This document shows positions 1-64,000 of a stretch of DNA of 64,000 bases, piece after piece (positions within the stretch are counted from its first letter, which is position 1; each line of letters begins with the position of its first letter). The notes beneath the pieces are model-generated. The model saw only the letters and a program-made list of their open reading frames with translations. It had not been told where the DNA came from and ran no database searches. Origin of the DNA: Planctomycetia bacterium (GTDB taxonomy: Bacteria; Planctomycetota; GCA-002687715). A program made the position numbers and the translations under genes. The stretch covers positions 80,123-144,122 of the forward strand of contig SXUL01000036.1 of NCBI GenBank assembly GCA_005790545.1. The letters are read 5' to 3'.

Positions 1-759
1 TCGCAGACGCGCCTGATTCGCGTGGACTGCTCCGAGTACGCGCTGCCACACGAATACGCGAAGCTCATCGGCTCCCCGCCCGGCTACATCGGGCACAACG
101 AAGGCGGCTATCTCACCGAAGCGGCGAAGGAACTGGACGAGTTCGTCGTGCTCTTCGATGAAATTGAGAAGGCTCACAGCAAGATGCACAACATCCTGTT
201 GCAACTCCTCGACGAAGGCATGATCACTGACTCGAAGGGCTTCAAAGTCTCCTTCCGGAATGCCCTGGTGCTGATGACCTCCAACCTCGGGGTGCGCGAG
301 GTCGAGAGCCTGCGCGGAGCCATCGGCTTCGACTGGGAGGAACGCCAGGAGTCACGCTACGAGCAGATGAACACGGCCATCGATGAAGCCCTCAAGAAGT
401 GCTTCCGGCCGGAGTTCCTGAACCGCCTCGACGACATCGTGGTCTTCAACACGCTCACGCGTGAAGACTCGGTGCGCATCGTGGATCTCATGCTCGGCGA
501 GATGTCCGGCATCGCCAAGCGCGCCGGCATCATGCTCCAGTTCGATGCCGCCGTGAAACGCGCACTGGCCGAAAAAGGCTGGCGCCGCGAATGCGGTGCG
601 CGCGAACTCCGGCGCACCCTCAAACAGCAGATCGAGACGCCGCTCACGGACATGCTCCTTGACGGGCGCATCCGCGAGGGCATGGATGTGCGCGTCCGAG
701 TGCGCTCCGGCGACGTCGTGTTCGAGCCCCAGGAGATCGCGACACCGTCGATCGCCTGA
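1..759 (+). CDS. ATP-dependent Clp protease ATP-binding subunit (ClpA/ClpB/ClpC family), C-terminal D2/AAA+ fragment; 5' end is outside the window
   Basis: Translation from position 1 is in frame with ORF 22..759. Contains sensor/arginine-finger-like region '...GSPPGYIGHNEGGYLTEA...VVLFDEIEKAH...LLQLLDEG...VLMTSNLG' and the ClpB_D2-small C-terminal domain typical of Hsp100/Clp ATPases. Confidence 0.85.
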   Translation, partial: SQTRLIRVDCSEYALPHEYAKLIGSPPGYIGHNEGGYLTEAAKELDEFVVLFDEIEKAHSKMHNILLQLLDEGMITDSKGFKVSFRNALVLMTSNLGVREVESLRGAIGFDWEERQESRYEQMNTAIDEALKKCFRPEFLNRLDDIVVFNTLTREDSVRIVDLMLGEMSGIAKRAGIMLQFDAAVKRALAEKGWRRECGARELRRTLKQQIETPLTDMLLDGRIREGMDVRVRVRSGDVVFEPQEIATPSIA

Positions 760-768
760 GGCACACCC

Positions 769-2067
769 TCAGGGATAGATGCGGTAGAGCATGCGCGGGA
801 AGGGAATGCACTCCCGCACGTGCTCGCGCCCGCAGATCCAGGAGACGGTGCGCTCAAGGCCGAGGCCGAATCCGGCATGGGGCACCGTGCCGTAGCGGCG
901 CAGGTCGAGGTACCAGTTGAACGGTTCTTCCGGCAGGCCATGGTGCTTGATGCGCCCCTGCAGGACCTCGAGGTCGTCTTCACGCTGGCTGCCGCCCACC
1001 AGTTCTCCGGAGCCCTCGGGCCCGATGACATCCACGCCGAGGGCGAGCTTCTCGTTCGCGGGGTCGCGCTTCATGTAGAAGGCCTTCACTTCGTGCGGCC
1101 AGCGGTGCACCATCACGGGCATCCCGAAGTGGTCACCGAGTGCCGTTTCGTCCGCAGCTCCGAGATCGCTCCCGTACACGAAGCCGGTGCCGAGCTTGCC
1201 GAGCAACTCTGCGGCCTCGTCATAGGTGATGCGCGGGAACGGAGCCTTGATGCGCTCGAGCTTGCTCACGTCGCGTTCGAGTTCGGCGAGGTCCCCGCGC
1301 TTGTCCGCAAGCACGTCCCCCACGATGGTCGCGATGAGCCCTTCCGCGAGATCCATGACTTCATCGAGGGTCGCGAAGGCGACCTCTGGTTCGACCATCC
1401 AGAACTCGGTCAGGTGGCGGCGCGTCTTGCTCTTCTCGGCGCGGAACACCGGCCCGAACACGTAGACCTTTCCGAGCGCCATGGCTCCCGCTTCGCCGTA
1501 GAGCTGACCGCTCTGGGTGAGGTAGGCCTTGGCGTCGTCGAAGTAGTTCACTTCGAAGAGCGTGGACGTGCCTTCGCAGGCATTGGGCGTGAAGATGGGT
1601 GCGTCGAGGAGCGTGAACCCGCGGTTGTCGAAGTAGTCGCGGATGCTCTTGACGATACGGGCGCGGATGCGCATCACGGCGGCCTGTTTTCTGCTGCGCA
1701 GCCACAGATGGCGCTGACTGAGCAGGAAATCCGGGCCGTGCTCCTGATGTGCGATCGGGTAGTCCTTCACATCCTGCAGGACCTTCAGGCTCTTCAGTCC
1801 CAATTCGAAACCGCCCGGGGCGCGCGCGTCTTCGCGCACGGTGCCCGTGACGATGAGGCTTGACTCCTGACCGAGATGCCCCGCCTCATCGAAGGTGGCG
1901 TCGGGGACCTCGCCCTTCACCATCACGCCTTGCACAATGCCGCTGCCGTCGCGGATGAGGAGGAAGTGCAGTTTGCCCTTCGAGCGGCGGCTGTAGAGCC
2001 AGCCACGCACCTCCACGTCCTTGCCGACATGGTCCTTGAAATCACGAATGGAGGATTGGGCCGTCAT
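769..2067 (-). CDS. asnS: Class II aminoacyl-tRNA synthetase, most likely asparagine--tRNA ligase (archaeal-type short AspRS not excluded)
   Basis: 432 aa. N-terminal OB anticodon-binding fold followed by class II core with motifs 'FRAE', 'GGSQRE' and C-terminal '[27 protein letters not shown]', typical of AsnRS/AspRS subclass IIb. Confidence 0.65.
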
Positions 2068-2078
2068 GGGATCCTGTA

Positions 2079-2606
2079 TCAGGGAAAGAGAAACGTCGGC
2101 AGGCGCATGTCCATGCCGGTGACCGCGCCGTCCTTGACGAGAACGGCGCCGAATCGCGTCTGGTCGCCATGGCGAGCACTCACGAGGAAACGCTCGCCGC
2201 CATCCCGCTCCGTGCGCTGCAGGATCACGATGGAGGCGTAGCCCTCCTCCGCAAGCTTCCGACGCACGAGATCCTCCGCATCAGGCGCCGTCGCGCCTGC
2301 TGCCAGCATGGCCCCGTGCATCTCGCGGCGCACAAGGGCCACATCCGCCGCGAGCTTCGCCTGCGCTTCCGCAGCTGCAGCCTGCGCTTCCAGGACCTCG
2401 GAAAGGAGGCGCTGCACCTCCCCTTCCGGCGCAGTCGGGATGATGACCGGGGGCCGCGCGGTGATGTCATTCGCGCGTTGCTCGAGTTTCTCGAGGCGCG
2501 CCGCCGTGCGCTCGGCCGCGTGGCGCATGGCCGCAAGCTGCCGCCAGATGAGCACTGCTGCGGTGGCAAGCGACGCCAGCACGAGCATGTCCATGACCGG
2601 AGGCAT
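2079..2606 (-). CDS. hypothetical membrane-anchored coiled-coil protein
   Basis: 175 aa ORF 11 bp upstream of asnS on the same strand. N-terminal hydrophobic helix ([15 protein letters not shown]) then Ala/Glu-rich helical region. No recognisable family. Confidence 0.4.
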
Positions 2607-2669
2607 GTCTGGAGCGTATCAACGCGCCGTGACGGAGCCAGCACGCGGAGCGTCGCGTATGGTGCGCGC

Positions 2670-4064
2670 ATGACGAGCTTCCCATCCTTCTCCGTGCGGG
2701 TCTTCGCCCTGCTCTTGCTCACACTTGGCGGCCTCGAAGCCCAGTGCGGCATGCAGCTCTACGCCCAACACTGCGCAGCCTGCCATGGTGAACGTGGCCG
2801 CGGCGACGGGCCCGCCGCCCGCTTCCTCGACCCCAAGCCGCGCGACTTCCAGAGCGGGCACTTCCGGTTTGTGAGCACGGACAACGGCGTGCCCTCCGAC
2901 ACGGACATCCTCGAAGCGATCTCCGCGGGACTGCCGGGGTCCGCCATGCTCGGGTTCACGCAACTCACTCCGCCTGAACGCATCCGCCTTGTGGACTATG
3001 TGCGCGTGCTCCGCCGCGCCGGAATCCGCGAGCGCCTCGCGGGCACCGGTCTTGAAGGAGATGCACTGGAAGCAGAGGTCTTCGCCCTCGACACGCCCGG
3101 GGCGCTGGTGCGCCCTGCGGCCGAAACCCCGGACACCATGGAGAGCCGCGCGCGCGGGGCTCTGCACTGGACGCGGCTGTGTGCGTCGTGCCACGGTGAC
3201 AATGGCCGGGGTGTGTTCGATCCCTTGCGCATCACCGCCGAGGGGCACCTCGTACAACCCCGGGATCTCACCCGTGGAGTGATGAAGAGCGGCCACGAAG
3301 CCGAGCGGCTGTGGCAACGGGTGCGCTGCGGCATTCCCGGCACCCCGATGCCGAAGCTCACGGCGAAGGAACTGGATGACGATGCCCTGTGGGATCTGCT
3401 GCACCATCTGCAGAGCCTCGTCCCCGCCGGGCGTCAGGCGCTGCACGACCCCTTGCGCTGGACCATCGGCGTGCCGCGCCTCGCAGGTGCGCTGCCCACC
3501 GATCCGGCGGACGAACGCTTCAACGGAGTGAGCGCCACTTGGATTGCACTCGCGCCCATGCAAGCGCACACGCCGAACGTCAACGGTGTGATGCTGCAGG
3601 CTGCCCACGACGGCGAGCACGTTGTGCTGCGTATCCAGTACGCCGACAGGACCTTCAACGCTGCCGGCGTGCCCGGTGCGCCGGACGGCGTTGCGGTGCG
3701 ACTCACGAGCGCAGCCCGTCCGCCCGTGCTGCCACTGCCCGGCATGCCGCTGCCCGTTGACCGCGCGCTCTGGCTGGCCGGCGCCAAGCCGGCTCCGGAT
3801 GATCCGATCTTCGAACATCTCGTGCCGCGTTTCGAAAACCCGGACAGCGTGTGCAAGTCGCCCATCGGACCAGAACACGTCGGCAAGGCTGCTTGGCGTG
3901 ATGGCCTGTGGACTGTGCTCATGCTCGTGAAACCTGAACGGGCCGGTCGTCTCAGTGTCGGTGGAACGATGCCGCTCAGCCTCGCGGTTTTCGATGGCGC
4001 GACGGCACGCGGCCCGCTGCCGGGAGCCTTCTCCCACTGGCAGACACTGCGTTTCCTGCCCTGA
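2670..4064 (+). CDS. diheme c-type cytochrome (two CXXCH motifs) with about 200 aa C-terminal non-heme domain
   Basis: In-frame ATG at 2670 gives signal-peptide-like N-terminus (MTSFPSFSVRVFALLLLTLGGLEA). Heme-binding motifs CAACHG and CASCHG are present. The upstream 167 codons of ORF 2169..4064 overlap the antisense gene 2079..2606 and lack a signal peptide. Confidence 0.8.
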   Translation: MTSFPSFSVRVFALLLLTLGGLEAQCGMQLYAQHCAACHGERGRGDGPAARFLDPKPRDFQSGHFRFVSTDNGVPSDTDILEAISAGLPGSAMLGFTQLTPPERIRLVDYVRVLRRAGIRERLAGTGLEGDALEAEVFALDTPGALVRPAAETPDTMESRARGALHWTRLCASCHGDNGRGVFDPLRITAEGHLVQPRDLTRGVMKSGHEAERLWQRVRCGIPGTPMPKLTAKELDDDALWDLLHHLQSLVPAGRQALHDPLRWTIGVPRLAGALPTDPADERFNGVSATWIALAPMQAHTPNVNGVMLQAAHDGEHVVLRIQYADRTFNAAGVPGAPDGVAVRLTSAARPPVLPLPGMPLPVDRALWLAGAKPAPDDPIFEHLVPRFENPDSVCKSPIGPEHVGKAAWRDGLWTVLMLVKPERAGRLSVGGTMPLSLAVFDGATARGPLPGAFSHWQTLRFLP

Positions 4065-5249
4065 TCAGCGCATCTTTGCGATACGGGAGGCGATCTCCCG
4101 CGCGATGACCATGGAGGCGCGCTGGTTCGGATGTCCGGTGCCGTTCACGAAGAGTGCGCCGGTATCCTCGCCTTCAGCAAGGCTCGCAACCAGCGCCGGC
4201 CCGAGATCCAGCACGCAATCCTCGTTGTCGAGCTCTTCGAGGATTGGCTTCCAAACGGTGGGCGTCCCGCTTCTGTAGCGCGCGATGTCATCCGACTGCG
4301 GGAGCAGCACGACGAGGGGCGCGCTGTCGGCTGCGCGCGAACTGTCGATGAACAGCCGCAGGAGCGCGGCCGTGACTTGGACCCCCTCGCCTCCGCGCTG
4401 CGTGAGTCGCAGAATCTGCTCATGACGCTCCCGATGTTCGCGCCGCGAGCGCATCCAGCGCAGCAGACGAAACGCATCCGTCCATGGCTCTGCGTGAAAG
4501 CCGGGACGGTACACCGCATCCAGCGCGCTCAGCGCGGAAGCATCGTAGTGACGGACAATTTCCGCGACCTTCGAAGGCGCCACACACGGCTGGTTCAAGA
4601 GGGCGAGGCTGCCGTCCGTCTCGAGGGCAAAGCGCGGTTTCGTCCAGGGCATGTCGGTCCAGTGGAGGTACGCGCTGCGCAGGATGTTCACATTGCGGAG
4701 CAAATCGTCGCGGCAAAGCGCAAGCACCGAGACCTTGGACTCAATGCTGGTACGGAGAGCGAGCGCGCGCAACAGGGCCTGATCCGTGCCATAGCCGGGC
4801 ACGCCCGCGTTGTGCACGCGCCAGTTGTCGCCGAGAGCGACACCCAGTTGTGCAGCCCAAGTGTCCTCGAAGCGGAGTTCATCGCCGTGGGTGAACGAGT
4901 CCCCTGCGAGGAGGACGGCCATTGCATCGGCGCGCGTTGTCGTGACCACGCTACCGGTGCGCAAGCCGCGCTCGTCGGCCTGATAGAGCCCGTCCACCGA
5001 ACGACCGGACGGTTTGATGGTCCAGCCAAGTGTCGCGTCAGGAATGATGTAGGCGTGCTCCTCCGGGGCCTTCCGCAGCAGTTCCTCGTGCTGCGTGGTC
5101 AAGCGCTCGAAGGGCAGCAGTTTGATGCCGAACAGCGTCGCATGGCCTTCAACATCACGGGTGAAAAGGCGCAGCGCGAGTTCGAGCACGGCCACGAAAA
5201 TCAGCATCCCGATCAGGATGCGCAACAGAATGCGCAGCAGGCGACTCAT
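4065..5249 (-). CDS. SGNH/GDSL-family hydrolase-like membrane-anchored protein
   Basis: Start at internal Met (MSRLLRILL...) gives an N-terminal TM helix. 'LLAGDSFTHG' block resembles the SGNH hydrolase block I (GDS). ATGA start/stop overlap with the upstream gene at 5246-5249. Confidence 0.6.
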   Translation of the reverse strand: MSRLLRILLRILIGMLIFVAVLELALRLFTRDVEGHATLFGIKLLPFERLTTQHEELLRKAPEEHAYIIPDATLGWTIKPSGRSVDGLYQADERGLRTGSVVTTTRADAMAVLLAGDSFTHGDELRFEDTWAAQLGVALGDNWRVHNAGVPGYGTDQALLRALALRTSIESKVSVLALCRDDLLRNVNILRSAYLHWTDMPWTKPRFALETDGSLALLNQPCVAPSKVAEIVRHYDASALSALDAVYRPGFHAEPWTDAFRLLRWMRSRREHRERHEQILRLTQRGGEGVQVTAALLRLFIDSSRAADSAPLVVLLPQSDDIARYRSGTPTVWKPILEELDNEDCVLDLGPALVASLAEGEDTGALFVNGTGHPNQRASMVIAREIASRIAKMR

Positions 5250-6595
5250 GCGGATGTCCTCGCGAGAAAGTGCAGCGTGAACCACAGGACCAGCAGCAAG
5301 GCGACGAGCGTGAGGAACCACGGCGCAAGAGACACGGGTTGTGCGCTCCCGAAAGACGGGGCCCGCCACGTCTCGGTCGTGGTGCGCGCGCCAGCCGTGG
5401 CATCCGCATCCAGCACGCCTTCATTCACGGCCGCGGTACTGCTGCCCAGATGCGCAAGAATATCCCGCACCATCAGTGGCAGAGCTGCGTGCGCGGCCAT
5501 CTCCTCCGGGTCTGCGAGCAACAGCAGATCCCCTGCACTGCCGACGAGCAGTGGTTCAGAGGCAAGGGTGCAGTGCACCTCGACGGAGGCCGGCGCCGCG
5601 TGCAACGCAAGCTCCAACGCCTCGCCAGCGGACTCGTCCGCCCACGAACCGGCCACAACGCCCCGGACACGCCGTTGCACACCAGCATGCGCCACACGGA
5701 GCATCTTCCCGGCCTTGCCACCGCCGACCCCGAGGTCTGCGTCTTCACGCACAAAGCTCACATCTGTCTGAGCCTTGAGCGCGCGGACGAGGCTCGGCGC
5801 CGAATCCGGCCCGAGGTGGACACGCACCGGGCCGCGTGCCAAGCGCAGGGTGGCCACGTCATCCTCGGGCAAGGCGTCGCCGCCGCCCACGCGCGCCTCG
5901 AGAATCTCGCCGGCGCGCAGCACGACATCAGGAATGGACCTCGAGAACGTCTCAGCGGTGAAAATCTGCTCGCACAGGATGCGCGGGTGTCCTGTCGCGG
6001 CGCTGATCTGCACTGTCAAGGTGCGTTCCGTTCCCGGACTGCGCTGGCGCGCCGTCACCTGCAACAGCCCCCCCGCCGAGAGACTGAGGCGCGTGATCCC
6101 CGCGTTGCCCACGGCATGTGCCAACTGGATGAAGCCTGCGTCCGCGGGCGCCGTGACTTCCGGGCGGTCCGTCACGAGCACGCCGATCTCGCCCTTGGCG
6201 CGGAGGTTGGCGAGCGCGCCTTGCGTGTCTTCCGCCATCAACACCCTCACAGGCTCACCCATGGCTGTGCGCAGCGTGGTTGTCGCGCGCTCGATCCCGC
6301 TCACACCCTGGACTCGCGTCAGCAACGAAGCGCGGCCATCATGGACGAGCACGTGAGGTGCTGGACCGTCCTGCCGTTCCGGACGGGCCAGTGCAAAGAT
6401 GGCTGCCAGAAGGGCAACGCCGAGAAGCACGCGCTGCAGTTTTGGCAACACCAGACGCCGTGCAGGCGCCGTCGCAAGCACCCTTTCGAGCAACAGGACG
6501 CTGCTCCACTTGCGCCGGCGCGGGCGCGTGGCGAACAGCCAGAGCAGCAACGCCGGCGGAATGAGGGCGAGCACCCATGGCGCGGCGAAACTCAC
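5246..6595 (-). CDS. BatA-domain (N-terminal double-transmembrane) protein; lacks recognisable vWA motif
   Basis: N-terminus 'MSFAAPWVLALIPPALLLWLFATRPRRRKW' matches the BatA/aerotolerance N-terminal double-TM signature. C-terminal TM helix present. ATGA overlap with the DUF58 gene at 6592-6595. Confidence 0.55.
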   Translation of the reverse strand: MSFAAPWVLALIPPALLLWLFATRPRRRKWSSVLLLERVLATAPARRLVLPKLQRVLLGVALLAAIFALARPERQDGPAPHVLVHDGRASLLTRVQGVSGIERATTTLRTAMGEPVRVLMAEDTQGALANLRAKGEIGVLVTDRPEVTAPADAGFIQLAHAVGNAGITRLSLSAGGLLQVTARQRSPGTERTLTVQISAATGHPRILCEQIFTAETFSRSIPDVVLRAGEILEARVGGGDALPEDDVATLRLARGPVRVHLGPDSAPSLVRALKAQTDVSFVREDADLGVGGGKAGKMLRVAHAGVQRRVRGVVAGSWADESAGEALELALHAAPASVEVHCTLASEPLLVGSAGDLLLLADPEEMAAHAALPLMVRDILAHLGSSTAAVNEGVLDADATAGARTTTETWRAPSFGSAQPVSLAPWFLTLVALLLVLWFTLHFLARTSA

Positions 6596-7440
6596 GCGTC
6601 ACCGCCAGGGCCGCACCAGCGCAGCAGCGTGTCTTCGAAGGGCCGACTGTCATCGGCCGCGGTCATGCGCACACCATGCACATGACAAAGCCGCCGCCAT
6701 GCTTCCTCATGTGCAGCAAGAGCCGCAGTCCACGCACCTTGTCGCGCTGCGCCATCATCCACAGCGCACTCCCGTTCGCCCTCGCCTCCGAGACAGCGAT
6801 TCGCTCCGGCTGGCAGCATGCGTTCACATGCCGCCGCGATGAGAATGAGACTCGCGCCCCCTGCACGCGCGAGCGCCGCCACCGCCGCCGCAGGCAAAGG
6901 CTCGACCAAGCCATCCGAAAGGAGAATCACGATGCGGTGCGGCGCGGTGCGCAGCGTTGCGAGTGCGCTGAGTGCCGTCGGCCCGTCAGGCGCGGGCAGA
7001 TTCTCGACGACCTGCAGCAATGGCTCGAATCGACGTGCTCCCTGCCAGCGCCCGAGCGTGACCGATCCGCCTTCACCCGCCAACGCGAGTTGCACGGTGC
7101 CACCGGCGGCGAGGCCGAGCCAACCGAGGGCCACTGCGAGTTCGCGCTGCAGGCCATCCTTGCCTCCGCGCTCATCTGCCATGGAGCCGGAGCGATCGAG
7201 GAGCAGCAGCAATTCGGGCGCCTCGCCACTTCCCGGCTGGCGCACGTGCAATTCGTCGAGCCGAGCCAGAACGTTCCAGTCGATGCGCCTCGGATCATCG
7301 CCCTCGACGAACGGTCTGTGGCCCCAAGGATCGCCTTGCGCCCCACGGCGCCGCGCCCCAGCGGAGCCGGTGCGACTGGCGAGCTGCCGCTCGAGAGCGA
7401 GCACGCGCGGACGGAAATCCGCAGCGAAGCGGAAAGGCAT
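6592..7440 (-). CDS. DUF58 family protein (MoxR-associated, vWA-like)
   Basis: 282 aa with 'LLLDRSGSM' MIDAS-like motif characteristic of DUF58 proteins, usually found downstream of MoxR AAA ATPases. No MoxR gene is present here. Confidence 0.6.
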   Translation of the reverse strand: MPFRFAADFRPRVLALERQLASRTGSAGARRRGAQGDPWGHRPFVEGDDPRRIDWNVLARLDELHVRQPGSGEAPELLLLLDRSGSMADERGGKDGLQRELAVALGWLGLAAGGTVQLALAGEGGSVTLGRWQGARRFEPLLQVVENLPAPDGPTALSALATLRTAPHRIVILLSDGLVEPLPAAAVAALARAGGASLILIAAACERMLPAGANRCLGGEGERECAVDDGAARQGAWTAALAAHEEAWRRLCHVHGVRMTAADDSRPFEDTLLRWCGPGGDA

Positions 7441-7460
7441 GCGGAGATGTTACTCCGCTG

Positions 7461-9359
7461 TCAGCGCGGTGCGACGCTCTGCAGCGCCTGACGAATGCGC
7501 CCGGCGAGTCCCTTCGGATCGAGACCGAGCTCCACCATCAACTCCGCGCGCGAACCGTGCGGCACGAGCGCATCCGGCAGGGCGATGGGACGAATGCGTG
7601 CTGCATCGAGACCGTGGAGTGCGCACTCCTCCAGCACGGCGGAGGCAAAGCCGCCACGGAGTGTGTGCTCCTCGAGAGTGAAGACCTGCGCATGCCTCGC
7701 GAGCAGGTCGCGCAGCATGTCGATGTCCATGGGCCGCACGAAGCGTGCATTGACCACCGTGATCTCGATGCCCTCGGCAGACAGAAGTTCGGCGGCCTCC
7801 ATTGCTGGATAGACGAGGTGCCCAAGCGCGAAGATGGCCGCATCTCCACCCGAACGCAACTTCTCGGCAAGCCCCGCCAGCAGTTCCCGGCGGATCGGCA
7901 ATTCCTGCGCGGCATCCGGTGCCGCCGTGCGCGGATAGCGGATGGCCACCGCCTTGCCGCTGTCCAGAGCGAGATCGAACATGGCCTGGAATTCCGTGGC
8001 GTCGCGCGCGGACATGAGCATGATGTCCGGGAACGTGCGCATGAAGGCGATGTCGTAGCTGCCGTTGTGCGTGGCACCATCCGGCCCCACCACTCCGGCG
8101 CGATCGATGCAGAACACCACCGGAATGTGGTTGAGTGAGACCTCGTGGAAGACCTGGTCGAAAGCGCGCTGCAGGAAGGTGCTGAAGATGGTGCACACCG
8201 GCTTCAGGCCCGCTTTCGCGAGACCCGCAGCGAACGCGACCGCGTGCTGCTCGCAAATACCGACATCGAAGGCCTTGCCCGGGTGCGCCTTCATGAAACG
8301 TGTCACCGCCGTGTTGTCGGGCATGGCTGCCGTGATGACACGCAGCTCCGGATCACGCTCGGCGCGAGCGATGGCCGCATCCGCAAAGACATCGCTCCAG
8401 TTGCGGATGCCCTGACGTGCGAACTCACGCTGTGGTGGTGACGAAGGCGGCAGCTTCGGACTGATGCCGTGCCACTTGATGGGATCGCGTACCGCATCCA
8501 CGTGTCCGCGCCCCTTCTCGGTGATCACGTGCAGGAGCTTGAAGCCCTTCTGGCGCTTCAGGTCTTCCAGAATGGCCATGAGATGGCCGATGTCGTGGCC
8601 GTTCACGGGACCGAAGTAGCGCGGACCGAGTGCTTCAAAGATGTAGCCCGGACGAATGGCCGAGAGCACCGCATCGCGCGCCTGAGCGAGATCCTTCTCC
8701 AGCCGGTCGCCGACCACGGGAATGGCGTGAATGAAGCGATGCGCAGATTCTTTCAGCTCGTTGTAGAAGCCGCCCGCACGCATGCGCGCGAGATATTCAG
8801 AGAAGGCTCCGACGGACTTCGAGATGCTCATCTCGTTGTCGTTGAGGATCACCAGCACGTCGCGTTGCAGCACGCCGGCGTGGTTCAGCGCTTCGAAGGC
8901 CACGCCTGTGGCGATGGAAGCATCTCCCACCACTGCGACGTGATGGCGCTCGGCACCACCCTTGGCCAGGTCTCCCTCGGCCATGCCGAGCACCACGGAA
9001 AGCGCGGTGCCTGCATGGGCGAAGTGAAAGAGGTCGTAAGGGCTCTCTTCCGGATGGGTGTAACCGGCGAGACCGTGGCGCTGACGAATGGTGCCGAACT
9101 GTTCGCGACGGCCCGTCAGGAGCTTGTGCGGGTAGCACTGGTGCGAGACATCGAACACCAGACGGTCATGCAGGAAGTCGTAGACGCGATGCAGGGCGAT
9201 GGTCAGTTCCACCACGCCGAGACCGCTCGCGAGATGGCCGCCGTTGCGGCCGATGGTCTCCACGATCGTGGAGCGGATCTCTTCGGCCACCTTCGGCAGA
9301 TCGGCCAGAGGCAGGGCACGAAGGTCTGCGGGATCGTTGATGCGTTGCAGGAGTCCCAT
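7461..9359 (-). CDS. dxs: 1-deoxy-D-xylulose-5-phosphate synthase
   Basis: 633 aa from Met at 9359 (MGLLQRINDPADLRALP...). TPP-binding motifs 'GDGA/GDAS...NDN' and transketolase-like domains are present. The upstream 103 codons of ORF 7461..9668 are out of family and overlap ispA. Confidence 0.95.
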   Translation of the reverse strand: MGLLQRINDPADLRALPLADLPKVAEEIRSTIVETIGRNGGHLASGLGVVELTIALHRVYDFLHDRLVFDVSHQCYPHKLLTGRREQFGTIRQRHGLAGYTHPEESPYDLFHFAHAGTALSVVLGMAEGDLAKGGAERHHVAVVGDASIATGVAFEALNHAGVLQRDVLVILNDNEMSISKSVGAFSEYLARMRAGGFYNELKESAHRFIHAIPVVGDRLEKDLAQARDAVLSAIRPGYIFEALGPRYFGPVNGHDIGHLMAILEDLKRQKGFKLLHVITEKGRGHVDAVRDPIKWHGISPKLPPSSPPQREFARQGIRNWSDVFADAAIARAERDPELRVITAAMPDNTAVTRFMKAHPGKAFDVGICEQHAVAFAAGLAKAGLKPVCTIFSTFLQRAFDQVFHEVSLNHIPVVFCIDRAGVVGPDGATHNGSYDIAFMRTFPDIMLMSARDATEFQAMFDLALDSGKAVAIRYPRTAAPDAAQELPIRRELLAGLAEKLRSGGDAAIFALGHLVYPAMEAAELLSAEGIEITVVNARFVRPMDIDMLRDLLARHAQVFTLEEHTLRGGFASAVLEECALHGLDAARIRPIALPDALVPHGSRAELMVELGLDPKGLAGRIRQALQSVAPR

Positions 9360-9360
9360 G

Positions 9361-10263
9361 TCAGTGATCCCTCCCGGAGACCCAGTCAGCGAGCGCTCCG
9401 AGAAGGCCCCCGCCATCATAAGGTGCGATGACGCGCCGCGCTTCGTCTGCACATTGATGCGCATCTCGCCGTGCGGCTTCGAGACCGACCACCGCTGGCC
9501 AGGTGAGTTTGCCGCGCTCCATGTCTTTCCGCGTCGCCTTGCCGAGCTGCTCCGCAGTGGAGGTCTCGTCGAGAATGTCATCCGTGATCTGGAAGGCGAG
9601 GCCGAGGTGCTCGCCGTAGCGCGTGACGGCAGCCAGTGCGGAACGGTCGGCCCGCGCCGCAATGGCACCCATGCAACACGCGGCGCGGATCAAGGCCCCG
9701 GTCTTCCTGAGATGGATCGCACGCACCACTTCGAGATCCTTCGGGCCGTTCTCCGCAAGCAGGTCGAGCACCTGGCCACCGATCATGCCGCGCGTGCCCG
9801 TCGCTTCACCGAGAGCTGCGATGAGAGGCTGGACGAGGTCGCCCGCGGGCATTTCTCGTGCCAGCAGTTCGAAGGCGAGGCAGCAGAGTGCATCGCCAGC
9901 GAGAATGGCGGTGGCCTCGTCGAATTGCCGGTGGTTCGTGGGCCGGCCGCGACGGAGATCGTCATCGTCCATGGCTGGCAGGTCGTCGTGCACGAGACTG
10001 AAGGCGTGGATCAGCTCGAGGGCCGCGGCTGGCGCATCCAGAAGCGCGTCATCCGCACCGAGGGCCTGCCCAGTGGCGTAGACCAGTGACGGACGGAGAC
10101 GCTTGCCCGGAGCCAGTGCGGACCAGCGCATGGAGGCGTGGATGCGGCCGGGCACATCCGCCGCCGTCGGCAACCAGCGCTCAAGCACGGCATCAATGCG
10201 GCGGGCTGAGAGAGCGACGAAGCCGGGAGCGTCAGCGCGCGGGGCGTCGTTCTGGCGTTGCAT
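9361..10263 (-). CDS. ispA: farnesyl-diphosphate synthase / geranyltranstransferase
   Basis: Two Asp-rich motifs: FARM 'LVHDDLPAMDDDDLRRGRP' and SARM 'FQITDDILD'. Sits between xseB and dxs as in the classical xseB-ispA-dxs operon. Start chosen at the second Met; M1 at 10293 is also possible. Confidence 0.85.
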   Translation of the reverse strand: MQRQNDAPRADAPGFVALSARRIDAVLERWLPTAADVPGRIHASMRWSALAPGKRLRPSLVYATGQALGADDALLDAPAAALELIHAFSLVHDDLPAMDDDDLRRGRPTNHRQFDEATAILAGDALCCLAFELLAREMPAGDLVQPLIAALGEATGTRGMIGGQVLDLLAENGPKDLEVVRAIHLRKTGALIRAACCMGAIAARADRSALAAVTRYGEHLGLAFQITDDILDETSTAEQLGKATRKDMERGKLTWPAVVGLEAARRDAHQCADEARRVIAPYDGGGLLGALADWVSGRDH

Positions 10264-10486
10264 CCTCACCGCCTCTCCCCTCGCTGCCGTCATCTTTCGT
10301 GAGAACCTCGAGTCGTTTCTCGAAGGTGTCGAGATCCGCCTGCAGGCTCGCGCGGAGCTTGCGCCCCTCTTCGTAGCGGCTCACGGCATCCTCAAGAGAC
10401 AAGGCACCGCCTTCGAGCTCCTCGACGAGTTGACGGAGCTTCTCCATGCGTTGCTGGAATGTGCTGCTTTCCGCTGCGCGATTCAT
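10232..10486 (-). CDS. xseB: exodeoxyribonuclease VII small subunit
   Basis: 84 aa helical protein 'FQQRMEKLRQLVEELEGGALSLEDAVSRYEEGRKLRASLQADLDTFEKRLEVL', matching XseB. Lies between xseA and ispA. Confidence 0.85.
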   Translation of the reverse strand: MNRAAESSTFQQRMEKLRQLVEELEGGALSLEDAVSRYEEGRKLRASLQADLDTFEKRLEVLTKDDGSEGRGGEDATPERRPAR

Positions 10487-10510
10487 GAGCCGAAGGCTAG
10501 CAACCAGCGC

Positions 10511-11800
10511 TCAGCGAGGCGAGTCCGGGGCGCTGTGCGAGCGGATGGTTTCCCCGCTGCCGAGCAGGGTCTCGAGGATGGTGCCCGGAGGCGCATCCGC
10601 AGCGCGGCGGACGAGCGTGCCGTCGGCGCGCCGCGTCAGCGAATAACCGCGCTCCAGAATGGCGACCGGGCTCAAGGCCTCCAGAGCGGACGTGTGGCGC
10701 CCGAGCCTCGCCGCGGCGTCCTTCAGTTGGAGCCGCAACGCTGCGTCCATGCGGGCCGCGAGCAGTTGCACATCGCCACGCGAGCGACGCAGCCGCAGCG
10801 CCGGCGCGACCTGCCCGAGTCGCTCCCCCAAGCGGGCCACAAGTGCCTTGCGCTGTGCGAGCGGGCGGACAAGGCCGGCCTTGAGGCGCTCCGCGAGGAG
10901 GTCCAATTCCTGGCCCAACTCGCGCTGCCGCCGCGCGAGCGCACGCGGCATGCGCCGCTTGGCGTCGTCCAATTCCTCCAGCAGTTCATCGAGCCGCGGC
11001 ACGGCGCGCACCCCACCTTCAGTGGGCGTGAAGGCGCGGAGGTCAGCCACGAGGTCACAGAGGGTGACATCAATCTCGTGGCCGACGGCACTGATGACCG
11101 GCACAGGCGAGGCGGCGACGGCGCGCACCAGCGCCTCATCGTTGAAGGCCCACAGATCCTCGACCGAGCCACCACCGCGGCCGAGAATGATCACGTCCAC
11201 GCGCGCGCTGGCGGCGAGGCGCTGCAAAGCCTCGCGCAGCTCTTCCGCTGCTCCCGCTCCCTGCACCCGCGCGGGCGCGAGCAAGAGAGACATGGAAGGG
11301 AAACGCTTCCAGATGGCCTGCTTGATGTCCTCGATGGCAGCGCCGGTCGGCGAGGTCACGACTCCGACCATGCGCGGGAGGAACGGCAAGGGCCGCTTGC
11401 GCTCGGGGCTGGTGAGCCCTTCCTGGTCGAGGCGCTCCTTCAACGCAAGAAATGCGCGGCGCACATCGCCTTCGCCTTCGGGCACGAGGCTGTGCACGAT
11501 GATCTGAAAGCGCCCGGCCGCCGGCCAGATGGTGAGCTTTCCGCGCAAGACCACGCGCAGGCCCTCGGCGGGCTTGACCGAGATCTGCCGCGCGTCACGA
11601 GCGAACAACGCACAGGCCACGCTGGCTTCTGCATCTTTCAGCGCAAAGTAGATGTGCCCGGAAGCCTGCGCGGTCACACGCGAGATTTCTCCCACCACGC
11701 TCACATCACGAAACTGTGATTCGAGGAGATCGCGCGCCTTCTGGCTCACCTGCAGGACGGAAAGTGGCCGCGCCGCCGGCGGCTGCCCCATGAAGTTCAT
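10511..11800 (-). CDS. xseA: exodeoxyribonuclease VII large subunit
   Basis: N-terminal OB fold (VSVVGEISRVTAQASGHIYFALKD), catalytic core 'GVVTSPTGAAIEDI...IILGRGGGSVEDLWAFNDE' and C-terminal coiled coil. Start set at the Met that abuts the upstream gene stop. Confidence 0.9.
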   Translation of the reverse strand: MNFMGQPPAARPLSVLQVSQKARDLLESQFRDVSVVGEISRVTAQASGHIYFALKDAEASVACALFARDARQISVKPAEGLRVVLRGKLTIWPAAGRFQIIVHSLVPEGEGDVRRAFLALKERLDQEGLTSPERKRPLPFLPRMVGVVTSPTGAAIEDIKQAIWKRFPSMSLLLAPARVQGAGAAEELREALQRLAASARVDVIILGRGGGSVEDLWAFNDEALVRAVAASPVPVISAVGHEIDVTLCDLVADLRAFTPTEGGVRAVPRLDELLEELDDAKRRMPRALARRQRELGQELDLLAERLKAGLVRPLAQRKALVARLGERLGQVAPALRLRRSRGDVQLLAARMDAALRLQLKDAAARLGRHTSALEALSPVAILERGYSLTRRADGTLVRRAADAPPGTILETLLGSGETIRSHSAPDSPR

Positions 11801-12996
11801 GAGCCGCCAGCCACGGCAAAGGGCAGCTTCGCCGCAGTCCACGTCGCCGGCTCGACACCCGTCAGCACCATCTGATAACGGTCATTGAAGAAGGGCGAAC
11901 GCAAGGCGCGCGCAACGCCCTGATGGAAAGTCACCGTCCCGCGCACGAAGGAGAGTTCAAGAATGCGTGTGGGTGTCGTGAGCTGAAAGCTGAGGCGCTC
12001 TGCTTCCACCACACGCGCCAGGACGTCATCGCGGCTCCACACTTCAAACACCACGTTGGTGAATCCGAGACTGTCAACGCCCGCGGCCGAACGGAGGACA
12101 TGACGCTCGTAGCCGTTGTGTCGGGCGAGCAGCGCATTGAGATCGGCGAGCAGCGCCGCATCCGCTTCGCGCAGGTCCGCTTTCGGCGCCTGCCCGGTGG
12201 CTGCCGTGCGCTCTTTCAGCGGAGTCACCGGCACCGGTTGTGCGGCCCGCAGTTCCTCGATGATGCGATTCTGTTCCTGGATGAGCTTCTGGTCCGCCAG
12301 CACGCGTTCGGTGAGGCGCGTGAGCTCCTGACGCGCAAGGCCGAGATCCGCAGCCACGCGTTCTTCTCGCGCCGCGGCAGCCCCGATGCGCTCCTCGCCT
12401 ACCTTCACTTCACCTCTGGCTGCGTCGCGTTCCCGCGCGATGTTGGCCCGTTCCATGGCGTTGGCTTCGAAGGCCGTCCGCAGACGCGCGAGTTCCTGGA
12501 GAAGCACATCGCGCTCGACGCCCTCGACACCACGGATGCGTTCCTCGAGCGCCTCCAGTGCAGCCACGCGCGAGCTCTCTTTCCCCTCATCGGTGCGCAG
12601 GGCGTCGGCCACATCACCACCAAAGCTCTTGAAGGCGAACACGACGGCAGCCGCGAGCACGAGGATGCCGAGTGCGATCAACCAGAACAGGCGCCGGCTC
12701 GCCGGGCGCGTGGATTCGAGGCGCGCGGCCAGCGCTTCCTGCGAATGCCGCATGGCCTCGAACGAATCATTCAGAGCCTGCGTGGACCGGATCATCAGAT
12801 CCGAACGGCTGCGATCGCGCATTTCACCCGCGAGCTTCTGCTGCTCTTCGTGCATGCGGCGCAACACTTCCGCCTGCATTTGCAGAGCCGCGCCCAGACC
12901 TTCCAGTGCCGCCACATCGCGCCGGGGTTGCACGCTGGGGAGCTGGCCCTCAGCGCCGCTCGGCTGTTCTTCGTTCTGGTGCAGAGCATCACTCAT
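11797..12996 (-). CDS. hypothetical membrane protein with long coiled-coil region
   Basis: 399 aa. Single TM helix (LFWLIALGILVLAAAVVFAF) flanked by Glu/Arg/Ala/Leu-rich heptad-like segments. No family assignment. Confidence 0.45.
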   Translation of the reverse strand: MSDALHQNEEQPSGAEGQLPSVQPRRDVAALEGLGAALQMQAEVLRRMHEEQQKLAGEMRDRSRSDLMIRSTQALNDSFEAMRHSQEALAARLESTRPASRRLFWLIALGILVLAAAVVFAFKSFGGDVADALRTDEGKESSRVAALEALEERIRGVEGVERDVLLQELARLRTAFEANAMERANIARERDAARGEVKVGEERIGAAAAREERVAADLGLARQELTRLTERVLADQKLIQEQNRIIEELRAAQPVPVTPLKERTAATGQAPKADLREADAALLADLNALLARHNGYERHVLRSAAGVDSLGFTNVVFEVWSRDDVLARVVEAERLSFQLTTPTRILELSFVRGTVTFHQGVARALRSPFFNDRYQMVLTGVEPATWTAAKLPFAVAGGS

Positions 12997-13565
12997 CTGT
13001 TCACGGCACTTTCCCGGAGCAGGACCTCGATGGAATTGGGTGCCGCGTCATCGAGAGCCCGCCGCGTGGCACTGCGGGCCACCAGCAGGACGCCCGCGAT
13101 GGAACCCGTCGCACCCGGCTCCAGAGTGAGCGGCGGATCGGTGACGCAACTGAGCGCGCGCTGATGTCCGGGTGCGAGCGGTTCTTCCAGACGACCTTCA
13201 AGAAGTGCGCCGAAAGGGGCCTCGCCCGCAAGCGCAGGGACGAGCCGTGCCTCACGACCACCACTCACGATGCGCGCCCCCTGCAAGGAAACGGTCTGCG
13301 CCTCCGGGCCATGGTTTTCGATCACGAGGTCGATGCGGCCCCTGCCGAGCACCGGTTCCGCCAGCGCACGTCTCTCAGGAACGGCAAAGCGCTCGCGCAC
13401 CAGCACGTGTAGCCCGCCACTGTCGCCGCTGAGCACCGTGATCAGGCGCGGTTCTTCAGCAGCGGGTGGCGGCACTTCGTTCCTCTCGCGCCGCCCTGCG
13501 AGGTGATGCACAAGGAGCATGGCCGCGAGCGCCAGCATGGAGAGAATGAGCAACACCCGCGCCAT
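12993..13565 (-). CDS. hypothetical membrane-anchored protein
   Basis: 190 aa. N-terminal TM/signal anchor (MARVLLILSMLALAAMLLVHHL). ATGA overlap with the downstream gene. Confidence 0.4.
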   Translation of the reverse strand: MARVLLILSMLALAAMLLVHHLAGRRERNEVPPPAAEEPRLITVLSGDSGGLHVLVRERFAVPERRALAEPVLGRGRIDLVIENHGPEAQTVSLQGARIVSGGREARLVPALAGEAPFGALLEGRLEEPLAPGHQRALSCVTDPPLTLEPGATGSIAGVLLVARSATRRALDDAAPNSIEVLLRESAVNR

Positions 13566-13571
13566 GTGATC

Positions 13572-14321
13572 TCACCAGGCCGTGGCCTTCTTGCCCGTGT
13601 CGTTCCACCACTTCTGCCAGGCGGGTGCGCCTTCGACGCCTGTCTTCACCCCGGTGAGGAGTTTGAGACTGCCCTCGGTCGCACGCTTGATCTTCTCGAG
13701 GTTGTTCTTGGCAGTCGTGTCGCGCGGATCGTTGGCGGCGCTCCAGGCGCTGTTGTAGATCTTCAGCATGGCTTCGACCGCTTCCTTCTTCTGTGCCAGC
13801 GGCGATTCCCGATAGAAGCCGAGCGCTTCGGCGGCGGAGCCTCGCACCTCCCAGTCCTTGTAGTTCATGTACTTGGTGAGGAACGGGAGCTGCTTCGCGC
13901 TGTGCAGCTTGCCGACGGCCACCAGCACCTGGCCGTGATAGGTGAGGTCCTGTGCCGTCGTCTTTTTGCCAGCTTCGTCCGCAAGGATCTTCGCCGAAGT
14001 GTCGGCGTCCTTTTCCTTCACTCCGCCACCCATGCGGGCGATGGCTTCCACCATGGCGCCGCGCACCTTCGCATCCTTCGCGTTGAGACACTTCGGCAGC
14101 AAGGTGTGGATCTCCTTCCTCTGCGCCTCGTCGGCTGCATCCCATTTCTCGGACACGAGCTTGGTGAAGTGCTCCATGTCCGCTTCGATCTTGCCTTTCA
14201 CCGCGCCCTGCAGACCGGTGAGCGCTTCGGCCAGCGCGGTCTTGTCCGCCTCGCTCGCTTGCGCTTCGAGAACGCTTCCGATCAGCAACACGCAGCAAGA
14301 AACCACAAGGAATCGCATCAT
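13572..14321 (-). CDS. secreted HEAT/ARM-like repeat protein
   Basis: Start at Met giving signal peptide MMRFLVVSCCVLLIGSVLEAQA. Repeated helical units (..VRGAMVEAIARMG.., ..VRGSAAEALGFY..) typical of PBS-lyase HEAT-like repeats. Confidence 0.5.
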   Translation of the reverse strand: MMRFLVVSCCVLLIGSVLEAQASEADKTALAEALTGLQGAVKGKIEADMEHFTKLVSEKWDAADEAQRKEIHTLLPKCLNAKDAKVRGAMVEAIARMGGGVKEKDADTSAKILADEAGKKTTAQDLTYHGQVLVAVGKLHSAKQLPFLTKYMNYKDWEVRGSAAEALGFYRESPLAQKKEAVEAMLKIYNSAWSAANDPRDTTAKNNLEKIKRATEGSLKLLTGVKTGVEGAPAWQKWWNDTGKKATAW

Positions 14322-14384
14322 GGGACAAACCTCCGGCACGTCTTGCATTCTCCGGCGGCGGCCGCTTTGCGGCAAGCCTCCGGG

Positions 14385-15197
14385 TCACGCAGGGGACGCA
14401 TGCACAGCCTCCGCAAGCAGCCGGGTGACAGGGCCGTTCACGAGAGGCAGAGCTTGATGTTCCAACGCAGCCACGGCGCGAATGCCCCGCACGGAAGCCG
14501 CGATGAATGCCTCCTCGGCGCCGAGGACATCGGCCGCGGTGAGTTCGCGCTCCTCCACAGGGATGGCCTGACGTACTGCTGCTGCCAGCAGGACCTCGCG
14601 AGTGATGCCCGGCAGAATCGGCAGCAGAACGGGAGGCGTGCAGAGCCGCCCCTGTTTCACCAGAAAGAATGTCGAGCGCGTGCCCTCGAGAATCCGGCCA
14701 TCCGGCATGCGGAGCAGGACTTCATCGAATCCCATGCGCTGACCGGCCTCGAACGCGAGCCTCGCCGAGAGGCCATTCATGGTCTTGTGCTGCGCGAGCG
14801 GGCGCGGCCCGTCAAAGGGTGGCAGCGCCCATCCGAGATGCACCGGCTTCGACGCGTCAGCGGGCAGTTCCTCGGTCTGAATGACACGTTGCGTTGACCG
14901 GCCGAGGTGCAGCAGCGTCACGCGCAGCAGCGCTTCACCCGCCGCGGTCGCAGCACGCGTGCACTCTCGCGCGAGGACCCCGCCTTCAGGAGGCGCAGGA
15001 AAGTTCAGCGCGGAAGCTGAGACCCGCAGCCGCTCCAGATGGCGTTCGAGATGCACAACGCCACCCTGGCTGACGCGCATGGTTTCGTAGAGCCCCGCGC
15101 CGGAGAGCAATGCGGGCGCCGCGAGTTCCAGCGCGACACGCGCTGTCGAGCGGAGTTCGCCATCGATGAGCACACAGAAACGCGAGTCGAGCATCAT
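14385..15197 (-). CDS. pabC: aminodeoxychorismate lyase / class IV (D-amino-acid/branched-chain) aminotransferase-fold protein
   Basis: 270 aa fold-type IV PLP enzyme (..EGTRSTFFLVKQGRLCTPPV..GITR..). Translationally coupled (ATGA) to the upstream aminodeoxychorismate/anthranilate synthase component I gene. Confidence 0.65.
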   Translation of the reverse strand: MMLDSRFCVLIDGELRSTARVALELAAPALLSGAGLYETMRVSQGGVVHLERHLERLRVSASALNFPAPPEGGVLARECTRAATAAGEALLRVTLLHLGRSTQRVIQTEELPADASKPVHLGWALPPFDGPRPLAQHKTMNGLSARLAFEAGQRMGFDEVLLRMPDGRILEGTRSTFFLVKQGRLCTPPVLLPILPGITREVLLAAAVRQAIPVEERELTAADVLGAEEAFIAASVRGIRAVAALEHQALPLVNGPVTRLLAEAVHASPA

Positions 15198-16534
15198 TCC
15201 TGCCCCAAGAGTGCAGCCACCTTCTGCAGCGTCTCTTCCCGCTCCGCTGCGGGATCGGAGTCGAGCACGATACCGCCCCCCGCGTGGAGGTGCAGCACAC
15301 CTCCGCCGCTGTAAAGAGTACGGATGAGGATATTGAAACGGCTGCTGCCATCGCAGCCAATCCAACCGAGCGAGCCGCAATAGGGGCCGCGCGCCTCGGC
15401 CTCCAGAGCATCGATGATCTCCATGGCCCGGATGCGCGGCGCGCCCGTGATGGATCCGCCGGGGTGCGCAGCACGCAGCAAGTCCACCAGTCCGAGTCCC
15501 GGGCGCAGTTCTCCGGTGACTTCGGCCACCAGATGGAGCACCGTCGGATGCACTTCAACATCCACAGGCGAAGGCACGCGCACCGTGCCCGGGCGGCACA
15601 CGCGCGCGAGGTCATTCCTCAGAATGTCCACGATCATGGCGAGTTCCGCACGGTCCTTGGTGGAGGAACGCAGTTCCGTGGCGCGCTGCCGATCTTCCTC
15701 CGTGGTGTGACCGCGAGCGATCGTGCCCTTGATGGGACGCGTCCTCACCGCGGCGCCCTGCACATGCAGGAACTCCTCCGGCGAAAAGGAGAGCAGTGCT
15801 TCGCCCTCATGCTCGAGCCAAGCCCCGAAGCTGGGCGGATTGAGCCGCCGCAACGCGACATGATGCTCGAGAAGATCCGCCGGCCGCGCGAGAGTCCAGT
15901 GCTGCGCGAGATTGGCCTGATAGATGTCGCCGCGCCGGATGTGCTCCAGCGCGCAACGGACCCGCGCCTCGTGCGCCGCCGCATCGGGAGCCTCCAATAC
16001 GGTGGGTGCCACGCTCGACATTGGCGGGAGCGGCCTCTGCAGCGCCTCCAATACGGCCGAGCGCTGCGCAAGAAGCTCGGCTTGCGCCGGATCGTTGTCG
16101 CCGCCATGCAGAACCGCCAGTCGGCCCAAGCCCGTCTGTTCGTCCCGCACCACCGTGACACGACTCTCGATGACAAGGAGATCGGGCAAGGTGGAGAGTG
16201 GCTGATGTCTTCCCGGCAACTCCTCGAGGGCATGCCTCAGTTCGTAACTGAGAAGAGCGACGCAACCGCCGCTGTACTCCGGAGCACCCGGAACGCGTGG
16301 TGCAGCGCCGAGCCGCTCGGCGAGCAGCGCAAAAGGGTCACCTGCATCGCCGCGGCGCCAAGAAAGTCGCCGTCCAAAGGGAAGCGCCAGCACACTGCTG
16401 CGACCGTGGGGAGGACCGCCGCCACTGTCCAACAGAACGGGTGGGCCGAGATGCCTGAGGCGCAGCAGCAGTTCGCCTGCATCCGGCAGCGCACCGAGAT
16501 CTTCCATGTGCGGGTGAAACCCGACTGACGACAT
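15194..16534 (-). CDS. pabB: chorismate-utilising enzyme, aminodeoxychorismate synthase component I (PabB) / anthranilate synthase component I family
   Basis: 446 aa with the chorismate-binding C-terminal domain 'GTIARGHTTEEDRQRATELRSSTKDRAELAMIVDILRNDLARVC...GGSITGAPRIRAMEIIDALE...PYCGSLGWIG'. Adjacent pabC-like gene supports PabB. Confidence 0.8.
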   Translation of the reverse strand: MSSVGFHPHMEDLGALPDAGELLLRLRHLGPPVLLDSGGGPPHGRSSVLALPFGRRLSWRRGDAGDPFALLAERLGAAPRVPGAPEYSGGCVALLSYELRHALEELPGRHQPLSTLPDLLVIESRVTVVRDEQTGLGRLAVLHGGDNDPAQAELLAQRSAVLEALQRPLPPMSSVAPTVLEAPDAAAHEARVRCALEHIRRGDIYQANLAQHWTLARPADLLEHHVALRRLNPPSFGAWLEHEGEALLSFSPEEFLHVQGAAVRTRPIKGTIARGHTTEEDRQRATELRSSTKDRAELAMIVDILRNDLARVCRPGTVRVPSPVDVEVHPTVLHLVAEVTGELRPGLGLVDLLRAAHPGGSITGAPRIRAMEIIDALEAEARGPYCGSLGWIGCDGSSRFNILIRTLYSGGGVLHLHAGGGIVLDSDPAAEREETLQKVAALLGQE

Positions 16535-16570
16535 GGCGCGAGTCTAGCGAGGGGCTGTATCCTGCGGCCA

Positions 16571-17479
16571 GTGAAGCACCTGCGGGCATTCCTGACCCAC
16601 CTCGAACACGTGCGCGGCATGTCCATCCACACGGTGGCTGCTGCTGCGCGCGATCTCACGGCACTCGCTGCAGAACACGGCGGCGTCGCAGCCGACCCGG
16701 CCACTCTCGCCACCCCGCAATTGAAGAGCCACATTGTCGGCCTGGTGGGACGCGGCCTCGCCCGGAGTTCGGTCGCACGACACGCCTCCTCCATCCGCAC
16801 GTTTTTCCGCTGGCTCCTCGACGCTGGTCACATCGAAGTCGATCCGTCGCGCAGCCTGAAGGTCCCGCGGCCTCGGCGCAGCCTGCCGAAGGCGCTCTCA
16901 TCAGAAGACCTGCTGCGTCTCCTCAGCGCCGCGGGCGGCGACGATTTCACCTGCACCCGCGATCGTGCAGTGCTTGAAGTGCTGTACAGCTCCGGTGTGC
17001 GCGTGAGCGAAATGGCTGGATTGTCCCGGGAGGATCTCGATATGCGCTCGGGCCGCATGCGCGTCCTCGGCAAAGGGCGTCGTGAGCGACAGGCCTTTCT
17101 CGGCCGCCATGCCTTGAAGGCACTTGCGGATTGGTGGCCGCTGCGAACAGGGGTCGCGAAGGGCAAGGACCGAGACCGCGTTTTTCTGAACCGCTTCGGC
17201 ACGCCCCTCACCGACAGGAGCATCCGGCGCGTACTGGCGCGGCGCATCCGCGGCGCCGGACTGCCCAGCGGCATCACACCGCACACCCTCCGCCACACCT
17301 TTGCCACGCATTTGCTGACTGCTGGCGCGGGCCTCAAGGAAGTGCAGGAGATGCTCGGCCACCGGCATCTCTCAAGCACGCAGATCTACACCCACGTGAC
17401 ACCGGGCCACCTGAAGAAGGTGCATGAACGCGCGCACCCCCGCGGCAAAGTCAGTCCTCGCACTCCTGTTGGTGCTTGA
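16571..17479 (+). CDS. tyrosine recombinase, XerC/XerD family
   Basis: 302 aa. N-terminal SAM-like core-binding domain and C-terminal catalytic domain with R..HxxR..Y signature ('TPHTLRHTFATHLL...LGHRHLSSTQIYTHV'). No flanking repeats or phage genes, so it is probably the chromosomal dimer-resolution recombinase. Confidence 0.9.
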   Translation: MKHLRAFLTHLEHVRGMSIHTVAAAARDLTALAAEHGGVAADPATLATPQLKSHIVGLVGRGLARSSVARHASSIRTFFRWLLDAGHIEVDPSRSLKVPRPRRSLPKALSSEDLLRLLSAAGGDDFTCTRDRAVLEVLYSSGVRVSEMAGLSREDLDMRSGRMRVLGKGRRERQAFLGRHALKALADWWPLRTGVAKGKDRDRVFLNRFGTPLTDRSIRRVLARRIRGAGLPSGITPHTLRHTFATHLLTAGAGLKEVQEMLGHRHLSSTQIYTHVTPGHLKKVHERAHPRGKVSPRTPVGA

Positions 17480-19715
17480 GGTACCAGCTGAGCATCGCGC
17501 CCACGCATTCGCCGCACCAGTCGTGCTCTTCGAGAAGCCGCGTCCCGAAACCCTGTGCCTGTTCGCGGCGTGGTGCATCCAGGTGCGCGCTGCCTCCCTG
17601 CAGTTCGAGCAGGGCGTCGCGAGCCATGCGCAGCACTTCCCCTTCGCGTTCGCGGAAGAAACTCCGCTCGAGGGTGCGGTACTCGGCGGCGAAGAGCTCC
17701 TTCAAGACCAGCGGCGCATCCGGATCAGAGAGTCGGAAGGCCGCGATGCGTCGGATGAGGTTGTTCCTGAACTCGGCCGCATCCGTGGTGATCCCGAGGT
17801 GCTTCTCGACGTTTTCCATGCTCGCCGCATCGGGAGCACGGTCTTCATGGCGGCGCTCATCGTGCACGCGCTCGCCCGTGCCGAAGGCCTTCACCTCCCG
17901 CAGGTAGTCGTGGAAGATGCGATCTGACTCATTCTCGTCCACGAGCCGCGACGCCTCGCGCAGAGTCTTGCCAAGCCGCAGAACAAGCTCGGCCCTGACA
18001 TCCCTGAGGAAGCTCTCGCTCTGACCGAAGGCCCCGTCAGGCGCGATGCGCAGGAACGCATAGAGCGAGGGGTCTGCGAGCAAGCGCGGCAGGGCATCGA
18101 GGACATCCATCGGTGTGAGACAGGCGCCACTGCGACTGACACTCACCTCGGAGAGCATGCTCTGCATCTCGCGCGGTGAGGCACCCACACGTCCCTCGTA
18201 GGAAGCTTCGACGCATTCCTCGAACTCCTCCTCGGCGCCGTCGTACTCGGCAGCCAGGACTTCGATGCCTTCCGTGAGCGCGTGGCGCTCTGGTTCGTCG
18301 AGCCCTTCAGGCAGCGTGCCGTCCTCATACAGCGCGACCTTGTCGGCAGGTTTCAGTTTCTTCAGCACCTTCGCCAGCACGCCTTCGTGGGCGGCAGGAT
18401 CGGGTCGACGCATGCGCGTCAGCACGGCAAAGAGCGCCGCCACTTCCGCACAGTGTGGCGCGATGTGCATGCCGTGGGCGACGGACTCGAGATGTCGTTC
18501 GTAGATCTTCGCCTCGGTGGAAACCCGTCGGAGGTAGGGCACGCGCACGAGTTCCATGCGCCCCTTGAAGCCGGGGAAAGTGGGATCGCGTTTGAACGCC
18601 GCGAGGTACTTCTCATCCGACGTGCCCACCTGCAGGAGATCGAGGGCCACGGTAATGGCCGGGAGATGAAGCATGCCGCGCTCCACCGTCGTGAGCAGAT
18701 ACTTGTTCGCCTCCAGCGGTCGCTTCAGGAAGTCGCTGTACTCCGCGATGCCGTGGTTGGCATCCACCAGATCGCCGTGAGCCTCGTGCAGATCTTCGTG
18801 CATGAGCACGGCCGGCAGTCCGTCCATGGAACCGTGCGCGAGCATGCGGGAGGCTGCATCCACAGTCGTCTGCGGCTCGATGGTCACTGATCCGATGCGG
18901 TAGCGATGGGAAACGTAGAAGCGCTCGACACGCACGTGCCTGAGCACGCGTTGCCAGTCCCCTTTGCAGGAGCGCAACAACGTCTCGTAGAGCACCTTGT
19001 TCTTGGGGCTGAGTTCGCCGCGCTGAATTGCATCACTGAGCACGAACCGGTCACGCTCCGACGCATCGGCCGTGGCCAAGGCCTCCTCAAGCATTTCGAG
19101 GCGGCGCTTCTTGGGGATGAGCAGCCACGGCGGGTCTTTCATCTCGCAGGGGATGCGACTGGTGATGAAGCGGTCATCCACGTGCGCAAGCGAGCCTTCG
19201 TCAGCATGAGTGCGCCTTCCGAATCCCACCTCGCCTTTCTCCGTCCGCTCGCAGAAGACCCACGAGAACCGGAACAGCGGGCAGTCGTCCGTGCGACTCC
19301 ATGCCTCCAGCCCGTTCCTGAGGCAGTCCACGATGCTCGACTTCGAGGAACCGTTGGGCCCGTGCAGCAGCACGAAGCGGTCGCAGCGCCCGCGCTCGGC
19401 GAACCCGCTGATCACGTCGTAGAGCCGGTTCTGCACTTCCTCCTGCCCATAGACCGTGGCGAGCCCGTCACCGCGCGGATCATCGAAGAGCGCAAAGCGC
19501 CGCGTTGGAGCGCCACCGAGCCCCGGCACCTCGTACGCGCCATGGTGCACAAACAGATCGCGCAACATCTGATGCACGTTGCGCGTGAGTGTGTACGGCC
19601 GCGCGTAGAGGAGTTCGAGATACTCCTCGAAGGTGAGCTGCGCCCGCTGCCCTTCGAAGGAGTCCTTCGAGTGCTGCGTCACACGGGCGATGGCCTTGTC
19701 GATTCTCGGGTCCAT
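17451..19715 (-). CDS. prkA: PrkA-family serine protein kinase (AAA+ N-terminal domain)
   Basis: 754 aa. Walker A 'LLHGPNGSSKSS' in an N-terminal AAA domain and the long conserved PrkA C-terminal domain. Similar to E. coli YeaG / B. subtilis PrkA. Confidence 0.85.
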   Translation of the reverse strand: MDPRIDKAIARVTQHSKDSFEGQRAQLTFEEYLELLYARPYTLTRNVHQMLRDLFVHHGAYEVPGLGGAPTRRFALFDDPRGDGLATVYGQEEVQNRLYDVISGFAERGRCDRFVLLHGPNGSSKSSIVDCLRNGLEAWSRTDDCPLFRFSWVFCERTEKGEVGFGRRTHADEGSLAHVDDRFITSRIPCEMKDPPWLLIPKKRRLEMLEEALATADASERDRFVLSDAIQRGELSPKNKVLYETLLRSCKGDWQRVLRHVRVERFYVSHRYRIGSVTIEPQTTVDAASRMLAHGSMDGLPAVLMHEDLHEAHGDLVDANHGIAEYSDFLKRPLEANKYLLTTVERGMLHLPAITVALDLLQVGTSDEKYLAAFKRDPTFPGFKGRMELVRVPYLRRVSTEAKIYERHLESVAHGMHIAPHCAEVAALFAVLTRMRRPDPAAHEGVLAKVLKKLKPADKVALYEDGTLPEGLDEPERHALTEGIEVLAAEYDGAEEEFEECVEASYEGRVGASPREMQSMLSEVSVSRSGACLTPMDVLDALPRLLADPSLYAFLRIAPDGAFGQSESFLRDVRAELVLRLGKTLREASRLVDENESDRIFHDYLREVKAFGTGERVHDERRHEDRAPDAASMENVEKHLGITTDAAEFRNNLIRRIAAFRLSDPDAPLVLKELFAAEYRTLERSFFREREGEVLRMARDALLELQGGSAHLDAPRREQAQGFGTRLLEEHDWCGECVGAMLSWYLKHQQECED

Positions 19716-19898
19716 GCTTCAGAATGGTCTACGGATCGGGAGCGCCGCTCGGGAGTCCGGCCATGCGGGGCTTATCGGCCTGAAGGCGCGCGCAAGTTCG
19801 GGAAAAGACCGGCCATGGCGAAGCAGCCACGGAGCCACCGGCGCTCACAACCCCAAGGCGGGCTGTAGCGGAAGGACGAACGGCGCAGCACGAAACGA

Positions 19899-19973
19899 TG
19901 ACCCCGACGGGATTTGAACCCGTGTTACCAGGATGAAAACCTGGTGTCCTAGACCTGGCTAGACGACGGGGCC
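19899..19973 (-). tRNA. tRNA-Glu (anticodon TTC)
   Basis: Reverse complement reads GGCCCCG-TC-GTCT..GGAC-A-CCAGG-TTTTCAT-CCTGG-TAAC-ACGGG-TTCAAAT-CCCGT-CGGGGTC-A. It forms a cloverleaf with a 7-bp acceptor stem (one G-U) and anticodon loop UUUUCAU. Strong similarity to bacterial tRNA-Glu (UCGUCUAG...GGUAACA..GGUUCGAAUCC). Confidence 0.85.
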
Positions 19974-20080
19974 GAACGCGCGAAACGGTATCAACACCGC
20001 GGCGACACGCCAGAGTTGTTTCAAAGCCGTTGAACCGACACCTCTGAGCCCGCCGGCGCCTGATTTTCCCGCGGGATAGC

Positions 20081-21421
20081 ATGGCCGCCATGCGCACATT
20101 CAGCCTCGCTCTGCTCACACTTCTTGCGGCCTGCACCACTGGAACGCCGGGCGCCGGCAGCCCCCCGCCGGACTCAGCTTGGACTCCTCTCTTCGACGGC
20201 AAGACCCTCGACGGATGGGTGAACGTGCAGTGTGCCCCCAGCACGTTCACCGTGAAGGACGGCCTGCTTGTCTCGAGCGGCATCCCGACCGGCATCCTCC
20301 GCACGGCCCGCATGTACGAGAACTTCGAACTCGAACTGGAGTGGCGCCACATGAAGGCTGGCGGCAATGCCGGCCTCTTCATCTGGTCCGATGCGCTCAC
20401 TGCTCGGGGGCAACCCTTCTCACGCTCCATTGAAGTCCAGGTCATGGATGGTGTGGAGAAGCCGGGCTTCTACACCTCGCAGGGAGACATCTTCTCAATC
20501 CACGGCGCGCGCATGAAGCCTGACCGCCCGCATCCGAACGGCTGGGAACGCTGCCTGCCCGCCTCGAACCAGACACGCCCGTCGCCTGAATGGAATCACT
20601 ACCGCGTGGTGGCCAATGAGGGCGTGCTGAAGCTCTCGATCAACGGCGTGGAAGTCAGCGGTGCTTCCGCCTGCACGCCCCGCAAGGGCTACATCTGCAT
20701 TGAATCGGAAGGCAGTGAATGTCACTTCCGGAATCTGAAGATCAAGGAGCGCCCGGCGAGTGCAACTCCCCTCAACATGAAAGACGTGGCGCAAGAGGCC
20801 GACCACTTCCGTTCTCTCTACAACGGTGTCTCCCTTGCCGGCTGGAGAGATGCAGCGGAGAAGTCCGCCCACTGGCAAGCGCATGATTGGACCCTCGCTC
20901 ACGACGGCAAAGGCGGCGACCTGTGGACCAGCGAGGAATTCGGGGACTTCGAGCTCATGGTGGACTGGCGCCTTGCGGGCGCTGCCAAGGAAATGCAGCG
21001 CCCGGTGCTGGGTACCGATGGTCTCGAGAAAAAAGGCGCCGACGGAAAGCCTGAACTCGTCAGTGTCAGCGACGCCGGCGATTCCGGCATCTACCTCCGC
21101 GGCAGCAGCAAGGCTCAGGTGAATATCTGGTGCTGGCCCTGCGGCTCCGGCGAAACATGGGGCTACCGCACAGCCGCCGAGACGCCCGCGAGCGAACGTG
21201 GCGCCTATGTGCCGCTCGTGCGGGCGGACGCGCCGCCCGGGCAGTGGAACCGCTTTCACATCCGCGTCGTGGGTGAGGCCCTCGATGTCATCCTCAATGG
21301 CAAGCGCGTGATCAAGGAAGCGCTGCTCAGAGGGGTCGCCGCCCGCGGTCCCATCGGGCTTCAAAGCCACGGTGACGCCATCGAATTCGCGAACATCTAC
21401 GTCATGCGCATCAAGCCCTGA
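20081..21421 (+). CDS. lipoprotein with two tandem DUF1080 (3-keto-disaccharide hydrolase-like / LamG-like) domains
   Basis: Lipoprotein signal 'LALLTLLAAC'. Two repeats each containing the DUF1080 hallmarks (W...F.V.DG.L......G.L.T...Y.NFEL..E.R....GNSG..IR / ...GYI.LQSEG..I.FRNI.I). Confidence 0.7.
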   Translation: MAAMRTFSLALLTLLAACTTGTPGAGSPPPDSAWTPLFDGKTLDGWVNVQCAPSTFTVKDGLLVSSGIPTGILRTARMYENFELELEWRHMKAGGNAGLFIWSDALTARGQPFSRSIEVQVMDGVEKPGFYTSQGDIFSIHGARMKPDRPHPNGWERCLPASNQTRPSPEWNHYRVVANEGVLKLSINGVEVSGASACTPRKGYICIESEGSECHFRNLKIKERPASATPLNMKDVAQEADHFRSLYNGVSLAGWRDAAEKSAHWQAHDWTLAHDGKGGDLWTSEEFGDFELMVDWRLAGAAKEMQRPVLGTDGLEKKGADGKPELVSVSDAGDSGIYLRGSSKAQVNIWCWPCGSGETWGYRTAAETPASERGAYVPLVRADAPPGQWNRFHIRVVGEALDVILNGKRVIKEALLRGVAARGPIGLQSHGDAIEFANIYVMRIKP

Positions 21422-21423
21422 CA

Positions 21424-23202
21424 GTGCGCCGCAGCACACACCTCGCCTCGATACTGATCCTCTGCGCCCTTGCGGGCGCCGTGGCGCCTGCGCAAGGCGT
21501 GCGCGTCATCCTCGCAGATGGCCGCATCGTGGACCAAGCCGGCGCAGGTTCGACGCGCGCGGGCGCGCTGGAGCTGAAGGTAGAACCCGTTCACGACGGG
21601 CGTTTCGACGTTGAGCTCAGGAATCCGACCGCGTTGCCGTTCGGGATCACTGCGGCACGGCGCGGAACACCAGTCTTCCTCACCCACGCTGCGATTGCTG
21701 CACCACCCGGCTGGCGCATTGACTGGGCTGAAGCGCGCGGAGCTGAGCGCGCCTTCGCCTGGAACGATCAGGAAGTGTGGGATGTGCTCGGCCCACGGCA
21801 TCGACGCACCACCGCGCTCACGCTCGAAGAGAGCGCGCGCTGGCACCACCTGAATGGCGGCGAGTGCATTCGCTGGCAGGTGCTCCTGGCTCCCGAGCCC
21901 GTGCCCGCACGCGACGGTGCAAGCGCCGACCGCTGTCGCGGTGCCCTCCGCAGCGTGGACGCCGCTGAATGCGCAAAGCAGCGCGCACTGTTTCCGCGGC
22001 TCGAGCAGTTGCGCAGGCAGTTCACCATCGCGGACACCGCTCCCCCCTTCGACACGGCGCCAGGCACGCGCAACTTCGGCTGGTATCTCCACTGGTGGCA
22101 GCGGCGCTTTGATTACGGCCATTCAGCTCCCTGCAACGGGCCCTTTGACTGGGGCGTCGTGCCTTGGTCGGGCGGCAACACGAATGCGCACTACGACCTC
22201 GTGGCCTGCTGCATCGAGAACTGGTTGGACTCCGGCGACGCCGGTGCCTGGCGCCTTGCACTCTTGCTGGCGCGCCAGATGGCCACGCGCGGATTCACCA
22301 ACACGGATGAACCGTTGCCTTTCCCCGGCTGGCCTGCGGGGTACCTGAACCACAGTTGGCATTTCGAGAAGACGAACACCGAACGCCCGGACAGCGCAGG
22401 ACGGAAAGGCTTCGGGCATCCCGGGAACTACATGCCGCCGCAGAGTTCTCACCAATGGGATCTCGGCGTCTTGATGACAGCCGAGCTCTCGGGTGATCCT
22501 CATCTCCTTCGCACCATGGCGCAACGGAGAGCCTTCCTCCTCGCCGTGGGACATGAACGCATTTGGGATGGGAGTTGGGGCATCCGACCCGCCGCGTGGC
22601 ATCTCCGCAATCTGCTCGCCTTCCGCGTCGTGCGCGAGGACAAGAGCATGGAGGCTCGCGCCGAGGCGTTCCTCGCCCATTGCATGAAGCTCATCGGCCC
22701 CGAGGCCAAGTGGCCGACGGATCGCGGTTCACCTGAGTGGCAAACGCCATGGCAAACGGCGTTGTTCGTCTCTCTTGCTGCCGAATGGCGTGAACTGGGC
22801 GTCGGCAAGGGACATCGGCCTCGCTTGCTCGCGCTCGGCCGCTGGGTGCTCGATGAGACCACGACCTTCGTGAACGAAGAAGTCGGTGAGTGCTTGAAGG
22901 GTGCCTACCGTGTGCGCATCGCAGAAGGCGGCCGCGCAGAGGTGACGGAGTGGCTGGCTCCCATCTCGACACCGCTGCTCTTGCCGCTCTGCACCGTGAT
23001 GGCCAATGCGGATCCCCGTTACGTGCGTCACCTCACCGCGGCACGGCGCACCGCCGCCGCGGCGGCGTGGCGCGGTTGGGGTGACCTCAGCACCAAAGGC
23101 AGCGCCGGAGAATCCGACTGGGGCTCTTCCATGTACCCGGGCTCCATGCCCAAGGCGGCCGCGGAGCTTCTGCTCGGCGCGCGACGCGCCCACATGCGCT
23201 GA
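21424..23202 (+). CDS. hypothetical secreted protein (592 aa)
   Basis: Signal peptide 'ILILCALAGAVAPAQG'. Trp-rich, possible all-alpha carbohydrate-active fold. No confident family assignment. Starts 3 bp after the DUF1080 gene. Confidence 0.5.
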   Translation: MRRSTHLASILILCALAGAVAPAQGVRVILADGRIVDQAGAGSTRAGALELKVEPVHDGRFDVELRNPTALPFGITAARRGTPVFLTHAAIAAPPGWRIDWAEARGAERAFAWNDQEVWDVLGPRHRRTTALTLEESARWHHLNGGECIRWQVLLAPEPVPARDGASADRCRGALRSVDAAECAKQRALFPRLEQLRRQFTIADTAPPFDTAPGTRNFGWYLHWWQRRFDYGHSAPCNGPFDWGVVPWSGGNTNAHYDLVACCIENWLDSGDAGAWRLALLLARQMATRGFTNTDEPLPFPGWPAGYLNHSWHFEKTNTERPDSAGRKGFGHPGNYMPPQSSHQWDLGVLMTAELSGDPHLLRTMAQRRAFLLAVGHERIWDGSWGIRPAAWHLRNLLAFRVVREDKSMEARAEAFLAHCMKLIGPEAKWPTDRGSPEWQTPWQTALFVSLAAEWRELGVGKGHRPRLLALGRWVLDETTTFVNEEVGECLKGAYRVRIAEGGRAEVTEWLAPISTPLLLPLCTVMANADPRYVRHLTAARRTAAAAAWRGWGDLSTKGSAGESDWGSSMYPGSMPKAAAELLLGARRAHMR

Positions 23203-23203
23203 A

Positions 23204-23276
23204 TAAGGCCGGCGGGGATCGAACCCGCGACCAACGGATTAAAAATCCGTTGCTCTACCGACTGAGCTACGGCCTC
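23204..23276 (-). tRNA. tRNA-Lys (anticodon TTT)
   Basis: Reverse complement GAGGCCG-TA-GCTC-AGTCGGTA-GAGC-A-ACGGA-TTTTTAA-TCCGT-TGGTC-GCGGG-TTCGATC-CCCGC-CGGCCTT-A. Canonical cloverleaf; anticodon loop UUUUUAA. Confidence 0.85.
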
Positions 23277-23347
23277 GTAGCGGGCCGGGGTCTGGCACTG
23301 TGGCCGGGCCCCTGCCCCCGGAACACGGCGGCGGGAGCCATTACGGC

Positions 23348-23914
23348 TCACACCGTCGTGAGTTCGTCTGATTTTTTCTTGAGCAGGCCGTCGATCTTCG
23401 ACTCCTGCTGCTTGGTCAGGTCCTGGATCTTCGCTTCGAGATCCTTCTCCTGATCCTCGGTGAGCTTCGTTTCCTTCTTCGCCTGCTGCGCCACCTTCAT
23501 GGAGTCGCGGCGCACATTGCGCACCGCCACGCGCTGCTGCTCACCCAGCTCCTTGATGTGCGCGACGAGCTTCTTTCTCTGCTCCTCGGTCATCATGGGA
23601 ACCGGCAGGCGGATGATCTTGCCGTCACTCTGCGGCGTGATGCCGAGATTGCTCGCGAGAATGGCTTTCTCGATGGACGACGTTGCGGTCGCGTCGAAAG
23701 GCTTGATCACGATGCTGCGCGCATCGGAAACCGAAACCTGCGCCAGTTGCGAAATGGGCGTCATGCTGCCGTAGTAGTCCACCTTGATGTGGTCCACGAG
23801 GCCCGGCGCCGCGCGGCCCGTGCGGATGCCGCGCAAGTCATCCTCGAGGCGCGCCACGGCCTTGCCCATGCGGTCCTTCGTCTCGTTCAAGATGCCGTTG
23901 TAGCTGAGGTCCAT
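23348..23914 (-). CDS. frr: ribosome recycling factor
   Basis: 188 aa. 'LEDDLRGIRTGRA...VDYYGSMTPISQLAQVSVSDARSIVIKPFD...IRLPVPMMTEEQRKKLVAHIKELGEQQRVAVRNVRRD' is the classic RRF sequence. Last gene of the rpsB-tsf-pyrH-frr array. Confidence 0.95.
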   Translation of the reverse strand: MDLSYNGILNETKDRMGKAVARLEDDLRGIRTGRAAPGLVDHIKVDYYGSMTPISQLAQVSVSDARSIVIKPFDATATSSIEKAILASNLGITPQSDGKIIRLPVPMMTEEQRKKLVAHIKELGEQQRVAVRNVRRDSMKVAQQAKKETKLTEDQEKDLEAKIQDLTKQQESKIDGLLKKKSDELTTV

Positions 23915-23917
23915 CGT

Positions 23918-24661
23918 TCAACCCTCCGCCCCGCCGACCTGCGTGCCCACGTCGCCGCCGTGCAGCAGCTTGACGAGATTCGCTGGTTCGGACATGTCAA
24001 AGACCACGATGGGGAGCTGGTGCTCCATGCACGTCGTGATCGCTGTCTTGTCCATGACGCCGAGGCCCCTGTTGATCACTTCGAGGTAGCTGATGCGCGT
24101 GAAGCGCTTCGCATCGGTGTGCTTCCTCGGATCACGGTCGTAGACGCCATCCACTTTGGTGGCCTTGAGCACGGCCGCGCACTCGAGCTCGAGCGCGCGC
24201 ACCGCAGCCGCCGTGTCCGTGGTGAAAAAAGGACGACCTGTGCCGCAGGCGAGAATCACTACACGCCCCTTCTCGAGGTGGCGCATGGCGCGGCGCCGGA
24301 TGAACGGCTCCATCACCTCGCGGATGTCGATGCCCGAGCACACCCGCGTCGGCACACCCTTCTTTTCGAGGCAATCCTGCAAAGCCATCGAGTTGATGGC
24401 GGTCGCCAGCATGCCCATCTGATCCGCCGTGGCGCGATTGATGCCGAGGGGCTCGATCTGCGCACCGCGGAGGATGTTGCCGCCGCCGATCACCACCGCC
24501 ACTTCAGCGCCGGTGGCATGAGCGGACTTCACAACCTCCGCAGCGCGCTGCACGGCCGCGATGTCGATGCCATGCCCACCGGGTTCGCACAGCGATTCCC
24601 CGGAGAGCTTGAGCAGCACCCGCTTCCAGCGCAGCGACGAATGCGCCTTCGAATCACTCAC
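23918..24661 (-). CDS. pyrH: uridylate (UMP) kinase
   Basis: Motifs 'RVLLKLSGESL', 'VVIGGGNILRG', 'ILACGTGRPFFTTDTAAA'. No in-frame ATG near the expected N-terminus. A GTG at 24661 (V-S-D-S-K...) gives a 247-aa protein overlapping the tsf stop by 8 nt. The ORF-track start at 24931 would overlap tsf extensively. Confidence 0.9.
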   Translation of the reverse strand: MSDSKAHSSLRWKRVLLKLSGESLCEPGGHGIDIAAVQRAAEVVKSAHATGAEVAVVIGGGNILRGAQIEPLGINRATADQMGMLATAINSMALQDCLEKKGVPTRVCSGIDIREVMEPFIRRRAMRHLEKGRVVILACGTGRPFFTTDTAAAVRALELECAAVLKATKVDGVYDRDPRKHTDAKRFTRISYLEVINRGLGVMDKTAITTCMEHQLPIVVFDMSEPANLVKLLHGGDVGTQVGGAEG

Positions 24662-25517
24662 CGATGCGAATCCTCGAGAAGGAGAGGATGCGCACGTTGC
24701 TGACGCCCGCTGCCTTGGCACCAGCGGCCAACCAGACGCCGACTTTCTTCTCCGGGTCGAGCACGCACTCCTGCTCGATGAGAGCACGCTCCGCGACGAA
24801 CTTCTGGATGCGCCCACCAACCATCTTCTCGGCGATGGCCTGGGGCTTGCCGGATTCAACAGCCTGCTTGATGCAGATTTCGCGCTCCGCGGCGAGATCC
24901 TTCTCCGGGATGCCAGTGGCATCCACGGCAAGGGGTGCCGGCGTCACGGCGACGATGTGCATGCAGAGCTCGCGCAACACCTTCGCGAAAGCCTCGCTGC
25001 CGATGTCGCCTTCTGCACTGACTTCGACAAGACCGCAGCTCTTGTTGTCGAAGTGCTGGTAGGCACCTGCGATGCCGCCCATGCGCACGACGCGCCGGAT
25101 GGCCATGTTCTCGCGGATGGTGTTGGCTGCATCGTCGAGCAGCGCCTTCACCTTGCCGCCGCAGCACGCGAGCACGGATTCTGGCGAGGCGGCTTCAGGA
25201 GCGGAGGCCATGGCGGCATCCAGCGCCGCTGCCGCAAGGGCCTGGAACTTCTCGTTGCGCGCGGAGAAGTCCGTCTCGCAGGAGACGAGCACCGCCGCAC
25301 CACCCTTGTTGCCCGGCCCGATGGCAACGCGCACGACACCTTCGAACGTGTCGCGGTCCGCGCGCTTGGCCATCTTCGCGATGCCGCGCTCGCGCAGCAC
25401 CTTGATGGCGCTGTCCATGTCGCCACCGGCGGCATCGAGAGCGCTCTTGCATTCCATCATCGGTGCCTGCGTACGTTCGCGCAGTTCCTTCACCATGGCA
25501 GCAGTCACTGGAGGCAT
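24654..25517 (-). CDS. tsf: translation elongation factor Ts
   Basis: 287 aa. N-terminal UBA-like 'MVKELRERTQAPMMECKSALDAAGGDMDSAIKVLRERG' and duplicated EF-Ts core domains. Confidence 0.95.
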   Translation of the reverse strand: MPPVTAAMVKELRERTQAPMMECKSALDAAGGDMDSAIKVLRERGIAKMAKRADRDTFEGVVRVAIGPGNKGGAAVLVSCETDFSARNEKFQALAAAALDAAMASAPEAASPESVLACCGGKVKALLDDAANTIRENMAIRRVVRMGGIAGAYQHFDNKSCGLVEVSAEGDIGSEAFAKVLRELCMHIVAVTPAPLAVDATGIPEKDLAAEREICIKQAVESGKPQAIAEKMVGGRIQKFVAERALIEQECVLDPEKKVGVWLAAGAKAAGVSNVRILSFSRIRIGE

Positions 25518-25535
25518 GTGATGTCCTTTCGTGAC

Positions 25536-26456
25536 TCAGGCCAAAGGATCGGTCTTCGGTGCATCCGCGGGAGGCGCAACAGCGGCGCCTGGCGTGTCCG
25601 CCTTGGCGGCGCGCTCGGCACGCAAGCGGGCCTGCGCAGCCTTGAGAGCTTCGACTTCGGCAGCCCGGCGCTCGGCTGAACGGCGCGCCACTTCCTGCTC
25701 CTTCTTCTGCTCTTCCATGCGACGCGATTCCTCATCCGCGCGACGCTTCTGTTCCGCGGCCTGCCACTGGGCGAAGGCGGTATTCCCTGCGGCCACCGCC
25801 TCGGTGAGCTTCTTCAGCAGCACCTGGATGGAACGCATGGAGTCGTCGTTGCCGGGAATCGGGATGTCGATGAGGCTTGGATCGCAGTCGGTGTCGAGGA
25901 TGGCCACCACGGGGATGCCGAGCTTGTTCGCTTCGCGCACCGCGTTGTGTTCCTTCTTCGGATCCACCACCACCATCGCGCCCGGGAGCTTCTCCATGAG
26001 ACGCAGACCGTCGAGGTTGCGCAGCATCTTGCGCTTGTCGCGCAGGATCGTGGACTGCTCCTTCTTGGCGCGCGATGCGAATTGCGGGTCCAGCACCTGA
26101 CTCTCGAGTTCGAGCAGCGCCTTCATGCGCCCGCGGATGGTTGCGAAGTTGGTGAGCGTTCCGCCCAGCCAGCGTTCGGTCACGAGCGGCATGTTGACGC
26201 TCGTCGCGCACTCCTGGATCACCGGTGCGGCCTGACGCTTGGTGCCCACGAACAGGACCTGGTGGCCTTCCGCGGTGAGCCGCTGCAGGAAGGTCGTGGC
26301 CTTGATGACACCACGCAGGGATTCGCGCAGGTCGATGATGTGGATCAGGTTCCGCTTGCCGAAGATGTAGGGCTTCATCTTCGGATTCCAGCGGGAGGCG
26401 CGGCAGCCAAAGTGCACGCCAGCTTCGAGGAGATCCTTGACTGGGACAGCAAACAT
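25536..26456 (-). CDS. rpsB: 30S ribosomal protein S2 with about 60-aa Lys/Glu/Arg/Ala-rich C-terminal extension
   Basis: Start at Met 26456 (MFAVPVKDLLEAGVHFG...) gives a canonical S2 N-terminus; 'LFVGTKRQA...DTDCDP' core. The C-terminal 60 aa are low-complexity charged (EQKRRADEESRRMEEQKKEQE...). The upstream 145 codons of the ORF track are not S2-like. Confidence 0.95.
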   Translation of the reverse strand: MFAVPVKDLLEAGVHFGCRASRWNPKMKPYIFGKRNLIHIIDLRESLRGVIKATTFLQRLTAEGHQVLFVGTKRQAAPVIQECATSVNMPLVTERWLGGTLTNFATIRGRMKALLELESQVLDPQFASRAKKEQSTILRDKRKMLRNLDGLRLMEKLPGAMVVVDPKKEHNAVREANKLGIPVVAILDTDCDPSLIDIPIPGNDDSMRSIQVLLKKLTEAVAAGNTAFAQWQAAEQKRRADEESRRMEEQKKEQEVARRSAERRAAEVEALKAAQARLRAERAAKADTPGAAVAPPADAPKTDPLA

Positions 26457-26640
26457 GTGCGAACTCCACCGCGCAGGTCCATTGTGGAGCCCTTGATGCA
26501 GGACCCCGGACTTGCCGGATCGAACGAGAACCGCCCCCAACAGCCCGCACCACCATGGCGCGACACTCAAGGGACGCGGGCAGTCTAGCCGTCCCGCAGC
26601 GCGCCTCAACGAAGTGCCACGGCTGCTAGGCTCGCCACCC

Positions 26641-27777
26641 ATGCGCGGCGGGAAGAGCGTTTTCATCGCGGCTGGTGAGCCCTCCGGCGATCTGCACGCC
26701 AGCCGGCTGCTGCGCGAGCTCTCCCGCATGCGGCCGGACATCGAGGCCGCTGGCGTCGGCGGCCGCCAGCTCGAATCCGCGGGCATGGAACTCATCGAGG
26801 ATCTCGCCGCGGACGCGGTGATGGGATTTTTTCCCGTGGTGCGCGCGCTCCCCCGGCTCCGGCGCGTCTTCCACCGCTGCCTCGAACGCATGGATGCACG
26901 GCGCCCGGAACTCCTCCTGCTCGTCGATTACCCGGGCTTCAACTTGCGCCTTGCTGCGGAGGCCAGGCGACGCGGGATTCCTGTCATCTGGTACATCCCT
27001 CCGAAGGTCTGGGCGTGGAAGCGCGGACGCCTCGCGGAGATCAAGCGCTGCGTTCAGAAGGTGCTCGTGATCCTCCCCTTCGAAGAAGGGGTGTTCCGGG
27101 ACGCGGACATCGCCGTCCAGTACGTGGGCAGTCCTGTGGTCGATCACTGGGTTGAACATGTCCCCGCAGCGGATCAGATCGAAAAACTGCGCGGCGGAAG
27201 CGAGCACGTGCTTGGCGTCTTTCCCGGCAGCCGTGCCCATGTGCAGAAGAGCCTTCTCAGCACCTTCGTGGATGCTGCAGCGCTCTGTCGTGATGCCGGC
27301 ACTCCTTGGCGCGTGGTGGTTTCCGGCGGCGCAGACATGCGCGCGATGCTCCAGCCATTGGCCGCTCGTGCGGGTCTGGAGGCTCTGGTTCACACTGGTT
27401 CGGCTCTCGACATCATGCACGCGATGGATGCCGGACTCGCCGCGAGCGGAACCGTGACCCTCGAACTGGCGCTCGCCGGAAAACCCTTCGCCATCGCGTA
27501 CCGCGTCAGCGCGCCGGTCTGGCTCGCCGGCAAATGCCTCATCGACCTGCCCCACTTCGCACCGGTGAATCTCGTGGCGGAACGCGAGGTGGCGCGCGAG
27601 TTCATCGGAGTGCGTTCGCCAGCCGGGGCACTCGCTGCAGAACTGCTGCGTCTGCAAGGGGCATCCTCAGCGGAGGAGATGCGCCGCGGGCTGATGGAAG
27701 TGCAGCAGCGACTCGGACCGTCTGGCGCATCGCTCCGCGCCGCTGAGTGCGTGCGCGACTTCATCGAGGGTGCTTGA
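26641..27777 (+). CDS. lpxB: lipid-A-disaccharide synthase
   Basis: Start at ATG 26641 (MRGGKSVFIAAGEPSGDLHASRLLREL...), matching LpxB N-terminus (GT-B fold, family GT19). Adjacent to the lpxA/C/D cluster. Confidence 0.9.
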   Translation: MRGGKSVFIAAGEPSGDLHASRLLRELSRMRPDIEAAGVGGRQLESAGMELIEDLAADAVMGFFPVVRALPRLRRVFHRCLERMDARRPELLLLVDYPGFNLRLAAEARRRGIPVIWYIPPKVWAWKRGRLAEIKRCVQKVLVILPFEEGVFRDADIAVQYVGSPVVDHWVEHVPAADQIEKLRGGSEHVLGVFPGSRAHVQKSLLSTFVDAAALCRDAGTPWRVVVSGGADMRAMLQPLAARAGLEALVHTGSALDIMHAMDAGLAASGTVTLELALAGKPFAIAYRVSAPVWLAGKCLIDLPHFAPVNLVAEREVAREFIGVRSPAGALAAELLRLQGASSAEEMRRGLMEVQQRLGPSGASLRAAECVRDFIEGA

Positions 27778-27786
27778 CGACGCTCG

Positions 27787-28578
27787 TCAGGCTTGCAGTG
27801 CACGCCCGGCACTGCTCTCTCCGGTACGCCTCAAGAACGCGATGAGATAGGCCACTTCGGCCGTCACCCAAGGACTCTGCTCGAGTTCGGCCAGCACCTC
27901 GTCGCGCGGCCGTGCGGTCCGGAAGATGACGCGATAGGCGTTGCGGATGGCCTCGATCTGCCCGGGCGAGAATCCGACGCGCTGCAATCCGACCGTGTTC
28001 ACCTTGCGCACCTTGGAGGGATGCCCCTCGACAACCATGAAAGGTGGCACGTCGTGCACGACGCGCGTGAGCCCACCCACGTACGAATGGCGTCCGATGG
28101 TCGCGAACTGCTGGACCGCCGCAGCGCCATTGAGGATGGCTCGATCCTCGATCACCACGTGCCCCGCGATGAGCGCGTTGTTGGCCATGATGACGTGGTC
28201 GCCGATGCGGCAATCGTGCGCCACGTGGCACGCGGACATGAACAGGTTGTTGTTCCCGACCCGCGTCCAGCCGTCGCCCTTGAGAGTGCCGCGGTTGAGC
28301 TGCGCGAACTCGCGCACCACATTGCCATCACCGAGTTCGAGCCAGGTTGTCTCGCCCCGCCAGGTGAGATCCTGCGGCGCTCCACCGACCGCGGCGTGCC
28401 CGTGAATCTGGTTGTTGCGGCCGAGACGCACGTGCGGACCGACGAGGGCGTGCGGACCAATGCTGGTTCCGGCACCGATGACGGTGTCCGCGCCGATGAC
28501 AGCGCAAGGTCCCACCTCGACATCCGCGTCGAGAGATGCCCCGGGATCGATGATGGCTGTCGGGTGAATGCGGCTCAT
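27787..28578 (-). CDS. lpxA: acyl-ACP--UDP-N-acetylglucosamine O-acyltransferase
   Basis: 263 aa from Met 28578 ([42 protein letters not shown]...). Left-handed beta-helix hexapeptide repeats and C-terminal helical domain typical of LpxA. ATGA overlap with upstream lpxC-fabZ. Confidence 0.92.
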   Translation of the reverse strand: MSRIHPTAIIDPGASLDADVEVGPCAVIGADTVIGAGTSIGPHALVGPHVRLGRNNQIHGHAAVGGAPQDLTWRGETTWLELGDGNVVREFAQLNRGTLKGDGWTRVGNNNLFMSACHVAHDCRIGDHVIMANNALIAGHVVIEDRAILNGAAAVQQFATIGRHSYVGGLTRVVHDVPPFMVVEGHPSKVRKVNTVGLQRVGFSPGQIEAIRNAYRVIFRTARPRDEVLAELEQSPWVTAEVAYLIAFLRRTGESSAGRALQA

Positions 28579-29879
28579 GCGTCCATCAACATGAATTTCA
28601 TCACGGCCTGACAAGTGAGTTCGCCGTTGACCGTCGCCTTGCCCTCGACCTTGCCGGCCCGATCCTTCAAGGTGATGGTCTCGCACTCGAGGCGCAACTG
28701 ATCGCCCGGCACCACGCGCCGGCGGAACTTCACGTGGTCGATCGCCACCAGCACGGCCACGCGCCCCGTGTTCTGCAGGCGGCGCAGCAGAAGGACGCCC
28801 GCGAGTTGCGCGAGGGCCTCGATTTGCAGCACCCCCGGCATGATGGGCTGATCGGGCCAGTGCCCCTGGAAGTGCGGCTCGTTGATGGAGACACACTTGA
28901 TGCCCACTGCACGTTGCCAGCCATCCAGTTCCACCACGCGGTCCACGAAGAGGAATGGGTACCGGTGCGGCAGGATCTTCAAGATCTCGCGCACGTCGAG
29001 ACCTGTGTCCGTCTGCAACACGCCTTGGGCTTCGAGTTCCTTCAGCCGCGTGGCGAGTTTCCGGACGAGTGCTTGATTCTCTGCGTGACCGCTGCGCGTA
29101 GCCACGACGCGCGCTTCGAGATCCATGCCCAAGAGCGCAAGATCACCCACGAGGTCCATGAGCTTGTGGCGCGCGGCTTCATCGGGGAAGCGCAGTTTGT
29201 TGTCGCGGACACCCTCGGCCCCGAAGACGAGCGTGTTCCTGGTGTCGGCCCCCTTGCCGAGACCGAGGTCCTGCAGCGCCTTCGCCTCGGCTTCGAGACA
29301 GAACGTGCGGGCCGGCGCGACCTCCGCCAGAAAGCGGTCCTCCTCAAGGACCAGCGTGGTGCACTGGGTTCCAAGACCCGGGACGCCTGGATAGTGCAGG
29401 GTGTACGCAAGTTCGAGGCGGTCCTTCGCGGGGAAGGCCGTGATGCTCGCCTCGCCATCGTGCACAGCCACTGGCACGTCCAGCGCGAACCGCTTGCGCG
29501 GAGCTTTCTGTTCGAGCCGCCCGGAACCGCGGATGATCTCTGCGAAAGGCAGGCTCGATCCGTCGAGGCCGGGAACTTCCGGGCCATCGAGCTCCACATC
29601 CACGTTGTCCACGCCGAGGGCATGCAGGCTCGCGGTCAGATGCTCGACGGTGTGCACGTCCGCATCACCGAGTGCGAGAGCCGTGCGCCGCTCGCGCTCG
29701 ACAACATTCTCGATGCGGAGCGGGATGCGTGGTCTCCCGGGAAGGTCTGTGCGCACGAACACGATGCCGTTGCCCGGTTCCGCAGGACGCAGCGTGACGG
29801 TGCATTCCTTGCCGCTGTGCAGGCCGATGCCGCGCACACTGACGGCACTGCGAATGGTGCGCTGGTTGCGAAGACTCAA
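28575..29879 (-). CDS. lpxC: bifunctional UDP-3-O-acyl-N-acetylglucosamine deacetylase / 3-hydroxyacyl-ACP dehydratase (LpxC-FabZ fusion)
   Basis: 434 aa. N-terminal about 280 aa LpxC (..[35 protein letters not shown].., zinc-ligand region HTVEH). C-terminal about 145 aa FabZ hot-dog fold (..[16 protein letters not shown]...[27 protein letters not shown]..). Confidence 0.9.
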
Positions 29880-30901
29880 GGCACTTCCTCCGCGCCAAAG
29901 CGGCGCTCCAGAGCACTCACGCGCCTGAAGAGTTCGGGCAGGCGCTTCTGAACGACTCGCACTCGGAGTCCGTCCGCCAGCGGAATGGCCGGCAATCCGA
30001 GATACCGCGCGTTGCCCTCGAGATCAGCAGTGATGCCGCTGTAGGCGGCCACCTGTGCGCCGGCTGCAATCGTGATGTGCCCACCAACGCCAACATGGCC
30101 ACCAAGGACCACGCGGTCGCCGAGCTTTGTCGATCCAGCAATGCCGACGAGTGCAACGAGCAGGCAATCCTCGCCTACCTCCACGTTGTGCGCGATCTGG
30201 ACCAGATTGTCGATCTTTGTGCCGCGACGAATGCGCGTCGCATCAAAGCGCGCGCGGTCGACACAGACACACGAACCGATTTCCACGTCGTCCTCGATGA
30301 TCACGGTGCCCGTCTGCGGCACCTTCACATGGCGCCCCTGCTTGTCCGTCGCATATCCGAAACCGTCCGAACCAATGACGGTCCCGGCGTGGATCGTGAC
30401 GCGCTCGCCCAGAACCACGTCGTGTTCGAGCACGACGCGGGCATGAATGACGGAGTCGCGGCCGATGCGCACGCCAACCCCCACGACAGCTCCGGCGTGG
30501 ACGACAGTGCCCGGACCAATCTCGGCGCCCTCGCCCACGGAGACGAGCGGGCCGATGTGCGCATCCGCGGCGATGATGGCTCCAGCAGCAACAACCGCGG
30601 AAGGATGCACTCCGGCAGGCGGCTTCGCGGCCGCCACGAGATGCTGCACGATGCGCGCAAAGGCAAGCTGCGGTTCGGCCGTCAGGATCATCGCGCCCGC
30701 AAAACCGGGCACAGGACTCGCGAGCACAGCCGCTCCCGCCTTGCTGGCCGCGAGCTTTGCACGCCAGCGTTCATCACCCGCGAAGGTGATATCGCCCGCT
30801 CCGGCGCCATCGATACCAGCGTGGCCGCTGATGACGCGCGTGGGATCGCCGCGCAGATCACCATGCACGAGCGCAGCAAGAGTGCCGAGGGTCGCGGCCA
30901 T
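29876..30901 (-). CDS. lpxD: UDP-3-O-(3-hydroxyacyl)glucosamine N-acyltransferase
   Basis: 341 aa. N-terminal LpxD domain plus extended hexapeptide left-handed beta-helix (IGxxxxIxxxxxIG repeats) and C-terminal helix. Follows skp as in the canonical bamA-skp-lpxD-fabZ-lpxA array. Confidence 0.9.
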
Positions 30902-30904
30902 CCT

Positions 30905-31441
30905 TCAGCGATTGAGGCGCTTGATGACCTCGTTCGTGAGGTCCGCGCTCTCGGCGTGCCACACCACCGCGCGACGATGAATGGAATCCCAGATGTCCCC
31001 GCGGGTGCGACCGGCGGCTTCGCCAGCGTTCACGAGGAACACGGCCGAGAGGCCCTTCTCGGTGCCGAGGGCGGCCACTTCACGCCGCACCTCGATATAG
31101 ACCTTGCGAATGTGTTCGACGAGATCGCGCTCTTGCTGCAAGAGCACGGTCTTTTCAGCGAGTTCGAGTTCCACACGCTCAAGAGCGAGGTCGCGCTCCT
31201 TCTGCAACCTGTCCAGCGGCGCCGCATCGCCGAGCTCGAGAGCTTCGCGCTTCTGTTCCAAAGCCTGGCGCTGCTGGCGGACCTTCTCGCGCTGGTCCTT
31301 CAGACGCGCTTCGAGTTGCAGAGAGATGTCCGCGGTCTTCTTGTATTCAAGAACGACGCGCTCCACGTTCACGAAACCCACAGACTGAGCCGTGGCGATG
31401 GCCGTGAGCAAGAGCAGGATGGCGGGCGCGGAGAAGCGCAT
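30905..31441 (-). CDS. skp: periplasmic chaperone OmpH/Skp
   Basis: 178 aa from Met 31441 with signal peptide (MRFSAPAILLLLTAIATAQS) and long charged helical tentacle region (..LEARLKDQREKVRQQRQALEQKREALE..). Located between bamA and lpxD. Confidence 0.8.
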   Translation of the reverse strand: MRFSAPAILLLLTAIATAQSVGFVNVERVVLEYKKTADISLQLEARLKDQREKVRQQRQALEQKREALELGDAAPLDRLQKERDLALERVELELAEKTVLLQQERDLVEHIRKVYIEVRREVAALGTEKGLSAVFLVNAGEAAGRTRGDIWDSIHRRAVVWHAESADLTNEVIKRLNR

Positions 31442-31452
31442 GAGAGGCCCTT

Positions 31453-33918
31453 TCAGAAGGTGTGTCCGAACGAGAACGATATGAGCTGCGTTTCGTCGCC
31501 ATTCTGCTTCAGCAGCGGGATGCCGAAGTCGATGGCCACCGGTCGTTCGCCGAGGAACGGTATCACGAGGCGCACGCCCGCTCCAACGGCGAGACGCGGC
31601 TCCCACGTGTCCGTACTCGACCAATCTTCGCCCACGGAACCGGAGTCGACGAAGAACACGCCGCGCAACTGGTTCTCCTCGATGGGGAACAGATACTCCG
31701 CTCCGAGCAACCACATAGCCTTGCCACCCGTGGGATCGTCGCCCTCGTGCGGGCCTGCTCCGCGGTAGCGGAAGCCACGGATCGTGCCCGTGCCACCAGC
31801 GAACAGGCGATCGAAGATGGGCACGTCGCGCGTGTCGCCCAGCGCACCAGCCCAGCCCACGCTCGCATTCAGTTGCAGCACGTGACGCTGCCCTTCGGCG
31901 TTCTCGAGCAGCGTCACATATTCATGCACAGCCGCATTGCCGCGCCAGTAGGAAAGGCTCCCCCACAGACCGGCGTACTTCAGAGAAAGCTCGATTTCGC
32001 GACCCTCGGTGGGTTCAAGAAAGTTGTCCACTCTGCGCAGGCGAGCGTCCGCCTGGAGAGACGCCACTTCGTTGCGGCCTTCGAAGTCCCAGACGATCTG
32101 TGGCGCGCCGGTTTCGATCTCGCTCACCTCCGCCACCTCGTCGCGGAGAGTCACGTCCACGCGCAAGTCCTCGCCGATCAGCCGGCCGCCGGTGATCGAG
32201 ATGCCCTCGTGGCCTTCGCGCCAATTCTCACGCAACCACTCCGTGAGATACAGCTCCCCCGTCAGCGCATAGGGCGAATCGAAGATGTGTTGATCGCCCC
32301 AGAGAATCCGGCCCCGCGTCATGATCGTGCCGGGTTGGAAGCTGAGCACGAGTGTCTGGCCACCACCAGTGAAGGCATCGAGAGTGTCCGAGAACTTCTC
32401 CGGCAGATCGAGCGGATCGAAATTGGTCTTCGTGTACGTGACGTCACCGATAATGCCGGCGTTGGTGGAGACACCCACGGCAAAGCGCACCGTGCCCGTG
32501 TCCGTCTCCTCGACATCAATGACCACATCCTGCACGTTTTCGCGCTTCGTGTCGCGCAGGTGCACATAGGCCTCGCGATAGATATTGAAGTCTCCGAAAC
32601 TGATCTCGGGCGTCTCCACACGCAGGCCCCGCTCCGGACTCCAGTAACGCAGGCTGCGGATGCGCTGTTCCGAGCGGCGGAGCTTCTTGAGATTCAGCGG
32701 TTCGCCCGTGATGAGTTCGATCTCGCGACGGATTACGCGGTCCTGCGTTTCAACGTTGCCGCGAATTTCGATCGCGCCCACGTGGACCAACTCGCCTTCC
32801 GTGACCTGGACCAGCACATCCACCACATTCGTCTCGAGGTCGATTGCGCTGCGGTCCATGACCTGCGCATTGATGAGCCCTTCTTCCTGGTAGCGCTCGG
32901 TGAGGCGCTTCATGTCGAGCCCGAGGGCGCCATCCGGAGCGACGGCATACGGCCCGCCCACGACGGTTTTCAGCGCCGCCAGGACTTCCTCCGTTGTGAA
33001 ACGTGCGACACCTTCAACGCGGATGGAACGCACCGTGTAGCAGGAGCCTTCCTCAACACGAATGAAGAGTTCCACGCGCTCGTGGTCGGACGTCGGGCGC
33101 CATTCAACAAGCGTGGCATGCGCGTCGAGGTGTCCTTGGCCGCGGAGCCACGCATTCAGTCCCACCACGTCGCGTTCAACCTGCTCCAGCACGAATTCCT
33201 TGCTGAAGATCAGCCCGGGCTCTTCGCACCAGGGCATCTGATCCAGCAGTTGGTCGCGGTCGAAGCTCGCGAGCCCCTCGAAGTGCACCGCGCGGATCTT
33301 CACCTTCACGCCTTCGAGAATGTTGAAGATCACGAGATCGCCACCGCGCACGGCTGTCTTCTGGAACTGCACGCTGACGTAGTGGAACCCGCGTTCGCGG
33401 TACCAGCGTTCGAGTTCCTTGCGATCGAGCTCGAGCGTGAAGTCATCCACCATGTGCCCCGCGCGCGTGCGGATCACGGGCAGGAGTTCCTCCCGTCCGA
33501 ATTCAAGCGCACCGAGGAACACCAACCCCACGACCTTTCTGTTCTCTTCGCCATGCAAGGTGATATTGACGCCGCCCTGTCCGTCATCCACCGCCAAGAC
33601 GCTCGGGATGACAGCGAAGAGTTTGGGCAGGCGCTGCGTCTCGACCGGCGGACGCGGATGCGCCGGATCCTCCGGCGCGGCTTCCTGCCAGCCGGAAAGG
33701 CGACGCACATCGCGGTCGAGTGCGGCGCGCGTGAAGGGCGCCCCGACTTTCACACTCATGACGGCGAGCACGGACTCGGGTGTCAGCTGGCGCAGCCCCT
33801 CGATGCTGATCTTCCGCACGGGGCGGCCTTCGAGTTCAGAGCCATCACCCTGCGCCAGGGCGAGCCCGGCACAGACAAACGCACACAGGATGAGGTGGGC
33901 AGTCTTGGTCGCAGACAT
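31453..33918 (-). CDS. bamA: outer membrane protein assembly factor BamA
   Basis: 821 aa. Signal peptide, multiple POTRA-like repeats and C-terminal 16-strand beta-barrel ending in aromatic terminal residue (..LISFSFGHTF). Conserved context upstream of skp-lpxD. Confidence 0.9.
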   Translation of the reverse strand: MSATKTAHLILCAFVCAGLALAQGDGSELEGRPVRKISIEGLRQLTPESVLAVMSVKVGAPFTRAALDRDVRRLSGWQEAAPEDPAHPRPPVETQRLPKLFAVIPSVLAVDDGQGGVNITLHGEENRKVVGLVFLGALEFGREELLPVIRTRAGHMVDDFTLELDRKELERWYRERGFHYVSVQFQKTAVRGGDLVIFNILEGVKVKIRAVHFEGLASFDRDQLLDQMPWCEEPGLIFSKEFVLEQVERDVVGLNAWLRGQGHLDAHATLVEWRPTSDHERVELFIRVEEGSCYTVRSIRVEGVARFTTEEVLAALKTVVGGPYAVAPDGALGLDMKRLTERYQEEGLINAQVMDRSAIDLETNVVDVLVQVTEGELVHVGAIEIRGNVETQDRVIRREIELITGEPLNLKKLRRSEQRIRSLRYWSPERGLRVETPEISFGDFNIYREAYVHLRDTKRENVQDVVIDVEETDTGTVRFAVGVSTNAGIIGDVTYTKTNFDPLDLPEKFSDTLDAFTGGGQTLVLSFQPGTIMTRGRILWGDQHIFDSPYALTGELYLTEWLRENWREGHEGISITGGRLIGEDLRVDVTLRDEVAEVSEIETGAPQIVWDFEGRNEVASLQADARLRRVDNFLEPTEGREIELSLKYAGLWGSLSYWRGNAAVHEYVTLLENAEGQRHVLQLNASVGWAGALGDTRDVPIFDRLFAGGTGTIRGFRYRGAGPHEGDDPTGGKAMWLLGAEYLFPIEENQLRGVFFVDSGSVGEDWSSTDTWEPRLAVGAGVRLVIPFLGERPVAIDFGIPLLKQNGDETQLISFSFGHTF

Positions 33919-33967
33919 CAGGCTCCTCCCGGAAGGCCACGAGGCGCCGCAGCGTAACCGCTCGGAA

Positions 33968-35320
33968 TCAGGAGCCCGAGCCGTCGGCCGAGTTCTCGAA
34001 GCGCAGCCGCGCCGGAAAGAACTGGAGTTCGACCTTGCCTGTCGGACCGTTGCGGTGTTTTGAAAGCAGCACTTCCGTCAGGCTGCCCTCTCCCGGCGCC
34101 GGGGACTCACCACGGTAGTAATCGTCCCGGTAGAGAAACATGATGATGTCGGCGTCCTGCTCGATGGCGCCCGACTCACGGAGGTCCGACAGCCGCGGAC
34201 GATGATCTTCACGGCTGTCCACGGCGCGATTGAGCTGTGACAAAGCGATGACACAGCATTTCAGTTCGCGCGCCAGTTCCTTCAAGCTGCGGCTGATCAT
34301 CGCGATTTCCTGCTGGCGGTTTTCTGTGCCGGCTGGCGACGCCACCATCTGCAGGTAGTCCACGATCACGAGATCGATGCCGCCAAGGTGCCGCGCGAGA
34401 CGGCGCGCCTTGGTGCGGATGCCCATGGGCGTCAACGCCGGTGTGGCATCAATGTGGAATTGCGCAGCGCTCATGCGCGAGGCTGCCTCCGAGAGCTTGG
34501 CCCAATCGCGTTCGGAAAGCGTGCCTTTGGTGATGCGCGTCGCTTCCACGCGAGCCTGTGCACACACGAGATTCTGCGCGATCTGCTCCTCGCCCATTTC
34601 CAGCGAGATGAAGAGCACCTTCGCGCCGGTGGCAAGCGTCGCGTTGAGCCCGATGTTCAGGGCGAACGTGGTCTTGCCCATGCTCGGGCGTGCGGCGATG
34701 ACCACCAGATCGCCGCGCTGCAGCCCGTTGGTCATGGCATTCAGGCGGAGGTACCCCGTATCGACGCCAGTGACCGCACCGCGGCTCTCCTGCAACTGCT
34801 CGATGCGGTTGAAGGTCTCAGTGAGCAGTGAGCCAAGAGAACGCGTGCCGGCCGCCGCCTCCGATTCACCGATGGCAAAAACCGCGGACTCCGCACCATC
34901 CAGGATTTCCTGCACGGACGCTGGAGAACCAAGCGCGTCCTCGCGAATGCGTTCGGCCGCGCGCATGAGTTCGCGGCGGACCGACTTCTCGCGCACGATG
35001 CGGGCGTAATGCACCGCATTCAGTGCCGAAGGCAGGCGGTCGATCATCTCGACGATGAGCGCCTTGCCACCCACGCGCTCAAGCCGCCCATGCGCTTCGA
35101 GCTCTGCCGCCAGCGTCACCGCATCGATGGCGATGCCGCGCTGATGCATGTCCGCAATGGCCTCGAAGACGAGTGCGTGACGCTCGTGGAAGAAATCGTC
35201 AGCGCGCAGGATGCCGAGAACGTCGTCCAGTGCCGCTGGGTCGAGCAGCACGGCGCCGAGCACACTCAGCTCGGCGTCCACATTCTGCGGCAGCGCCGCG
35301 GCGAGCGTGTGCTCGGACAT
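33968..35320 (-). CDS. dnaB: replicative DNA helicase
   Basis: Start at Met 35320 (MSEHTLAAALPQNVDAELSVLGAVL...). N-terminal DnaB domain and RecA-like C-terminal domain with Walker A 'ARPSMGKTTFALN' and 'IDLVIVDYLQM'. No intein. Confidence 0.95.
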   Translation of the reverse strand: MSEHTLAAALPQNVDAELSVLGAVLLDPAALDDVLGILRADDFFHERHALVFEAIADMHQRGIAIDAVTLAAELEAHGRLERVGGKALIVEMIDRLPSALNAVHYARIVREKSVRRELMRAAERIREDALGSPASVQEILDGAESAVFAIGESEAAAGTRSLGSLLTETFNRIEQLQESRGAVTGVDTGYLRLNAMTNGLQRGDLVVIAARPSMGKTTFALNIGLNATLATGAKVLFISLEMGEEQIAQNLVCAQARVEATRITKGTLSERDWAKLSEAASRMSAAQFHIDATPALTPMGIRTKARRLARHLGGIDLVIVDYLQMVASPAGTENRQQEIAMISRSLKELARELKCCVIALSQLNRAVDSREDHRPRLSDLRESGAIEQDADIIMFLYRDDYYRGESPAPGEGSLTEVLLSKHRNGPTGKVELQFFPARLRFENSADGSGS

Positions 35321-35373
35321 GCCGCCCTCCAGAGGTGCCCGCGGACCGCGATGGCCCGCAGGCATCATCCACC

Positions 35374-35886
35374 TCAGCCGGCAGCAGGAGTCCGCGGCGC
35401 TGTGTCCGCATCCTCGTGGCCCGGAATCCAGTCACCGCGCCCTTCAGCGCGCACGCGCACCTCGATGGTGAGTCGCACTTCGTCGTGCAACACCACTGGG
35501 CACGCGTGGTTGCCAACCATCTTCAAGGCGCTCGCGAGCTTGAGCACGCGTTGCTCGAGCGGGAACCCACCGGCCGCAGCGGCTTCCGCGATCTCGCGGA
35601 CACCGACCGAGCCGTAAAGATTGCCGGCCTCGCTGGCCTTGGAAACGAGGGTCACTGAGAAACCAGCCAAACGGCCGGCCAGTTCCTTCATTTCCGTCAA
35701 CATCGTCGCCTCTTCGGCGAGCCACTGCGCGCGGACCTTGTCCACGCGGCGGATGTTCTCAACCGAGGCCGGCACGGCAGCTCCGGTGGGAAGCAGGTAG
35801 TTGCGTCCGTAGCCCTCACGCACGCGCACGCGAGCGCCGCGCTTGCCGAGGTGCTCCACGTCCTTCACCAACAAGAGATCCAGCAT
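35374..35886 (-). CDS. rplI: 50S ribosomal protein L9
   Basis: 'MLDLLLVKDVEHLGKRGARVRVREGYGRNYLLPTGAAVPAS' N-domain and C-terminal domain linked by long helix. Position between rpsR and dnaB. Confidence 0.9.
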   Translation of the reverse strand: MLDLLLVKDVEHLGKRGARVRVREGYGRNYLLPTGAAVPASVENIRRVDKVRAQWLAEEATMLTEMKELAGRLAGFSVTLVSKASEAGNLYGSVGVREIAEAAAAGGFPLEQRVLKLASALKMVGNHACPVVLHDEVRLTIEVRVRAEGRGDWIPGHEDADTAPRTPAAG

Positions 35887-35898
35887 GGTGTCAGCTCC

Positions 35899-36237
35899 TC
35901 AGCCTGTGTAGCCCATGAGCGCGAGGAAGCGAGCCCGCTTCACCGCGTACTTGATGGCCTTCTGGTGCCTGGCGCAGCCCGTCGAGCGCTTGCGCGACAC
36001 GAGCTTGCCCTGTCCCGTCACCATGCGCTGGAGAAGGTCCAGATTCTTGTAGTCGATTCCCACTGCGGGATCGAAGCGCGTATCGACTGGTTCGGCGGGG
36101 ACAGGAGCCGGAGCCCCCTCCTCTGCCTTCGGTTTCTTCTTCACCGCACAGAACCTGCACGGCAGCCGCTCGGCGAACTTCTTGAACTTGTTCTTCTTCT
36201 TGCGGCGTTCTTTCATCTGCTTGGACATCATGGCCAT
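35899..36237 (-). CDS. rpsR: 30S ribosomal protein S18 (Lys-rich N-terminal extension)
   Basis: Core 'CRFCAVKKK...IDYKNLDLLQRMVTGQGKLVSRKRSTGCARHQKAIKYAVKRARFLALMGY' is canonical S18. Confidence 0.95.
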   Translation of the reverse strand: MAMMSKQMKERRKKKNKFKKFAERLPCRFCAVKKKPKAEEGAPAPVPAEPVDTRFDPAVGIDYKNLDLLQRMVTGQGKLVSRKRSTGCARHQKAIKYAVKRARFLALMGYTG

Positions 36238-36248
36238 GTGAATCTCCT

Positions 36249-36710
36249 TCAGTTGCCTGAGCCGGCATCCATGTCACGGCCGTCGTATTCGTCACGATCG
36301 CGCCAACCGCCGCGGCGATCACCCGGCTCCTCCCACTCGTCTTCGCGCTTCCTGGGCTCGCGACGGGGGCGGAGAGCATCGATCTCGGCAGCAGTGCGCC
36401 AGATCGGGAATTCGGGGACGGCGAGCACGAGAGCGCGCAGCACGTCCTCGGAGATGTTGACGTCGTGCATGAGCCCCTGGATGGAGCCTGCGGGCGCCTC
36501 GAAATGCGCGAGGATGTAGGTCGCGCGTTTCTGGTCCTTCACGGGATAGGAGAGCTTCCTCTCGTCCCAGAGGTCCACCTTCACGGGCTTGCCGTGATGC
36601 TTCTCGAGGAGCGCGTTCACGATGTTCGTGCCGCTCCCGTTCTCGGCGTTGACCTTGCTGTTGGGCAGCAGGAACATCGCCTCATACCGATTCACTTTTG
36701 CTTCGGACAC
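36249..36710 (-). CDS. rpsF: 30S ribosomal protein S6 with acidic/Arg-rich C-terminal tail
   Basis: 'RYEAMFLLPNS...VNALLEKHHGKPVKVDLWDERKLSYPVKDQKRATYILAHFEAP' matches S6. First gene of the rpsF-rpsR-rplI array. No ssb between rpsF and rpsR. Confidence 0.9.
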   Translation of the reverse strand: MSEAKVNRYEAMFLLPNSKVNAENGSGTNIVNALLEKHHGKPVKVDLWDERKLSYPVKDQKRATYILAHFEAPAGSIQGLMHDVNISEDVLRALVLAVPEFPIWRTAAEIDALRPRREPRKREDEWEEPGDRRGGWRDRDEYDGRDMDAGSGN

Positions 36711-36874
36711 AGTGAGACCCTTTCCTGGTCATGCGCTCTGCGCCATGGACACGCCCTGCGTCGCGGTGCAAACCGCGGACTCCGCAGGGCGAGGCCCCGA
36801 AGATTCCCTCTTCGGGACGATGCGGAACGCCATGCCGGCGGAGCGGACACCCTCGGGTGCCACTCCACGCGACA

Positions 36875-37531
36875 TCACTTCTTTTCCTTGCCCTTCTCGG
36901 ATGCGGCGGGAGCCGCATCGTCGGTGGGCTTCTTCTCTGTGAGAACCACAGGCTCCGATGGCGCGCCCTCGACGGGGGCAACGACTTCGAGGGCCTTGTA
37001 GTGATGGCTGACGAGCGTCTTGTGCGGCGAATCCGTGAGCGTCACGCCCGCGGGCAGCACCACGTCCTTCGCTTCGATATGACCGCCGACGGCCAAGTCC
37101 GCGATGGAGACCGTGAGGCCCGACGGAATGGCGCGCGGCAGGCACGACACGTGAACGTCGCGGTTGATGAATTCGATCAGGGCACCCGGCACCGGCAGGG
37201 GCGGATTGATGAACTCGATGCTCACGTTCACCACGACGGGCTTCTTGTCATCCACACGGAGGAAGTCCATGTGAACCATCTTGTCGCCAACGGCGTTGAA
37301 GCCGATGTCCTTCAAGAGGCACATCTGCTTCTTGTCGCCAACCATGAATTCGAACATGCGCGCACCGCGACGAAGCGCGAGCTCCATGGCGTGGGCTTCG
37401 AGGCTGAGAGCGCGCGGCTCGCGGCCTTCCCCGTAAAGGATGGCCGGAATGCGCCCCGCGTTGCGGATGCGCTTGCACTCCTGGGAACCCTTCTTCTCGC
37501 GGAACTCGACAGGCAGGCTCACGATTTCCAT
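36875..37531 (-). CDS. rplY: 50S ribosomal protein L25 / general stress protein Ctc
   Basis: 218 aa. 'LPVEFREKKGSQECKRIRNAGRIPAILYG...' N-domain and Ctc-type C-terminal beta-barrel domain. Confidence 0.9.
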   Translation of the reverse strand: MEIVSLPVEFREKKGSQECKRIRNAGRIPAILYGEGREPRALSLEAHAMELALRRGARMFEFMVGDKKQMCLLKDIGFNAVGDKMVHMDFLRVDDKKPVVVNVSIEFINPPLPVPGALIEFINRDVHVSCLPRAIPSGLTVSIADLAVGGHIEAKDVVLPAGVTLTDSPHKTLVSHHYKALEVVAPVEGAPSEPVVLTEKKPTDDAAPAASEKGKEKK

Positions 37532-38817
37532 CAGACCGATCTCCTCACGACTCTCCGCTTCCGCGCAGGGCGCGGAAGTGGTCGCGCCGGAACACCCACC
37601 ACCGTGGAGTCCGCCGCAACATTGCGTTCACTCAGGACCACCGCGCCAGCTCCTGTCCGGGCCTTGCGGCCAACACGGACAGGCGCCACGAGAATGGTGC
37701 CAGCACCCAGCGACACCCCGGCCCCGATGCGTGTCCGGTGCTTCCGGACTCCGTCAAAGTTGGCCGTGATGCAACCGGCCGCCACATTGGCGTCCTCGCC
37801 GACGTCCGCGTCGCCGAGGTAACTCAAATGCAGGGCCCGGGCCCGCCGTCCGAGGCGCGAAGCCTTCACCTCCACGAAGTTGCCCACGCGGGCACCCTCT
37901 TCGAGGCGAGCCCCATCGCGCAACACTGCGGCGGGGCCAACGGAACAGCGGGCGGCGATGCTAGCACCCCGCCGAATCACCACAAAAGGATGCAGCACAG
38001 TGCCTTCGCCGACGCGGGCACCAGGTTCGATGACCACATGCTCGGGGCTCGGGATGATCACGCCGCCAGCCCGAAGCTCTTCGATCACACGGGCTTGGAG
38101 TTCGCGACGCGCTGCGTCCAACTCGCGCGGCGTGTTCACCCCGCGCGCCTCCTCCGCATCGTTCAGTTGGAAGGCGTGCGCCTTCACCCCCGCGAGGGCC
38201 ACCAGGTCGGTCAGGTAGTACTCCCGCTGGGCGTTCTTGCGCCCGACGAGCGGCAGCAGGCGATGCAGCGCTTCCACACGCACCACGAACTGCCCCGCGT
38301 TGATCTCCCGGATCGCGCGCTGCTCTGCGTTGCAGTCCTTCTCCTCGACGATGCGCTCGAGCTTGCCCCCGCCGTCGCGGAGGATGCGGCCCAGCCCCTT
38401 GGCATCCGCAACGGAGGCCGTGAGTACCGTCACATCGGCCTTGGCCTTCCTGTGCGCTGCCGCCGCGGATTGGAGGGTTGCTGCGCGCACAAGCGGCGCA
38501 TCCCCGCACACGATGAGCACATCAGCGCCCGCCGTCGGCAGGAGCTTCTGCGCGGCCATCACGGCATGTGCTGTGCCAAGCGGCTTGCGCTGTCGCGCCC
38601 AAGCCAGTCCTGCCGTTGAAGAGAAGGCTTTTTTCATGACCGGAAGGTGCCGGCCACCGACCACGATGTTGGTCCTACATCCAGCGCTGGCGAGCGCCAA
38701 GAGGACATGCCCGAGCAGCGGCGTGCCCAGCAGGTCCGCGAGAACCTTGGGTCCTTGGGTGCGCATGCGTTTGCCTTCACCCGCCGCGAGCACCACGGAG
38801 ATGAGTTTCCGCGCCAT
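37531..38817 (-). CDS. glmU: bifunctional UDP-N-acetylglucosamine pyrophosphorylase / glucosamine-1-phosphate N-acetyltransferase
   Basis: 428 aa. N-terminal nucleotidyltransferase 'VVLAAGEGKRMRTQGPKVLADLLG' and C-terminal hexapeptide-repeat acetyltransferase domain. Confidence 0.92.
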   Translation of the reverse strand: MARKLISVVLAAGEGKRMRTQGPKVLADLLGTPLLGHVLLALASAGCRTNIVVGGRHLPVMKKAFSSTAGLAWARQRKPLGTAHAVMAAQKLLPTAGADVLIVCGDAPLVRAATLQSAAAAHRKAKADVTVLTASVADAKGLGRILRDGGGKLERIVEEKDCNAEQRAIREINAGQFVVRVEALHRLLPLVGRKNAQREYYLTDLVALAGVKAHAFQLNDAEEARGVNTPRELDAARRELQARVIEELRAGGVIIPSPEHVVIEPGARVGEGTVLHPFVVIRRGASIAARCSVGPAAVLRDGARLEEGARVGNFVEVKASRLGRRARALHLSYLGDADVGEDANVAAGCITANFDGVRKHRTRIGAGVSLGAGTILVAPVRVGRKARTGAGAVVLSERNVAADSTVVGVPARPLPRPARKRRVVRRSV

Positions 38818-38873
38818 CCGGCTTGCTCCTTCGGAGTCGGCCTCCTGCCGGAGGCCGCGGTGATCCGCGATCG

Positions 38874-38911
38874 AAAAAAGCGGGGTTCGGAAGACTGAGC
38901 TCCCGAACCCC
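38874..38911 (-). terminator. rho-independent terminator downstream of tRNA-Gln(CTG), upstream of glmU
   Basis: On the minus strand: GGGGTTCGG-(12 nt loop)-CCGAACCCC followed by GCTTTTTTCG. This is a 9-bp GC-rich stem with a 6-U tract, unusually canonical for this high-GC sequence. Confidence 0.55.
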
Positions 38912-38919
38912 TGCTGAGA

Positions 38920-38991
38920 TTACCCTGCTAGGACTCGAACCTAGAACAAGAGGGCCAGAACCTCTCGTGTTACCGATTACACCACAGGGTA
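38920..38991 (-). tRNA. tRNA-Gln (anticodon CTG)
   Basis: Reverse complement TACCCTG-TG-GTGT-AATCGGTA-ACAC-G-AGAGG-TTCTGGC-CCTCT-TGTT-CTAGG-TTCGAGT-CCTAG-CAGGGTA-A. U1-A72 pair typical of tRNA-Gln; anticodon loop UUCUGGC. Confidence 0.85.
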
Positions 38992-39148
38992 GTCACGGTT
39001 CTGGCGAACAATGTTCGAGCTCGAACGGTGGAATGTTAGGCCGCATCACCGACCGGATCAAGCAGGCGCGTCGCGTGCGCACCGGAAGCGGGGCTGTGGA
39101 GCGTTGCTGTTCCGCAAGGGCACTTGCGCTCGTACCATGCTCCCCACC

Positions 39149-39220
39149 TACCCTGTGGTGTAATCGGTAACACATCAGTTTTTGGTACTGAGATTCCAGG
39201 TTCGAGTCCTGGCGGGGTAA
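39149..39220 (+). tRNA. tRNA-Gln (anticodon TTG)
   Basis: TACCCTG-TG-GTGT-AATCGGTA-ACAC-A-TCAGT-TTTTGGT-ACTGA-GATT-CCAGG-TTCGAGT-CCTGG-CGGGGTA-A. Acceptor and D arms are identical to the CTG isoacceptor 157 bp away on the opposite strand. Confidence 0.85.
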
Positions 39221-40510
39221 TCAGGCGAGTGTCCGGCGCAGAAGATCGAGCGCCGCACTGGCGGCGCGTTGGCGGACATCTTCGCGCGCACCGGGAATCA
39301 AGAGACTGCGGCTCTGGGTACCTGCGGGCCCCGCGACAGCAACGAACACGCGCCCCGCGGCAACGCCGCGCGCATCCGGGCCGGGTCCCGCGACACCGGT
39401 GGTAGCCAGTCCGAAATCGACACCCCATGCGCGCCGCACACCCTCCGCCATGGCTCTGGCCACGCATTCCGAAACGGCGCCCTCCAGTTCCAACAGCTCT
39501 GGCGCCACTCCGAGCATGGCCATCTTTGCGGCGTCGTCGTAGGCGACGATGCCGCCCCGACAACAACGCGAGGCTCCTGCCTGACTGATGAGCCGCGCCA
39601 GCACCAACCCGCCGGTCAGTGATTCCGCGATGCCCAGCTTCGCAGCGCGTGCGCTGAGGCGCGCCAAAACCACGGCCTCGAGACTCTCGCCCTCCGCACT
39701 CACCAGATGTTCGCCGAGACGCGCTGCCGCCAGTGCGCTGACACGCTCCAATTCCTCCGCATGTTCCGCGTCTGCTTCGCAATGCAGGCGCACTTCACCC
39801 GCACCCGGATAGCTGCCGACGAGAACCGGTCCTGTGCGGAGCATGAGATCGCGGATTTGTTCTCCGAGCGCCGCCTCGGGAATTCCGGCCACGGTGAGCG
39901 TGCGAGAGATCCGCCGCGAGACAGGGCCGGGGTGCGCCAGCAACCAATCACGAAGCGATGTGTCCGCGATCGCCAGCACCTCGCCGGGCACGCCCGGCAG
40001 CACGAGCAACTGCGCTGGGCCGAGGGACATGACGAACGCGGGTGCGGTGCCGCGCGGGTTCGCAAGGGGTGTAGCCCCGACTGGAAGATCCGCCTGACGG
40101 AGGTTCACCTCTCCCGGAGTACGCCCCGCAGCCGCGAAGAACGCACGAACCATGGCTTCTGCAAGTGGGTGACGCGCCCGCGGGACTTGCGCGGCCGCGG
40201 CAACGGCGTCCGCCGTGAGATCGTCCTCTGTCGGACCGAGACCGCCTGTCGCGATGACCAGACTGTGTCGCCGACAGAGCTCGTGCAGTGTCGCCACAAG
40301 GGCCGGCTTGTCGTCCGGAATCACACGCGCCTCGGCGACGCGCCAACCCTGAGCGTCGAGTGCACGGATGAGCGTCGGAAAGTTGCCTTCGCGCACGCGT
40401 CCCGCGACGAGTTCATCGCCGATGGCCAGCAGCGCGGCGGTGCTCACGTCATTTCCTCGACCACTTGTCGCCGCGTTGTTGCTGGATCTGCTGGATCCAC
40501 ATTTCGTCAT
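39221..40510 (-). CDS. cinA: CinA-family competence/damage-inducible protein (MoaB/MogA-like N-domain + C-terminal PncC-type nicotinamide-nucleotide amidohydrolase domain)
   Basis: 'ALLAIGDELVAGRVREGNFPTLIRAL' N-terminal domain and C-terminal 'AESLTGGLVLARLISQAGASRCCRGGIVAYDDAAKMAMLGV' CinA C-domain. Start uncertain: ATG at 40510, or GTG at 40453 abutting the tatC stop. Stop directly abuts the tRNA-Gln(TTG) 3' end. Confidence 0.8.
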   Translation of the reverse strand: MTKCGSSRSSNNAATSGRGNDVSTAALLAIGDELVAGRVREGNFPTLIRALDAQGWRVAEARVIPDDKPALVATLHELCRRHSLVIATGGLGPTEDDLTADAVAAAAQVPRARHPLAEAMVRAFFAAAGRTPGEVNLRQADLPVGATPLANPRGTAPAFVMSLGPAQLLVLPGVPGEVLAIADTSLRDWLLAHPGPVSRRISRTLTVAGIPEAALGEQIRDLMLRTGPVLVGSYPGAGEVRLHCEADAEHAEELERVSALAAARLGEHLVSAEGESLEAVVLARLSARAAKLGIAESLTGGLVLARLISQAGASRCCRGGIVAYDDAAKMAMLGVAPELLELEGAVSECVARAMAEGVRRAWGVDFGLATTGVAGPGPDARGVAAGRVFVAVAGPAGTQSRSLLIPGAREDVRQRAASAALDLLRRTLA

Positions 40511-41801
40511 CCGCAGCATCAGCCGGCAACGACATCAGTGCCTCTTCGCCGAGAAGTCCCCCGAGCAATTGCCGCGCTTCCGCCGGGAGCGGCTCGCTGC
40601 CGTGGCGCAGGGCTTGCAAGAGACCCGGCAGGAAATGCGCAAACGCGAGTGTGTCCAGCCGCTCGGCTTTCCAGACGGTGGTGCCCGCAGGCGTCCAGGT
40701 GAGCACACTCTCGGCTCCTGTCCGATCGACCACCTGCAAGGTGCGTCGCTCCTGCGTGAGACGCACCAATTCAGTGCGTCCCGATGTTTTCATCTGCGCT
40801 GCAAAACAGAGCGGGTCCTCGGCACTGTTGACCGAGAGAAGCAGCGCCGCCTCATCTTCGAGTGCGGCGCCCACGATGGCATGGGCATCGCGGAATCCGC
40901 CATCAGCGACAGGTCGCCGTTCGTCTGCGGCCATGCCCTGCCAGAAGCCGGAGATTTCCTCGCGGAAGATGAAGATCAGGGCGCCCACCGCCGCAACCTT
41001 CAGGAGATTGCGACGGAGCAAGGCACGATCCAGAGGTGGGCGCTTCTCACCCATGCCCATCCACGCAATGAAGATTCCCAACTCGTAGAGCAGGCAGAGC
41101 GGCACAGCCAGGAGGCTCTGCGTGATCGGGTCCGGCGGCGTCAGGACCGCCGAGACGATGAAGATGATGAGGATCACCCAGCGGCGCTTCTCGCGGAAGG
41201 TCTTGATCTCGACAAATCCGAGCCGCGCCAGCGCGATCATCACCGTGGGGATCTGGAAGGTGAGCCCGAGAACGAGCGTGAACAGGGTGAAGAGGGACAG
41301 GTACTCGGACAACGAAATCATGTTCTGAATGAGATCGGGGTCCGGGAACGCGAGCAGGTACTTGAGGCCGATCGGAATCAGCACGAAGTAGCCGAAGAGC
41401 ACACCCGCAAGAAAGAGGACGAGACAGAGCGGCGCGTAGTTGTAGACGTGCTTCTTCTCGCGCGCGTAGAGACCGGCGGCAACGAAGCCCCACATCTGCC
41501 AGATCCAGTAGGGCGCCATGGCGATGAGCCCGACGATCAGCGAGACCTTCAGGTAGGCGAAGACACCGGCCGCGGGCCCGGTGACCATGAGTGCAGGGCT
41601 CTGCCCGATGGACATCATGGCGTCGCGATAGGGCATCACGATCACCTGCATGATGTCGCGACACCACCAGAAGGCGCAGCCGACGCCGATGGCCGTCACC
41701 CAAGTCGCCCGCATCAGCCGGCGACGCAACTCATCCAGATGTTCCCCGAAGCTCATCCGGGACGCACCCAGTTCCAGTTCGGTTTTCGCCTCGTCTGCCA
41801 A
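40449..41801 (-). CDS. tatC: Sec-independent protein translocase TatC with about 200-aa C-terminal cytoplasmic extension
   Basis: First about 250 aa are TatC (six TM helices; 'FGEHLDELRRRLMRA...', 'YLKVSLIVGLIAMAPYWIWQMWGFVAAGLY', 'LTPPDPITQSLLAVPL'). Residues about 255-450 are a soluble Ala/Leu/Glu-rich domain absent from canonical TatC. Confidence 0.8.
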   Translation of the reverse strand: MADEAKTELELGASRMSFGEHLDELRRRLMRATWVTAIGVGCAFWWCRDIMQVIVMPYRDAMMSIGQSPALMVTGPAAGVFAYLKVSLIVGLIAMAPYWIWQMWGFVAAGLYAREKKHVYNYAPLCLVLFLAGVLFGYFVLIPIGLKYLLAFPDPDLIQNMISLSEYLSLFTLFTLVLGLTFQIPTVMIALARLGFVEIKTFREKRRWVILIIFIVSAVLTPPDPITQSLLAVPLCLLYELGIFIAWMGMGEKRPPLDRALLRRNLLKVAAVGALIFIFREEISGFWQGMAADERRPVADGGFRDAHAIVGAALEDEAALLLSVNSAEDPLCFAAQMKTSGRTELVRLTQERRTLQVVDRTGAESVLTWTPAGTTVWKAERLDTLAFAHFLPGLLQALRHGSEPLPAEARQLLGGLLGEEALMSLPADAADDEMWIQQIQQQRGDKWSRK

Positions 41802-41875
41802 GTCCGGCTCCCAAAAGCACCGCGGGCCCCACCGACGTATCCGGCGGGGCCCGCGATGTTACGCAACCCGATGGG

Positions 41876-43132
41876 TCACTGCTTCAGGAACGGTGTCAGA
41901 TCCTGGGCGCGGATCACCTCGACACCCCAGAGCATGGCGTTCTTGTAGTCCGCCGAGGCCGTGAGTTCCTCACCTTCAGCGTCTTCCTTCTCGCCGAGCA
42001 CGAGGAAGGTCGTGTTCACATCCACCTTCTCGCCGATCTTCGCACCAGCCGCCGCGAGGATGCGCGTGGCCACGTCGCGGGTATAGCGACCCGGGAGCTG
42101 ACCGAGGAATGCGAACGTGACCGATTCCTTCGCATCGAAGAGCGGGCTGTAGAGCCAGTCGCCAGCGCCGATGGTGCCAGTACCGTTCTCGTCGATACGC
42201 GCCTCGCTCATGTCGGGACGCACGTCCGTGACGGTGACCCAGCCCTTGTGGATGCGCTCGCCGCCCTTGCCGTTCCCGAACACGCGGAAGCGGGTGCCGC
42301 GACGCAGCATCTGCTTGCCGGTGACATCGATGAACACGCGACCGCTGGTCGGGTCCGCGGAGAGCACCATGCCATCGGAAGTCACGGTCGCACGCTTGAT
42401 GCGCTGCTCGGACTTCACCGCGCGGACGGTGGACTCCATGTCCTTCTTGTCCACGAGCAGAGCCTGCTTTTCCTTGTTGAAGTTCTCGCGCGCGGTGTCG
42501 AGTTCAGTGCTGACGTTGCGGATCTTGCCCTGCACGTCGTCGTTCTGGGTGCGCACCTCGGCGAGCTGATTCGTGAGGCGGCTGACGTTGCCCTCGAACT
42601 CGCTCTGCATGCGCGCCTTCTCTTCAGCGTGGGCCGTCGCGGCCTGGCTGATCTGGCTTGCCTGGCTTTCGTTCTCTGCCTTCAGGCGCGCGATGTCCTG
42701 GTCCTTCGCCGAGAGCTGGCCCTTCAGGGCCTTCACGCGGGTGATGGGCACATCGAGCGCCGCCACGAGACTGGCCGGACGTTCGCTGGGCGCATCAACC
42801 TGCTGGCCAATGCCCTCGAGCACGCCATTGAGCGTCTTCACCACGCCATCCGCAACGATGGCGGCGGGCTCGGTGACGGTCGTGTCCCAAGGCACGCTGG
42901 TGGGCACTCCGCCGCCGATGAGCGGCGCAACGGTCGCGTAGTAGTCGCGATAGAACTCCATCTGCGCGGTGGACGCGGCAGAGCCCTTCTTGGCGGCTTC
43001 CGCCTCGCCGACGAGCTTTTCGTTCTCGGTCATCTGGGTGAACCAGAGGACGCCGAAGATCAGCGTCACGATGAGCACGAGAATGAGAACGAGCAAACTG
43101 ACGGCACCACGCTGACTGGAAACAGATGACAT
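41876..43132 (-). CDS. hypothetical bitopic membrane protein with coiled-coil region (418 aa)
   Basis: Start at Met 43132 (MSSVSSQRGAVSLLVLILVLIVTLIFGVLWF). Long coiled coil (..KALKGQLSAKDQDIARLKAENESQASQ...) and a C-terminal globular part. The upstream 250 codons of the ORF track are Ser/Arg-rich junk. Confidence 0.5.
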   Translation of the reverse strand: MSSVSSQRGAVSLLVLILVLIVTLIFGVLWFTQMTENEKLVGEAEAAKKGSAASTAQMEFYRDYYATVAPLIGGGVPTSVPWDTTVTEPAAIVADGVVKTLNGVLEGIGQQVDAPSERPASLVAALDVPITRVKALKGQLSAKDQDIARLKAENESQASQISQAATAHAEEKARMQSEFEGNVSRLTNQLAEVRTQNDDVQGKIRNVSTELDTARENFNKEKQALLVDKKDMESTVRAVKSEQRIKRATVTSDGMVLSADPTSGRVFIDVTGKQMLRRGTRFRVFGNGKGGERIHKGWVTVTDVRPDMSEARIDENGTGTIGAGDWLYSPLFDAKESVTFAFLGQLPGRYTRDVATRILAAAGAKIGEKVDVNTTFLVLGEKEDAEGEELTASADYKNAMLWGVEVIRAQDLTPFLKQ

Positions 43133-43370
43133 CGCGGCATCTCCGTTCGCGCGCCCCGCGACAAACCGCGGAGGTCGAACTGCATATTCCAACGCGCCCT
43201 GCGGACCGATCCGACCGGGCGTCGCCCGTTGCGATACCACAGGCAGGTCCCGGGCATCCCCTTTCACGAGCGGGCAGGATGATAGTGACGCCCCCGCGGG
43301 TCCGTCAAGCGACGCATTCGACTTGGCCGGGCTTTGACCGGGCGCTTGCAAGTCCCTAGCATGGCGGCAC

Positions 43371-44171
43371 ATGGGCCTCCAGCTCGGCGGCCTCTTGAAC
43401 TCCATGCAATCGCTCCCCACGTGCCGACCGCTCATCCTCGGGCTCCTCGGTGGCATCGCCTCGGGAAAAAGCCTCGTCGCAGAGGTCTTCCGACGCCACG
43501 GAGCGCTGGTTCTCGATGCAGACAAGGGCGTGGCCGCTCTCTTCGAGGAACCGGCCATCAAGCAGTCACTGGCGGACCTCTTTGGCGCGACCGTGTTCGA
43601 TACCGCCGGCGGGGTCAACCGCCAGAGGCTCGCGGCCATCGTCTTTGCTCCGGACGGCAGAGCGCTGCGGAAGAGCCTCGAAGACCTGCTGCACCCTCGT
43701 GTTGAGCGGGCTCTGGTTGAGGCTCTCACGGCGGCTCTTGCAGCGTCGCCTGTCCCGGATGTCGTGCTCTTCGACGTGCCGCTGCTCGCCGAGAATCCGC
43801 GCCTGCTCCTCCTCTGTGAGCGGCTCATTTTTGTTGCCGCACCCGAAGAGGATCGCGAGCGTCGCTGCCGCGAAGTCCGCAACTGGAAGGCTGGCGAGCG
43901 AGCGCGCCGCGAACAACTGCAACTCCCTCTGCCGGAAAAACGGGCCCTCGCGCGTCACGTGATCGTGAACTCTGGTAGCGTCGCTGACATCGAAGAGGCG
44001 GCACGGGAACTCCACTCCGGAGTGCTGGCCGCGCACCGTTTGGCGGAGGAACTGGCCCGTCATGGCCCGAAGGCCCATGGCGGATTGGGACCAGAAGCCC
44101 GAGCACGCGATGGAGCACGGAGAGACCGAAGCGGAAGTGGAACAGACGGCGGAGGCGCGCCACAGCGCTGA
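43371..44171 (+). CDS. coaE: dephospho-CoA kinase with about 50-aa C-terminal extension overlapping rho
   Basis: P-loop 'ILGLLGGIASGKSLVAEVF'. 'LDADKGV...' and 'RLIFVAAPEEDRERRC...' match CoaE. The true start may be the second Met (43404). Confidence 0.8.
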   Translation: MGLQLGGLLNSMQSLPTCRPLILGLLGGIASGKSLVAEVFRRHGALVLDADKGVAALFEEPAIKQSLADLFGATVFDTAGGVNRQRLAAIVFAPDGRALRKSLEDLLHPRVERALVEALTAALAASPVPDVVLFDVPLLAENPRLLLLCERLIFVAAPEEDRERRCREVRNWKAGERARREQLQLPLPEKRALARHVIVNSGSVADIEEAARELHSGVLAAHRLAEELARHGPKAHGGLGPEARARDGARRDRSGSGTDGGGAPQR

Positions 44172-45471
44172 GGCCGCGTCACTGCGCCGCCACGCGGACT
44201 ATGACCGGGTGAAGGCCGCGCCTTCGGTACATGCGCGCCTGCATCAACTGGGCGAACGCGAGCTGAGAGAGGAAGCAAGAAGACTCGGTCTTCAGCCGGA
44301 ACCACGCGCGCCTCGCGAACAATGGGTGCAAGCCCTTGTCGCCCGTGAGCTCGCGGAAGAAGGGCTCCCTGTTGCGGACGGCATCATCGAAGTGTTGCCG
44401 CAGGGCTTCGGATTCCTCCGCAATCACGCGGTGGACTACATGCCCTCCAACGACGACATCTACGTGAGCCCCAGTCAGGTCCGACGCTTCGAGCTCCGGA
44501 CCGGGATGCACGTGGTCGGCGTGAAAAGAGCTGCAGAAGAAGGCGAACGTTTCACCGCTCTGCTCAGGATCGAAAGCGTGGACGGCACCGCGGCAGTGGA
44601 ATCGGGACCGCGCCCGCGCTTCGATGCGCTCACGCCCGTACATCCGCACCAGCGCCTCATTGTCGAACACGCAGCGGGCGCTCATGCGAGCAGGCTCATC
44701 GACATGTTCGCGCCGATCGGACTCGGCCAGCGCGCCCTCATCGTCGCACCGCCGCGTGCCGGCAAGACGCTGCTTCTGAAAGAGCTCGCCATCGGGCTCA
44801 AGGCCAACCAACCCTGGCTGCATCTCGTGATGCTGCTCGTGGATGAACGCCCCGAGGAAGTCACGGATCTGCGCCGCTCCGTTCCGGGTGAAGTCGTGAG
44901 CTCCACCTTTGACGCGACGCCGGAACGGCATTGTCATGTCGCACGCCTCGTGATCGAACGCGCACGTCGGCTCGTGGAACAGGGCCGTCATGTGGCCCTG
45001 CTGCTCGACTCCATCACGCGCCTTGCGCGTGCACACAACGCGGCCAGTCCGAATTCGGGACGCATTCTCTCGGGCGGCGTGGATGCAACCGCTCTGCAAA
45101 TGCCGAAGCGCTTCTTCGGTTCCGCCCGTGCCACCGAGGAAAAGGGTTCGCTCACGATGATCGCCACCGCGCTGACGGATACCGGCTCACGGATGGACGA
45201 AGTGATCTTCGAGGAATTCAAAGGCACCGGCAACTCCGAGATCGTGCTCGATCGCACCGCTGCCGAGAAACGGCTCTTCCCCGCGCTCGACATCCTGCGC
45301 ACGGGCACGCGCAAGGAAGACCTGCTCCTCGACCCGGAAGAAATGAAGCGCGTCACGGCGCTGCGCCGGGTCCTCGCCGGCCTGAAGCCCGATGAGGGCC
45401 TCGAACTCCTGCTGCAACGGCTGACGCGCACCCCCAACAACGCCGCCCTGCTGATGTCGATGGCGCTGTGA
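44062..45471 (+). CDS. rho: transcription termination factor Rho (extended N-terminus)
   Basis: 'GIIEVLPQGFGFLR', 'DIYVSPSQVRRFELRTGMHV', Walker A 'APPRAGKTLLLKELA', 'LVDERPEEVTDLRRSVPGEVVSSTFD', 'GSLTMIATALTDTGSRMDEVIFEEFKGTGNSEIVLDR'. These are essentially identical to the E. coli Rho motifs. Start may be an internal Met (about 44110) given the overlap with coaE. Confidence 0.92.
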   Translation: MARRPMADWDQKPEHAMEHGETEAEVEQTAEARHSAEAASLRRHADYDRVKAAPSVHARLHQLGERELREEARRLGLQPEPRAPREQWVQALVARELAEEGLPVADGIIEVLPQGFGFLRNHAVDYMPSNDDIYVSPSQVRRFELRTGMHVVGVKRAAEEGERFTALLRIESVDGTAAVESGPRPRFDALTPVHPHQRLIVEHAAGAHASRLIDMFAPIGLGQRALIVAPPRAGKTLLLKELAIGLKANQPWLHLVMLLVDERPEEVTDLRRSVPGEVVSSTFDATPERHCHVARLVIERARRLVEQGRHVALLLDSITRLARAHNAASPNSGRILSGGVDATALQMPKRFFGSARATEEKGSLTMIATALTDTGSRMDEVIFEEFKGTGNSEIVLDRTAAEKRLFPALDILRTGTRKEDLLLDPEEMKRVTALRRVLAGLKPDEGLELLLQRLTRTPNNAALLMSMAL

Positions 45472-48453
45472 TCAGCGCGCCGCAAGGTGCGCACGCCACT
45501 GTCCCGCACGTGCCGCGGACTCGGCATCCGTTGCGCGGAGCGGCAGAGCGACAAGATCCTTCAGCAAGGCGCGCGCGAGGGCGCGATCCGCTTCACAGCG
45601 CACCGGGCTCGAACCACGCTCCACCAGCAAGACCAGCGCGTCCAGCTGCGGGTCTGTGAATTCACGAGCCGTCAGCCACTGGACCTCGCGCTCAAGAGGC
45701 AGACCGAGCGCGCTCGTCGCATCCGCGAACCACTGGCTGCGCGCGGACTTGCCATGCACCTCGCTCCACTGCCGGAAAGCCTCGGTGCGCTTCGGCGGCG
45801 ACGCATCGCGGGGTGCCTGAAAGGTGAGCGCCTCGAGTGCGCGCTCCGCGGATTCATCGCCCTCGGGCGCCAGCAGGAGACGCGCCAGCAAGGGTTGCAG
45901 GGCCTCCTCGCAACCGAGCCGCGCCAAGGCCAGCGCTGCAGCGCGTGCGAGAGCGGGCTCCGCAGCAGCGAGCCACGGCAGAATCAACGGCTTCGCTTCA
46001 AGTCCGAGCGCGCGTTGCAACACGGAGACAGCGAGAATCTTCAGCTCCACATGATCCGCGTGCTCGAGGATGTCGCGAATGCGCGCCGTCGTCGCGGAAA
46101 AGGTCGCGAGGATCTCGAGCGCTTCCCGACGCTGCGGCAGATCGCCGGCTTCGCGCACGATGCCGTGCAGCGCTTCCGCTGCGCGCGCGCCACCCGCCGC
46201 GCTGAGGGCTTTCAGCACAGCCGCTCGCTCGGCGATGCCGCCGTCACGCCAACACTGCATGGCCCGCGCAACACCTTGCTCTCCCATCACCGTGCCGAGA
46301 GCTGCGATGGCGCGCACGCGCAAGTTGGCGTCGGTGCCGCTGACGAGGCGCTCGAGAAGATCCGGCGTCCTCGGGTCGCGCAGCGTCGCGAGGCCACCAA
46401 GACAGGCCGAACGCACGGCACTGTCTTCGTCCCGGAGACCAGCGAGCAGTTGCTCGGCAGCTCCTTCGCCACCCCGGCGACCGAGTGCGCCAGCCGCCGC
46501 TGCGCGCACAGACGCCGCATCGCTGGCGAGCGCCAGTCCGAGTTCTTCGCGTGGCAGGGCATCCGTCAATTGTGCGAGAAGGTCCGCTCCTTCGCGTCCG
46601 GTGACGCGCGCTGCGAGCACCAGCATTTCGAGCCTGGCCTTCGGCGCAGCGCGCACGATGACCGCCGCAGCGAGCATCCGCTCACCCGCACCCTCAAGGC
46701 CGCTGGCGAGCACGACACTCGCGAGTCTCTCCGAGGCCGAGCGCAGCCACGCCTCCGGCATGTGGGCAAGCACGCCCGCGGCTGTGACCCGCGCGCGCGC
46801 ATCCAGGCTGGAGAAACTCCCGGCCGCCAGTTCGGCGATGGCTTCCATGCGCCGGGCCCGATCCGTGATCGCGATGAGTTTCGTTCCTGTGCTCTGGAGT
46901 GCTTCGGCTCTCGCCGCGGGATTCTCTCCCGGCACAAAGCTCTGCCATGCGCGCTCGAGGCTGAGCCGCTCGGTCAGCTCGACGAGACGATTCAAGTCTG
47001 CGGATGGCTCGGGTGCCTCGATGCGTTGGAAGCGGGCTCGCGCGCCGGGCAACGCGACGATGAGGCGCCACTCGACTCCTTTGCGCCCGGCATCCTCGGA
47101 GAGACCGCGCTGGCCCAGCATGTTGCAAGCGCGCAGCAGCGCGGCGACCTCGGCACAGGCCTCCGGCTCCATCCAAGTACCACCCTCGCTGAGTGCGCGC
47201 AGCGCCACCGCGTCGAGATGCAGGGACCACTCGAGACGTCCGTCCCGGAAGCGCTGCAGACTGAGGCGCAAATCGGTTTCGGCTTTCGCATCCAGGACCG
47301 CGAGCGCGCGCTCGGCATGGAACACGGCTGCGTTGCCGGCCCACCAACGTTTCCACGCCAGTGCATCTGCACCGAATTGTCGCCCCGAAAGGCGCGCCAG
47401 TTTCCGCCACACGAGATTCTCGATGGTGGAGTAGTCGGGATAGAAGGTGCCTCCGGCCACGGCATCGATCAGGAGTGGCACGAGCAGCGTATCGGCGAGG
47501 CGACGATCCTCCTCCGCGGCCGATGCCCAGCACACATTCGTGAGCACGATGGCAGCGGAAGCGCGCAGGAATGGATCGCCGGATTTCAGCCAGGCGCTCA
47601 AACTCTCGCGCCGCGCCGCTTCCACCGGGAGCAGCGTGCCGCCGTGCAGGTCCTCGTCCTCGACGAGCGCGAGCAAGGCATGCGCGGCTTGACGCTGCGG
47701 CGCCGTGCGCGCGAGTTCCAGCAAGCGCACGCGCGCTGCCTCGACGCCGAGGCGACCGAGGTGCTGGACCGCCGTGGCAGCCACGACGGCTTCGGGATCG
47801 GCGAGTGACTCGAAAAACTCGCTGCGCTGTTCGCAGCCAGGAATGCGTCCGAGCAGATCGAGGGCGGTTGCGCGCGCGGGACTGCGCTTGCTCTGAAAGA
47901 GGGCCAGCACGGTCGGGAGATGCTCTTCCTCGAGTCGCGCAGGGAGAGCGCGCGCGGCACTCTGACGCACACGCGCCGAGCCGTGGCTGAGCATGGGCAG
48001 GACGACAGCCGTGCCAACCTTCGCATCGATGCGCACGAGCGCGGCCATGAGGTCGGGCAGCCCGGCGCGGTTGCTCGGGTCCGCGATGGCGAGACGGAGC
48101 GGCTGCACGGCCGAGGCTTCGCGCATCTCTCCCAGCACCCACGCGGCGCCCGATTGCACACGCCAGTCGTTGTGCTGGAGAGCGCTGACGAGTCGAGGCA
48201 CCACTTCCCTGCCGAGCCCCGAGAGCACCAGCGCCGCTTCACGCGCACCCGCCTGAGGCCACTGGGCAAGACGCGCGAACAAGTCCCCGACGGGATCACG
48301 CGCGGGTTGTGCAACGGCAGTACCGCTCGTCGCCGGAGCAGGCTTCTCCTGAGTTTTTTCGGCCGGCTTCGGGCGCACTGGCGGCGGCGAGAAGACGGGG
48401 TCCTGCGCACCCAGGAACATCCCGATGAGAGAGACGAGCAGCATTGAACGCAT
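45472..48453 (-). CDS. large secreted HEAT-repeat (PBS lyase HEAT-like) protein, 993 aa
   Basis: Signal peptide (MRSMLLVSLIGMFLGAQD). Over ten recurrences of the '...VR..A..ALG.LG...A...L...L.D.D..VR..A..AL' HEAT-like unit across the whole length. Confidence 0.6.
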   Translation of the reverse strand: MRSMLLVSLIGMFLGAQDPVFSPPPVRPKPAEKTQEKPAPATSGTAVAQPARDPVGDLFARLAQWPQAGAREAALVLSGLGREVVPRLVSALQHNDWRVQSGAAWVLGEMREASAVQPLRLAIADPSNRAGLPDLMAALVRIDAKVGTAVVLPMLSHGSARVRQSAARALPARLEEEHLPTVLALFQSKRSPARATALDLLGRIPGCEQRSEFFESLADPEAVVAATAVQHLGRLGVEAARVRLLELARTAPQRQAAHALLALVEDEDLHGGTLLPVEAARRESLSAWLKSGDPFLRASAAIVLTNVCWASAAEEDRRLADTLLVPLLIDAVAGGTFYPDYSTIENLVWRKLARLSGRQFGADALAWKRWWAGNAAVFHAERALAVLDAKAETDLRLSLQRFRDGRLEWSLHLDAVALRALSEGGTWMEPEACAEVAALLRACNMLGQRGLSEDAGRKGVEWRLIVALPGARARFQRIEAPEPSADLNRLVELTERLSLERAWQSFVPGENPAARAEALQSTGTKLIAITDRARRMEAIAELAAGSFSSLDARARVTAAGVLAHMPEAWLRSASERLASVVLASGLEGAGERMLAAAVIVRAAPKARLEMLVLAARVTGREGADLLAQLTDALPREELGLALASDAASVRAAAAGALGRRGGEGAAEQLLAGLRDEDSAVRSACLGGLATLRDPRTPDLLERLVSGTDANLRVRAIAALGTVMGEQGVARAMQCWRDGGIAERAAVLKALSAAGGARAAEALHGIVREAGDLPQRREALEILATFSATTARIRDILEHADHVELKILAVSVLQRALGLEAKPLILPWLAAAEPALARAAALALARLGCEEALQPLLARLLLAPEGDESAERALEALTFQAPRDASPPKRTEAFRQWSEVHGKSARSQWFADATSALGLPLEREVQWLTAREFTDPQLDALVLLVERGSSPVRCEADRALARALLKDLVALPLRATDAESAARAGQWRAHLAAR

Positions 48454-48521
48454 GGAAGCCTCGACTCCAGTTCCGAAAACCGCGTGGGGATCACCAGTCT
48501 ATGGGCGCGGGTGCAGCAGCA

Positions 48522-49016
48522 TCAAGGCGCACCCAGCCAGCCGGAGACACGCAACTGTCCGTCCGGGTCGGGGTTGACGCGCAGACTCACGGCCACGCCG
48601 CTCTTGGCCACCAAGCGGACAAGGAATCCGCCCGGATCGATGCCGAGTTGTGCCAGCCGCCGCACGGCGGATTCGGCGTCGAGTTCCTCTCCGCGCGGCC
48701 AGTGGCCTGCATGCAGTTGGCGGCCCGTGAAGGCCTCCACACGATCGGCCATGCGGCCTGCGCGAGCGATCTCCGCGATGTGGCCTGGCAGGTTCTGACG
48801 CAGTTCCTCCGCACTCTCCCAGTCGCGCGTGAGCATGCGAAAAGGCGGCATGCAATGGGAGAGCGCCGCTTCCGCATCGGCATCGATGCACGCCTTCACG
48901 AAGGCTGTCGCCTCAGCCTCTGCAGAGCGCGCGCGCGCGGTGTCGAGGGCTGATTCCTCGTCCGCGCAGGAGAGCACGAGGGTGAAAAGAAGACAGAGCA
49001 CGGCTGCACGTCGCAT
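48522..49016 (-). CDS. hypothetical lipoprotein
   Basis: 164 aa. Lipoprotein signal 'LCLLFTLVLSC'. No family. Confidence 0.4.
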   Translation of the reverse strand: MRRAAVLCLLFTLVLSCADEESALDTARARSAEAEATAFVKACIDADAEAALSHCMPPFRMLTRDWESAEELRQNLPGHIAEIARAGRMADRVEAFTGRQLHAGHWPRGEELDAESAVRRLAQLGIDPGGFLVRLVAKSGVAVSLRVNPDPDGQLRVSGWLGAP

Positions 49017-49058
49017 GGGCCCATTCTCTGCGGCTCCTGCGCTCCGGTCCAGCCGGGT

Positions 49059-51149
49059 TCACAGGGCGTCTTGCGGCCGGAACTCCGGACTGACCGCGCT
49101 CTGCAACGCCATGAGGTAGTCACGCGCGTCCGCATCGCCGGCCGCGAGGACCTTTGCCGCCGTGCTGCGCGCCAGATCCAGCAGCCTGTCCTCGCGCACG
49201 CGGGCAACGCGGAGCACACCGCCATGGCCAGCCTGGCGCACTCCGAGGACCTCACCCGGACCACGTTGTGCGAGATCCGCATCGGCCAGCCGAAAGCCGT
49301 CCCGTTCGCGCACGAGGGTTTCCATGCGTTGCAGGGCCTCCGGCTTGGCCCCTGCACCCGGCACGATGTGACAAGTACCGGCCTTCGCACCACGCCCCAC
49401 GCGACCGCGCAACTGATGCAGCGTCGCGAGACCATGCCGCTCCGCGCCGAGGATGACCATCTGGGTGGCCTCAGGCACATCGAGCCCCACCTCAACCAAC
49501 ACCGTGGCCAGCAACACGAGCGTCTGACCCGTGCGAAAACTCTCGAGGCCTGACTGCCGCTCTTCCGCCGTCTGGGCTCCGTGCACCATCGCGACGGGAA
49601 TCCCCGCCAGTTCGCGCCGCTGCCAGCGCACACCTTCGCGCACGAGCGCGGGAACTCCTGCGGCCGTGATGGCGGGAAAGACGACGAATGATCGTTCGCC
49701 GCGCGCCGCCGCTTCACGCACCGCAGCGAGTGCCTCCTCCACATTGGCGAGGCGCGTGGTCAGTCCGGCCCGCCCCGGCGGCATGCCCGCGAGTTGCGAG
49801 CGCGGCAGATCACCGAGCAAGGTGAGCATGAGCGTGCGCGGAATGGGTGTCGCGCTGACAGAAAGCGCGTGCACGGCCACGCCCATTTTCACCGCCGCCA
49901 GTCGGTTGCGCACTCCAAAGCGCTGCTGTTCGTCGATGACGACCAGACCCAGCCGTTTCCCGTCGAGCTTCGCTCGCAGTACGGCGTGAGTGGCGGTGAT
50001 GATGTCCGCCTCGGCGAGCTCGCGGGCCCGCGCAGCGCTGCCGCCGGTCTTCAGCGCGAGCTTCACCCGCGACCCCTTGAGCCAGCGCACGAGCAGTTGG
50101 TGGTGCTGTTCTGCGAGTTCCTGCGTGGGCGCGAGAAAAATCACGCTCCGCCCCGCCGCTACCGTTGCGAGCGCCGCAGCCACAGCCACCGCGGTCTTGC
50201 CGCTGCCCACGTCCCCCTGCAGGACGCGCCGCATCGGGCGCGTGACTTGCATGTCGGAGAGAATCTCATCCAGCACAGTGCGCTGACCGGCAGTAAGGGC
50301 GAAGGGCAGGCGCGCATCGATCCGGGCCGCGATCTTCTGCGAGACCCTGATCTCTGGGGCAAGAGCTGCGGCCCCGCCCGTCCCCAGCGCCACCAGCAGA
50401 GCGACGAACCGGTCGAACAGCAGACGCTCCATTCCTGCATCGGCCTCAGTTTCCAGGACAGGCTCATGCACGCGCCGGAAGGCCAGACCGAGCGGCAACA
50501 TCTCGGCGCCGATCCAGGCTGCGAGCGGATCAGGAAGATCCAGTTGCAGCGCTTGGTGAATCAAACCGCGCAGCGTGCCTGCCGCGAGTCCCGGGATGGT
50601 CGGCCAGCGCGGATGCAGGGTTTGCAGTGCGCGCGCCAGCTCTTCGTCACTGCCGACGACCTGACAGCGCTCGATGACGAACGGCTCCTCGGCAGCGCTT
50701 GCGCCGCGCCCGGTGAGGAGCAGTTCCGTGCCGGGCGGCCATGAGAGATTGCTCCCTCCACGTCCGTACCAACGCGCCCTGAGACGGCCCTCCTCTGAGC
50801 GCAATGTCAGCTCGAGGAATCCCCCGCGCCGTCCGCGCATCCTGCCGGTTCGCACACGTTCCAGTACCGCCGTGAAAGCGCACAGCCCGGCCACGGGCCG
50901 CGGCACCAATTCCGGCGTTCGCGCGTAGCCAACGGGAGTGACCAGCAGGAGCTCGAGAAGCTGATGGATGTCCGCCGCAGCGAGACACTTCTCACGCTCG
51001 GGACCAATGCCCTTCAGGCCGGAGAGTGGCGCGAGAAGGCTCGTCACGGCAGGGCATCGAGCGAGCGGACGATGTCCGCCACATCGAGACCGTAAGCACG
51101 CAGGCACGTCGCGAGTGCATCCGACTCGGCCACCACGCAGCGCGTGCAA
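49059..51149 (-). CDS. recG: ATP-dependent DNA helicase RecG
   Basis: N-terminal wedge domain ('LSGLKGIGPEREKCLAAADIHQLLELL...P..Y'), helicase motifs 'LQGDVGSGKT', 'VIDEQQRFGV', 'SATPIPRT', 'QLRGRVGRG'. Exact start uncertain: ATG 51149, or GTG about 51047. Confidence 0.9.
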   Translation of the reverse strand: MHALRGGRVGCTRDVPACLRSRCGGHRPLARCPAVTSLLAPLSGLKGIGPEREKCLAAADIHQLLELLLVTPVGYARTPELVPRPVAGLCAFTAVLERVRTGRMRGRRGGFLELTLRSEEGRLRARWYGRGGSNLSWPPGTELLLTGRGASAAEEPFVIERCQVVGSDEELARALQTLHPRWPTIPGLAAGTLRGLIHQALQLDLPDPLAAWIGAEMLPLGLAFRRVHEPVLETEADAGMERLLFDRFVALLVALGTGGAAALAPEIRVSQKIAARIDARLPFALTAGQRTVLDEILSDMQVTRPMRRVLQGDVGSGKTAVAVAAALATVAAGRSVIFLAPTQELAEQHHQLLVRWLKGSRVKLALKTGGSAARARELAEADIITATHAVLRAKLDGKRLGLVVIDEQQRFGVRNRLAAVKMGVAVHALSVSATPIPRTLMLTLLGDLPRSQLAGMPPGRAGLTTRLANVEEALAAVREAAARGERSFVVFPAITAAGVPALVREGVRWQRRELAGIPVAMVHGAQTAEERQSGLESFRTGQTLVLLATVLVEVGLDVPEATQMVILGAERHGLATLHQLRGRVGRGAKAGTCHIVPGAGAKPEALQRMETLVRERDGFRLADADLAQRGPGEVLGVRQAGHGGVLRVARVREDRLLDLARSTAAKVLAAGDADARDYLMALQSAVSPEFRPQDAL

Positions 51150-51319
51150 GGCAGCCCGCGTGCTTCGAGAAACTCCGCCGCACCGAGCCGTGCAGCGAGC
51201 ACATCCATGACGCGCATGGAGGGGGTGATTTCCGGACGTTCCGCAGTTGCTTCGGCGGCCATGACGCCAAGGTTGTGCGCCACGGCCTCTCCGGTCAAGC
51301 GCGTGATAGGCTGCGCCAC

Positions 51320-52639
51320 ATGTTGCACGCCAGCGCCTCCCTTGCCATGTGCTGCATCGTCGGAGCTCTCGCGCTCGCTCAGGCTCCCGATCCCAAGCGT
51401 GTTGCGGCCGCAGAGGAAGCTCTCACTCGGGCGCGCGAAGCCCTTGCCACGAGCTACGAGTCGCTGGAAGCCGAATTGAAAACGGGCGGAGAGCGAGTGA
51501 AGAGTCTCCTCCTTGCGGAGCTCCGTCCCGTCGCTGACAACTGGCGCAACGCCACCGCACCTCAGGTCATCAAGCTCCTCGGCGAAGGTCGAAAAAAACT
51601 ACTCTCTCTCGCGCGACATGACGACCGCAACCTCGCTGAACTCGCAGCCTGGATGGCGCAACGGTTCAACGGCCTCGTGCAGGAAAAGGGTGCTGCTCTC
51701 GCAAAGGAATCCACCGAGGACTTGTGCGGCATGCTCCTGAGCCCGCTGCTGGACAGCCGCGCTTTCCACGAACGCTGGAATGCCGAACTCGCGCCGCTCC
51801 TTCCTTCCGCCGAGGTCTGGCGCAAGGCAACTCTCGATCTCGAAGGACTGCGCGAGGCGGCCGAGGTCGCCAAGGACCCCTCGCGCACCTTCCGCCGCGG
51901 CGCCCCGGCAGGCTTCGCACGCATCCCGGCGGGCACCTACAGCACGATCTTCAGTGGCGGTTTCTCCGGACAAGGAGTGCGAAAAAAAGACCGCCCCTTC
52001 GTGCTGGGGCACGACCTCTTCCTCGGCGTCGATGAGGTCACCCAAGCCGAATACCTCGCGTGGATCCTGAGCCTGAGTGAGGAGGAGCGTCGCCTGCACC
52101 AGCCTCGCGATGACAGTGGCAAGCCGCGCTGGGAAGCTGCAGAGGGAACGGGAGTGCTCGCTCTCGTGCCCGGCTCGGAGAAACTGCCGGTGACGGGCAT
52201 CACACTCGCAAGCGCCATCGCATTTGCGAACGCCAACGGTGCGCGCCTGCCCACAGAAGAGGAATGGTGCGCCGCCGCTTCCGGCAAGGAACGCTTCGCG
52301 TACCCGTGGGGCGCGCGCTACGACAAGGGGCGTTGCAACGATCGCGACGGCGGTCTTGGTGCTCTCGCTCCGGTCGGCTCGTTCGCGGGCGCGCGAGGCC
52401 CCTTCGGCCACAATGACCTCGCAGGCAATGCCTCCGAGTGGACCCTCACGCTCGAATCCGGCAAGGTCCTGGAACCCGGCGCCGAACCACAGGAAAACGT
52501 TGTGGTCCGCGGAGGCTCATTCAAGAACAGCGGCGCGGATGTGACGACCGGCTGGGTCTGGTTGAAACGCGCGGTGGGTGACCGCGACACAGAGACCGGT
52601 TTCCGACTCCTCATCGATCCTGCGGCGAAGGCTCGCTGA
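51320..52639 (+). CDS. formylglycine-generating-enzyme (FGE/SUMF1)-family protein with N-terminal helical region
   Basis: Start at Met 51320 with signal peptide (MLHASASLAMCCIVGALALAQA). C-terminal about 250 aa carries FGE-sulfatase domain hallmarks ('ARLPTEEEWCAAASG', 'YPWG', 'GNASEWT', 'RGGSF'). Divergent from recG. Confidence 0.65.
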   Translation: MLHASASLAMCCIVGALALAQAPDPKRVAAAEEALTRAREALATSYESLEAELKTGGERVKSLLLAELRPVADNWRNATAPQVIKLLGEGRKKLLSLARHDDRNLAELAAWMAQRFNGLVQEKGAALAKESTEDLCGMLLSPLLDSRAFHERWNAELAPLLPSAEVWRKATLDLEGLREAAEVAKDPSRTFRRGAPAGFARIPAGTYSTIFSGGFSGQGVRKKDRPFVLGHDLFLGVDEVTQAEYLAWILSLSEEERRLHQPRDDSGKPRWEAAEGTGVLALVPGSEKLPVTGITLASAIAFANANGARLPTEEEWCAAASGKERFAYPWGARYDKGRCNDRDGGLGALAPVGSFAGARGPFGHNDLAGNASEWTLTLESGKVLEPGAEPQENVVVRGGSFKNSGADVTTGWVWLKRAVGDRDTETGFRLLIDPAAKAR

Positions 52640-52662
52640 GGCGCTGTACGCCTCGCACCCCG

Positions 52663-53274
52663 TCACGCGCGGCGTTGAACCAGCACGGCGAAATCCGTGT
52701 CGTCTTCGGCCTCGAGGCGCTGCGGCGTGGCCCCTTCGAGTGCCAGTGACTCTCCGCTCTTGAGCTGCAGGCGCTTTCCTTTCACTTCCACCGCCAGCGC
52801 GCCGTGGTGCACCACGATGGTCAAGGCGTGCGCCACCCCGAATTCCGGCGCTACCGCGACCGAGCCACGGCGGCCCTCACCGAGGAGAAGCTCCGTCTGA
52901 CCTTGCTGCACGCCCCTGAAGTGGAATGCCCCGGCGCGCAGTTCGCGCGTCTGCTGCACGTTGGTCTCCGTGCGTTCTGCGAGGGACAGCAGACCGAAGG
53001 TGCTGATGCCGAGTCCCTCGGCGATGCGATCGAGGGTGTCGAGGTTGGGCTTGATGAGGTTGGTTTCGATGCGCGAGATGGGCGCATACGAAAGCCCGCA
53101 GGAGCGCGCGAATTTCTCGATGGTGAGGCCCTTTTGTTGGCGCAGCGTGCGGATGACGCTGAAGTCATAGCGTCGGCGGACCTCGTGGGCGCGCTGGTGC
53201 CTGGCGATGACCGAATTCGATTCTTCTGCGACGAGTTCGTCGCCCGTTTCTGAACGCGAAGACTGCGTGGCCAT
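52663..53274 (-). CDS. XRE-family HTH transcriptional regulator with C-terminal cupin domain
   Basis: HTH_3 'IRTLRQQKGLTIEKFARSCGLSYAPISRIETNLIKPNLDTLDRIAEGLGIS'. C-terminal beta-rich cupin-like segment. Start at Met 53274 preferred (MATQSSRSE...). Last gene of the minus-strand microcompartment cluster. Confidence 0.65.
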   Translation of the reverse strand: MATQSSRSETGDELVAEESNSVIARHQRAHEVRRRYDFSVIRTLRQQKGLTIEKFARSCGLSYAPISRIETNLIKPNLDTLDRIAEGLGISTFGLLSLAERTETNVQQTRELRAGAFHFRGVQQGQTELLLGEGRRGSVAVAPEFGVAHALTIVVHHGALAVEVKGKRLQLKSGESLALEGATPQRLEAEDDTDFAVLVQRRA

Positions 53275-53375
53275 GACGGGCCTCCCTCTTGAAGCGGCAG
53301 GCGCTGCCTCAACAGCCCTATCGGGTGTGGCCCGAACCCGTCTTGCGATCAACTCCGGTTCGGGAGGAGTATTCT

Positions 53376-54629
53376 TCAGTGATCGAGAACAACGATCACG
53401 GATTCGCCCACATCAGGGTTGCCCTCGGCCGCACGCAAATGCACCGCGCGGAGGGATTCGATGGCGCCGAGAATCTCGTCGGCCACCCGTTGTGCGGGAG
53501 GGAGCAAGAAGACTTCCCAGCCTTGTGGAGGCTGAGGACGCACTGCATTGGCAGTCCACTCGAGCTTGCCCCGACTGGCCGCGGCAAGCAGTGCCGTCTC
53601 CATCGTTTGCAGCGGCTCCGCGCGCTGAACGAGCAGCGCGCGCACAGCCTCGATCGCAGCGGGCCCTTCAGCCACATAGAGGCGCCGTGTCTCGCTGCCG
53701 CGTACTGCTCCCGGTTCGGAAACCGCGCGCTTCGCCACCAGTTGCGCCTTCGTGCTGGGGACATCGGCATCCAGCGACTCCACGCTGAGGCCACGACCGG
53801 GCTTGCCAGCGCCATCGATCACGGAGATAGCGGCGCGTGCGTCTGCAACGAACGACTCGAAGGCGCGCGCACCGGATGCCACCGCTGCGTTGCAACGTGC
53901 GAGTTCGCGCTCGGACAGCGTCCGCTCGGGCGTAGCTGGCTCTGGAATGCTCTCGGCCCGTGCACGCTCCTGGATGAGTCCCGCTTCGCAGGAAAAACGC
54001 ACACTCAGGCCGTCGTCCGTGGTTCGGCGCGGCAGCGTGAACGCGCGCGTGAGCATCGGCGCGCCAACCAGCGGAGCATTCTTGCGACGCAGGCCTGCGT
54101 GCGGTGCGCGCTTCTCGTCCGCTTCTTGATGGGCGTCCTGTTGCCGCGCGCCGTCAACACCAACTCCGCCTCCGGGGCTGTCCTCGGCAAGGCGGCCAAG
54201 GTCTTTGCTCCTCCCCTCTGTCGTGAGCGTCTCTCCCTGACCGGCTTCCGACCCCTCGGCAGTCACGCTCGGCGCAGGATCACCTGTCCATTCCGAGGGG
54301 CGTGACAGGAGCTCCACCACCCAACTTGTGAGTCCGACCACTGCGACGAGCACCGCAGCCCTCCGCAGCAGCGGGAAATAAGGGAAACGGCGACGCGCCG
54401 GGCGCAGCGCTCCCTGAAGGCGTCGAACCACGTCATCCGCAACAGGCGGGATGGCAGCCCTCCTGAGCTCCGCGCGCTGGCGCGCAAAGGCGCTGCTTGC
54501 GCTCCGACACGCCGCGCAATCGGTCAGATGCTGCTCGAGACGTGCCGCGTCCGCGGCATCCAACCGGCCATCGAGCGCAGCGCTCGAGAGCTCGCGGAAG
54601 GGCTCGCACGGATGCTCTTTCATGCGCAC
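53376..54629 (-). CDS. membrane-spanning anti-sigma factor (zf-HC2 type) with large C-terminal extracytoplasmic domain
   Basis: N-terminal 'HLTDCAACR' zinc-finger anti-sigma motif, one TM helix (AAVLVAVVGLTSWVVELL), then about 290 aa periplasmic region. Overlaps the ECF sigma gene stop by a few nt (translational coupling). Confidence 0.65.
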   Translation of the reverse strand: MRMKEHPCEPFRELSSAALDGRLDAADAARLEQHLTDCAACRSASSAFARQRAELRRAAIPPVADDVVRRLQGALRPARRRFPYFPLLRRAAVLVAVVGLTSWVVELLSRPSEWTGDPAPSVTAEGSEAGQGETLTTEGRSKDLGRLAEDSPGGGVGVDGARQQDAHQEADEKRAPHAGLRRKNAPLVGAPMLTRAFTLPRRTTDDGLSVRFSCEAGLIQERARAESIPEPATPERTLSERELARCNAAVASGARAFESFVADARAAISVIDGAGKPGRGLSVESLDADVPSTKAQLVAKRAVSEPGAVRGSETRRLYVAEGPAAIEAVRALLVQRAEPLQTMETALLAAASRGKLEWTANAVRPQPPQGWEVFLLPPAQRVADEILGAIESLRAVHLRAAEGNPDVGESVIVVLDH

Positions 54630-55189
54630 TCTCCCGAGAGCAGTTGGCGCAATCTCTCGCGCGCGCGAAAGAGCCGCGAGCGCACTGTGCCGGGCGGGAT
54701 TTCGAGAATGAGTGCGATGTCCTCGTAGCTCCGGTCATCAATGTCGCGCAGGATGAGAATGGCGCGCAGTTCCTCGGGCAACTCTCGGAGTGCGTTCAAG
54801 GCGCGGCCGTGCTCCTCTTGCAACATGAGCGATGCACCGGCGTCCTCCGTCACAGCGGGTTCGGGATGATCCGTGGGACCGTCGCCGAGAGTTTGGGTCA
54901 CATTCGGGCGGGCCTTGCGCGCGCGCGCCGCGGACACCACTGTGTTGTGCCCAATACGGCAGAGCCACGTCGAAAAACTGCTCTCGGAGGTGAAGCTCGC
55001 GAGCCCCCTGAAGGCCTTGAGCCAGGTCTCCTGACAGAGGTCGAGAGCGAGTTCGGGGTCGCGGGTCATGCGCAGAATGAAGGCGTGCAAGCGATCGGCA
55101 TGGAGTTTCACCAAGGCCGTGAATGCCTCCTCCGACCCCTGCTGCGCGGCCTTCAGGAGTCCCGCTTCAGAGTGGATTGCGTCACCCAA
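54620..55189 (-). CDS. RNA polymerase sigma-70 factor, ECF subfamily
   Basis: 189 aa. Region 2 'FTALVKLHADRLHAFILRMTRDPELALDLCQETWLKAFRGLASF' and region 4 'LPEELRAILILRDIDDRSYEDIALILEIPPGTVRSRLFRARERL'. Confidence 0.85.
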   Translation of the reverse strand: MGDAIHSEAGLLKAAQQGSEEAFTALVKLHADRLHAFILRMTRDPELALDLCQETWLKAFRGLASFTSESSFSTWLCRIGHNTVVSAARARKARPNVTQTLGDGPTDHPEPAVTEDAGASLMLQEEHGRALNALRELPEELRAILILRDIDDRSYEDIALILEIPPGTVRSRLFRARERLRQLLSGECA

Positions 55190-55228
55190 TCGGCATCCCT
55201 TCGACGCCTGCCAACCGGCCAGGTTCCG

Positions 55229-55504
55229 TCAGCAGCGCACGAGGTCGATACGGTTGGGGCGCGTCTTTGCCACCAGCCATGTCGTGGATGAACCGCCTTC
55301 CCGGTCGGGCCAGCGCAACGCCTTCAGCCCCTTCTTGAAGCGCGCTTCTCCGGGCTGAATGGAAACTTCCGTCTCTTCTTCGCGAATAACCGCGTAGCGG
55401 AAGCGGATGGAGTCATCATCCGTGGGGCCGAACCAGGTGAAGTTCGCCGCGGCCGAATCTGACTTCGGATCAGGACCGAGATGGGGCTTGAAGCCTGCGT
55501 TCAT
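55229..55504 (-). CDS. hypothetical small protein (91 aa) inside the microcompartment gene cluster
   Basis: ORF with high third-position GC consistent with local coding. Sits between the last shell gene and the ECF sigma gene on the same strand with 21 and 39 bp spacers. No similarity recognised. Confidence 0.35.
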   Translation of the reverse strand: MNAGFKPHLGPDPKSDSAAANFTWFGPTDDDSIRFRYAVIREEETEVSIQPGEARFKKGLKALRWPDREGGSSTTWLVAKTRPNRIDLVRC

Positions 55505-55525
55505 GGAGAGTCTCTTGCGGCTCGA

Positions 55526-56128
55526 TCAGCCGCTCACGAATTCCGAGAAGGGGTTGACCGGATCCTCGAAGGCCTGACGCAGGCGCTGATCGGGATTCGG
55601 AATCACCACGGAGTGCCGATGATAGCCACGCTCGCGCGCAAGGCGCGTGCCTGAATCGACGGCCGCTTCCACATCACTTTGTGCACCAGCAAGAGTCACG
55701 AAGGCGTTGCCGCCGAGCCCCATGCCAAGCCGAATTTCGAGGAGACGTACGGCGGCGCATTTGGCCGCGCCGTCCGCTGCAAGCAAAGCGGCGCAGAGAC
55801 TGGTCGTCTCGATGATGCCCACCGATTCGCGCACCGGTTCCGCCTTGCGTCCGCGGAGGACTCGCACGAGATCCGGGTGAGGCTGCGCGAGAAAAAGTGA
55901 ATCGCGGAGTTCATCACGCGCCGCCGCGGCGCCGGCACCGAGAGCCTCACGGACGGCCTCCACACTGCCGCTGAAGAGCGCGATGAAACGACCGGGCGTG
56001 ACCGGCCGCAAGGCCAGCACCTCCACGGTCGCCTCTTTCAGCACTGCATCCGCGGCGAGAAGCCCTCGGGCAACGCTCTCCCACTCGAGCATGCCGAGGG
56101 GCTTCGTATGCGGACGCACGCGCTCCAC
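55526..56128 (-). CDS. bacterial microcompartment shell protein, tandem BMC-domain (BMC-T), PduT-like
   Basis: Two BMC (PF00936-type) domains: 'LGMLEWESVARGLLAADAVLKEATVEVLALRPVTPGRFIALFSGSVEAVREAL' and 'VGIIETTSLCAALLAADGAAKCAAVRLLEIRLGMGLGGNAFVTLAGAQSDVEAAV'. Cys in the second domain at a position comparable to the PduT Fe-S ligand. Confidence 0.8.
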   Translation of the reverse strand: MERVRPHTKPLGMLEWESVARGLLAADAVLKEATVEVLALRPVTPGRFIALFSGSVEAVREALGAGAAAARDELRDSLFLAQPHPDLVRVLRGRKAEPVRESVGIIETTSLCAALLAADGAAKCAAVRLLEIRLGMGLGGNAFVTLAGAQSDVEAAVDSGTRLARERGYHRHSVVIPNPDQRLRQAFEDPVNPFSEFVSG

Positions 56129-56131
56129 AGA

Positions 56132-57121
56132 TCACCTGCGGCGGCGAGGCCGCTTCAGAGAACCGGCACCGGTATCGCCGCTCGAAGGTGCATCCCAGAC
56201 GATTTCGAAGGACTCGTCCGCGCGGGTACTGGCCGCTGGGGCCTCAGAGCGCGGAGCTGGAGTCGATGCAGGCGCCGGAGCAGGCGCTGGTTCCGGCAGG
56301 GTGCGCGCTGGTTCATCCCACACGGGGATGAAGTCAGGTTCTGGCGGCGCTTCGGGAGCCGCACTCGGAGCGGATGCCGCGACATTCGGTTCACGTGCAT
56401 CCTCGCCACGCGGTGCAGGACCACGCTCGCTGCCGAAGCGGTCGCGGCCACGGCCACGGCGTCCACGGCGGTCACCACGCTCCTCACGCGGTCCACCCTC
56501 GCCGCGTTCTTCGCGCGGCCCATTCACGCCACGCTCTTCACGGGGTCCGCGGTCTTCGCGCGGCCCGCGGTCTCCACGCTCCTCACGGGGAGCACGGTCT
56601 GCGCGCGGCCCGTTATCGCCGCGCCCTTCGCGCGCCCCGCGGTCGCCACGTTCCTCACGAGGCCCACGCTCTTCGCGCGGACCGCGATCATCGCGCTCGC
56701 GCCCTGCATCGCGGCCGTCTCTCGGTCCGCGTCCACCACGCTCGCCTTCGGGCTCGCGTTGAGAGCCTTCCTGCCCGAAGCCTCTTTCGGCTGCCCGTGG
56801 CGCCACCGCGATGCCGCGACGTCCAGCAGGCATCTCGGGCACTTCGTCTCCGCCATCCTCCGCCGGTGTCATGAAGCAACTCACCACGCCTACAGCGGCG
56901 CCAGCGACCGGCAGGTCCTTCGGCAGATCGAAACGATCGCCAAGGGGTGCGAGGGCCACGAGCACCAGATCTCCGGCACCTGCACCCGCGCGGTCGACAA
57001 CCACGAGTGCGCCGGTCCACTCCACCTCATGCTCGGGTTCAACGAGCAGGAATCTCAGGCCTTCGAAGGCCGGGTGGACCTTCGCCAATTCGACTTCACA
57101 CTGCACTGTTCCGATGAACAC
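56132..57121 (-). CDS. bacterial microcompartment vertex protein (BMC-P, EutN/CcmL/PduN fold) fused to about 240-aa low-complexity repeat tail
   Basis: Residues 1-85 'MFIGTVQCEVELAKVHPAFEGLRFLLVEPE..GALVVVDRAGAGAGDLVLVALAPLGDR...AAVGVVSCF' match EutN/CcmL. This is followed by about 10 nonamer repeats (GPREERGDR and variants), two 'F-x-VWD-x-P' motifs and a poly-Arg C-terminus. Confidence 0.75.
   Translation of the reverse strand: MFIGTVQCEVELAKVHPAFEGLRFLLVEPEHEVEWTGALVVVDRAGAGAGDLVLVALAPLGDRFDLPKDLPVAGAAVGVVSCFMTPAEDGGDEVPEMPAGRRGIAVAPRAAERGFGQEGSQREPEGERGGRGPRDGRDAGRERDDRGPREERGPREERGDRGAREGRGDNGPRADRAPREERGDRGPREDRGPREERGVNGPREERGEGGPREERGDRRGRRGRGRDRFGSERGPAPRGEDAREPNVAASAPSAAPEAPPEPDFIPVWDEPARTLPEPAPAPAPASTPAPRSEAPAASTRADESFEIVWDAPSSGDTGAGSLKRPRRRR
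56390..56760 (-). repeat. imperfect 27-nt tandem repeat array (about 10-12 units) inside the BMC-P gene, encoding GPREERGDR nonamers
   Basis: Plus-strand units recur with 27-nt period, e.g. 'cacgctcctcacgcggtccaccctcgc', 'cacgctcttcacggggtccgcggtctt', 'cacgctcctcacggggagcacggtctg', 'cacgttcctcacgaggcccacgctctt'. Confidence 0.7.
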
Positions 57122-57137
57122 GTTCGTCCTTCCTGAA

Positions 57138-57767
57138 TCACCGATTCTCGCGGCCCGAGATGGACTCCAGAGCCACAGTCACTGCCTTCACCGCCTCCCG
57201 GATCGCGGATTCCGTTCCGCCGAGATAGAGCCTTCCGAATGCACCGGAGGACTGCATCTCGATCAATTTGACGGGAGCGGCCTTTTCCGCCTCGTTGGCG
57301 GCAATGGTTGCGTAGGCGGCGGGGTGAACCTCCAGAATGTAGAGGGTCTCGCCGCCGAGGATCATATCGCCGAAACGGATGCGGTTGATGAGCTGGGCCT
57401 GGTCGGGGTCGAGGTTGGTGATGATCTGCGAACTCATCACGCGCGGGCGCAGCCGATCCTCTTCCTTGAGGCCGAGGCTCGCGAGCATGCGCGCTCCTGC
57501 CTCGCGCACCTCAGCCTGTGAGTCCGAGTGAAGCTCCAGAAGCCCGAAGGCCCGCTCCACCACCTGCAAACCGGGACGCACATCATTGCTCTTGAGCGCG
57601 ATATCGGTGAGCCGGTTGATCGCGATGCCCGGAGCCACTTCGACAAAAAGCGAGGCCTGACCTTGCACCGGCAGGAATCCTCGCGCGGTGGTTCCCACGT
57701 AGGCCGCGAACGCGGGCTGCATGCTGTCGAGGAAGGTGTACGCCCTGAGTTCGATGCCCGCGGACAT
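57138..57767 (-). CDS. bacterial microcompartment shell protein, permuted tandem BMC-domain (BMC-T, PduB/EutL-like)
   Basis: 209 aa with two circularly permuted BMC units. 'APGIAINRLTDIALKSNDVRPGLQVVERAFGLLELHSDSQAEVREAGARML' parallels PduB '..GVLMADTALKSANVEVV......ILVISGDSGAVRQAV..'. The second unit is 'GETLYILEVHPAAYATIAANEAEKAAPVKLIEMQSSGAFGRLYLGGTESAIREAVKAV'. Confidence 0.65.
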   Translation of the reverse strand: MSAGIELRAYTFLDSMQPAFAAYVGTTARGFLPVQGQASLFVEVAPGIAINRLTDIALKSNDVRPGLQVVERAFGLLELHSDSQAEVREAGARMLASLGLKEEDRLRPRVMSSQIITNLDPDQAQLINRIRFGDMILGGETLYILEVHPAAYATIAANEAEKAAPVKLIEMQSSGAFGRLYLGGTESAIREAVKAVTVALESISGRENR

Positions 57768-57781
57768 GGGCAGTGGAGCTC

Positions 57782-58075
57782 TCAGACTTCGCCGTCGCCT
57801 TCAGGCTGCGGCAGGATGGACTCGACCTGTTCGTGCGGACGCGGAATGACGTGCACGCTCACAAGCTCTCCGACGCGACGCGCGGCAGCGGCGCCGGCAT
57901 CGGTGGCAGCTTTTACTGCACCGACTTCGCCGCGCACCATCACGGTGACGTAGCCGCCACCGATCTTCTCCTTGCCGATGAGGGTCACCTGTGCGGCCTT
58001 CACCATGGCGTCGGCAGCCTCGATGGAACCCACGAGTCCGCGGGTCTCGATCATTCCCAGTGCGATCTTGCTCAT
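57782..58075 (-). CDS. bacterial microcompartment shell protein, single BMC domain (BMC-H, PduA/EutM/CcmK-like)
   Basis: '[81 protein letters not shown]' is near-consensus PF00936. Confidence 0.92.
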
Positions 58076-58120
58076 CGTCGCAGCACCTCAAGCGGGGGCA
58101 GCTCGCCCGCGCGCCACGCA

Positions 58121-59635
58121 CTATCCTCCCCGCTCCGCGCCAGCCGACAAGCCCCGCGGCCCGTTTCCCGCCCGGCGTTCCAAAGCCGCGCGGATGATGG
58201 CTTCCAATTCAGCCGGAGAATGGTGTTCGCCGGGCATGCGCGCCAGGGGGTCCCCAAGCAGGCTCGGGCGTTCCAAGGCAGCCGCTTTCTCGGGCTGGGG
58301 CCAGGGTGAACCGGCTACGGAGGATGCAGGCGTTGCCAACTGGGGCCAATCCGAGAGCGTGTCCCCCTTCCTCCACGCCGCATTCGCCCGCGCCAGGCGC
58401 TTCACGTTGATGAGGTGCTGAGGCCCCACGTTGTCGGAAGTGATATTGCCTCCAAAGGAGCCACAGCCGAGAGTCATCGAAGGAAAGAGCCCGCTGGCTG
58501 CCCCCACGGCACCGAGGGATGTCGGCGCATTCAGGATGATGCGATTCACCGGCTTCTCGAGGGCGAAGGCCCGGATGATGGCCTCATCGCAGCAGTGCAG
58601 GCCGAGCGTGTGCCCTCGTCCGCCGAGCGCAAGAATATCGATGCAGAGCCGGCAGCCCGCCTCGTGCCCATCCACGGCATAGAAGGCAAGCACCGGCGCC
58701 AACTTCTCATACGAGAGTGGATGGCCCGGCCCGAGCCCCGCTGCGCGCGCAACCAACACGGTGGTGGCCTCGGGCACGCGGAAGCCGGCCATGGCGGCAA
58801 TGCGCGCCGCGGACTGCCCGACGACATCGGGATTGGTGCCGCCGTCACGCGCGAGGATGCGCTCGAGCAGAGGCGTTTCTTCAGCCGAGAGCAGATGCAC
58901 ACCACGCGCCACGAGTTCGCGCAGCAACGCTTCTTCTACCGGCCGGTCGCAAACGATGGCCTGCTCGGAAGAGCAGATGGTGGAGTTGTCGAAGGTCTGG
59001 CTGGTGACGATGGCGCGCGCAGTCTCCGCGATATCGGCAGAACGGTCGACATACACCGGCACATTTCCGGGGCCCACGCCAAAGGCCGGTTTGCCGGATG
59101 AATACGCCGCACGCACCAGGCCCGAGCCGCCGGTCGCGAGAATGAGATTCACTTCGCGGTCGTGCATCAAAGCCTGAGTGCCTTCGAGAGCCACATGCTC
59201 CATGCAGAGCGCCCAATCCTCGGGAGCCCCGGCAGCGACGGCAGCATCGTGCGCCACACGAATAGCCTCAGCGATGCACTGCTTCGCGCGCGGATGCGGC
59301 GAGGCCACCATGGCATTGCGCGACTTCAGGCAGCAGATGGCCTTGTAGAGCGCCGTACTCGTGGGATTCGTCACGGGGATGATGGCCGCCACCACTCCGA
59401 AGGGTGCGGCGATTTCCATCACGCCGCGTTCCTTGTCCTCGCTCAGCACTCCGCACGTGCGCATCCCGGCGATGGCTTGCCAGAGTCCTCGCGTCGCAAA
59501 GCGGTTCTTCACCGTCTTGCTCTCGACCCGCCCCATGCGCGTTTCCTCGACAGCCAGCGCGGCGAGACGCGCACTGGCTGCGTGCCCCGCTTCCACCACT
59601 GCGGCCGCGGCGCGATCGATGGCCTCCTGATCCAT
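58121..59635 (-). CDS. CoA-acylating aldehyde dehydrogenase (EutE/PduP family) with C-terminal linker plus probable encapsulation peptide
   Basis: Start at Met 59635 ([18 protein letters not shown]...) preferred. The ATG at 59830 would overlap the divergent peptidase gene. Catalytic Cys in '[14 protein letters not shown]'. NAD/CoA-binding '[12 protein letters not shown]', '[13 protein letters not shown]'. C-terminal Pro/Ser-rich linker then amphipathic helix '[18 protein letters not shown]'. Confidence 0.9.
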
Positions 59636-59823
59636 GTGCTGGAGGCGGAGGAAGGCGCGGCGTGCGCGAGCCGCCCGGTCCCGGGCATCCGCGATGGACA
59701 GGAGATCCTTGTGTCCGTTTTCCGCCACGCGTCGATCCGCCGCGAGTCTACCAGTGCAACGCTTTCCGGCGCGCGAGGGCCGGGCTATCGTCGGCGCCGC
59801 ATGTTGCTCATGGAGATCCGCCG
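59636..59823. promoter_or_regulatory. divergent intergenic region between the microcompartment operon (minus) and the M16 peptidase gene (plus); candidate promoters
   Basis: 188-bp non-coding gap between two divergently oriented start codons. On the minus strand it contains 'GGAAAGCGTTGCACTGGTAGACTCG' (GGAAA-N16-GACTC), loosely resembling an ECF-type -35/-10. Speculative. Confidence 0.3.
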
Positions 59824-62532
59824 ATGCCACGCCTCGTCCTCGCCCTCCTTCTCCTCCACGGAGTTGTCATGACCCAGTCGTCGCGCCCCGCGCTCGCCAT
59901 CGAGCGGTACGTGCTTCCGAACGGCCTCACCGTCATCCTCCATGAAGATCACGCGCTGCCCATCGCCGCGGTGAACATCTGGTACCGCGTCGGCAGCAAG
60001 GACGAGGTTGCGAAGCGCTCGGGCTTTGCACACCTGTTTGAGCACCTCATGTTCATGGGCACCGAGCGCGTGCCGCAAGGCCGCTTCGACGAGATCATGG
60101 AAGCGGGCGGTGGCAGCAACAACGCCACTACTTCCCAGGACCGGACGAACTACTTTGAATCCGGCCCCGCGGAGATGCTCCCGACGTTGCTCTGGCTCGA
60201 AGCAGATCGCATGGAGGATCTCGGCCGCTGCATCACACAGGAGAAACTCGACCTGCAACGGGACGTGGTGAAGAATGAACGCCGCCAGTCCTACGAGAAT
60301 CGACCTTATGCGCGCGCATGGCTTGAATTGCCCGCGATGATGTATCCCGCGGGGCATCCCTATGACCACTCGGTCATCGGCAGCCATGAGGATCTCGAAG
60401 CCGCGAGCGTCGAAGACGTGCGCGACTTCTTTGCCACGCACTACGTGCCCGCCAACGCGGCCTTGGTGGTCGCCGGCGATTTCGATCCTGTCGCAACGAA
60501 GGAGCTCATCGCGAAACTCTTCGGCACCCTCGCTGTGGGCAGAAAGCCGACCGCGGCGCCGATCCCGGTGCCGGTGCAACTCGATCGCATCATCCGCCGC
60601 AGCATGGAGGACAAGGTTCCGGCCGCACGGGTCAGCATGAGCTTCCACTCGCCGCGTCATTTCGCACCCGGCGACGCGGAAGCCGATCTCGTCGCCAGCC
60701 TGCTCGGAGAAGGCGCCGCCTCGCGGCTTGAGCGCGTTCTCGTGCAAGAACGCCGCCTCGCGCAGAGCGTCTCGGCGAGCCAGCAAAGTGGCTTGCTCTC
60801 GTCCATGTTCATGGTCTCAGCCTTGGCCATGCCTGGCGTGAGTGCCGCCGACCTCGAAGCCGCCATGGACACCGTCTTGAAGGATGCGCTGAAGGATGGC
60901 TTCAGTGTCGCGGACGTGGAGCGTGCTGTTTCACGCGCAGAAGCCGCATATGCCGCGCAGATGCAGGAACTCCTGACGCGCGCCGACCTCCTGAACCAGT
61001 ACGAGATGGCCTTCGGCAATCCGGATGGGTTCGAGCGCGACCTTGCGCGCTACCGCACCGCCACTGTCGAGAGCGTGAATGCCACCCTCCGCAGCATCAT
61101 CACTCCCGGTCAGCGTGCGGTGATGACTGTCCTGCCTGAAGGCACAACGGCAGAGGCGGTCCGGAGCGCGCGGGACACGCGGCCTGGCGATCTCGCCACG
61201 AAGGCATTCGTGCCGGCCGTTCCGGAGTGCTTCAAGGTTGGCGGTATGGAAGTCTGGCTGCTCGAGCGCCATCAGGCGCCGCTTGTTTCGCTGGCGCTCA
61301 GCCTGCCGCTCGGCAGCAGCGCTGACGCTCCCACACGCGCAGGTCTCACGGCACTCACGTGTTCGCTCATGCACGAAGGGGTGCGCGGCAATGATGCTGC
61401 CGACTTCGCCGTGGCTCTCGAGCGCCTTGGCGGTGCCGTGTCCGTGAAGGCCGGCAAGCGCCAGTCCGTGGCGGGAATGCTCGCGCTTTCGCGCAATGTC
61501 GATGCCACCTTCGACCTCCTCGCGGATCTCCTGCTGCGCCCGACGCTCGGCGAGCAGGATTTCGAGCGCGTGAAGGCCCAGCAACTCGCCGGCATCGAGC
61601 AGCGTGCCAAAGACCCCGCGACGATCGCGACCCTGGTGGCGGCACGACGCCTCGCGGAGGAACGCGGACGCAGAGCTGACCCCGCGAACGGCTATCTCAC
61701 GACCGTGAGCGGTCTCACGCACGCCATGGTTCGTGAACGCCACGCCAATGTCGTCGCGGCCCTCGGCGGCGCACGCATCGTGGTCTGCGGTGACATCACC
61801 AGGGATGCACTCGAAGCGACTCTGAAGCGCCAGTTCGGCGCCTTGCCCGTTGTCGCAACGCCGGCACGCGAGAAGGCCGCTGACCCCTTCGCAACGCGCA
61901 AGCTCTACATCGTCGATCGGCCCGATGCGCCGCAAACAGTGATCCGCTTCCAGCACGACGCCCCGGCGCTGGGTTCAGCATTCGATGCGCCGCTCCAACT
62001 CGCCAACACGGTCTTCGGTGGCAGCTTCACCAGCAGGCTTTCACAGAACCTCCGCGAGAAGAATGGCTTCACCTACGGGGCCGGTTCACGCGTCTCCCAG
62101 GATGCCGATGAAGGCGTGTTCGTGGCCACCTCCAACGTGCGCACGGAAGTCACAGGCCCCGCCATCCGCGAGTTCCTCGCGGAATTCCAGCGTCTCTCCA
62201 AGAGAGACTTCACGGTGGAAGAACTCGCGAAAGCGAAAGCCGCCGAACGCACGGACTTGGTACGGACCTTTGAGGAAGTCAGCGCGACCTCGGGGGCGCT
62301 GCTCCTCCCGTTGGTCGCCGGACGCGGCCCCGGCCATCTCGGTGAATACGCCGCGCTTGCGGCAGCCACGGCTCTCGATGCCGTGAATGCTGCAGCGGAT
62401 GTGCACATGCAAGGCTTCCCCGGCGTTCTGGTGCTCGTCGGCGATGCCAAGACCATCCTCGCGCAACTCGAAGGCATCGACCTTCCCGTGCCCGAGTGGT
62501 GCGACGCGGACGGCAACCTCATCAAGCGCTGA
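59824..62532 (+). CDS. M16-family zinc metallopeptidase (pitrilysin/insulinase-like), tandem M16 + M16_C units, secreted
   Basis: Start at ATG 59824 (MPRLVLALLLLHGVV.. signal). Inverted zinc motif 'HLFEHLMFMG' (HxxEH) plus downstream Glu; a second inactive M16 pair. 902 aa. The upstream 140 codons of the ORF track overlap the aldehyde dehydrogenase gene in antisense. Confidence 0.85.
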   Translation: MPRLVLALLLLHGVVMTQSSRPALAIERYVLPNGLTVILHEDHALPIAAVNIWYRVGSKDEVAKRSGFAHLFEHLMFMGTERVPQGRFDEIMEAGGGSNNATTSQDRTNYFESGPAEMLPTLLWLEADRMEDLGRCITQEKLDLQRDVVKNERRQSYENRPYARAWLELPAMMYPAGHPYDHSVIGSHEDLEAASVEDVRDFFATHYVPANAALVVAGDFDPVATKELIAKLFGTLAVGRKPTAAPIPVPVQLDRIIRRSMEDKVPAARVSMSFHSPRHFAPGDAEADLVASLLGEGAASRLERVLVQERRLAQSVSASQQSGLLSSMFMVSALAMPGVSAADLEAAMDTVLKDALKDGFSVADVERAVSRAEAAYAAQMQELLTRADLLNQYEMAFGNPDGFERDLARYRTATVESVNATLRSIITPGQRAVMTVLPEGTTAEAVRSARDTRPGDLATKAFVPAVPECFKVGGMEVWLLERHQAPLVSLALSLPLGSSADAPTRAGLTALTCSLMHEGVRGNDAADFAVALERLGGAVSVKAGKRQSVAGMLALSRNVDATFDLLADLLLRPTLGEQDFERVKAQQLAGIEQRAKDPATIATLVAARRLAEERGRRADPANGYLTTVSGLTHAMVRERHANVVAALGGARIVVCGDITRDALEATLKRQFGALPVVATPAREKAADPFATRKLYIVDRPDAPQTVIRFQHDAPALGSAFDAPLQLANTVFGGSFTSRLSQNLREKNGFTYGAGSRVSQDADEGVFVATSNVRTEVTGPAIREFLAEFQRLSKRDFTVEELAKAKAAERTDLVRTFEEVSATSGALLLPLVAGRGPGHLGEYAALAAATALDAVNAAADVHMQGFPGVLVLVGDAKTILAQLEGIDLPVPEWCDADGNLIKR

Positions 62533-62792
62533 AGCTCTGCCTTCTTCTCCTGGCGCGGCCCGCAAACGCCGTGCGCTGCTTGTGGCGGGGGATCGCTCTA
62601 CGCGGCACTGCGCCGCCTGCGCCGTGAGTGGAGTCCCGCTGAGCAGTGCCTTCGAGTGCATCCGAGCGGCTCTGCGAAGCGGGATCACCCCCGAACAGAG
62701 CAGGCGTCACACCCGCGCTGCGGTTGATGGCAGACCTCCACGCTGCGCCGCCTGCGCGCTGCTCGCGACGGGGGCGTGCGCGTCACTGGCGC

Positions 62793-63902
62793 TCACCAGC
62801 GCCCGCGCTGCACGCTCACACCCTGCACCAGCGCAAGCACCAGCATCGAAACAAGGAGAGATGAACCTCCGGCGGAAATGAACGGCAGCGGCAAGCCCTT
62901 GGTGGGTGCCAGCGCAACAGTCACGGCCATGTGCGCAAAGGCCTGCGCGCCGAGGAGTGCCGCGGCGCCGGCGCAGAGCGTGCGCGCACTCAGCGGCCGC
63001 GCAGCCGCCCCCACACGACAAATGAGCAGAACAAAGGCCATTTCGAGCAGCACGAAGAGAGCGCTGCCGACAAAACCCGTCTCTTCCGCAATCTCGGCGA
63101 AGATGAAATCGTTGTGGTGATACGGCAGGCGGCCGGACTGGACGCAAGGCCCCTCTCCCAACCCGTGCCCGAACAGGCCCCCGTTGCCGACGGCCGTCAG
63201 CGACTGAGCGAGCTGATAGCCGGCTCCCGAACGCTGCGAGGCCGACATGTTCTCGATGTTGATGGTGCTCGCGATGCGCTCTTTCTGGTACGGCTCCAGC
63301 AACATGCCGCCAGCGAGAAAGAGCGCGAGCGCGGCAGCGGCAGTGCTGAAGAGGAGCGGTTTCCAGCGCGCGCCTCCCGCGATGATGACTGCCAGCGTGA
63401 GGGGAACGAACATGAGACTGGTTCCGAGATCCGGCTGCACGAGGATGAGCCCTGTCGGCAGCAGCCCCACAACGAGCACAGGCAACCACTCATGGAATTC
63501 CGCACGCGCACGCTGCGCGCGGTAAAGCTGCGCGAGCATCAGCAGCGTGAAGAGCTTCATGAACTCGGAAGGCTGCAGACCTCGACCGAGAAGTGGCAGC
63601 CAACGCTGCGATCCGTTGATGACTGGTCCTGCCACCTTCACCAGCACGAGCATTCCGAGGCCGACGCCGTAGAAAACCGGCGCCATGGAAAGCACGCGTG
63701 GAAGCGGCAACAGCAAGAGCAGAAAAGACACCGCCCCACCGAGCAGGAGCCAGCGCTCCCATGATGTGGCCAGCTCCTCACCGCCGCGGCCGGCAGCACC
63801 TTGCATGAGCCAACCCAAGAGAAGCAGCAGGCCCCCCGCCAACAGCAAGGGCGCATCGAGGTTGCCGAGGCGGCGGATGGGCTCCGGGAGTCTCACCACC
63901 AA
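62793..63902 (-). CDS. rodA: SEDS-family peptidoglycan glycosyltransferase (RodA/FtsW)
   Basis: 369 aa, 10 TM helices. Conserved 'LPTGLILVQPDLGTSLMF', 'GGLFGHGLGEG', 'HNDFIFAEIAEETGFVGS', 'GLPLPFISAGGSSLL'. ORF-track start is a TTG; a GTG/TTG start is used. Confidence 0.85.
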   Translation of the reverse strand: MVVRLPEPIRRLGNLDAPLLLAGGLLLLLGWLMQGAAGRGGEELATSWERWLLLGGAVSFLLLLLPLPRVLSMAPVFYGVGLGMLVLVKVAGPVINGSQRWLPLLGRGLQPSEFMKLFTLLMLAQLYRAQRARAEFHEWLPVLVVGLLPTGLILVQPDLGTSLMFVPLTLAVIIAGGARWKPLLFSTAAAALALFLAGGMLLEPYQKERIASTINIENMSASQRSGAGYQLAQSLTAVGNGGLFGHGLGEGPCVQSGRLPYHHNDFIFAEIAEETGFVGSALFVLLEMAFVLLICRVGAAARPLSARTLCAGAAALLGAQAFAHMAVTVALAPTKGLPLPFISAGGSSLLVSMLVLALVQGVSVQRGRW

Positions 63903-64000
63903 CGCTCCTCGGGATGCACACGCACGAGCGCTTCGAGCGCCGCGGCCACGAGTGGCGCCGCGTCGGCGCCCTTGTCATGCGTGTGTGCGCGTACCGCCGC
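63893..64000 (-). CDS. 3' end of an upstream minus-strand gene running off the window (possibly the rodA partner mrdA; unverified)
   Basis: Open reading frame on the minus strand from the window edge ending with TGA at 63893-63895. It overlaps the rodA start region (TTGGTGGTGA), suggesting translational coupling. Only about 35 codons visible. Confidence 0.3.
   Translation of the reverse strand, partial: AAVRAHTHDKGADAAPLVAAALEALVRVHPEERWW

Follow-up and report, generated by a model that had tools for sequence, protein, structure and literature searches.

What kind of organelle is encoded by a locus in which shell genes are accompanied by a single enzyme gene? The question is raised by a cluster of nine genes in a 64-kb stretch of DNA (the window) from an uncultured member of the Planctomycetota. 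It is considered probable that this cluster represents the main locus of an acetaldehyde-type metabolosome of the 'fragmented' class, of the FRAG8 kind and close to MIC3.

Layout of the locus

The nine open reading frames (ORFs) are co-directional on the minus strand between positions 52663 and 59728 of the window, in the order aldehyde dehydrogenase (AldDH), BMC-H, CcmP-like BMC-T, tailed BMC-P, PduT-like BMC-T, small protein, ECF sigma factor, anti-sigma factor, and XRE-family regulator. An earlier note on this DNA had described nine tightly spaced minus-strand genes, which was confirmed, every assignment being backed by Pfam and NCBIfam profile searches of all nine ORFs. The ORF positions are those of that note, with two gene calls corrected. 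The AldDH start, placed near 59823/59830, was moved to a GTG codon at 59728, giving the 535-residue product of public assemblies (the exact product is on record in NCBI, ENA, and Logan); the XRE gene call became 203 residues (52663–53274). The gaps from the AldDH through to the sigma gene are 45, 14, 16, 3, 21, and 39 bp. Downstream of these six, the sigma and anti-sigma genes overlap and the gap between the anti-sigma and XRE genes is 23–101 bp, depending on the choice of XRE start. An island signature is absent from the base composition of the window.

Shell proteins and the small conserved protein

The BMC and EutN domains reported in the four shell ORFs were recovered by profile search, with matches to PF00936, PF03319, CcmP, and TIGR02526. 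The hexamer protein BMC-H (97 residues, 57782–58075, minus strand) matches PF00936 with 104 bits and the EutM model with 133.5 bits. It has the standard KAA...PRPH interface motifs and is 80–94% identical among eight related loci. The permuted, double-stacking BMC-T (Tdp, 209 residues, 57138–57767, minus strand) is of the CcmP/HO-T3-like type (NF053796 CcmP, 299 bits; PF27545 CsoS1D_N). Its best match is 5v76, which we take to be the BMC-T3 of H. ochraceum (271 bits), followed by CcmP (252 bits). Double-stacking BMC-T proteins are a proposed passage for larger metabolites.

The single-layer BMC-T (Ts, 200 residues, 55526–56128, minus strand) is of the PduT type (TIGR02526, 114 bits). Alignment to 3nwg and 3pac reveals that it lacks the pore cysteine of the 4Fe-4S site, PVTPGRF replacing PVCPGKY. 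Its orthologs CL910_11375 and CMJ90_17160 belong to the clade 'Ts_drab' in the trees of the published catalogue, where absence of the pore cysteine is recorded for this clade under MIC7 (Sutter et al. 2021).

The small conserved protein (91 residues, 55229–55504, minus strand) has no family match in Pfam or NCBIfam. A structure model built from seven sequences predicts that a disordered N-terminus precedes a six-stranded β-barrel with a PilZ-like fold, a detail that is apparently undescribed. PilZ is found neither by Pfam nor by a profile search of PDB sequences, and the RxxxR and [DN]xSxxG motifs of the PilZ domain, a c-di-GMP receptor fold, are not evident.

A vertex protein with a long tail

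The BMC-P protein consists of 329 residues. Its vertex (EutN/CcmL) domain (residues 1–92, 56846–57121, minus strand) is divergent: PF03319 matches residues 1–79 with 32.5 bits and the BMC-P of H. ochraceum (5v74) is matched with an E value of 9e-4, the domain having been aligned with those of seven relatives. The C-terminal tail of 237 residues (56132–56845, minus strand) is a polyampholyte with 43% charged residues and a net charge of +1. It comprises about eight PREERG-type repeats followed by a Pro/Ala-rich stretch, two Trp-acidic motifs (DFIPVWDEP, 56309–56335, and SFEIVWDAP, 56186–56212, both minus strand), and a basic end (KRPRRRR, 56135–56155, minus strand). A model of low confidence predicts the tail to be free of secondary structure. 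Across eight loci the tail varies from 83 to 415 residues, and close to its C-terminal end a [ILV][VI]W[DE] motif is kept despite these differences in length. A tailed BMC-P with a conserved Trp-acidic end is apparently new to the literature.

The tail resembles α-McdB, a carboxysome adaptor that is also highly charged and disordered, and in which the invariant Trp of a C-terminal R(V/I)WPD motif is required to bind the shell (Basalla et al. 2024, PMC11321042). The corresponding motif in the tail is [ILV][VI]W[DE]xP; the resemblance lies in four to five residues and in composition only. In the present locus, however, the disordered part belongs to the vertex protein itself, and Pfam scans of the window found no ParA/McdA-type ATPase.

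The aldehyde dehydrogenase and its C-terminal peptide

The CoA-acylating AldDH (535 residues, 58121–59728, minus strand) belongs to PF00171 and matches TIGR02518 with 538 bits. It is of the type found at the N-terminus of AdhE and in acetylating acetaldehyde dehydrogenases, to which it is nearest in sequence (5j78, 431 bits, versus only 167 bits for PduP, 5jfl), and an 11-residue catalytic motif was identified by alignment. Other acylating enzymes, of the sulfoacetaldehyde and succinate-semialdehyde types, match as well, with 343 bits in NCBIfam and 288 bits in the comparison that gave 5j78 and PduP. Acetaldehyde is the most likely substrate, although similarity alone cannot fix the specificity.

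Following a Pro-rich linker, residues 504–519 (58172–58219, minus strand) form a C-terminal helix resembling an encapsulation peptide. The pattern S-x-x-[ED]-L-[EQ]-x-I-I-x-x-A-L is kept in the window, L033, L036, and L039, and partly in L037 (related loci are designated by L numbers). In hydrophobic moment the helix is comparable to the PduP peptide, but this measure does not discriminate, as other stretches of the extension have equal or higher values. The AldDHs of FRAG8 and FRAG5 bear a C-terminal encapsulation peptide (Sutter et al. 2021), and residues 504–519 would serve as such and direct the enzyme into the shell.

It is very improbable that the locus is a decaying relic from which an organelle is no longer built. 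The missing signature enzyme nearby and the divergence of the BMC-P domain (32.5 bits) would be compatible with decay. However, the nine ORFs are intact with genome-typical codon usage, the shell proteins are 62–93% identical to those of the TARA ortholog, and conservation extends to the encapsulation peptide and the tail motif.

Search for further enzymes and shell proteins

A gene map of the window based on codon usage contains 55 genes, 46 of them outside the locus. Forty of these were scanned with Pfam and encode housekeeping functions only; the remaining flank genes were covered by the precomputed Pfam calls of L001. PduL, alcohol dehydrogenase, class I/II aldolase, RpiB, acetate kinase, and glycyl-radical enzyme are absent by Pfam from the 64-kb window outside the locus, and tblastn with the locus proteins detected no additional BMC or EutN paralog in the window. 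No shell protein and no enzyme known from microcompartments is among the products of the 46 genes. The AldDH is therefore the sole visible microcompartment enzyme over 64 kb, as had been proposed, and the view that the locus has no PDU, EUT, GRM, or PVM identity is supported. Nor is the cluster the edge of a larger locus: its neighbours are an M16 peptidase and RodA at one end and a protein with an FGE-sulfatase domain and RecG at the other, all syntenic in relatives.

Related loci and classification

The block was found in nine further loci of Planctomycetota, none with an adjoining signature enzyme, and the same block is present in L004, L005, L036, L039, L041, L043, and L044. In the CL910 metagenome-assembled genome, the gene order of the window is reproduced as far as the longest contig read extends, starting with the AldDH gene and ending with the anti-sigma gene, with identities of 81% (Tdp), 93% (BMC-H), 62% (Ts), and 64% (AldDH). 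Sutter et al. (2021) place the Tdp CL910_11385 in the clade Tdp_darkGold, 'ccmPlike-basalHoT3like', of their shell-protein trees, where both this protein and its neighbour CL910_11375 (Ts) are labelled FRAG8 (main). The locus is thus not unclassified, as the earlier note had it, and its reading as a satellite is not supported: the orthologous CL910 block is treated as main in the catalogue, in which satellites carry additional BMC-P genes and aldolases. The composition that the earlier note called unusual (BMC-H, single-layer and double-layer BMC-T, BMC-P, and AldDH) is that of the HO type I main locus, and metabolosomes with AldDH as the only enzyme were already numerous among the ACI, FRAG, HO, and MIC types (Sutter et al. 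2021, Nat Commun 12:3809).

The FRAG8 class, of which CMJ90 (planctomycete) and CL910 (recorded as 'deltaproteobacterial') are outliers, fits the window loosely, the label coming from the tree annotations of these two genomes. The likeness consists of an AldDH with a C-terminal encapsulation peptide, a standard BMC-H, and a main locus without signature enzyme. The written description of the class, however, derives from Gemmatimonadetes and is silent on BMC-T, a tailed BMC-P, the small protein, and the ECF pair. The locus shares its phylum (Planctomycetes) with MIC3; in both, Ts falls in the 'drab' clade, Tdp is CcmP-like, and the AldDH is much extended at its C-terminus. The locus has, however, a single BMC-H and a single, tailed BMC-P, and neither a pfam04909 amidohydrolase nor a four-cysteine AldDH domain. 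The more distant relatives L037, L042, and L045 (67–68% Tdp identity) have a MIC3-like pair of short BMC-P genes; L037 and L045 have a second BMC-domain gene (182 and 102 residues) just upstream of the AldDH gene, and the AldDHs of L039 and L041 bear a Cys-rich terminal domain. The HO type I main locus of Haliangium ochraceum likewise comprises only shell genes (H, two T, P) and AldDH, and its H, T1, and P subset builds 40-nm shells. It differs in taxon, in an AldDH from the other major branch with an N-terminal encapsulation peptide, in a main-locus Tdp of the CsoS1D clade, and in a tail-less BMC-P.

According to the catalogue, nearly all FRAG8 loci contain pfam01791, and triplets of BMC-P are located in satellites (Sutter et al. 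2021, Supplementary Data 2 and 4); for the planctomycete member CMJ90, a satellite BMC-P, CMJ90_15345, is recorded. These entries bear on a rival reading, that the five shell-locus proteins and AldDH make up the whole organelle, which would scavenge diffusible cytosolic aldehyde and exchange NAD+ and CoA through the large gated CcmP-like pore, without recycling inside. That no aldehyde-forming or other additional enzyme lies beside the shell genes in any of the 12 related loci read favours it, as do the presence of a double-stacking BMC-T and the fact that a single BMC-P suffices for capping. Such a self-contained compartment is nevertheless judged unlikely, given the CMJ90 satellite BMC-P and the pfam01791 aldolases of almost all FRAG8 genomes. 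The main locus of L044 is, moreover, devoid of BMC-P, and pentamer genes are therefore expected elsewhere in the genomes of the clade. To our knowledge, the aldehyde-producing step is enclosed in all characterised metabolosomes, which also argues against this reading.

Promoters and regulators

The AldDH start codon is preceded, at a distance of 17 nt, by an extended -10-like element, TGGTAGACT (59745–59753, minus strand). This element is the single match in 64 kb (0.03 expected), and TGGTAGAnTC-like elements precede the AldDH gene in seven to eight of nine orthologous loci. It is likely a promoter of the shell/AldDH unit read by a housekeeping sigma factor. A different motif, the ECF-type promoter GGAAC-N16-CGTC (55203–55227, minus strand), is located in the 39-bp gap that separates the small ORF from the sigma gene, 13 nt ahead of the sigma start codon, and is the sole match in the window. 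It recurs with identical spacing and position in L004, L033–35, and L036, and as a GTGTC variant in L039; no such motif precedes the AldDH gene. The sigma factor likely autoregulates this promoter. A single nine-gene operon, as initially proposed, is not supported, since the conserved ECF-type promoter in the gap implies at least two transcription units.

The ECF sigma factor (group 4, 189 residues, 54620–55189, minus strand) has r2 and r4 domains. Orthologs with 36–46% identity directly follow the shell genes in L004, L033, L036, L039, L041, L043, and L044. The anti-sigma factor (415–417 residues, 53376–54629, minus strand) carries a zf-HC2 domain at its N-terminus, one hydrophobic segment (membrane topology judged by eye from the sequence), and a long C-terminal domain that belongs to no known family. 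The regulator at 52663–53274 (minus strand), described before as XRE-cupin, has the HTH_3 domain of the XRE family, but its weak C-terminal cupin match is below threshold (19 bits for a cutoff of 27). Its gene is present in L004, L039, L041, and L043.

The three regulator genes may be chance neighbours of a six-gene unit running from the AldDH to the small ORF, a possibility that is taken seriously but considered rather doubtful. The sigma gene has its own promoter, of a type missing before the AldDH gene; the MIC3-like relative L037 is without the sigma/anti-sigma pair, and L036 and L044 are without the XRE gene. The housekeeping flanks RodA, RecG, and HEAT equal the regulators in synteny in most relatives, so that adjacency of the regulators is weak functional evidence, except in L044 and L043. 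There, the pair is retained by the shell genes although the downstream neighbours (L044) or the upstream neighbours (L043) differ. That the pair comes directly after the shell genes in eight loci, over a span of 68–100% Tdp identity, also speaks against chance.

Proposed organisation of the metabolosome

The locus adds a member to a kind already known, near-identical clusters being present in the 2021 catalogue as FRAG8. In the favoured reading of a fragmented metabolosome, BMC-H would form the facets of the shell, two kinds of trimer, the double CcmP-like one and the PduT-like one without the cysteine, would fill the other facet positions and provide pores, and the tailed BMC-P would cap the vertices. 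The AldDH would be drawn inside by its amphipathic C-terminal peptide and there convert an aldehyde, most likely acetaldehyde, with CoA and NAD+ to acyl-CoA. It is assumed that the aldehyde-making enzyme is encoded elsewhere in the genome, the catalogue suggesting a DeoC-type pfam01791 aldolase, as are additional BMC-P paralogs, cofactor-recycling enzymes, and a phosphotransacylase. The shell/AldDH unit would be transcribed from the housekeeping-type extended -10 promoter, and the ECF sigma/anti-sigma pair would be a unit apart that activates itself. This pair and the XRE regulator would probably time the production of the organelle.

Gene content of the locus

Nine consecutive open reading frames (ORFs) were read on the minus strand at 52663–59830, and each gene assignment of the earlier note was confirmed by profile searches. 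The first ORF encodes a CoA-acylating aldehyde dehydrogenase (AldDH) of 535 aa with its start at 59728, which matches PF00171 with 56 bits, TIGR02518 with 538 bits and the AdhE N-terminal model with 513 bits; the same product is present in public assemblies. It is followed by a BMC-H protein (PF00936, 104 bits), a permuted tandem BMC-T protein of the CcmP-like double-layer kind (Tdp; CcmP model 299 bits, PF27545 CsoS1D_N), a BMC-P protein of 329 aa with an EutN domain limited to residues 1–79 (PF03319, 32.5 bits), and a single-layer, PduT-like tandem BMC-T protein (Ts; TIGR02526, 114 bits). The last four ORFs encode a small protein of 91 aa that falls in no family, an ECF sigma factor recognized by profile search, an anti-sigma factor (zf-HC2), and an XRE regulator of 203 aa (HTH_3) with a cupin match below threshold. 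In a Pfam search of the locus, the BMC and EutN domains of the four shell ORFs (PF00936 in three genes, PF03319 in one) all scored above gathering. The clustered pfam00936 and pfam03319 genes that define a BMC locus are present, as is the pfam00171 acylating AldDH that marks a metabolosome, with its catalytic Cys motif conserved.

An M16 peptidase and RodA flank the locus on one side; on the other lie an FGE-sulfatase-domain protein, RecG and a HEAT protein (993 aa). A codon-usage gene map predicted 55 genes in the window. Pfam scans found only housekeeping functions in 40 genes outside the locus, including ClpB, Dxs, Lpx genes, BamA, DnaB, ribosomal proteins, TatC and Rho, and the other flank genes were assigned through precomputed Pfam calls for the window's own locus record. 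Neither source revealed PduL, alcohol dehydrogenase, aldolase, RpiB, acetate kinase or a glycyl-radical enzyme among the 55 genes, and the metabolosome set of signature enzyme, phosphotransacylase and alcohol dehydrogenase was not found within them; that no signature enzyme, PduL or alcohol dehydrogenase lies in the 64 kb had been stated from the sequence alone. A search with the locus proteins found no further BMC or EutN paralog in the 64-kb window, across which the base composition is even. The possibility had been raised that the locus is the edge of a full PVM/PDU-type locus. The flanking genes named above show that it does not form the border of a larger microcompartment locus. The FGE-sulfatase-domain and M16 neighbours were rejected as clues to the substrate, as both start with a stretch that, by eye, resembles an export signal and are unlikely cargo. 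Elsewhere in the window (28575–29879, minus strand), LpxC (PF03331) and FabZ/FabA-like (PF07977) domains occur in a single ORF within an lpxD-lpxC/fabZ-lpxA-lpxB cluster, beside bamA and ompH.

Features of the dehydrogenase and BMC-T proteins

The AldDH is nearest to acetylating acetaldehyde dehydrogenases (5j78, 431 bits; AdhE, about 369 bits) and far from PduP (167 bits). Its catalytic core is followed by a Pro-rich linker and an amphipathic helix at residues 504–519 that is conserved in the alignment of most orthologs and resembles the PduP targeting peptide SELETLIRTIL. The hydrophobic moment of this peptide was not discriminating. By sequence, the AldDH fits the 'type I' AldDH of the microcompartment catalogue, with a putative C-terminal encapsulation peptide (EP).

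The best solved match of Tdp is 5v76 (271 bits), BMC-T3 of H. ochraceum, followed by CcmP. Alignment of Ts to the PduT structures 3nwg and 3pac places a Thr at the position of the Fe-S pore Cys, so that Ts differs from the PduT-type Fe-S BMC-T proteins, in which this Cys ligates a 4Fe-4S cluster. The 'drab' Ts clade is described under the locus type MIC7 as devoid of the pore cysteine (PMC8217296), and the window Ts matches this clade.

Assignment to a catalogued locus type

Homologs of Tdp number in the thousands, and those close ones that name their source (P0004, MSR74738.1) come nearly all from MAGs of Planctomycetota. One of them, CL910_11385 (P0009), is 81% identical to the window protein and is labelled 'bmcType=FRAG8 (main), Tdp_darkGold, ccmPlike-basalHoT3like' in the shell-protein trees of the catalogue (Sutter et al. 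2021, PMC8217296). Its neighbour CL910_11375 is labelled 'FRAG8 (main), Ts_drab', and the sole other member of the darkGold Tdp clade, CMJ90_17450, belongs to a planctomycete for which a satellite BMC-P is recorded as well (PMC8217296). The contigs with CL910_11385 have the gene order of the window, with the M16 peptidase on the opposite strand, then AldDH, BMC-H, Tdp, tailed BMC-P, Ts, small ORF, ECF sigma and anti-sigma. Many metabolosome types (ACI, FRAG, HO, MIC) are described with an AldDH and no obvious signature enzyme (PMC8217296). The observation of the earlier note was, overall, real and well described. Its terms 'unclassified' and 'unusual composition' fail, since the ortholog locus carries the FRAG8 (main) label and the catalogue already describes comparable loci, together with many AldDH types lacking an obvious signature enzyme.

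The shell proteins fall in FRAG8-labelled clades through orthology to labelled proteins, not through the catalogue HMMs. The FRAG8 AldDH bears a C-terminal EP (PMC8217296), and a putative EP is present in the window AldDH from its conserved amphipathic helix. Two other FRAG8 traits are BMC-P triplets scattered over satellite loci and pfam01791 aldolases in almost all loci (PMC8217296); within the 64 kb of the window there is no second BMC-P and no DeoC-type pfam01791 aldolase. FRAG8 occurs mostly in Gemmatimonadetes, with one planctomycete and one deltaproteobacterium as outliers (PMC8217296).

Membership in MIC3 was rejected. [quoted passage not shown] HO was also rejected, as its AldDH carries an N-terminal EP, whereas the conserved core of the window AldDH starts no later than about residue 8, with an extension at the C-terminal end alone. 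In the way it works, the locus resembles the HO type I main locus, except that its AldDH is of the other class. The sequence comparisons point to the planctomycete FRAG8 outliers as the closest match, with affinities to MIC3. The locus is an additional example of a catalogued, functionally unsolved kind of BMC, most likely an acetaldehyde-type metabolosome with the aldehyde-forming enzyme encoded elsewhere.

Conservation in related loci

Twelve related loci were read, and none has an aldehyde-forming enzyme beside it. The block from AldDH to anti-sigma was found again in L004, L033–L035 (the contigs with CL910_11385), L036, L039, L041, L043 and L044, and L005 has the same order up to the small ORF, where the stretch read ends. 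Across these window-type loci, Tdp is 68 to 81% identical to that of the window. L004, L039, L041 and L043 also have the XRE gene, which L036 and L044 lack. The sigma/anti-sigma pair remains beside the shell genes in L043, where the upstream neighbours differ, and in L044, where the downstream neighbours differ and BMC-P is missing. In the latter (7228–12611), the order is AldDH, BMC-H, Tdp, Ts, small protein, ECF sigma and anti-sigma; the small protein is of a different family, common to L042 and L045, with the N-terminal motif ITExDV...ITPxAxD.

Three loci (L037, L042 and L045) are more distant (67–68% Tdp identity) and have two short BMC-P genes each, an arrangement closer to MIC3. An ACT and DUF711 pair is added in L037 and L042, and a second BMC-domain gene lies just upstream of AldDH in L037 and L045. 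In L045 (6583–8212), this gene is an extra BMC-H, and together with a family III CoA-transferase (PF02515) it adjoins AldDH on the upstream side; the CoA-transferase could replace the missing phosphotransacylase in CoA recycling. Downstream of the locus in L042 (14390–18301), a 1303-aa protein has sigma-70 r2/r4 regions fused to CarboxypepD_reg-like repeats, an unusual sigma fusion.

The BMC locus lies immediately downstream of MreB-MreC-MreD-PBP2-RodA, with or without the M16 peptidase between, in the window (62793–63902) and in L033, L036, L037, L039, L041, L044 and L045. This adjacency spans 67–100% Tdp identity; so stable a chromosomal position is unusual for a BMC locus. The comparison shows the planctomycete form to be a stable, vertically inherited block adjoining the rod-shape genes, with its own ECF signalling pair.

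With the full BMC-P as query against genome contigs, matches were mostly to the low-complexity tail, the real relatives being L004 and L005 only; with AldDH against metagenome contigs, only one 5-kb locus was recovered. L004 (CAMARR010000006.1) is titled as a 'Candidatus Kuenenia stuttgartiensis' MAG. Its stretch has 60.6% G+C, against about 41% for Kuenenia, and it has the BMC block from AldDH to XRE and an FGE-sulfatase-domain gene in common with high-GC Planctomycetota loci. The bin label looks doubtful from this G+C content and the common BMC block.

Transcription units and the small protein

An ECF-type promoter motif, GGAAC-N16-CGTC, was found at 55203–55227, 13 nt before the sigma start, as the only match in the window. 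Its spacing and position are unchanged in L004, L033–L035 and L036, and L039 has a GTGTC variant. Such a motif at the sigma gene typically marks an ECF promoter under autoregulation, putatively so here. No such motif was found upstream of AldDH, which leaves direct control of the shell unit by the ECF sigma factor unsupported. An extended −10-like element, TGGTAGACT, is present instead 17 nt before the start codon of AldDH. This is the sole match in the window, with 0.03 expected, and the element is also found upstream of AldDH in most orthologs. A simple scan for sigma-70 promoters and terminators gave nothing above chance. The nine genes had been taken as a single operon; the separate conserved motifs before the sigma gene and AldDH indicate that they form at least two units. 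The persistent adjacency of the ECF pair to the shell genes suggests a functional tie.

The small protein resembles PilZ only in its predicted fold: the c-di-GMP motifs RxxxR and [D/N]xSxxG are absent from its alignment, and it has no Pfam PilZ match. The small ORF and a BMC-P tail with a basic end are both present in six loci and both absent from L039 and L041, a co-occurrence that is only suggestive, the loci being phylogenetically close.

The BMC-P tail

The BMC-P tail consists of 237 aa, 43% of them charged, with a net charge of +1 and about eight PREERG-type repeats. Tails in eight loci range from 83 to 415 aa, and conservation in their sequence is limited to a Trp in acidic context ([ILV][VI]W[DE]) within the last 60 residues of all eight tailed BMC-Ps, at a distance of 7 to 62 residues from the C-terminal end. 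The window tail has two such motifs, and six of the eight tails end with a basic K/R cluster. A profile of the C-terminal motif retrieved nothing significant in a homology search, and an AF2 model of the full BMC-P from four sequences was uninformative (pLDDT 46.7). Short Trp motifs (SPWPQP, RPWEP, SPWDAP) are also found in the Pro-rich linker of AldDH (residues ~465–485) and its L004 and L033 equivalents; they loosely recall VWDxP of the BMC-P tail, and could be a shared docking motif or chance.

Intact shells can be recovered through a Strep tag at the C-terminus of BMC-P from H. ochraceum (PMC10853475, PMC6056538); by analogy, the tail most likely points outward. The C-terminal consensus of alpha-McdB is R(V/I)WPD, with an invariant Trp needed for carboxysome binding (PMC11321042). 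The Trp-acidic motif is similar to it, the likeness extending to a few residues and composition, and all eight tailed BMC-Ps have the McdB-like C-terminal Trp in acidic context on a disordered, charged region. However, McdB is a free-standing adaptor with a ParA/McdA partner, whereas the region is here fused to BMC-P, and Pfam scans found no ParA-type gene in the window. The likeness to McdB is a lead, not membership. It is conceivable, if rather improbable, that the tail is a built-in McdB-like tether, with sixty disordered polyampholyte arms per shell reaching from the vertices into the cytoplasm, where the Trp-acidic motif and basic end would dock on shell surfaces, the nucleoid or the PilZ-like protein, and so position, cluster or regulate the organelle.

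The repeat-rich tail also disturbs gene calling. It produces a spurious long ORF of very high GC3 on the plus strand (55983–57136), opposite the BMC-P gene, and greedy longest-ORF calling picks wrong-strand ORFs, including this one. L043 has its public gene call on the wrong strand (10883–11860, minus), and the real 507-aa BMC-P (10640–12163, plus) is uncalled there. Homology search with the BMC-P domain alone gave three matches of 85–152 aa, one annotated as partial and another on an 813-bp contig; assemblies appear to break inside the tail. Because of the wrong-strand calls and apparent breaks, catalogues may undercount BMC-P and overcall 'fragmented' loci: annotation may miss tailed pentamers, which may give such loci a more 'fragmented' look than is real.

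Significance

Metabolosomes of the FRAG, MIC and HO types are widespread in uncultured phyla, none with a known substrate, and the window provides one more intact example of such loci. Three features appear undescribed in the literature searched: a vertex protein with a tail and a Trp-acidic motif, its companion protein of PilZ-like fold, and the attached ECF pair. It is these that carry whatever novelty the locus has. If the tail were a tether, BMC-P would be the first vertex protein to do more than cap the shell, and might be coupled to a receptor of the second-messenger type and to an ECF signalling pair. Through the tail, a connection between shell vertices and the positioning of the organelle becomes testable.

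Follow-up and report, generated by a model that had tools for sequence, protein, structure and literature searches.

Directly behind a microcompartment operon, on the minus strand of an uncultured planctomycete, lie the genes for an ECF sigma factor, a membrane anti-sigma factor and an XRE-cupin regulator. Together they probably form a self-contained, lineage-conserved three-gene regulatory module immediately 3' of a MIC3-like operon, with the shell operon transcribed separately. Judged by its sequence, the trio appears to be an ordinary autoregulated ECF module, and a functional link with the compartment is plausible, though unproven. The predicted promoter of the sigma factor stands before its own gene and not before the operon, and sigma control of the compartment is therefore unproven. 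The window, that is, the whole stretch of DNA analysed, spans 64 kb; related loci are referred to below by handles of the type L001.

The genes follow one another on the minus strand in the order AldDH, BMC-H, BMC-T(dp), BMC-P, BMC-T(s), a 91-aa orphan, sigma factor, anti-sigma factor and XRE-cupin regulator. The first gene of the operon (58121-59728) encodes an acylating aldehyde dehydrogenase (AldDH) of 535 aa, recognized by Pfam Aldedh and by the NCBIfam EutE-type acetaldehyde dehydrogenase family (2e-161). Homologue alignment and public gene calls place its start at GTG 59728, so that the upstream intergenic region, previously given as 59636-59823, is corrected to 59729-59823. A BMC-H shell protein of 97 aa (57782-58075; Pfam BMC, 5e-30) and a CcmP-like tandem BMC-T(dp) shell protein of 209 aa (57138-57767; NCBIfam CcmP, 2e-89) come next, the latter listed as CsoS1D_N plus BMC in precomputed annotation. 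The BMC-P gene (56132-57121) encodes a Pfam EutN_CcmL domain at residues 1-80, followed by a tail of ~240 aa rich in Arg, Glu, Gly and Pro; tandem DNA repeats occupy 56502-56714 within this gene. The PduT-like tandem BMC-T(s) shell protein of 200 aa (55526-56128) contains two Pfam BMC domains (7e-37) and matches NCBIfam PduT at 8e-33. The regulators had been described as tightly packed with the shell genes, and the gaps in the stretch from operon to sigma gene are indeed tight (21 and 39 nt). The immediate upstream neighbour of the sigma gene is not a shell protein, however, but a conserved 91-aa orphan (55229-55504) that travels with the shell genes, shows 44-96% identity in seven loci and has no match in Pfam, NCBIfam or PDB, family and structure searches being empty. 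All three regulators are co-oriented with the shell genes, as reported earlier, and their identities as ECF sigma factor, zf-HC2 anti-sigma factor and XRE-cupin protein are borne out. The XRE-cupin gene is the last before a convergent FGE-sulfatase gene.

The sigma factor (54620-55189, minus strand; 189 aa, TTG start) is identified by Pfam, NCBIfam and gene calls. It contains Sigma70_r2 (2e-16) and Sigma70_r4_2/r4 (3e-18 for r4_2) and no region 3, and thus consists of regions 2 and 4 alone in ~190 aa, as is characteristic of ECF (group IV) factors. The match to the sigma70-ECF superfamily model TIGR02937 reaches 96 bits, with a cut-off of 42.9. The closest solved relatives are AlgU, RpoE, SigH, SigW and SigE, and the best PDB sequence matches (6in7, 8z6g and 1or7) belong to RpoE/AlgU systems, so that the protein can be regarded as a putative RpoE-, SigW- and SigH-like factor. 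An anti-sigma gene follows immediately downstream, as expected for the cognate partner of an ECF factor. Independent gene calls place its start at ATG 54623, which produces a 4-nt ATGA overlap with the stop codon of the sigma gene. The ECF to anti-sigma arrangement recurs in all orthologous loci and the ATGA overlap in most of them, in agreement with the translational coupling proposed before. In a neighbour-joining tree of the ECF factors the deep branches are unresolved; that of L039 falls near the clade and that of L008 outside it.

The anti-sigma factor (53376-54623, minus strand; 415 aa) has a ZAS-type domain at its N-terminus, followed by a predicted transmembrane helix and a linker of low complexity, and ends in a lineage-specific C-terminal region of ~230 aa, an architecture common to 11 orthologues. 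The zf-HC2 domain (8.5e-9, residues 8-42) carries the putative zinc ligands C6, H32, C36 and C39 and includes the HxxxCxxC motif of the ZAS class. The topology deduced from the sequence comprises a single hydrophobic segment at residues 89-107, after RRRF...RR. The putative extracytoplasmic part, put at ~290 aa in the earlier account, is revised to about 308 residues beyond the helix. From this predicted topology, the cue for the module may be extracellular. HxxxCxxC occurs in 5 of the 11 orthologues, two more have CxxC pairs only, and the motif is wholly lost in three (L002, L003 and L008). Because of its loss in several orthologues, zinc or redox sensing is an unlikely conserved input. A domain search of the C-terminal region, recommended in the preliminary description, was carried out against Pfam, NCBIfam and PDB sequences, and neither this region nor the rest of the extracytoplasmic part matched a known domain. 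An exhaustive HMMER search of 1.84 billion representatives recovered only three real homologues of the C-terminal region. The AlphaFold model, built from a two-sequence alignment, has a pLDDT of 37 and is unusable.

The third gene (52663-53274, minus strand) encodes a transcription regulator of 203 aa with an XRE helix-turn-helix (HTH) and a cupin domain, as supported by Pfam, NCBIfam, homologues, AlphaFold and Foldseek. Its start is ATG 53274, preceded by GGGAGG, and not TTG 53352, which leaves a 101-nt gap behind the anti-sigma gene. HTH_3 is detected at 7e-12, whereas Cupin_2 reaches 19.3 bits, under the Pfam cut-off of 27.2. Despite this sub-threshold score, the cupin domain, and with it the architecture assigned earlier, is confirmed by PF07883 in the homologues, by an AlphaFold model with a pLDDT of 87.5 and by Foldseek, in which the HTH_3-cupin regulator 1Y9Q is the top match, accompanied by HppE and many cupins. 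The metal-binding histidines of cupins are not conserved. The order of XRE HTH and cupin barrel is that of PuuR, and the NCBIfam PuuR model aligns over residues 42-189; its score of 30 bits, with a cut-off of 211, places the protein outside the PuuR equivalog. All 87 homologues of this family are from Planctomycetota where named, and the family has been seen only at this locus type.

A predicted ECF-type promoter, GGAAC-N16-CGTC (55203-55227, minus strand), starts 1 nt past the stop codon of the orphan and ends 13 nt ahead of the sigma start. It is the sole match to GGAACN{15,18}CGTC in the 64-kb window, which was the extent of the scan for ECF-type sites in this genome; across those 64 kb the core GGAAC-N17-GTC occurs just once more, in antisense orientation within dxs. 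In ~16 loci the core occupies the corresponding position, the spacers being unrelated: L083, L001, L002, L003/L085 (TGAAC), L004, L005, L086-L089, L008 and L169-L172. A single upstream stretch of 60 nt would match by chance with a probability of ~1e-3 (from 2.35 expected per 128 kb). In position weight matrix (PWM) scans, the ECF-proximal site is the lone outlier of each locus, with 19-30 bits, secondary matches being <=16 bits. The sigma gene is thus preceded, as ECF genes typically are, by an autoregulatory GGAAC/CGTC promoter in the form of a predicted motif. An SD-like AAGGAG begins 1-2 nt past the predicted -10 and the start codon lies 12-15 nt past it; such proximity implies almost leaderless transcripts, which would be unusual.

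A different element precedes AldDH. For the microcompartment operon a sigma-70-type promoter is predicted, TTGCAC / TGgTAGACT with an extended -10 (59745-59759, minus strand); it is unique in the window and ends 16 nt ahead of the AldDH start codon. Where this genome has TAGACT, the relatives have TAGAAT, TACATT, TAGAGT, TACACT or TAGGAT, and the element conserved across loci is TTGnnn-N16-18-TAGAAT-like. A promoter scanner reported TTGTCG-17-TAGAAT in L002 and TTGCCG-18-TAGAAT in L003, each the only match in ~8 kb; in the window, where the -35 before AldDH is poorly spaced, it reports no promoter. A search for ECF motifs in the 55190-55228 gap and ahead of AldDH had been proposed as a test. 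The gap contains the perfect GGAAC-N16-CGTC described above, and the AldDH-upstream region yielded no such motif in regular-expression and PWM scans, either in the window or in ~12-14 related loci, so that this candidate was rejected. With an ECF motif before the sigma gene and none before AldDH, the sigma factor has a predicted internal promoter of its own. The sigma gene is therefore predicted to be under its own conserved ECF-type promoter and the shell operon under a sigma-70-like one.

Neither the stretch from the shell genes to the sigma gene nor the two flanks of the 39-nt gap contain a predicted terminator. The terminator-like matches (3, with 4.7 expected) all fall within coding sequence, the fold z-scores of the gaps are -1.3 and 0.26 (the latter for the gap before the sigma gene) and give no sign of structured RNA, and no Rfam family was found; terminators and structured RNAs in the gaps were rejected on these grounds. 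No strong terminator was found between the ECF promoter and the XRE gene. In the window, read-through from the shell genes into the regulators is consequently likely. The preliminary description had held that an internal promoter combined with a terminator would speak against its model; the predicted promoter is there, and the terminator is not.

According to that model, transcription from the promoter before AldDH depends on the ECF sigma factor, which would make the whole operon, with the sigma and anti-sigma genes, positively autoregulated and let an envelope or extracellular cue induce the compartment. The co-oriented and tightly packed genes without a terminator are in its favor, as is the succession of shell genes, ECF gene and anti-sigma gene in ~11 related loci, one of which (L039) has shell genes, ECF and zf-HC2 anti-sigma together in a different neighbourhood, outside the conserved block. 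The model is nevertheless very unlikely. The promoter expected to respond to the sigma factor has no GGAAC-N17-GTC-like site in ~12 loci and carries a conserved sigma-70-like element instead, which argues against positive autoregulation of the whole operon from that point. L169 and L170 have a rhodanese gene, on the opposite strand, lying between the cassette and the trio. L001 has intact shell genes despite a sigma pseudogene and the loss of most of the anti-sigma gene, and L006 keeps its shell genes although the pair is missing. The stable unit is the three-regulator trio, with the microcompartment cassette separable from it: the sigma/anti-sigma pair lies directly upstream in 9/9 contexts of XRE homologues, and two genomes (L086 and L171), in which the slot is free of shell genes, retain the trio behind rodA and an AA-kinase gene, together with the same GGAAC-N17-GTC before the ECF gene. 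From the preliminary description, the identities, coupling and common orientation of the genes remain valid, and sigma control of the operon promoter is not supported.

It is possible, if somewhat doubtful, that the trio belongs to a conserved block as a module for general envelope or stress responses and that the cassette resides there with no regulatory connection. The neighbourhood from rodA to recG and rho (mreBCD-pbp2-rodA ... recG-rho) is syntenic down to ~30% PBP2 identity, which makes adjacency alone weak evidence of function. The regulators are absent from the sister lineages L007 and L009-L016, in which an ACT-domain gene and DUF711 fill the slot. The trio without shell genes, the shell genes without a functional pair in L001 and L006, and the RpoE/AlgU/SigW type of the sigma factor fit such a module as well. 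In L086-L088 and L172, the XRE gene has its own conserved predicted promoter and a palindrome, CTATACAATTGTCAA, which is confined to the XRE promoters of one subclade and absent from the window and from AldDH promoters. Against simple neighbourhood stand the adjacency in L039, the ECF of L008, which is possibly independent yet occupies the same position, the likely read-through in the window and the restriction of the XRE-cupin family to this locus type. A metagenome scan with the ECF profile is uninformative on adjacency between orthologues and shell genes: the matches listed comprise a single orthologue (L089), the other 79 being generic ECFs that have neither shell-gene nor trio homologues in their vicinity. 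Another reading, to be held tentatively, assigns the actual local control of the compartment to the XRE-cupin protein, as a PuuR-like ligand-sensing repressor or activator whose level is merely modulated by the sigma/anti-sigma pair. The XRE gene is retained in every locus with a readable position, including L001 and L006, its product is built like ligand-responsive regulators, with a full-length HTH-cupin architecture, and no strong terminator separates the gene from the ECF promoter upstream. The same gene is, however, also kept in L086 and L171, the metal-binding histidines of its cupin are not conserved, and no operator shared by the regions upstream of AldDH and XRE emerged from k-mer counting and palindrome searches. 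These turned up only GC-rich background, and a shared operator was rejected. At no locus does the shell-operon promoter display a cis-element of these regulators, be it an ECF motif or a shared palindrome. Finally, there is a slim chance that the sigma/anti-sigma pair is a dedicated organelle regulator with targets outside the 64-kb window, responding to an extracytoplasmic substrate cue or to aldehyde or electrophile stress at the Zn-thiol site; such targets could include a substrate transporter, a BMC-P triplet or a satellite locus encoding the missing signature enzyme.

Under the preferred reading of a self-contained module beside a separately transcribed operon, the N-terminal zinc domain of the anti-sigma factor would hold the sigma factor at the membrane until a signal at the ~308-aa extracytoplasmic part, or at the Zn-thiol site, releases it. 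The freed sigma factor would transcribe its own gene and the anti-sigma gene, probably also the XRE-cupin gene 101 nt downstream, and further targets elsewhere in the genome. The housekeeping sigma factor would transcribe the shell operon separately, and in this genome the transcript probably reads through into the regulator genes; compartment expression would in this way raise the basal level of the module. Sigma activation alone would not switch on the shell genes. With a separate shell promoter and the sigma promoter at its own gene, any control of the compartment by the module would be indirect, through the XRE-cupin regulator or satellite loci, or nonexistent. L039 and L008 hint at a real functional tie, which is secondary in this explanation.

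In a literature search, no paper was found that links microcompartment loci to XRE regulators or ECF sigma factors, and the word 'sigma' is absent from the available portions of the 2021 microcompartment catalogue (PMC8217296) and its supplements. If the link is true, sigma-factor switching with a transmembrane sensor would join the known induction modes of microcompartments (AraC-type, two-component and similar), and the cupin ligand and the anti-sigma sensor domain would offer a handle on the substrate of a cryptic planctomycetal organelle. A dedicated pair would make this the first microcompartment under sigma-factor switching. As the evidence stands, the findings are a well-defined predicted ECF promoter motif, GGAAC-N17-GTC, and a conserved sigma/anti-sigma/XRE-cupin module in an uncultured Planctomycetota lineage. 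They also provide a worked example that tight adjacency in a broadly syntenic block should not be taken for regulation.

Regulators of microcompartments include PocR and EutR, of the AraC family, and the two-component system EutV/EutW, which act at the operon's own promoter or leader. Their genes, like those described here, are located within the organelle operon or at its end. The regulators of this locus belong to a different class, and no cis-element was found linking either of them to the shell-operon promoter. With regard to the compartment, the closest catalogued type is MIC3 of Planctomycetes (Sutter et al. 2021, PMC8217296, Supplementary Data 2). Its main locus lacks an obvious signature enzyme and combines an AldDh with a BMC-T(s) and a BMC-T(dp) of the CcmP clade. 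The window likewise has AldDH, BMC-T(s) and CcmP-like BMC-T(dp), a likeness that refers to the catalogue description (PMC8217296). It differs from MIC3 in having one BMC-H and one BMC-P instead of two of each, in lacking the pfam04909 amidohydrolase and in an AldDH C-terminal extension devoid of the four conserved cysteines (PMC8217296).

The sigma/anti-sigma pair shares with RpoE/RseA of E. coli and AlgU/MucA of P. aeruginosa a sigma factor of regions 2 and 4 only, a co-transcribed anti-sigma factor, here predicted to be single-pass, and a GGAAC-type promoter before the sigma gene, which implies autoregulation. The -10 element of RpoE/AlgU-type promoters is TCtgA, whereas CGTC/GTC is found here. 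An RseB/MucB-like gene is absent, and the XRE-cupin gene is the conserved third member. In its arrangement of an N-terminal XRE HTH and a C-terminal cupin barrel, the product of this gene resembles PuuR of E. coli and the Vibrio cholerae protein 1Y9Q; identity is ~18%, scores are far under the family cut-offs and there is an extra N-terminal helix. Unlike RseA and MucA, the anti-sigma factor begins with a zinc-finger (ZAS) domain, and its extracytoplasmic region is unrelated to theirs. It shares zf-HC2, HxxxCxxC and an upstream Cys with the ZAS factors of RsrA/SigR, RshA/SigH, RsiW/SigW, ChrR and RslA. The spacing C6-H32-C36-C39 is RsrA-like, but with its predicted membrane anchor and ~308 residues outside the protein would resemble RsiW and not RsrA.

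Nine co-oriented genes occupy the minus strand of the window from 59728 to 52663; the window has a G+C content of 65%, and it is most closely related to uncultured Planctomycetota. In order of transcription, they encode an acylating aldehyde dehydrogenase (AldDH, 58121-59728), the shell proteins BMC-H (57782-58075), CcmP-like BMC-T(dp) (57138-57767), BMC-P with a long Arg/Glu/Gly/Pro-rich tail (56132-57121), and PduT-like BMC-T(s) (55526-56128), a 91-aa orphan (55229-55504), an ECF sigma factor (54620-55189), a zf-HC2 anti-sigma factor (53376-54623), and an XRE-cupin regulator (52663-53274, ATG start at 53274). The array ends at a convergent FGE-sulfatase gene, and no further BMC or EutN genes were found in the 64-kb window. 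Domain and structure matches confirmed the three regulators named in the preliminary description. Two of its details have been revised: the sigma gene is immediately preceded by the orphan and not by a shell protein gene, and the intergenic region before AldDH is 59729-59823 instead of 59636-59823, the start being GTG 59728 by homologue alignment and by two public gene calls made independently.

In the BMC-P (EutN) pentamer protein, the tail is ~240 aa long and contains GPREERGDRG-like repeats, which stem from tandem DNA repeats of 45 and 72 nt (56502-56714). Tail length varies widely among relatives; such a tail would be disordered and carry a high charge at the shell vertex. The C-terminal ~85 aa of AldDH (58121-58400) form an extension in which a Pro/Ser-rich linker leads into a helix-like segment, resembling a C-terminal encapsulation peptide. 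The orphan adjoins shell genes in seven loci at 44-96% identity, with invariant W24, F25, P27, R34, R36, and a C-terminal PxRIDL, and had no matches in Pfam, NCBIfam, or PDB. It travels with the compartment, since it is kept in a locus lacking the sigma/anti-sigma pair (L006) and is missing from two loci without shell genes.

The sigma factor comprises only regions 2 and 4 (Pfam), and its top matches among solved structures are AlgU, RpoE, SigH, SigW, and SigE. The search for ECF-type -35 and -10 elements proposed for the gap before its gene (55190-55228, 39 nt) yielded GGAAC-N16-CGTC at 55203-55227, starting one base after the orphan stop codon. By count alone this motif is not significant (1 match vs. 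3.3 expected in the window); what makes it significant is where it lies and how well it is conserved. The related loci L083, L001, L002, L004, L005, L086-L089, L008, and L169-L172 carry the core GGAAC-N17-GTC no more than 60 nt upstream of the ECF gene, L003 and L085 have it as a TGAAC variant, and an N18 version precedes the ECF gene of L039. The spacers of the N17 sites are unrelated in sequence, and the chance of a core match in any single 60-nt upstream stretch is ~1e-3. When a position weight matrix derived from the sites was scanned over each locus, the ECF-proximal site was the single outlier in every one, with 19-30 bits vs. at most 16 bits for the next best. The window holds a single other core match, antisense within dxs. 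A Shine-Dalgarno-like (C/G)AAGGAG begins 1-2 nt past the -10 GTC (55190-55203 in the window, and homologous sites in relatives), and the start codon follows 12-15 nt past GTC in both. With these so near the -10 element, transcripts from the predicted promoter would be nearly leaderless, a feature that the proposed mechanism leaves unexplained.

It had been suggested that the sigma factor may drive the promoter upstream of AldDH. The matrix scan found no site upstream of AldDH or of any shell gene in any locus; instead, the conserved element before AldDH is sigma-70-like. It reads TTGCAC / TGgTAGACT in the window (59745-59759), TTGCAA-N16-TACATT in L087, TTGCAA-N16-TAGAGT in L088, TTGCCG-N18-TAGAAT in L003, and TTGTCG-N17-TAGAAT in L002, the last two being independently reported by a promoter scanner as the sole matches in ~8 kb each. 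Of the two elements that, according to the preliminary description, would set the sigma gene apart from the shell genes, the independent promoter is represented by the conserved ECF-type motif, and the terminator is not predicted: scans of the gaps for terminators, stable hairpins, and Rfam elements found none.

The anti-sigma gene is translationally coupled to the sigma gene, as described, through an ATGA overlap with the sigma stop codon. Its product carries C6/H32/C36/C39 and is predicted, in agreement with the earlier view of a membrane anti-sigma factor, to have a hydrophobic helix (89-107) with ~308 residues beyond it, slightly more than the ~290 first given. This putatively extracytoplasmic region found no match in Pfam, NCBIfam, or PDB, and the AlphaFold model of the protein is unusable (pLDDT 37). 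The protein evolves much faster than its neighbours, with 63% identity between the window and L083 vs. 82-100% for each flanking gene. One close homologue was detected among 5.8 billion proteins, and for the C-terminal 230 residues no more than three real relatives turned up among 1.84 billion representatives. Eleven orthologues have a common architecture, not a common sequence: an N-terminal anti-sigma domain, one transmembrane helix, and 280-540 variable, largely Ala/Pro/Gly/Arg/Glu-rich residues, including a terminal module of ~90 residues that is weakly conserved and closes with a hydrophobic strand. HxxxCxxC is present in 5/11, only CxxC pairs occur in two more, and the motif is lost in three.

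The cupin half of the XRE-cupin regulator scores 19.3 bits, below the Pfam threshold of 27.2. Its identity stands despite this, given PF07883 in homologues, the AlphaFold model (pLDDT 87.5), and Foldseek matches to the HTH_3-cupin regulator 1Y9Q, HppE, and many cupins; the canonical metal-binding histidines are not conserved. The family has 87 detected homologues, all from Planctomycetota where the source is named, and is confined to this locus type among 88 loci scanned. A strongly conserved TTGnnn-N16-TACAAT promoter precedes the gene in L086-L088 and L172. A 15-nt block upstream of the gene, CTATACAATTGTCAA, is near-perfectly conserved (L086 ~9860-9885, L087 ~10000-10025, L088 ~9895-9920, L172 ~8893-8918), though the proteins of these loci are only ~45-60% identical. 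Its core palindrome, ACAATTGT, overlaps the TACAAT -10 element, and the block is likely an auto-operator. Neither the AldDH promoters nor the window contains the palindrome, and a search for an operator common to the AldDH and XRE upstream regions returned none. In one lineage, a SIR2-family deacetylase gene lies between the anti-sigma and XRE-cupin genes (L003 14127-15167, L085 9185-9958).

Scanning genomes at species level with the BMC-T(dp) protein gave 80 loci, and an ECF-profile metagenome scan added one orthologue, L089, among the matches listed. The full gene order, with the orphan as a variable member, is complete in L003 to L005; L002 stops short of the XRE position, and L006 has the shell genes and XRE but not the pair. 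Among species-level relatives in the genome scan, L001 (Baikal-deep-G176 MAG) is the closest; it has the same order with a decayed pair (12640-13500), in which the sigma gene carries an in-frame stop and a frameshift, and about the first 45 and last 20 codons are left of the anti-sigma gene. The GGAAC-N16-CGTC motif, shell genes, and XRE of L001 are all intact, and the damage may reflect recent decay or an error in assembly. In contexts taken from an anti-sigma homologue and eight XRE-cupin homologues at 44-52% identity, the ECF and anti-sigma genes lie directly upstream of XRE in 9/9, so the three form a tight unit. The shell cassette is separable from this unit. In L086 and L171, rodA is followed by an AA-kinase gene, ECF, anti-sigma, and XRE, with the ECF promoter motif kept and no shell genes (L171 continues with FGE, recG, HEAT, and rho). 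In L169 (5753-6178) and L170 (6242-6661), a rhodanese gene on the opposite strand intervenes, which makes the shell operon and the ECF gene separate transcription units. In sister lineages, the slot after BMC-T(s) holds an ACT-domain gene (L009 6149-6985, L011 11969-14111, L013 12429-14335), followed by a DUF711 gene in L011 and L013, and no ECF/anti-sigma pair; these genes may represent an alternative accessory or regulatory module.

By itself, the adjacency of shell and regulator genes says little on function, because the entire neighbourhood is syntenic: mreBCD-pbp2-rodA, plus or minus an M16 peptidase, on one side, and FGE-sulfatase, DUF1858, recG, a HEAT-repeat protein of ~1000 aa, rho, and coaE on the other. 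This block is seen in the window (~45000-64000), L001, L083, L085, L088, L171, and L172, and persists down to ~30% PBP2 identity. Two loci point to more than synteny. In L039, shell genes, ECF, and zf-HC2 anti-sigma stay together outside the block, between VWA proteins and HflX upstream and SLT and riboflavin synthase downstream, and the L008 ECF falls outside the clade, yet has the same position and promoter motif. A true sigma-factor switch for the microcompartment, acting via targets elsewhere in the genome, is unlikely. Judged from sequence, the locus offers no cis-regulatory sign that the trio controls the organelle, and its parts are ordinary. The somewhat favoured reading is an autoregulated RpoE-like ECF/ZAS-type pair with its own internal promoter, downstream of a shell operon that would be transcribed by the housekeeping sigma factor. 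The anti-sigma factor would sequester the sigma factor at the membrane and then release it, with a cue acting on the pair; the operon of the pair probably extends into the XRE-cupin gene, and shell-operon transcripts probably read through into the regulator genes.

The literature search returned no paper tying microcompartment loci to either ECF sigma factors or XRE regulators, and the 2021 catalogue (Sutter et al. 2021, PMC8217296) makes no mention of sigma factors in its text or in the supplements searched; the adjacency of shell genes and a sigma module is thus undescribed in the literature searched. The window differs from the catalogue type MIC3 in having no amidohydrolase, no duplicated H and P genes, and no 4-Cys AldDh extension (PMC8217296); its own extension contains no cysteines. 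MIC3, a Planctomycetes type with AldDh, BMC-T(s), and a CcmP-clade BMC-T(dp), is the closest catalogue description (PMC8217296).

Follow-up and report, generated by a model that had tools for sequence, protein, structure and literature searches.

A BMC-P vertex protein with a conserved, predicted disordered C-terminal tail in Planctomycetota: a candidate exterior tether of a small metabolosome

BMC-P proteins are usually regarded as minimal vertex plugs and typically consist of a single domain of ~80-100 aa. Among the long scaffold proteins of BMCs, CsoS2 and CcmM are basic, and a CsoS2-type scaffold is characterized by repeated [IV][TS]G shell-binding motifs in a strongly basic protein. What BMC-P paralogs do is a question that the field has yet to settle (PMC8217296, PMC11585597). 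Outside the shell, the carboxysome positioning adaptor McdB carries, in its alpha-type, the C-terminal consensus R(V/I)WPD (PMC11321042), while CipG, a peripheral beta-carboxysome protein, needs the invariant Trp of a WxxW[K/R] motif for its localisation and brings GlgC to the carboxysome surface (PMC13506006). The accessible parts of the 2021 BMC catalog describe no BMC-P extension in the main text, the type descriptions or the supplements, and the BMC-P tree, within the same portion, yields nothing for the locus tag or the protein lengths concerned here (Sutter 2021). In this paper, we report a BMC-P protein with a C-terminal tail of 244 aa, its relatives and genomic context, and the explanations that may account for it.

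The DNA analysed was a 64-kb stretch, hereafter the window; all coordinates refer to it and all features described lie on its minus strand. The gene (56132..57121) encodes 329 aa, ends in a stop codon at 56132-56134 and is conserved in orthologs. Its start codon is GTG, and a Shine-Dalgarno-like AGGAAGGA (57127..57134) was read directly off the sequence 5 nt upstream. The first 85 residues (56867..57121) form, as the original prediction held, a vertex-pentamer domain of the EutN/CcmL type. Pfam EutN_CcmL (PF03319) was matched on aa 1-79 with 32.5 bits (E 1.2e-7) against a gathering cut-off of 25 bits, the best solved homologue in a PDB profile match was the BMC-P of Haliangium ochraceum (HO; PDB 5V74, E 3.7e-7), and a clade profile built around the protein gave a clear score gap, described below. 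With BMC-H and BMC-T shell genes also present in the locus, these matches show at the sequence level that the domain is BMC-P. Its size departs from the class, at 329 aa here and 203-507 aa among the members of its clade. The window contains no second BMC-P domain and each orthologous locus examined likewise has one, which argues that this protein must serve as the vertex protein. Structure prediction had been suggested as a way to orient the tail; an AlphaFold2 monomer of the full protein was computed from a 5-sequence alignment and returned a pLDDT of 44, with the BMC-P domain also poorly modelled, and was thus uninformative on orientation and disorder.

The gene sits within a tight co-directional shell operon that begins with an EutE-type acylating aldehyde dehydrogenase (58121..59830), identified by profile matches and ending in a C-terminal helix resembling an encapsulation peptide. 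Judging from ortholog lengths, the true start of this enzyme is probably the GTG at 59728, giving 535 aa. There follow a BMC-H hexamer shell protein of 97 aa (57782..58075), which is canonical in its profile matches (CsoS1 model, 120.6 bits; EutM, 133.5 bits), and, as the immediate upstream neighbour of the tailed gene, a CcmP-like double-stacking BMC-T of 209 aa (57138..57767) that scores 298.7 bits to the NCBIfam CcmP model and whose orthologs show the CsoS1D_N Pfam domain. Downstream of the tailed gene are a PduT-like tandem-domain BMC-T of 200 aa (55526..56128), also assigned by profile matches, and a conserved operon member of 91 aa (55229..55504), whose PilZ-like fold is a six-stranded beta-barrel and which lacks the canonical c-di-GMP motifs. 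The shell genes keep the same order around the tailed gene in 9 orthologous loci. Beside the operon, here as in orthologous loci, are genes for an ECF sigma factor (54620..55189), a zf-HC2 anti-sigma factor (53376..54629) and an XRE-HTH/cupin regulator (52663..53352). Scanning the operon for promoters and terminators gave nothing above chance. The operon matches no catalog type among the type descriptions accessible in Sutter 2021, and this run of aldehyde dehydrogenase, BMC-H, CcmP-like BMC-T, tailed BMC-P, PduT-like BMC-T and PilZ-fold protein therefore stands, within that part of the catalog, as an uncatalogued locus.

The tail (aa 86-329) is in frame with the BMC-P domain. It balances 51 K/R against 53 D/E for a net charge of ~0, contains 38 Gly, 34 Pro and 30 Ala with only 7% hydrophobic residues, and has a mean hydropathy of 0.32, far under the Uversky boundary of 0.42. 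These charge and disorder calculations bear out the original view of a charge-balanced tail, and the tail is very probably disordered. It begins with an acidic linker, PAEDGGDEVPE (aa 86-96; 56834..56866), and an acidic base of this kind is kept in most clade members, in which the first 20 tail residues carry a net charge of -1 to -8. A polyampholyte tandem-repeat region follows at aa 131-215 (56477..56731), with a lineage-specific unit in variable copy number. The repeats, described originally as ten nonamers of the type GPREERGDR, are real at the DNA level, where Tandem Repeats Finder detected periods of 18, 45 and 72 nt (scores 153-199); by regular-expression count, however, they are nine hexamer cores, [GA]PR[EDA][EDG]R, at variable spacing over aa 132-215. 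Next comes an Arg/Gly-rich basic cluster, GDRRGRRGRGRDR (aa 216-228; 56438..56476). Similar R/RG clusters are present in most members, while several tails are instead K/A/P- or S/K/P-rich. The RG/RGG-like character claimed for the tail holds only in part: there are 20 RG dipeptides but a single RGG, and the RG content is lineage-specific. A collagen-like (Gly-X-Y) tail was considered and rejected: the NCBIfam Scl and Lcl models gave 21-24 bits against cut-offs of 325-500, and the Gly residues of GPREERGDR fall at intervals of 6 and then 3 instead of a constant 3.

When a profile was run against 1.84 billion cluster representatives, the protein fell into a discrete clade scoring 86-171 bits, against at most 46 bits for ordinary BMC-P. 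The tail is present in all 16 full-length members, at lengths of 118-422 aa. All 16 come from Planctomycetota MAGs or metagenomes, and every named source record is a Planctomycetota MAG. The fusion is thus a genuine single ORF that recurs elsewhere, also in a distant syntenic ortholog (P0027), and the view that the EutN domain always stands alone in homologous loci does not hold. No bona fide stand-alone, tail-less member was found: of the five short entries, the four that were checked are contig-end fragments or a chimeric 1.4x contig, and the fifth (P0008) ends at the domain boundary. The chimeric case, P0007 (130 aa with a short helical tail), was considered as a tail-less variant or one of encapsulation-peptide type and was rejected, since on its 813-bp contig of 1.4x coverage a fall in GC content (0.70 to 0.45) coincides exactly with the tail.

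The clade tails share a fraction of charged residues of 0.38-0.55, a net charge per residue of -0.03 to +0.09, a hydrophobic content of 4-10% and a hydropathy well under the Uversky boundary, with low kappa in the members with long repeats. Their repeat units vary by lineage, with GPREER here and GNEQRPDR, AAEPRGER, ERPMRD, KAAPA or PKPSTKA elsewhere. Even relatives that are 96% identical differ in repeat copy number, while their last 30 aa are 93% identical, and a 27-aa indel in the repeat region distinguishes the window protein from L009. In P0027, a DRIWGD motif and a KKKAKKR cluster are retained and the terminus is acidic, with no polybasic tip. Compared across the clade, the tail sequences conserve a polyampholyte character, one [I/V/L]VW[D/E] motif and a polybasic terminus, and the GPREER repeats and RG character are lineage-specific filler.

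The three short motifs named in the original prediction are all present. A proximal Trp motif, DFIPVWDEP (aa 263-271; 56309..56335), and a distal one, SFEIVWDAP (aa 304-312; 56186..56212), had been described as a duplication; the distal copy is universal in the clade, where its V-W-[D/E] core is invariant, but the proximal copy occurs in this subclade only. Comparison of the tails then delimits a Gly/Ser/Thr-rich spacer (aa 313-322; 56156..56185) and the polybasic C-terminus KRPRRRR (aa 323-329; 56135..56155), for which the clade consensus is K-x-K/R-x-P-R-R-R-R. The [I/V/L]VW[D/E] motif is found 21-38 aa from the C-terminal end in 16/16 full-length members, all of which have a net charge of +5 to +8 in their last 10 residues. 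This C-terminal motif is in frame and conserved among orthologs whose tails are otherwise unalignable, a degree of conservation that, from the tails compared, exceeds chance.

A regular expression combining [IVL]VW[DE] with a basic C-terminus matched only the tailed BMC-P genes among all ORFs of the window and the orthologous loci. A profile of the C-terminal 45 aa, searched against 5.8 billion proteins, gave no match at E<=10; for that many sequences the motif is too short. A PEP-CTERM or LPXTG sortase-like sorting signal was rejected because the 10-15 Gly/Ser/Thr/Pro/Asp residues between VWD and RRRR include no hydrophobic stretch. Neither Trp motif resembles an encapsulation peptide, a 15-20-aa amphipathic alpha-helix that a flexible linker joins to a cargo enzyme, since each has the form phi-x-phi-V-W-D with flanking Pro or Gly and no amphipathic helix, and the carrier is a shell protein and not a cargo enzyme. 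An amphipathic helix of encapsulation-peptide type, PAVPEHVRAIIDIA, occurs mid-tail in one other subclade only.

We suggest, with a probability of roughly 40%, that the gene product is the pentamer at the vertices of a small aldehyde-dehydrogenase metabolosome and that a built-in adaptor, fused at its C-terminus, serves as an exterior tether. The BMC-P domain would cap the shell vertices, and five tails per pentamer, ~60 per icosahedral shell, would project into the cytoplasm. The original prediction left the tails exterior or interior; outward-facing tails are most likely by homology to HO BMC-P, whose C-terminus is accessible on closed shells, as a C-terminal Strep tag on this protein captures capped shells (PMC6056538; terminus given in PMC10853475, PMC11346464). 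The bulk of the tail would be a polyampholyte spacer that is near-neutral, evolves fast and can be adjusted in length, and a spacer of ~220 residues may have an end-to-end distance of the order of 10-15 nm. Its end would act as a bipartite docking peptide composed of a beta-strand-like phi-x-[IV]-V-W-[DE], a Gly/Ser spacer of 10-15 residues and a polybasic tip.

In this proposed tether, the Trp motif is similar to the invariant-Trp peptides of McdB (R(V/I)WPD) and CipG, and the Arg-rich tip and RG cluster would suit a polyanion (nucleoid DNA, RNA or polyphosphate) or a ParA-type ATPase. On these grounds, the tail is proposed to anchor or position the organelle or to recruit a peripheral partner, and so to fill in cis a role that McdB-type adaptors have in trans. 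The displayed tether with short linear motifs envisaged originally fits the data. Several observations speak against it. No ORF with the deviant Walker-A motif of a ParA/McdA-type ATPase was found in the window or the orthologous loci examined, the likeness to McdB spans only 4-5 residues, and a shell-docking motif seems redundant on a protein that is already part of the shell. The acidic terminus of P0027, which has no polybasic tip, implies that polyanion binding would not be universal, and the mid-tail helix of one subclade would suit a luminal role. The bolder proposal that the vertex protein carries its own McdB-like positioning or anchoring module, which through a Trp-acidic docking peptide and an Arg-rich tip would link the 12 vertices with the nucleoid (or with a ParA-type gradient), with polyphosphate or with other compartments, is possible but doubtful.

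The same conserved peptide could instead serve the shell itself, with the Trp motif docking on the outer face of either BMC-H or the CcmP-like trimer, in its own shell or in one next to it. The tail might then hold scarce pentamers at the surface for capping, nucleate hexamers round a pentamer, or cross-link compartments into clusters, in the last case with the basic tip of one tail pairing with the acidic base of another. This is in keeping with the requirement of McdB and CipG, which act at the outer face, for an invariant Trp in carboxysome localisation, with the canonical nature of the BMC-H, and with the under-occupancy of pentamers in shells (PMC6056538; PMC6971018). It also agrees with the presence of an acidic base in most tails and a basic tip in all 16, and with a compact operon, as an extra partner gene would be unnecessary. 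However, a spacer of 120-420 aa far exceeds what a staple needs, and the basic tip is missing in P0027. We regard shell self-association as unlikely, if still worth serious consideration.

Were the tails to point inward, they could collect the aldehyde dehydrogenase or a signature enzyme and organise the core from the vertices, in the manner of CsoS2 and CcmM or of an encapsulation peptide. The mid-tail amphipathic helix mentioned above would agree with this, as would the helical C-terminal extensions of 40-50 aa in other BMC-P clades (P0050 and P0072), and disordered scaffolds such as CsoS2 are an established principle of BMC assembly. Yet in the closest solved homologue the C-terminus can be reached from outside capped shells (PMC6056538, PMC10853475), the aldehyde dehydrogenase has a C-terminal encapsulation peptide of its own, and the distal motif lacks the character of an amphipathic helix. 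The tail, with its net charge of ~0, has neither the [IV][TS]G repeats nor the high pI of a CsoS2-type scaffold. A luminal scaffold is accordingly improbable.

The freedom with which repeat sequence and length evolve, while only charge balance and low hydrophobicity are kept, is what would be expected of a passive entropic or electrostatic brush that has no specific partner and only holds compartments apart, keeps them soluble or adjusts shell size. Within tails that cannot be aligned, the invariance of V-W-[DE] and its fixed distance from a conserved basic terminus indicate instead a specific binding peptide, and make the brush very improbable. A frameshift or misassembly joining a normal BMC-P to a separate ORF has in its favour that repeats are hard to assemble (the ortholog L013 has a 100-N gap inside them) and that P0007 is indeed chimeric. 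It is effectively refuted by an in-frame architecture and end motif that recur in 16 independent full-length sequences, obtained from different samples and with different assemblers, and by the protein-level conservation of the tail-encoding frame.

If the exterior tether is correct, BMC vertices could be functional attachment points, which in a BMC other than a carboxysome would tie shell architecture to organelle positioning, to clustering or to peripheral recruitment. The peptide phi-x-IVWD ... KRPRRRR bears on the idea that Trp motifs are general outer-shell docking signals, as in McdB and CipG. Should the vertex protein prove to contain an McdB-like module, this would be the first metabolosome to have its inheritance or clustering device built in, and a natural template for placing 60 flexible tethers on engineered shells. 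C-terminal fusions of 120-420 residues to BMC-P are apparently tolerated in nature, a helpful precedent for surface display in synthetic shells.

When compared with canonical BMC-P (EutN, CcmL, CsoS4, PduN and the HO-shell protein 5V74), the tailed protein shares the PF03319 core D-x-V-G-A-x-x-G-D and P-[IV]-x-[GA]-A-V-V-G, is likewise encoded among BMC-H and BMC-T genes, and is presumably also a vertex cap. It differs in its 244 extra residues, and the score gap to ordinary BMC-P marks a separate, deeply diverged clade. A long disordered tail with a Trp motif and an Arg tip has not been described before for this class in the accessible parts of the catalog. The Arg/Asp/Gly/Pro-rich insertion of Rho termination factors (P0005, P0006) has a nearly identical DRGPRE-type repeat composition; these search hits were rejected as relatives because the similarity is compositional only, with no shared domain and no Trp motif.

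McdB and the tail are both charged, largely disordered (for the tail, as predicted from sequence) and very variable in length, and each has a short C-terminal [VI]-W-acidic motif whose Trp is invariant, together with a basic cluster at another point of the chain. In McdB, however, the Trp motif lies at the very C-terminus and the basic region at the N-terminus, whereas the tail has its Trp motif close to the C-terminus and ends in the basic cluster itself. McdB, encoded with the ParA-type McdA, is a separate protein whose binding to the shell is non-covalent, while the tail is fused to a vertex protein. The gene for CipG adjoins ccmP (PMC13506006) as the tailed BMC-P gene adjoins a CcmP-like gene, but CipG is a folded pentapeptide-repeat protein with its Trp in N-terminal helices and has no sequence relation to the tail.

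Long, repetitive and disordered like the tail, the BMC proteins CsoS2 and CcmM act by way of short repeated motifs; they are separate from the shell proteins, lie in the lumen and bind Rubisco and the inner shell face, whereas the tail is net-neutral, fused to the shell and probably exterior. Extra C-terminal segments on the cytosolic face are also found in the BMC-H proteins EutK, PduK and BUF2 H_lightcyan, the last with an extension of 80 aa that is, as in the tail, rich in Pro and charged residues. Those extensions are borne by hexamers, of which there are hundreds per shell, while the tail ends in a conserved Trp/polybasic peptide and, being carried on the pentamer, would mark only the 12 vertices.

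The open reading frame at 56132..57121 on the minus strand comprises 329 codons from a GTG start, with a Shine-Dalgarno-like element (AGGAAGGA) 5 nt to the 5' side of that start. As originally predicted, a BMC-P domain and a long tail are encoded in a single frame: the Pfam EutN/CcmL model matches residues 1-79 (32.5 bits; gathering score, 25) and, in a profile search, the best solved relative of the N-terminal 90 residues was the shell pentamer of Haliangium ochraceum (HO BMC-P, PDB 5V74). The tail of 244 residues has the balanced charge (51 K/R and 53 D/E) and the Gly/Pro-rich composition that had been claimed (38 Gly, 34 Pro and 30 Ala). Its hydrophobic content of 7%, mean hydropathy of 0.32 (Uversky boundary, 0.42) and kappa of 0.13 mark it as a predicted disordered polyampholyte, strongly charged and well mixed, in agreement with the disorder proposed for it. 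Tandem Repeats Finder detected DNA repeats in the tail region with periods of 18, 45 and 72 nt (scores 153-199). The repeats themselves are therefore real, but in place of about ten strict GPREERGDR-type nonamers the protein carries nine [GA]PR[EDA][EDG]R cores at variable spacing; likewise, the RG/RGG-like character holds only in part, with 20 RG dipeptides and a single RGG. The motifs DFIPVWDEP (aa 263-271) and SFEIVWDAP (aa 304-312) and the terminal KRPRRRR are all present as described.

EutN-domain proteins of more than 200 aa also occur in other genomes. The first homology search returned four of them (220-355 aa), all four with a charged repetitive tail and the same C-terminal signature, and a scan of one genome per species located six loci, all in Planctomycetota MAGs, where the complete ORFs measure 303-507 aa. 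When 1.84 billion cluster representatives were searched exhaustively by HMMER with a profile of the N-terminal domain, fourteen formed a discrete clade at 86-171 bits, ordinary BMC-P of 80-100 aa reaching at most 46 bits; the tail is present in every full-length member. Most of the shorter matches are accounted for: P0012, P0017 and P0042 are contig-end fragments (the first corresponding to locus L006, the second L008-like and the third without its N-terminus), and P0008 is a short entry ending at the domain boundary. An apparent short-tailed member, P0007 (locus L015; an 813-bp contig at 1.4x coverage), was rejected as a chimeric assembly because GC content drops from 0.70 to 0.45 exactly where the aberrant tail begins. 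Since tails recur in all full-length members and four of the five short entries are explained, the fusion is genuine; both refuting possibilities, a frameshift and a domain that is always free-standing in orthologs, are excluded.

Word-based search had missed some closer relatives because of the low-complexity tail; with the small downstream gene as query these came to light, namely L009/L010 (302 aa), L011 (299 aa) and L013. The L013 ORF (~3470..4670) is intact, is interrupted within its AAEPRGER repeats by a scaffold gap of 100 N, and was missed by gene callers; repeat tails of this kind are likely under-called in metagenome annotations. With about 15 representatives among 1.84 billion, the tailed BMC-P is rare and phylogenetically narrow, and every source record that names an organism is a Planctomycetota MAG. 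The record of locus L005 (CAMARR010000006.1) is titled as a Candidatus Kuenenia stuttgartiensis MAG; this contig has 60.6% GC, is syntenic with the other high-GC Planctomycetota loci and is probably mis-binned or mislabelled.

In the 16 full-length sequences, the tails are 118-422 aa long, with a charged-residue fraction of 0.38-0.55, a net charge per residue of -0.03 to +0.09 and a hydrophobic content of 4-10%. The spacer preserves only this bulk physics and not its sequence, the repeat unit differing in almost every lineage: GPREER in the window protein, GNEQRPDR in P0001, AAEPRGER in L013, ERPMRD in L004, PREERPRRDDRPM in P0004, KAAPA in P0010 and PKPSTKA in P0013. Between the window protein and L009, the BMC-P domain is 96% identical and the last 30 residues 93% identical, and the repeat region contains 27 gap columns, a copy-number change of about three nonamer-lengths.

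Listed from the N- to the C-terminal side of the tail, the kept features are an acidic, TTPAEDGEDE-like stretch directly after the domain; usually, an Arg/Gly-rich cluster (GDRRGRRGRGRDR in the window protein); one invariant [I/V/L]-V-W-[D/E] motif 21-38 residues from the C-terminal end, usually with an aromatic or aliphatic residue two positions before it and often with Pro, Gly or Ser after it; a Gly/Ser/Thr spacer; and a basic terminus of consensus K-x-K/R-x-P-R-R-R-R, the last ten residues bearing a net charge of +5 to +8 in 16 of 16 members. The proximal Trp motif is confined to the subclade of the window protein (with L009, L011, L013, P0001 and P0002) and is a lineage-specific duplication. 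In another subclade (L002, L004, L005, L007 and P0042), the middle of the tail carries a conserved helix that is amphipathic and encapsulation-peptide-like (PAVPEHVRAIIDIAPG, PALPSHIRDLMETARP, LAVPRHIRSLMEEASS), and 13 residues (PKIEGIDIAGQTSL) are inserted between Trp motif and basic end. A more distant ortholog, P0027 (L014, 8001..8543), shares the operon and the MreC-PBP2-RodA / RecG synteny; its tail of 95 aa contains a KKKAKKR cluster and, eleven residues from the end, the motif DRIWGD, and its terminus is acidic. The Trp-acidic motif is therefore older and more general than the polybasic tip. The tailed protein is clearly under selection, and its anatomy is that of a tethered ligand, in which a variable, fast-evolving, low-complexity spacer presents a strictly conserved short end peptide.

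The tailed BMC-P is encoded in a tight operon of co-directional genes separated by 3-45 nt, and the gene order is kept in every locus long enough to show it. An EutE-type acylating aldehyde dehydrogenase (58121..59830, minus strand; TIGR02518, 538 bits) is followed by a canonical BMC-H (EutM and CsoS1 models), a CcmP-like double-stacking BMC-T (57138..57767, minus strand), the tailed BMC-P (56132..57121, minus strand), a PduT-like BMC-T (TIGR02526, 114 bits) and a conserved 91-100-aa protein, here a PilZ-fold protein of 91 aa (55229..55504, minus strand). The dehydrogenase ends in an amphipathic, encapsulation-peptide-like helix; its mechanical ORF is 569 aa long as against 522-551 aa in orthologs, and translation probably begins at the GTG at 59728 (V35), giving 535 aa as in L009. 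The first BMC-T scores 298.7 bits against a cut-off of 340 with the NCBI beta-carboxysome CcmP equivalog model and, for a heterotroph-type metabolosome, is an unusually CcmP-like trimer outside the carboxysome. Directly downstream (52663..55189, minus strand) lie an ECF sigma factor, a zf-HC2 anti-sigma factor and an XRE-HTH regulator with a sub-threshold Cupin_2 match; the sigma/anti-sigma pair often follows the operon in orthologous loci, the XRE-HTH gene is regularly nearby, and all three may regulate it. None of the locus types consulted in the type descriptions of the 2021 BMC catalog, including the Planctomycetes-specific MIC3 and FRAG5, matches the operon. A profile built from canonical and clade BMC-P matched a single BMC-P domain in the 64-kb window and likewise one per orthologous locus; the vertices must therefore be formed by the tailed protein, unless a paralog lies at a distant locus. 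The PilZ-fold gene is absent from the distant L014 operon, where the Trp motif persists, which makes its product a possible but not a necessary partner of the tail.

The full-length AlphaFold2 model, based on only five sequences, was poor (pLDDT 44). In HO BMC-P, a Strep-II tag at the C-terminus allowed capped, closed shells to be captured on affinity resin (PMC6056538), the tagged terminus being stated as the C-terminus (PMC10853475, PMC11346464). Our alignment to HO BMC-P runs to residue 85 of 96, so that the tail begins where the short exposed C-terminus of that protein begins. By analogy with this closest solved homologue, whose tag captures closed shells, the tails are probably cytosolic. 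Each vertex would then bear five tails and an icosahedral shell about 60, each tail with a reach that we take, from our own polymer-scaling estimate, to be 10-15 nm.

Carboxysome peripheral proteins offer a precedent. All McdB adaptors share an invariant C-terminal Trp that is necessary for carboxysome association and, in the alpha type (consensus R(V/I)WPD), also sufficient (PMC11321042); CipG, encoded next to ccmP, requires invariant tryptophans to localise to carboxysomes and recruits GlgC to their surface (PMC13506006). The tail motif [IV]-V-W-[DE]-x-[PGS], and R-I-W-G-D in P0027, resemble these signals, the gene directly upstream of the tailed BMC-P is likewise CcmP-like, and McdB is also disordered, charged and variable in length, with a basic region. 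Because of the motif likeness and these shared properties, the tail may be read as a McdB/CipG-class peripheral adaptor fused to a vertex protein. We tentatively propose, with a probability of roughly 40%, that the tails face outward and that their end, Trp-acidic and polybasic, docks onto a target in the surroundings of the compartment, most likely a polyanionic structure such as the nucleoid, either via a ParA-type ATPase or directly by means of the RG cluster and the protamine/SPKK-like x-P-R-R-R-R tip, so that organelles would be anchored, spaced or partitioned. Against this proposal count the lack of any ParA/McdA-like gene in the window or the orthologous-locus DNA, the missing basic tip in P0027 and a likeness to McdB that spans only 4-5 residues.

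The McdB and CipG precedent leads most directly to self-association, in which the outer face of the shell is itself what the Trp motif binds. Such binding calls for no extra gene; it could keep scarce pentamers at the shell or raise their concentration there, nucleate assembly, or link one compartment to another from basic tip to acidic base. The spacer is very long for a simple staple, and we consider this explanation less likely than the outward docking proposed above. Inward-facing tails acting as a luminal scaffold would suit the subclade with the mid-tail amphipathic helix (PAVPEHVRAIIDIA or PRHIRSLMEEA) and the short helical extensions of other BMC-P clades (P0050, P0072), but are rather improbable given that the HO BMC-P tag data point outward and that the aldehyde dehydrogenase has its own encapsulation peptide. 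The chances of a passive entropic brush are slimmer still, the invariant motif contradicting it, and those of an artefact are negligible.

Comparison with known systems showed that the tail is not an encapsulation peptide, a CsoS2-type scaffold, a PEP-CTERM or sortase substrate, or a collagen-like protein (model scores of 21-24 bits, cut-offs 325-500). Two Rho factors from other metagenomes (P0005, P0006) carry N-terminal insertions with nearly the same DRGPRE/DRAPRE repeats; this similarity is purely compositional and reflects convergence of Arg/Asp/Glu/Pro disordered regions, and the putative Rho-like ORF at 44062..45471 (assigned by synteny with L003) showed no such segment. No long-tailed BMC-P is described in the literature searched, and term searches of the main text and supplements of the 2021 catalog returned extensions for BMC-H only (up to 200 aa, including an 80-aa Pro/charged tail in BUF2) and none for BMC-P. 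Domain and context place the protein in the BMC-P family, although it departs from the usual single-domain form of ~90 aa. With McdB-type adaptors it shares the invariant Trp motif and the disordered charged chain; it differs in not being free-standing and in having no partner ATPase gene nearby, and would work like these adaptors without being one of them. The tailed BMC-P adds a putatively function-bearing disordered tether to a class of protein regarded as a passive plug.
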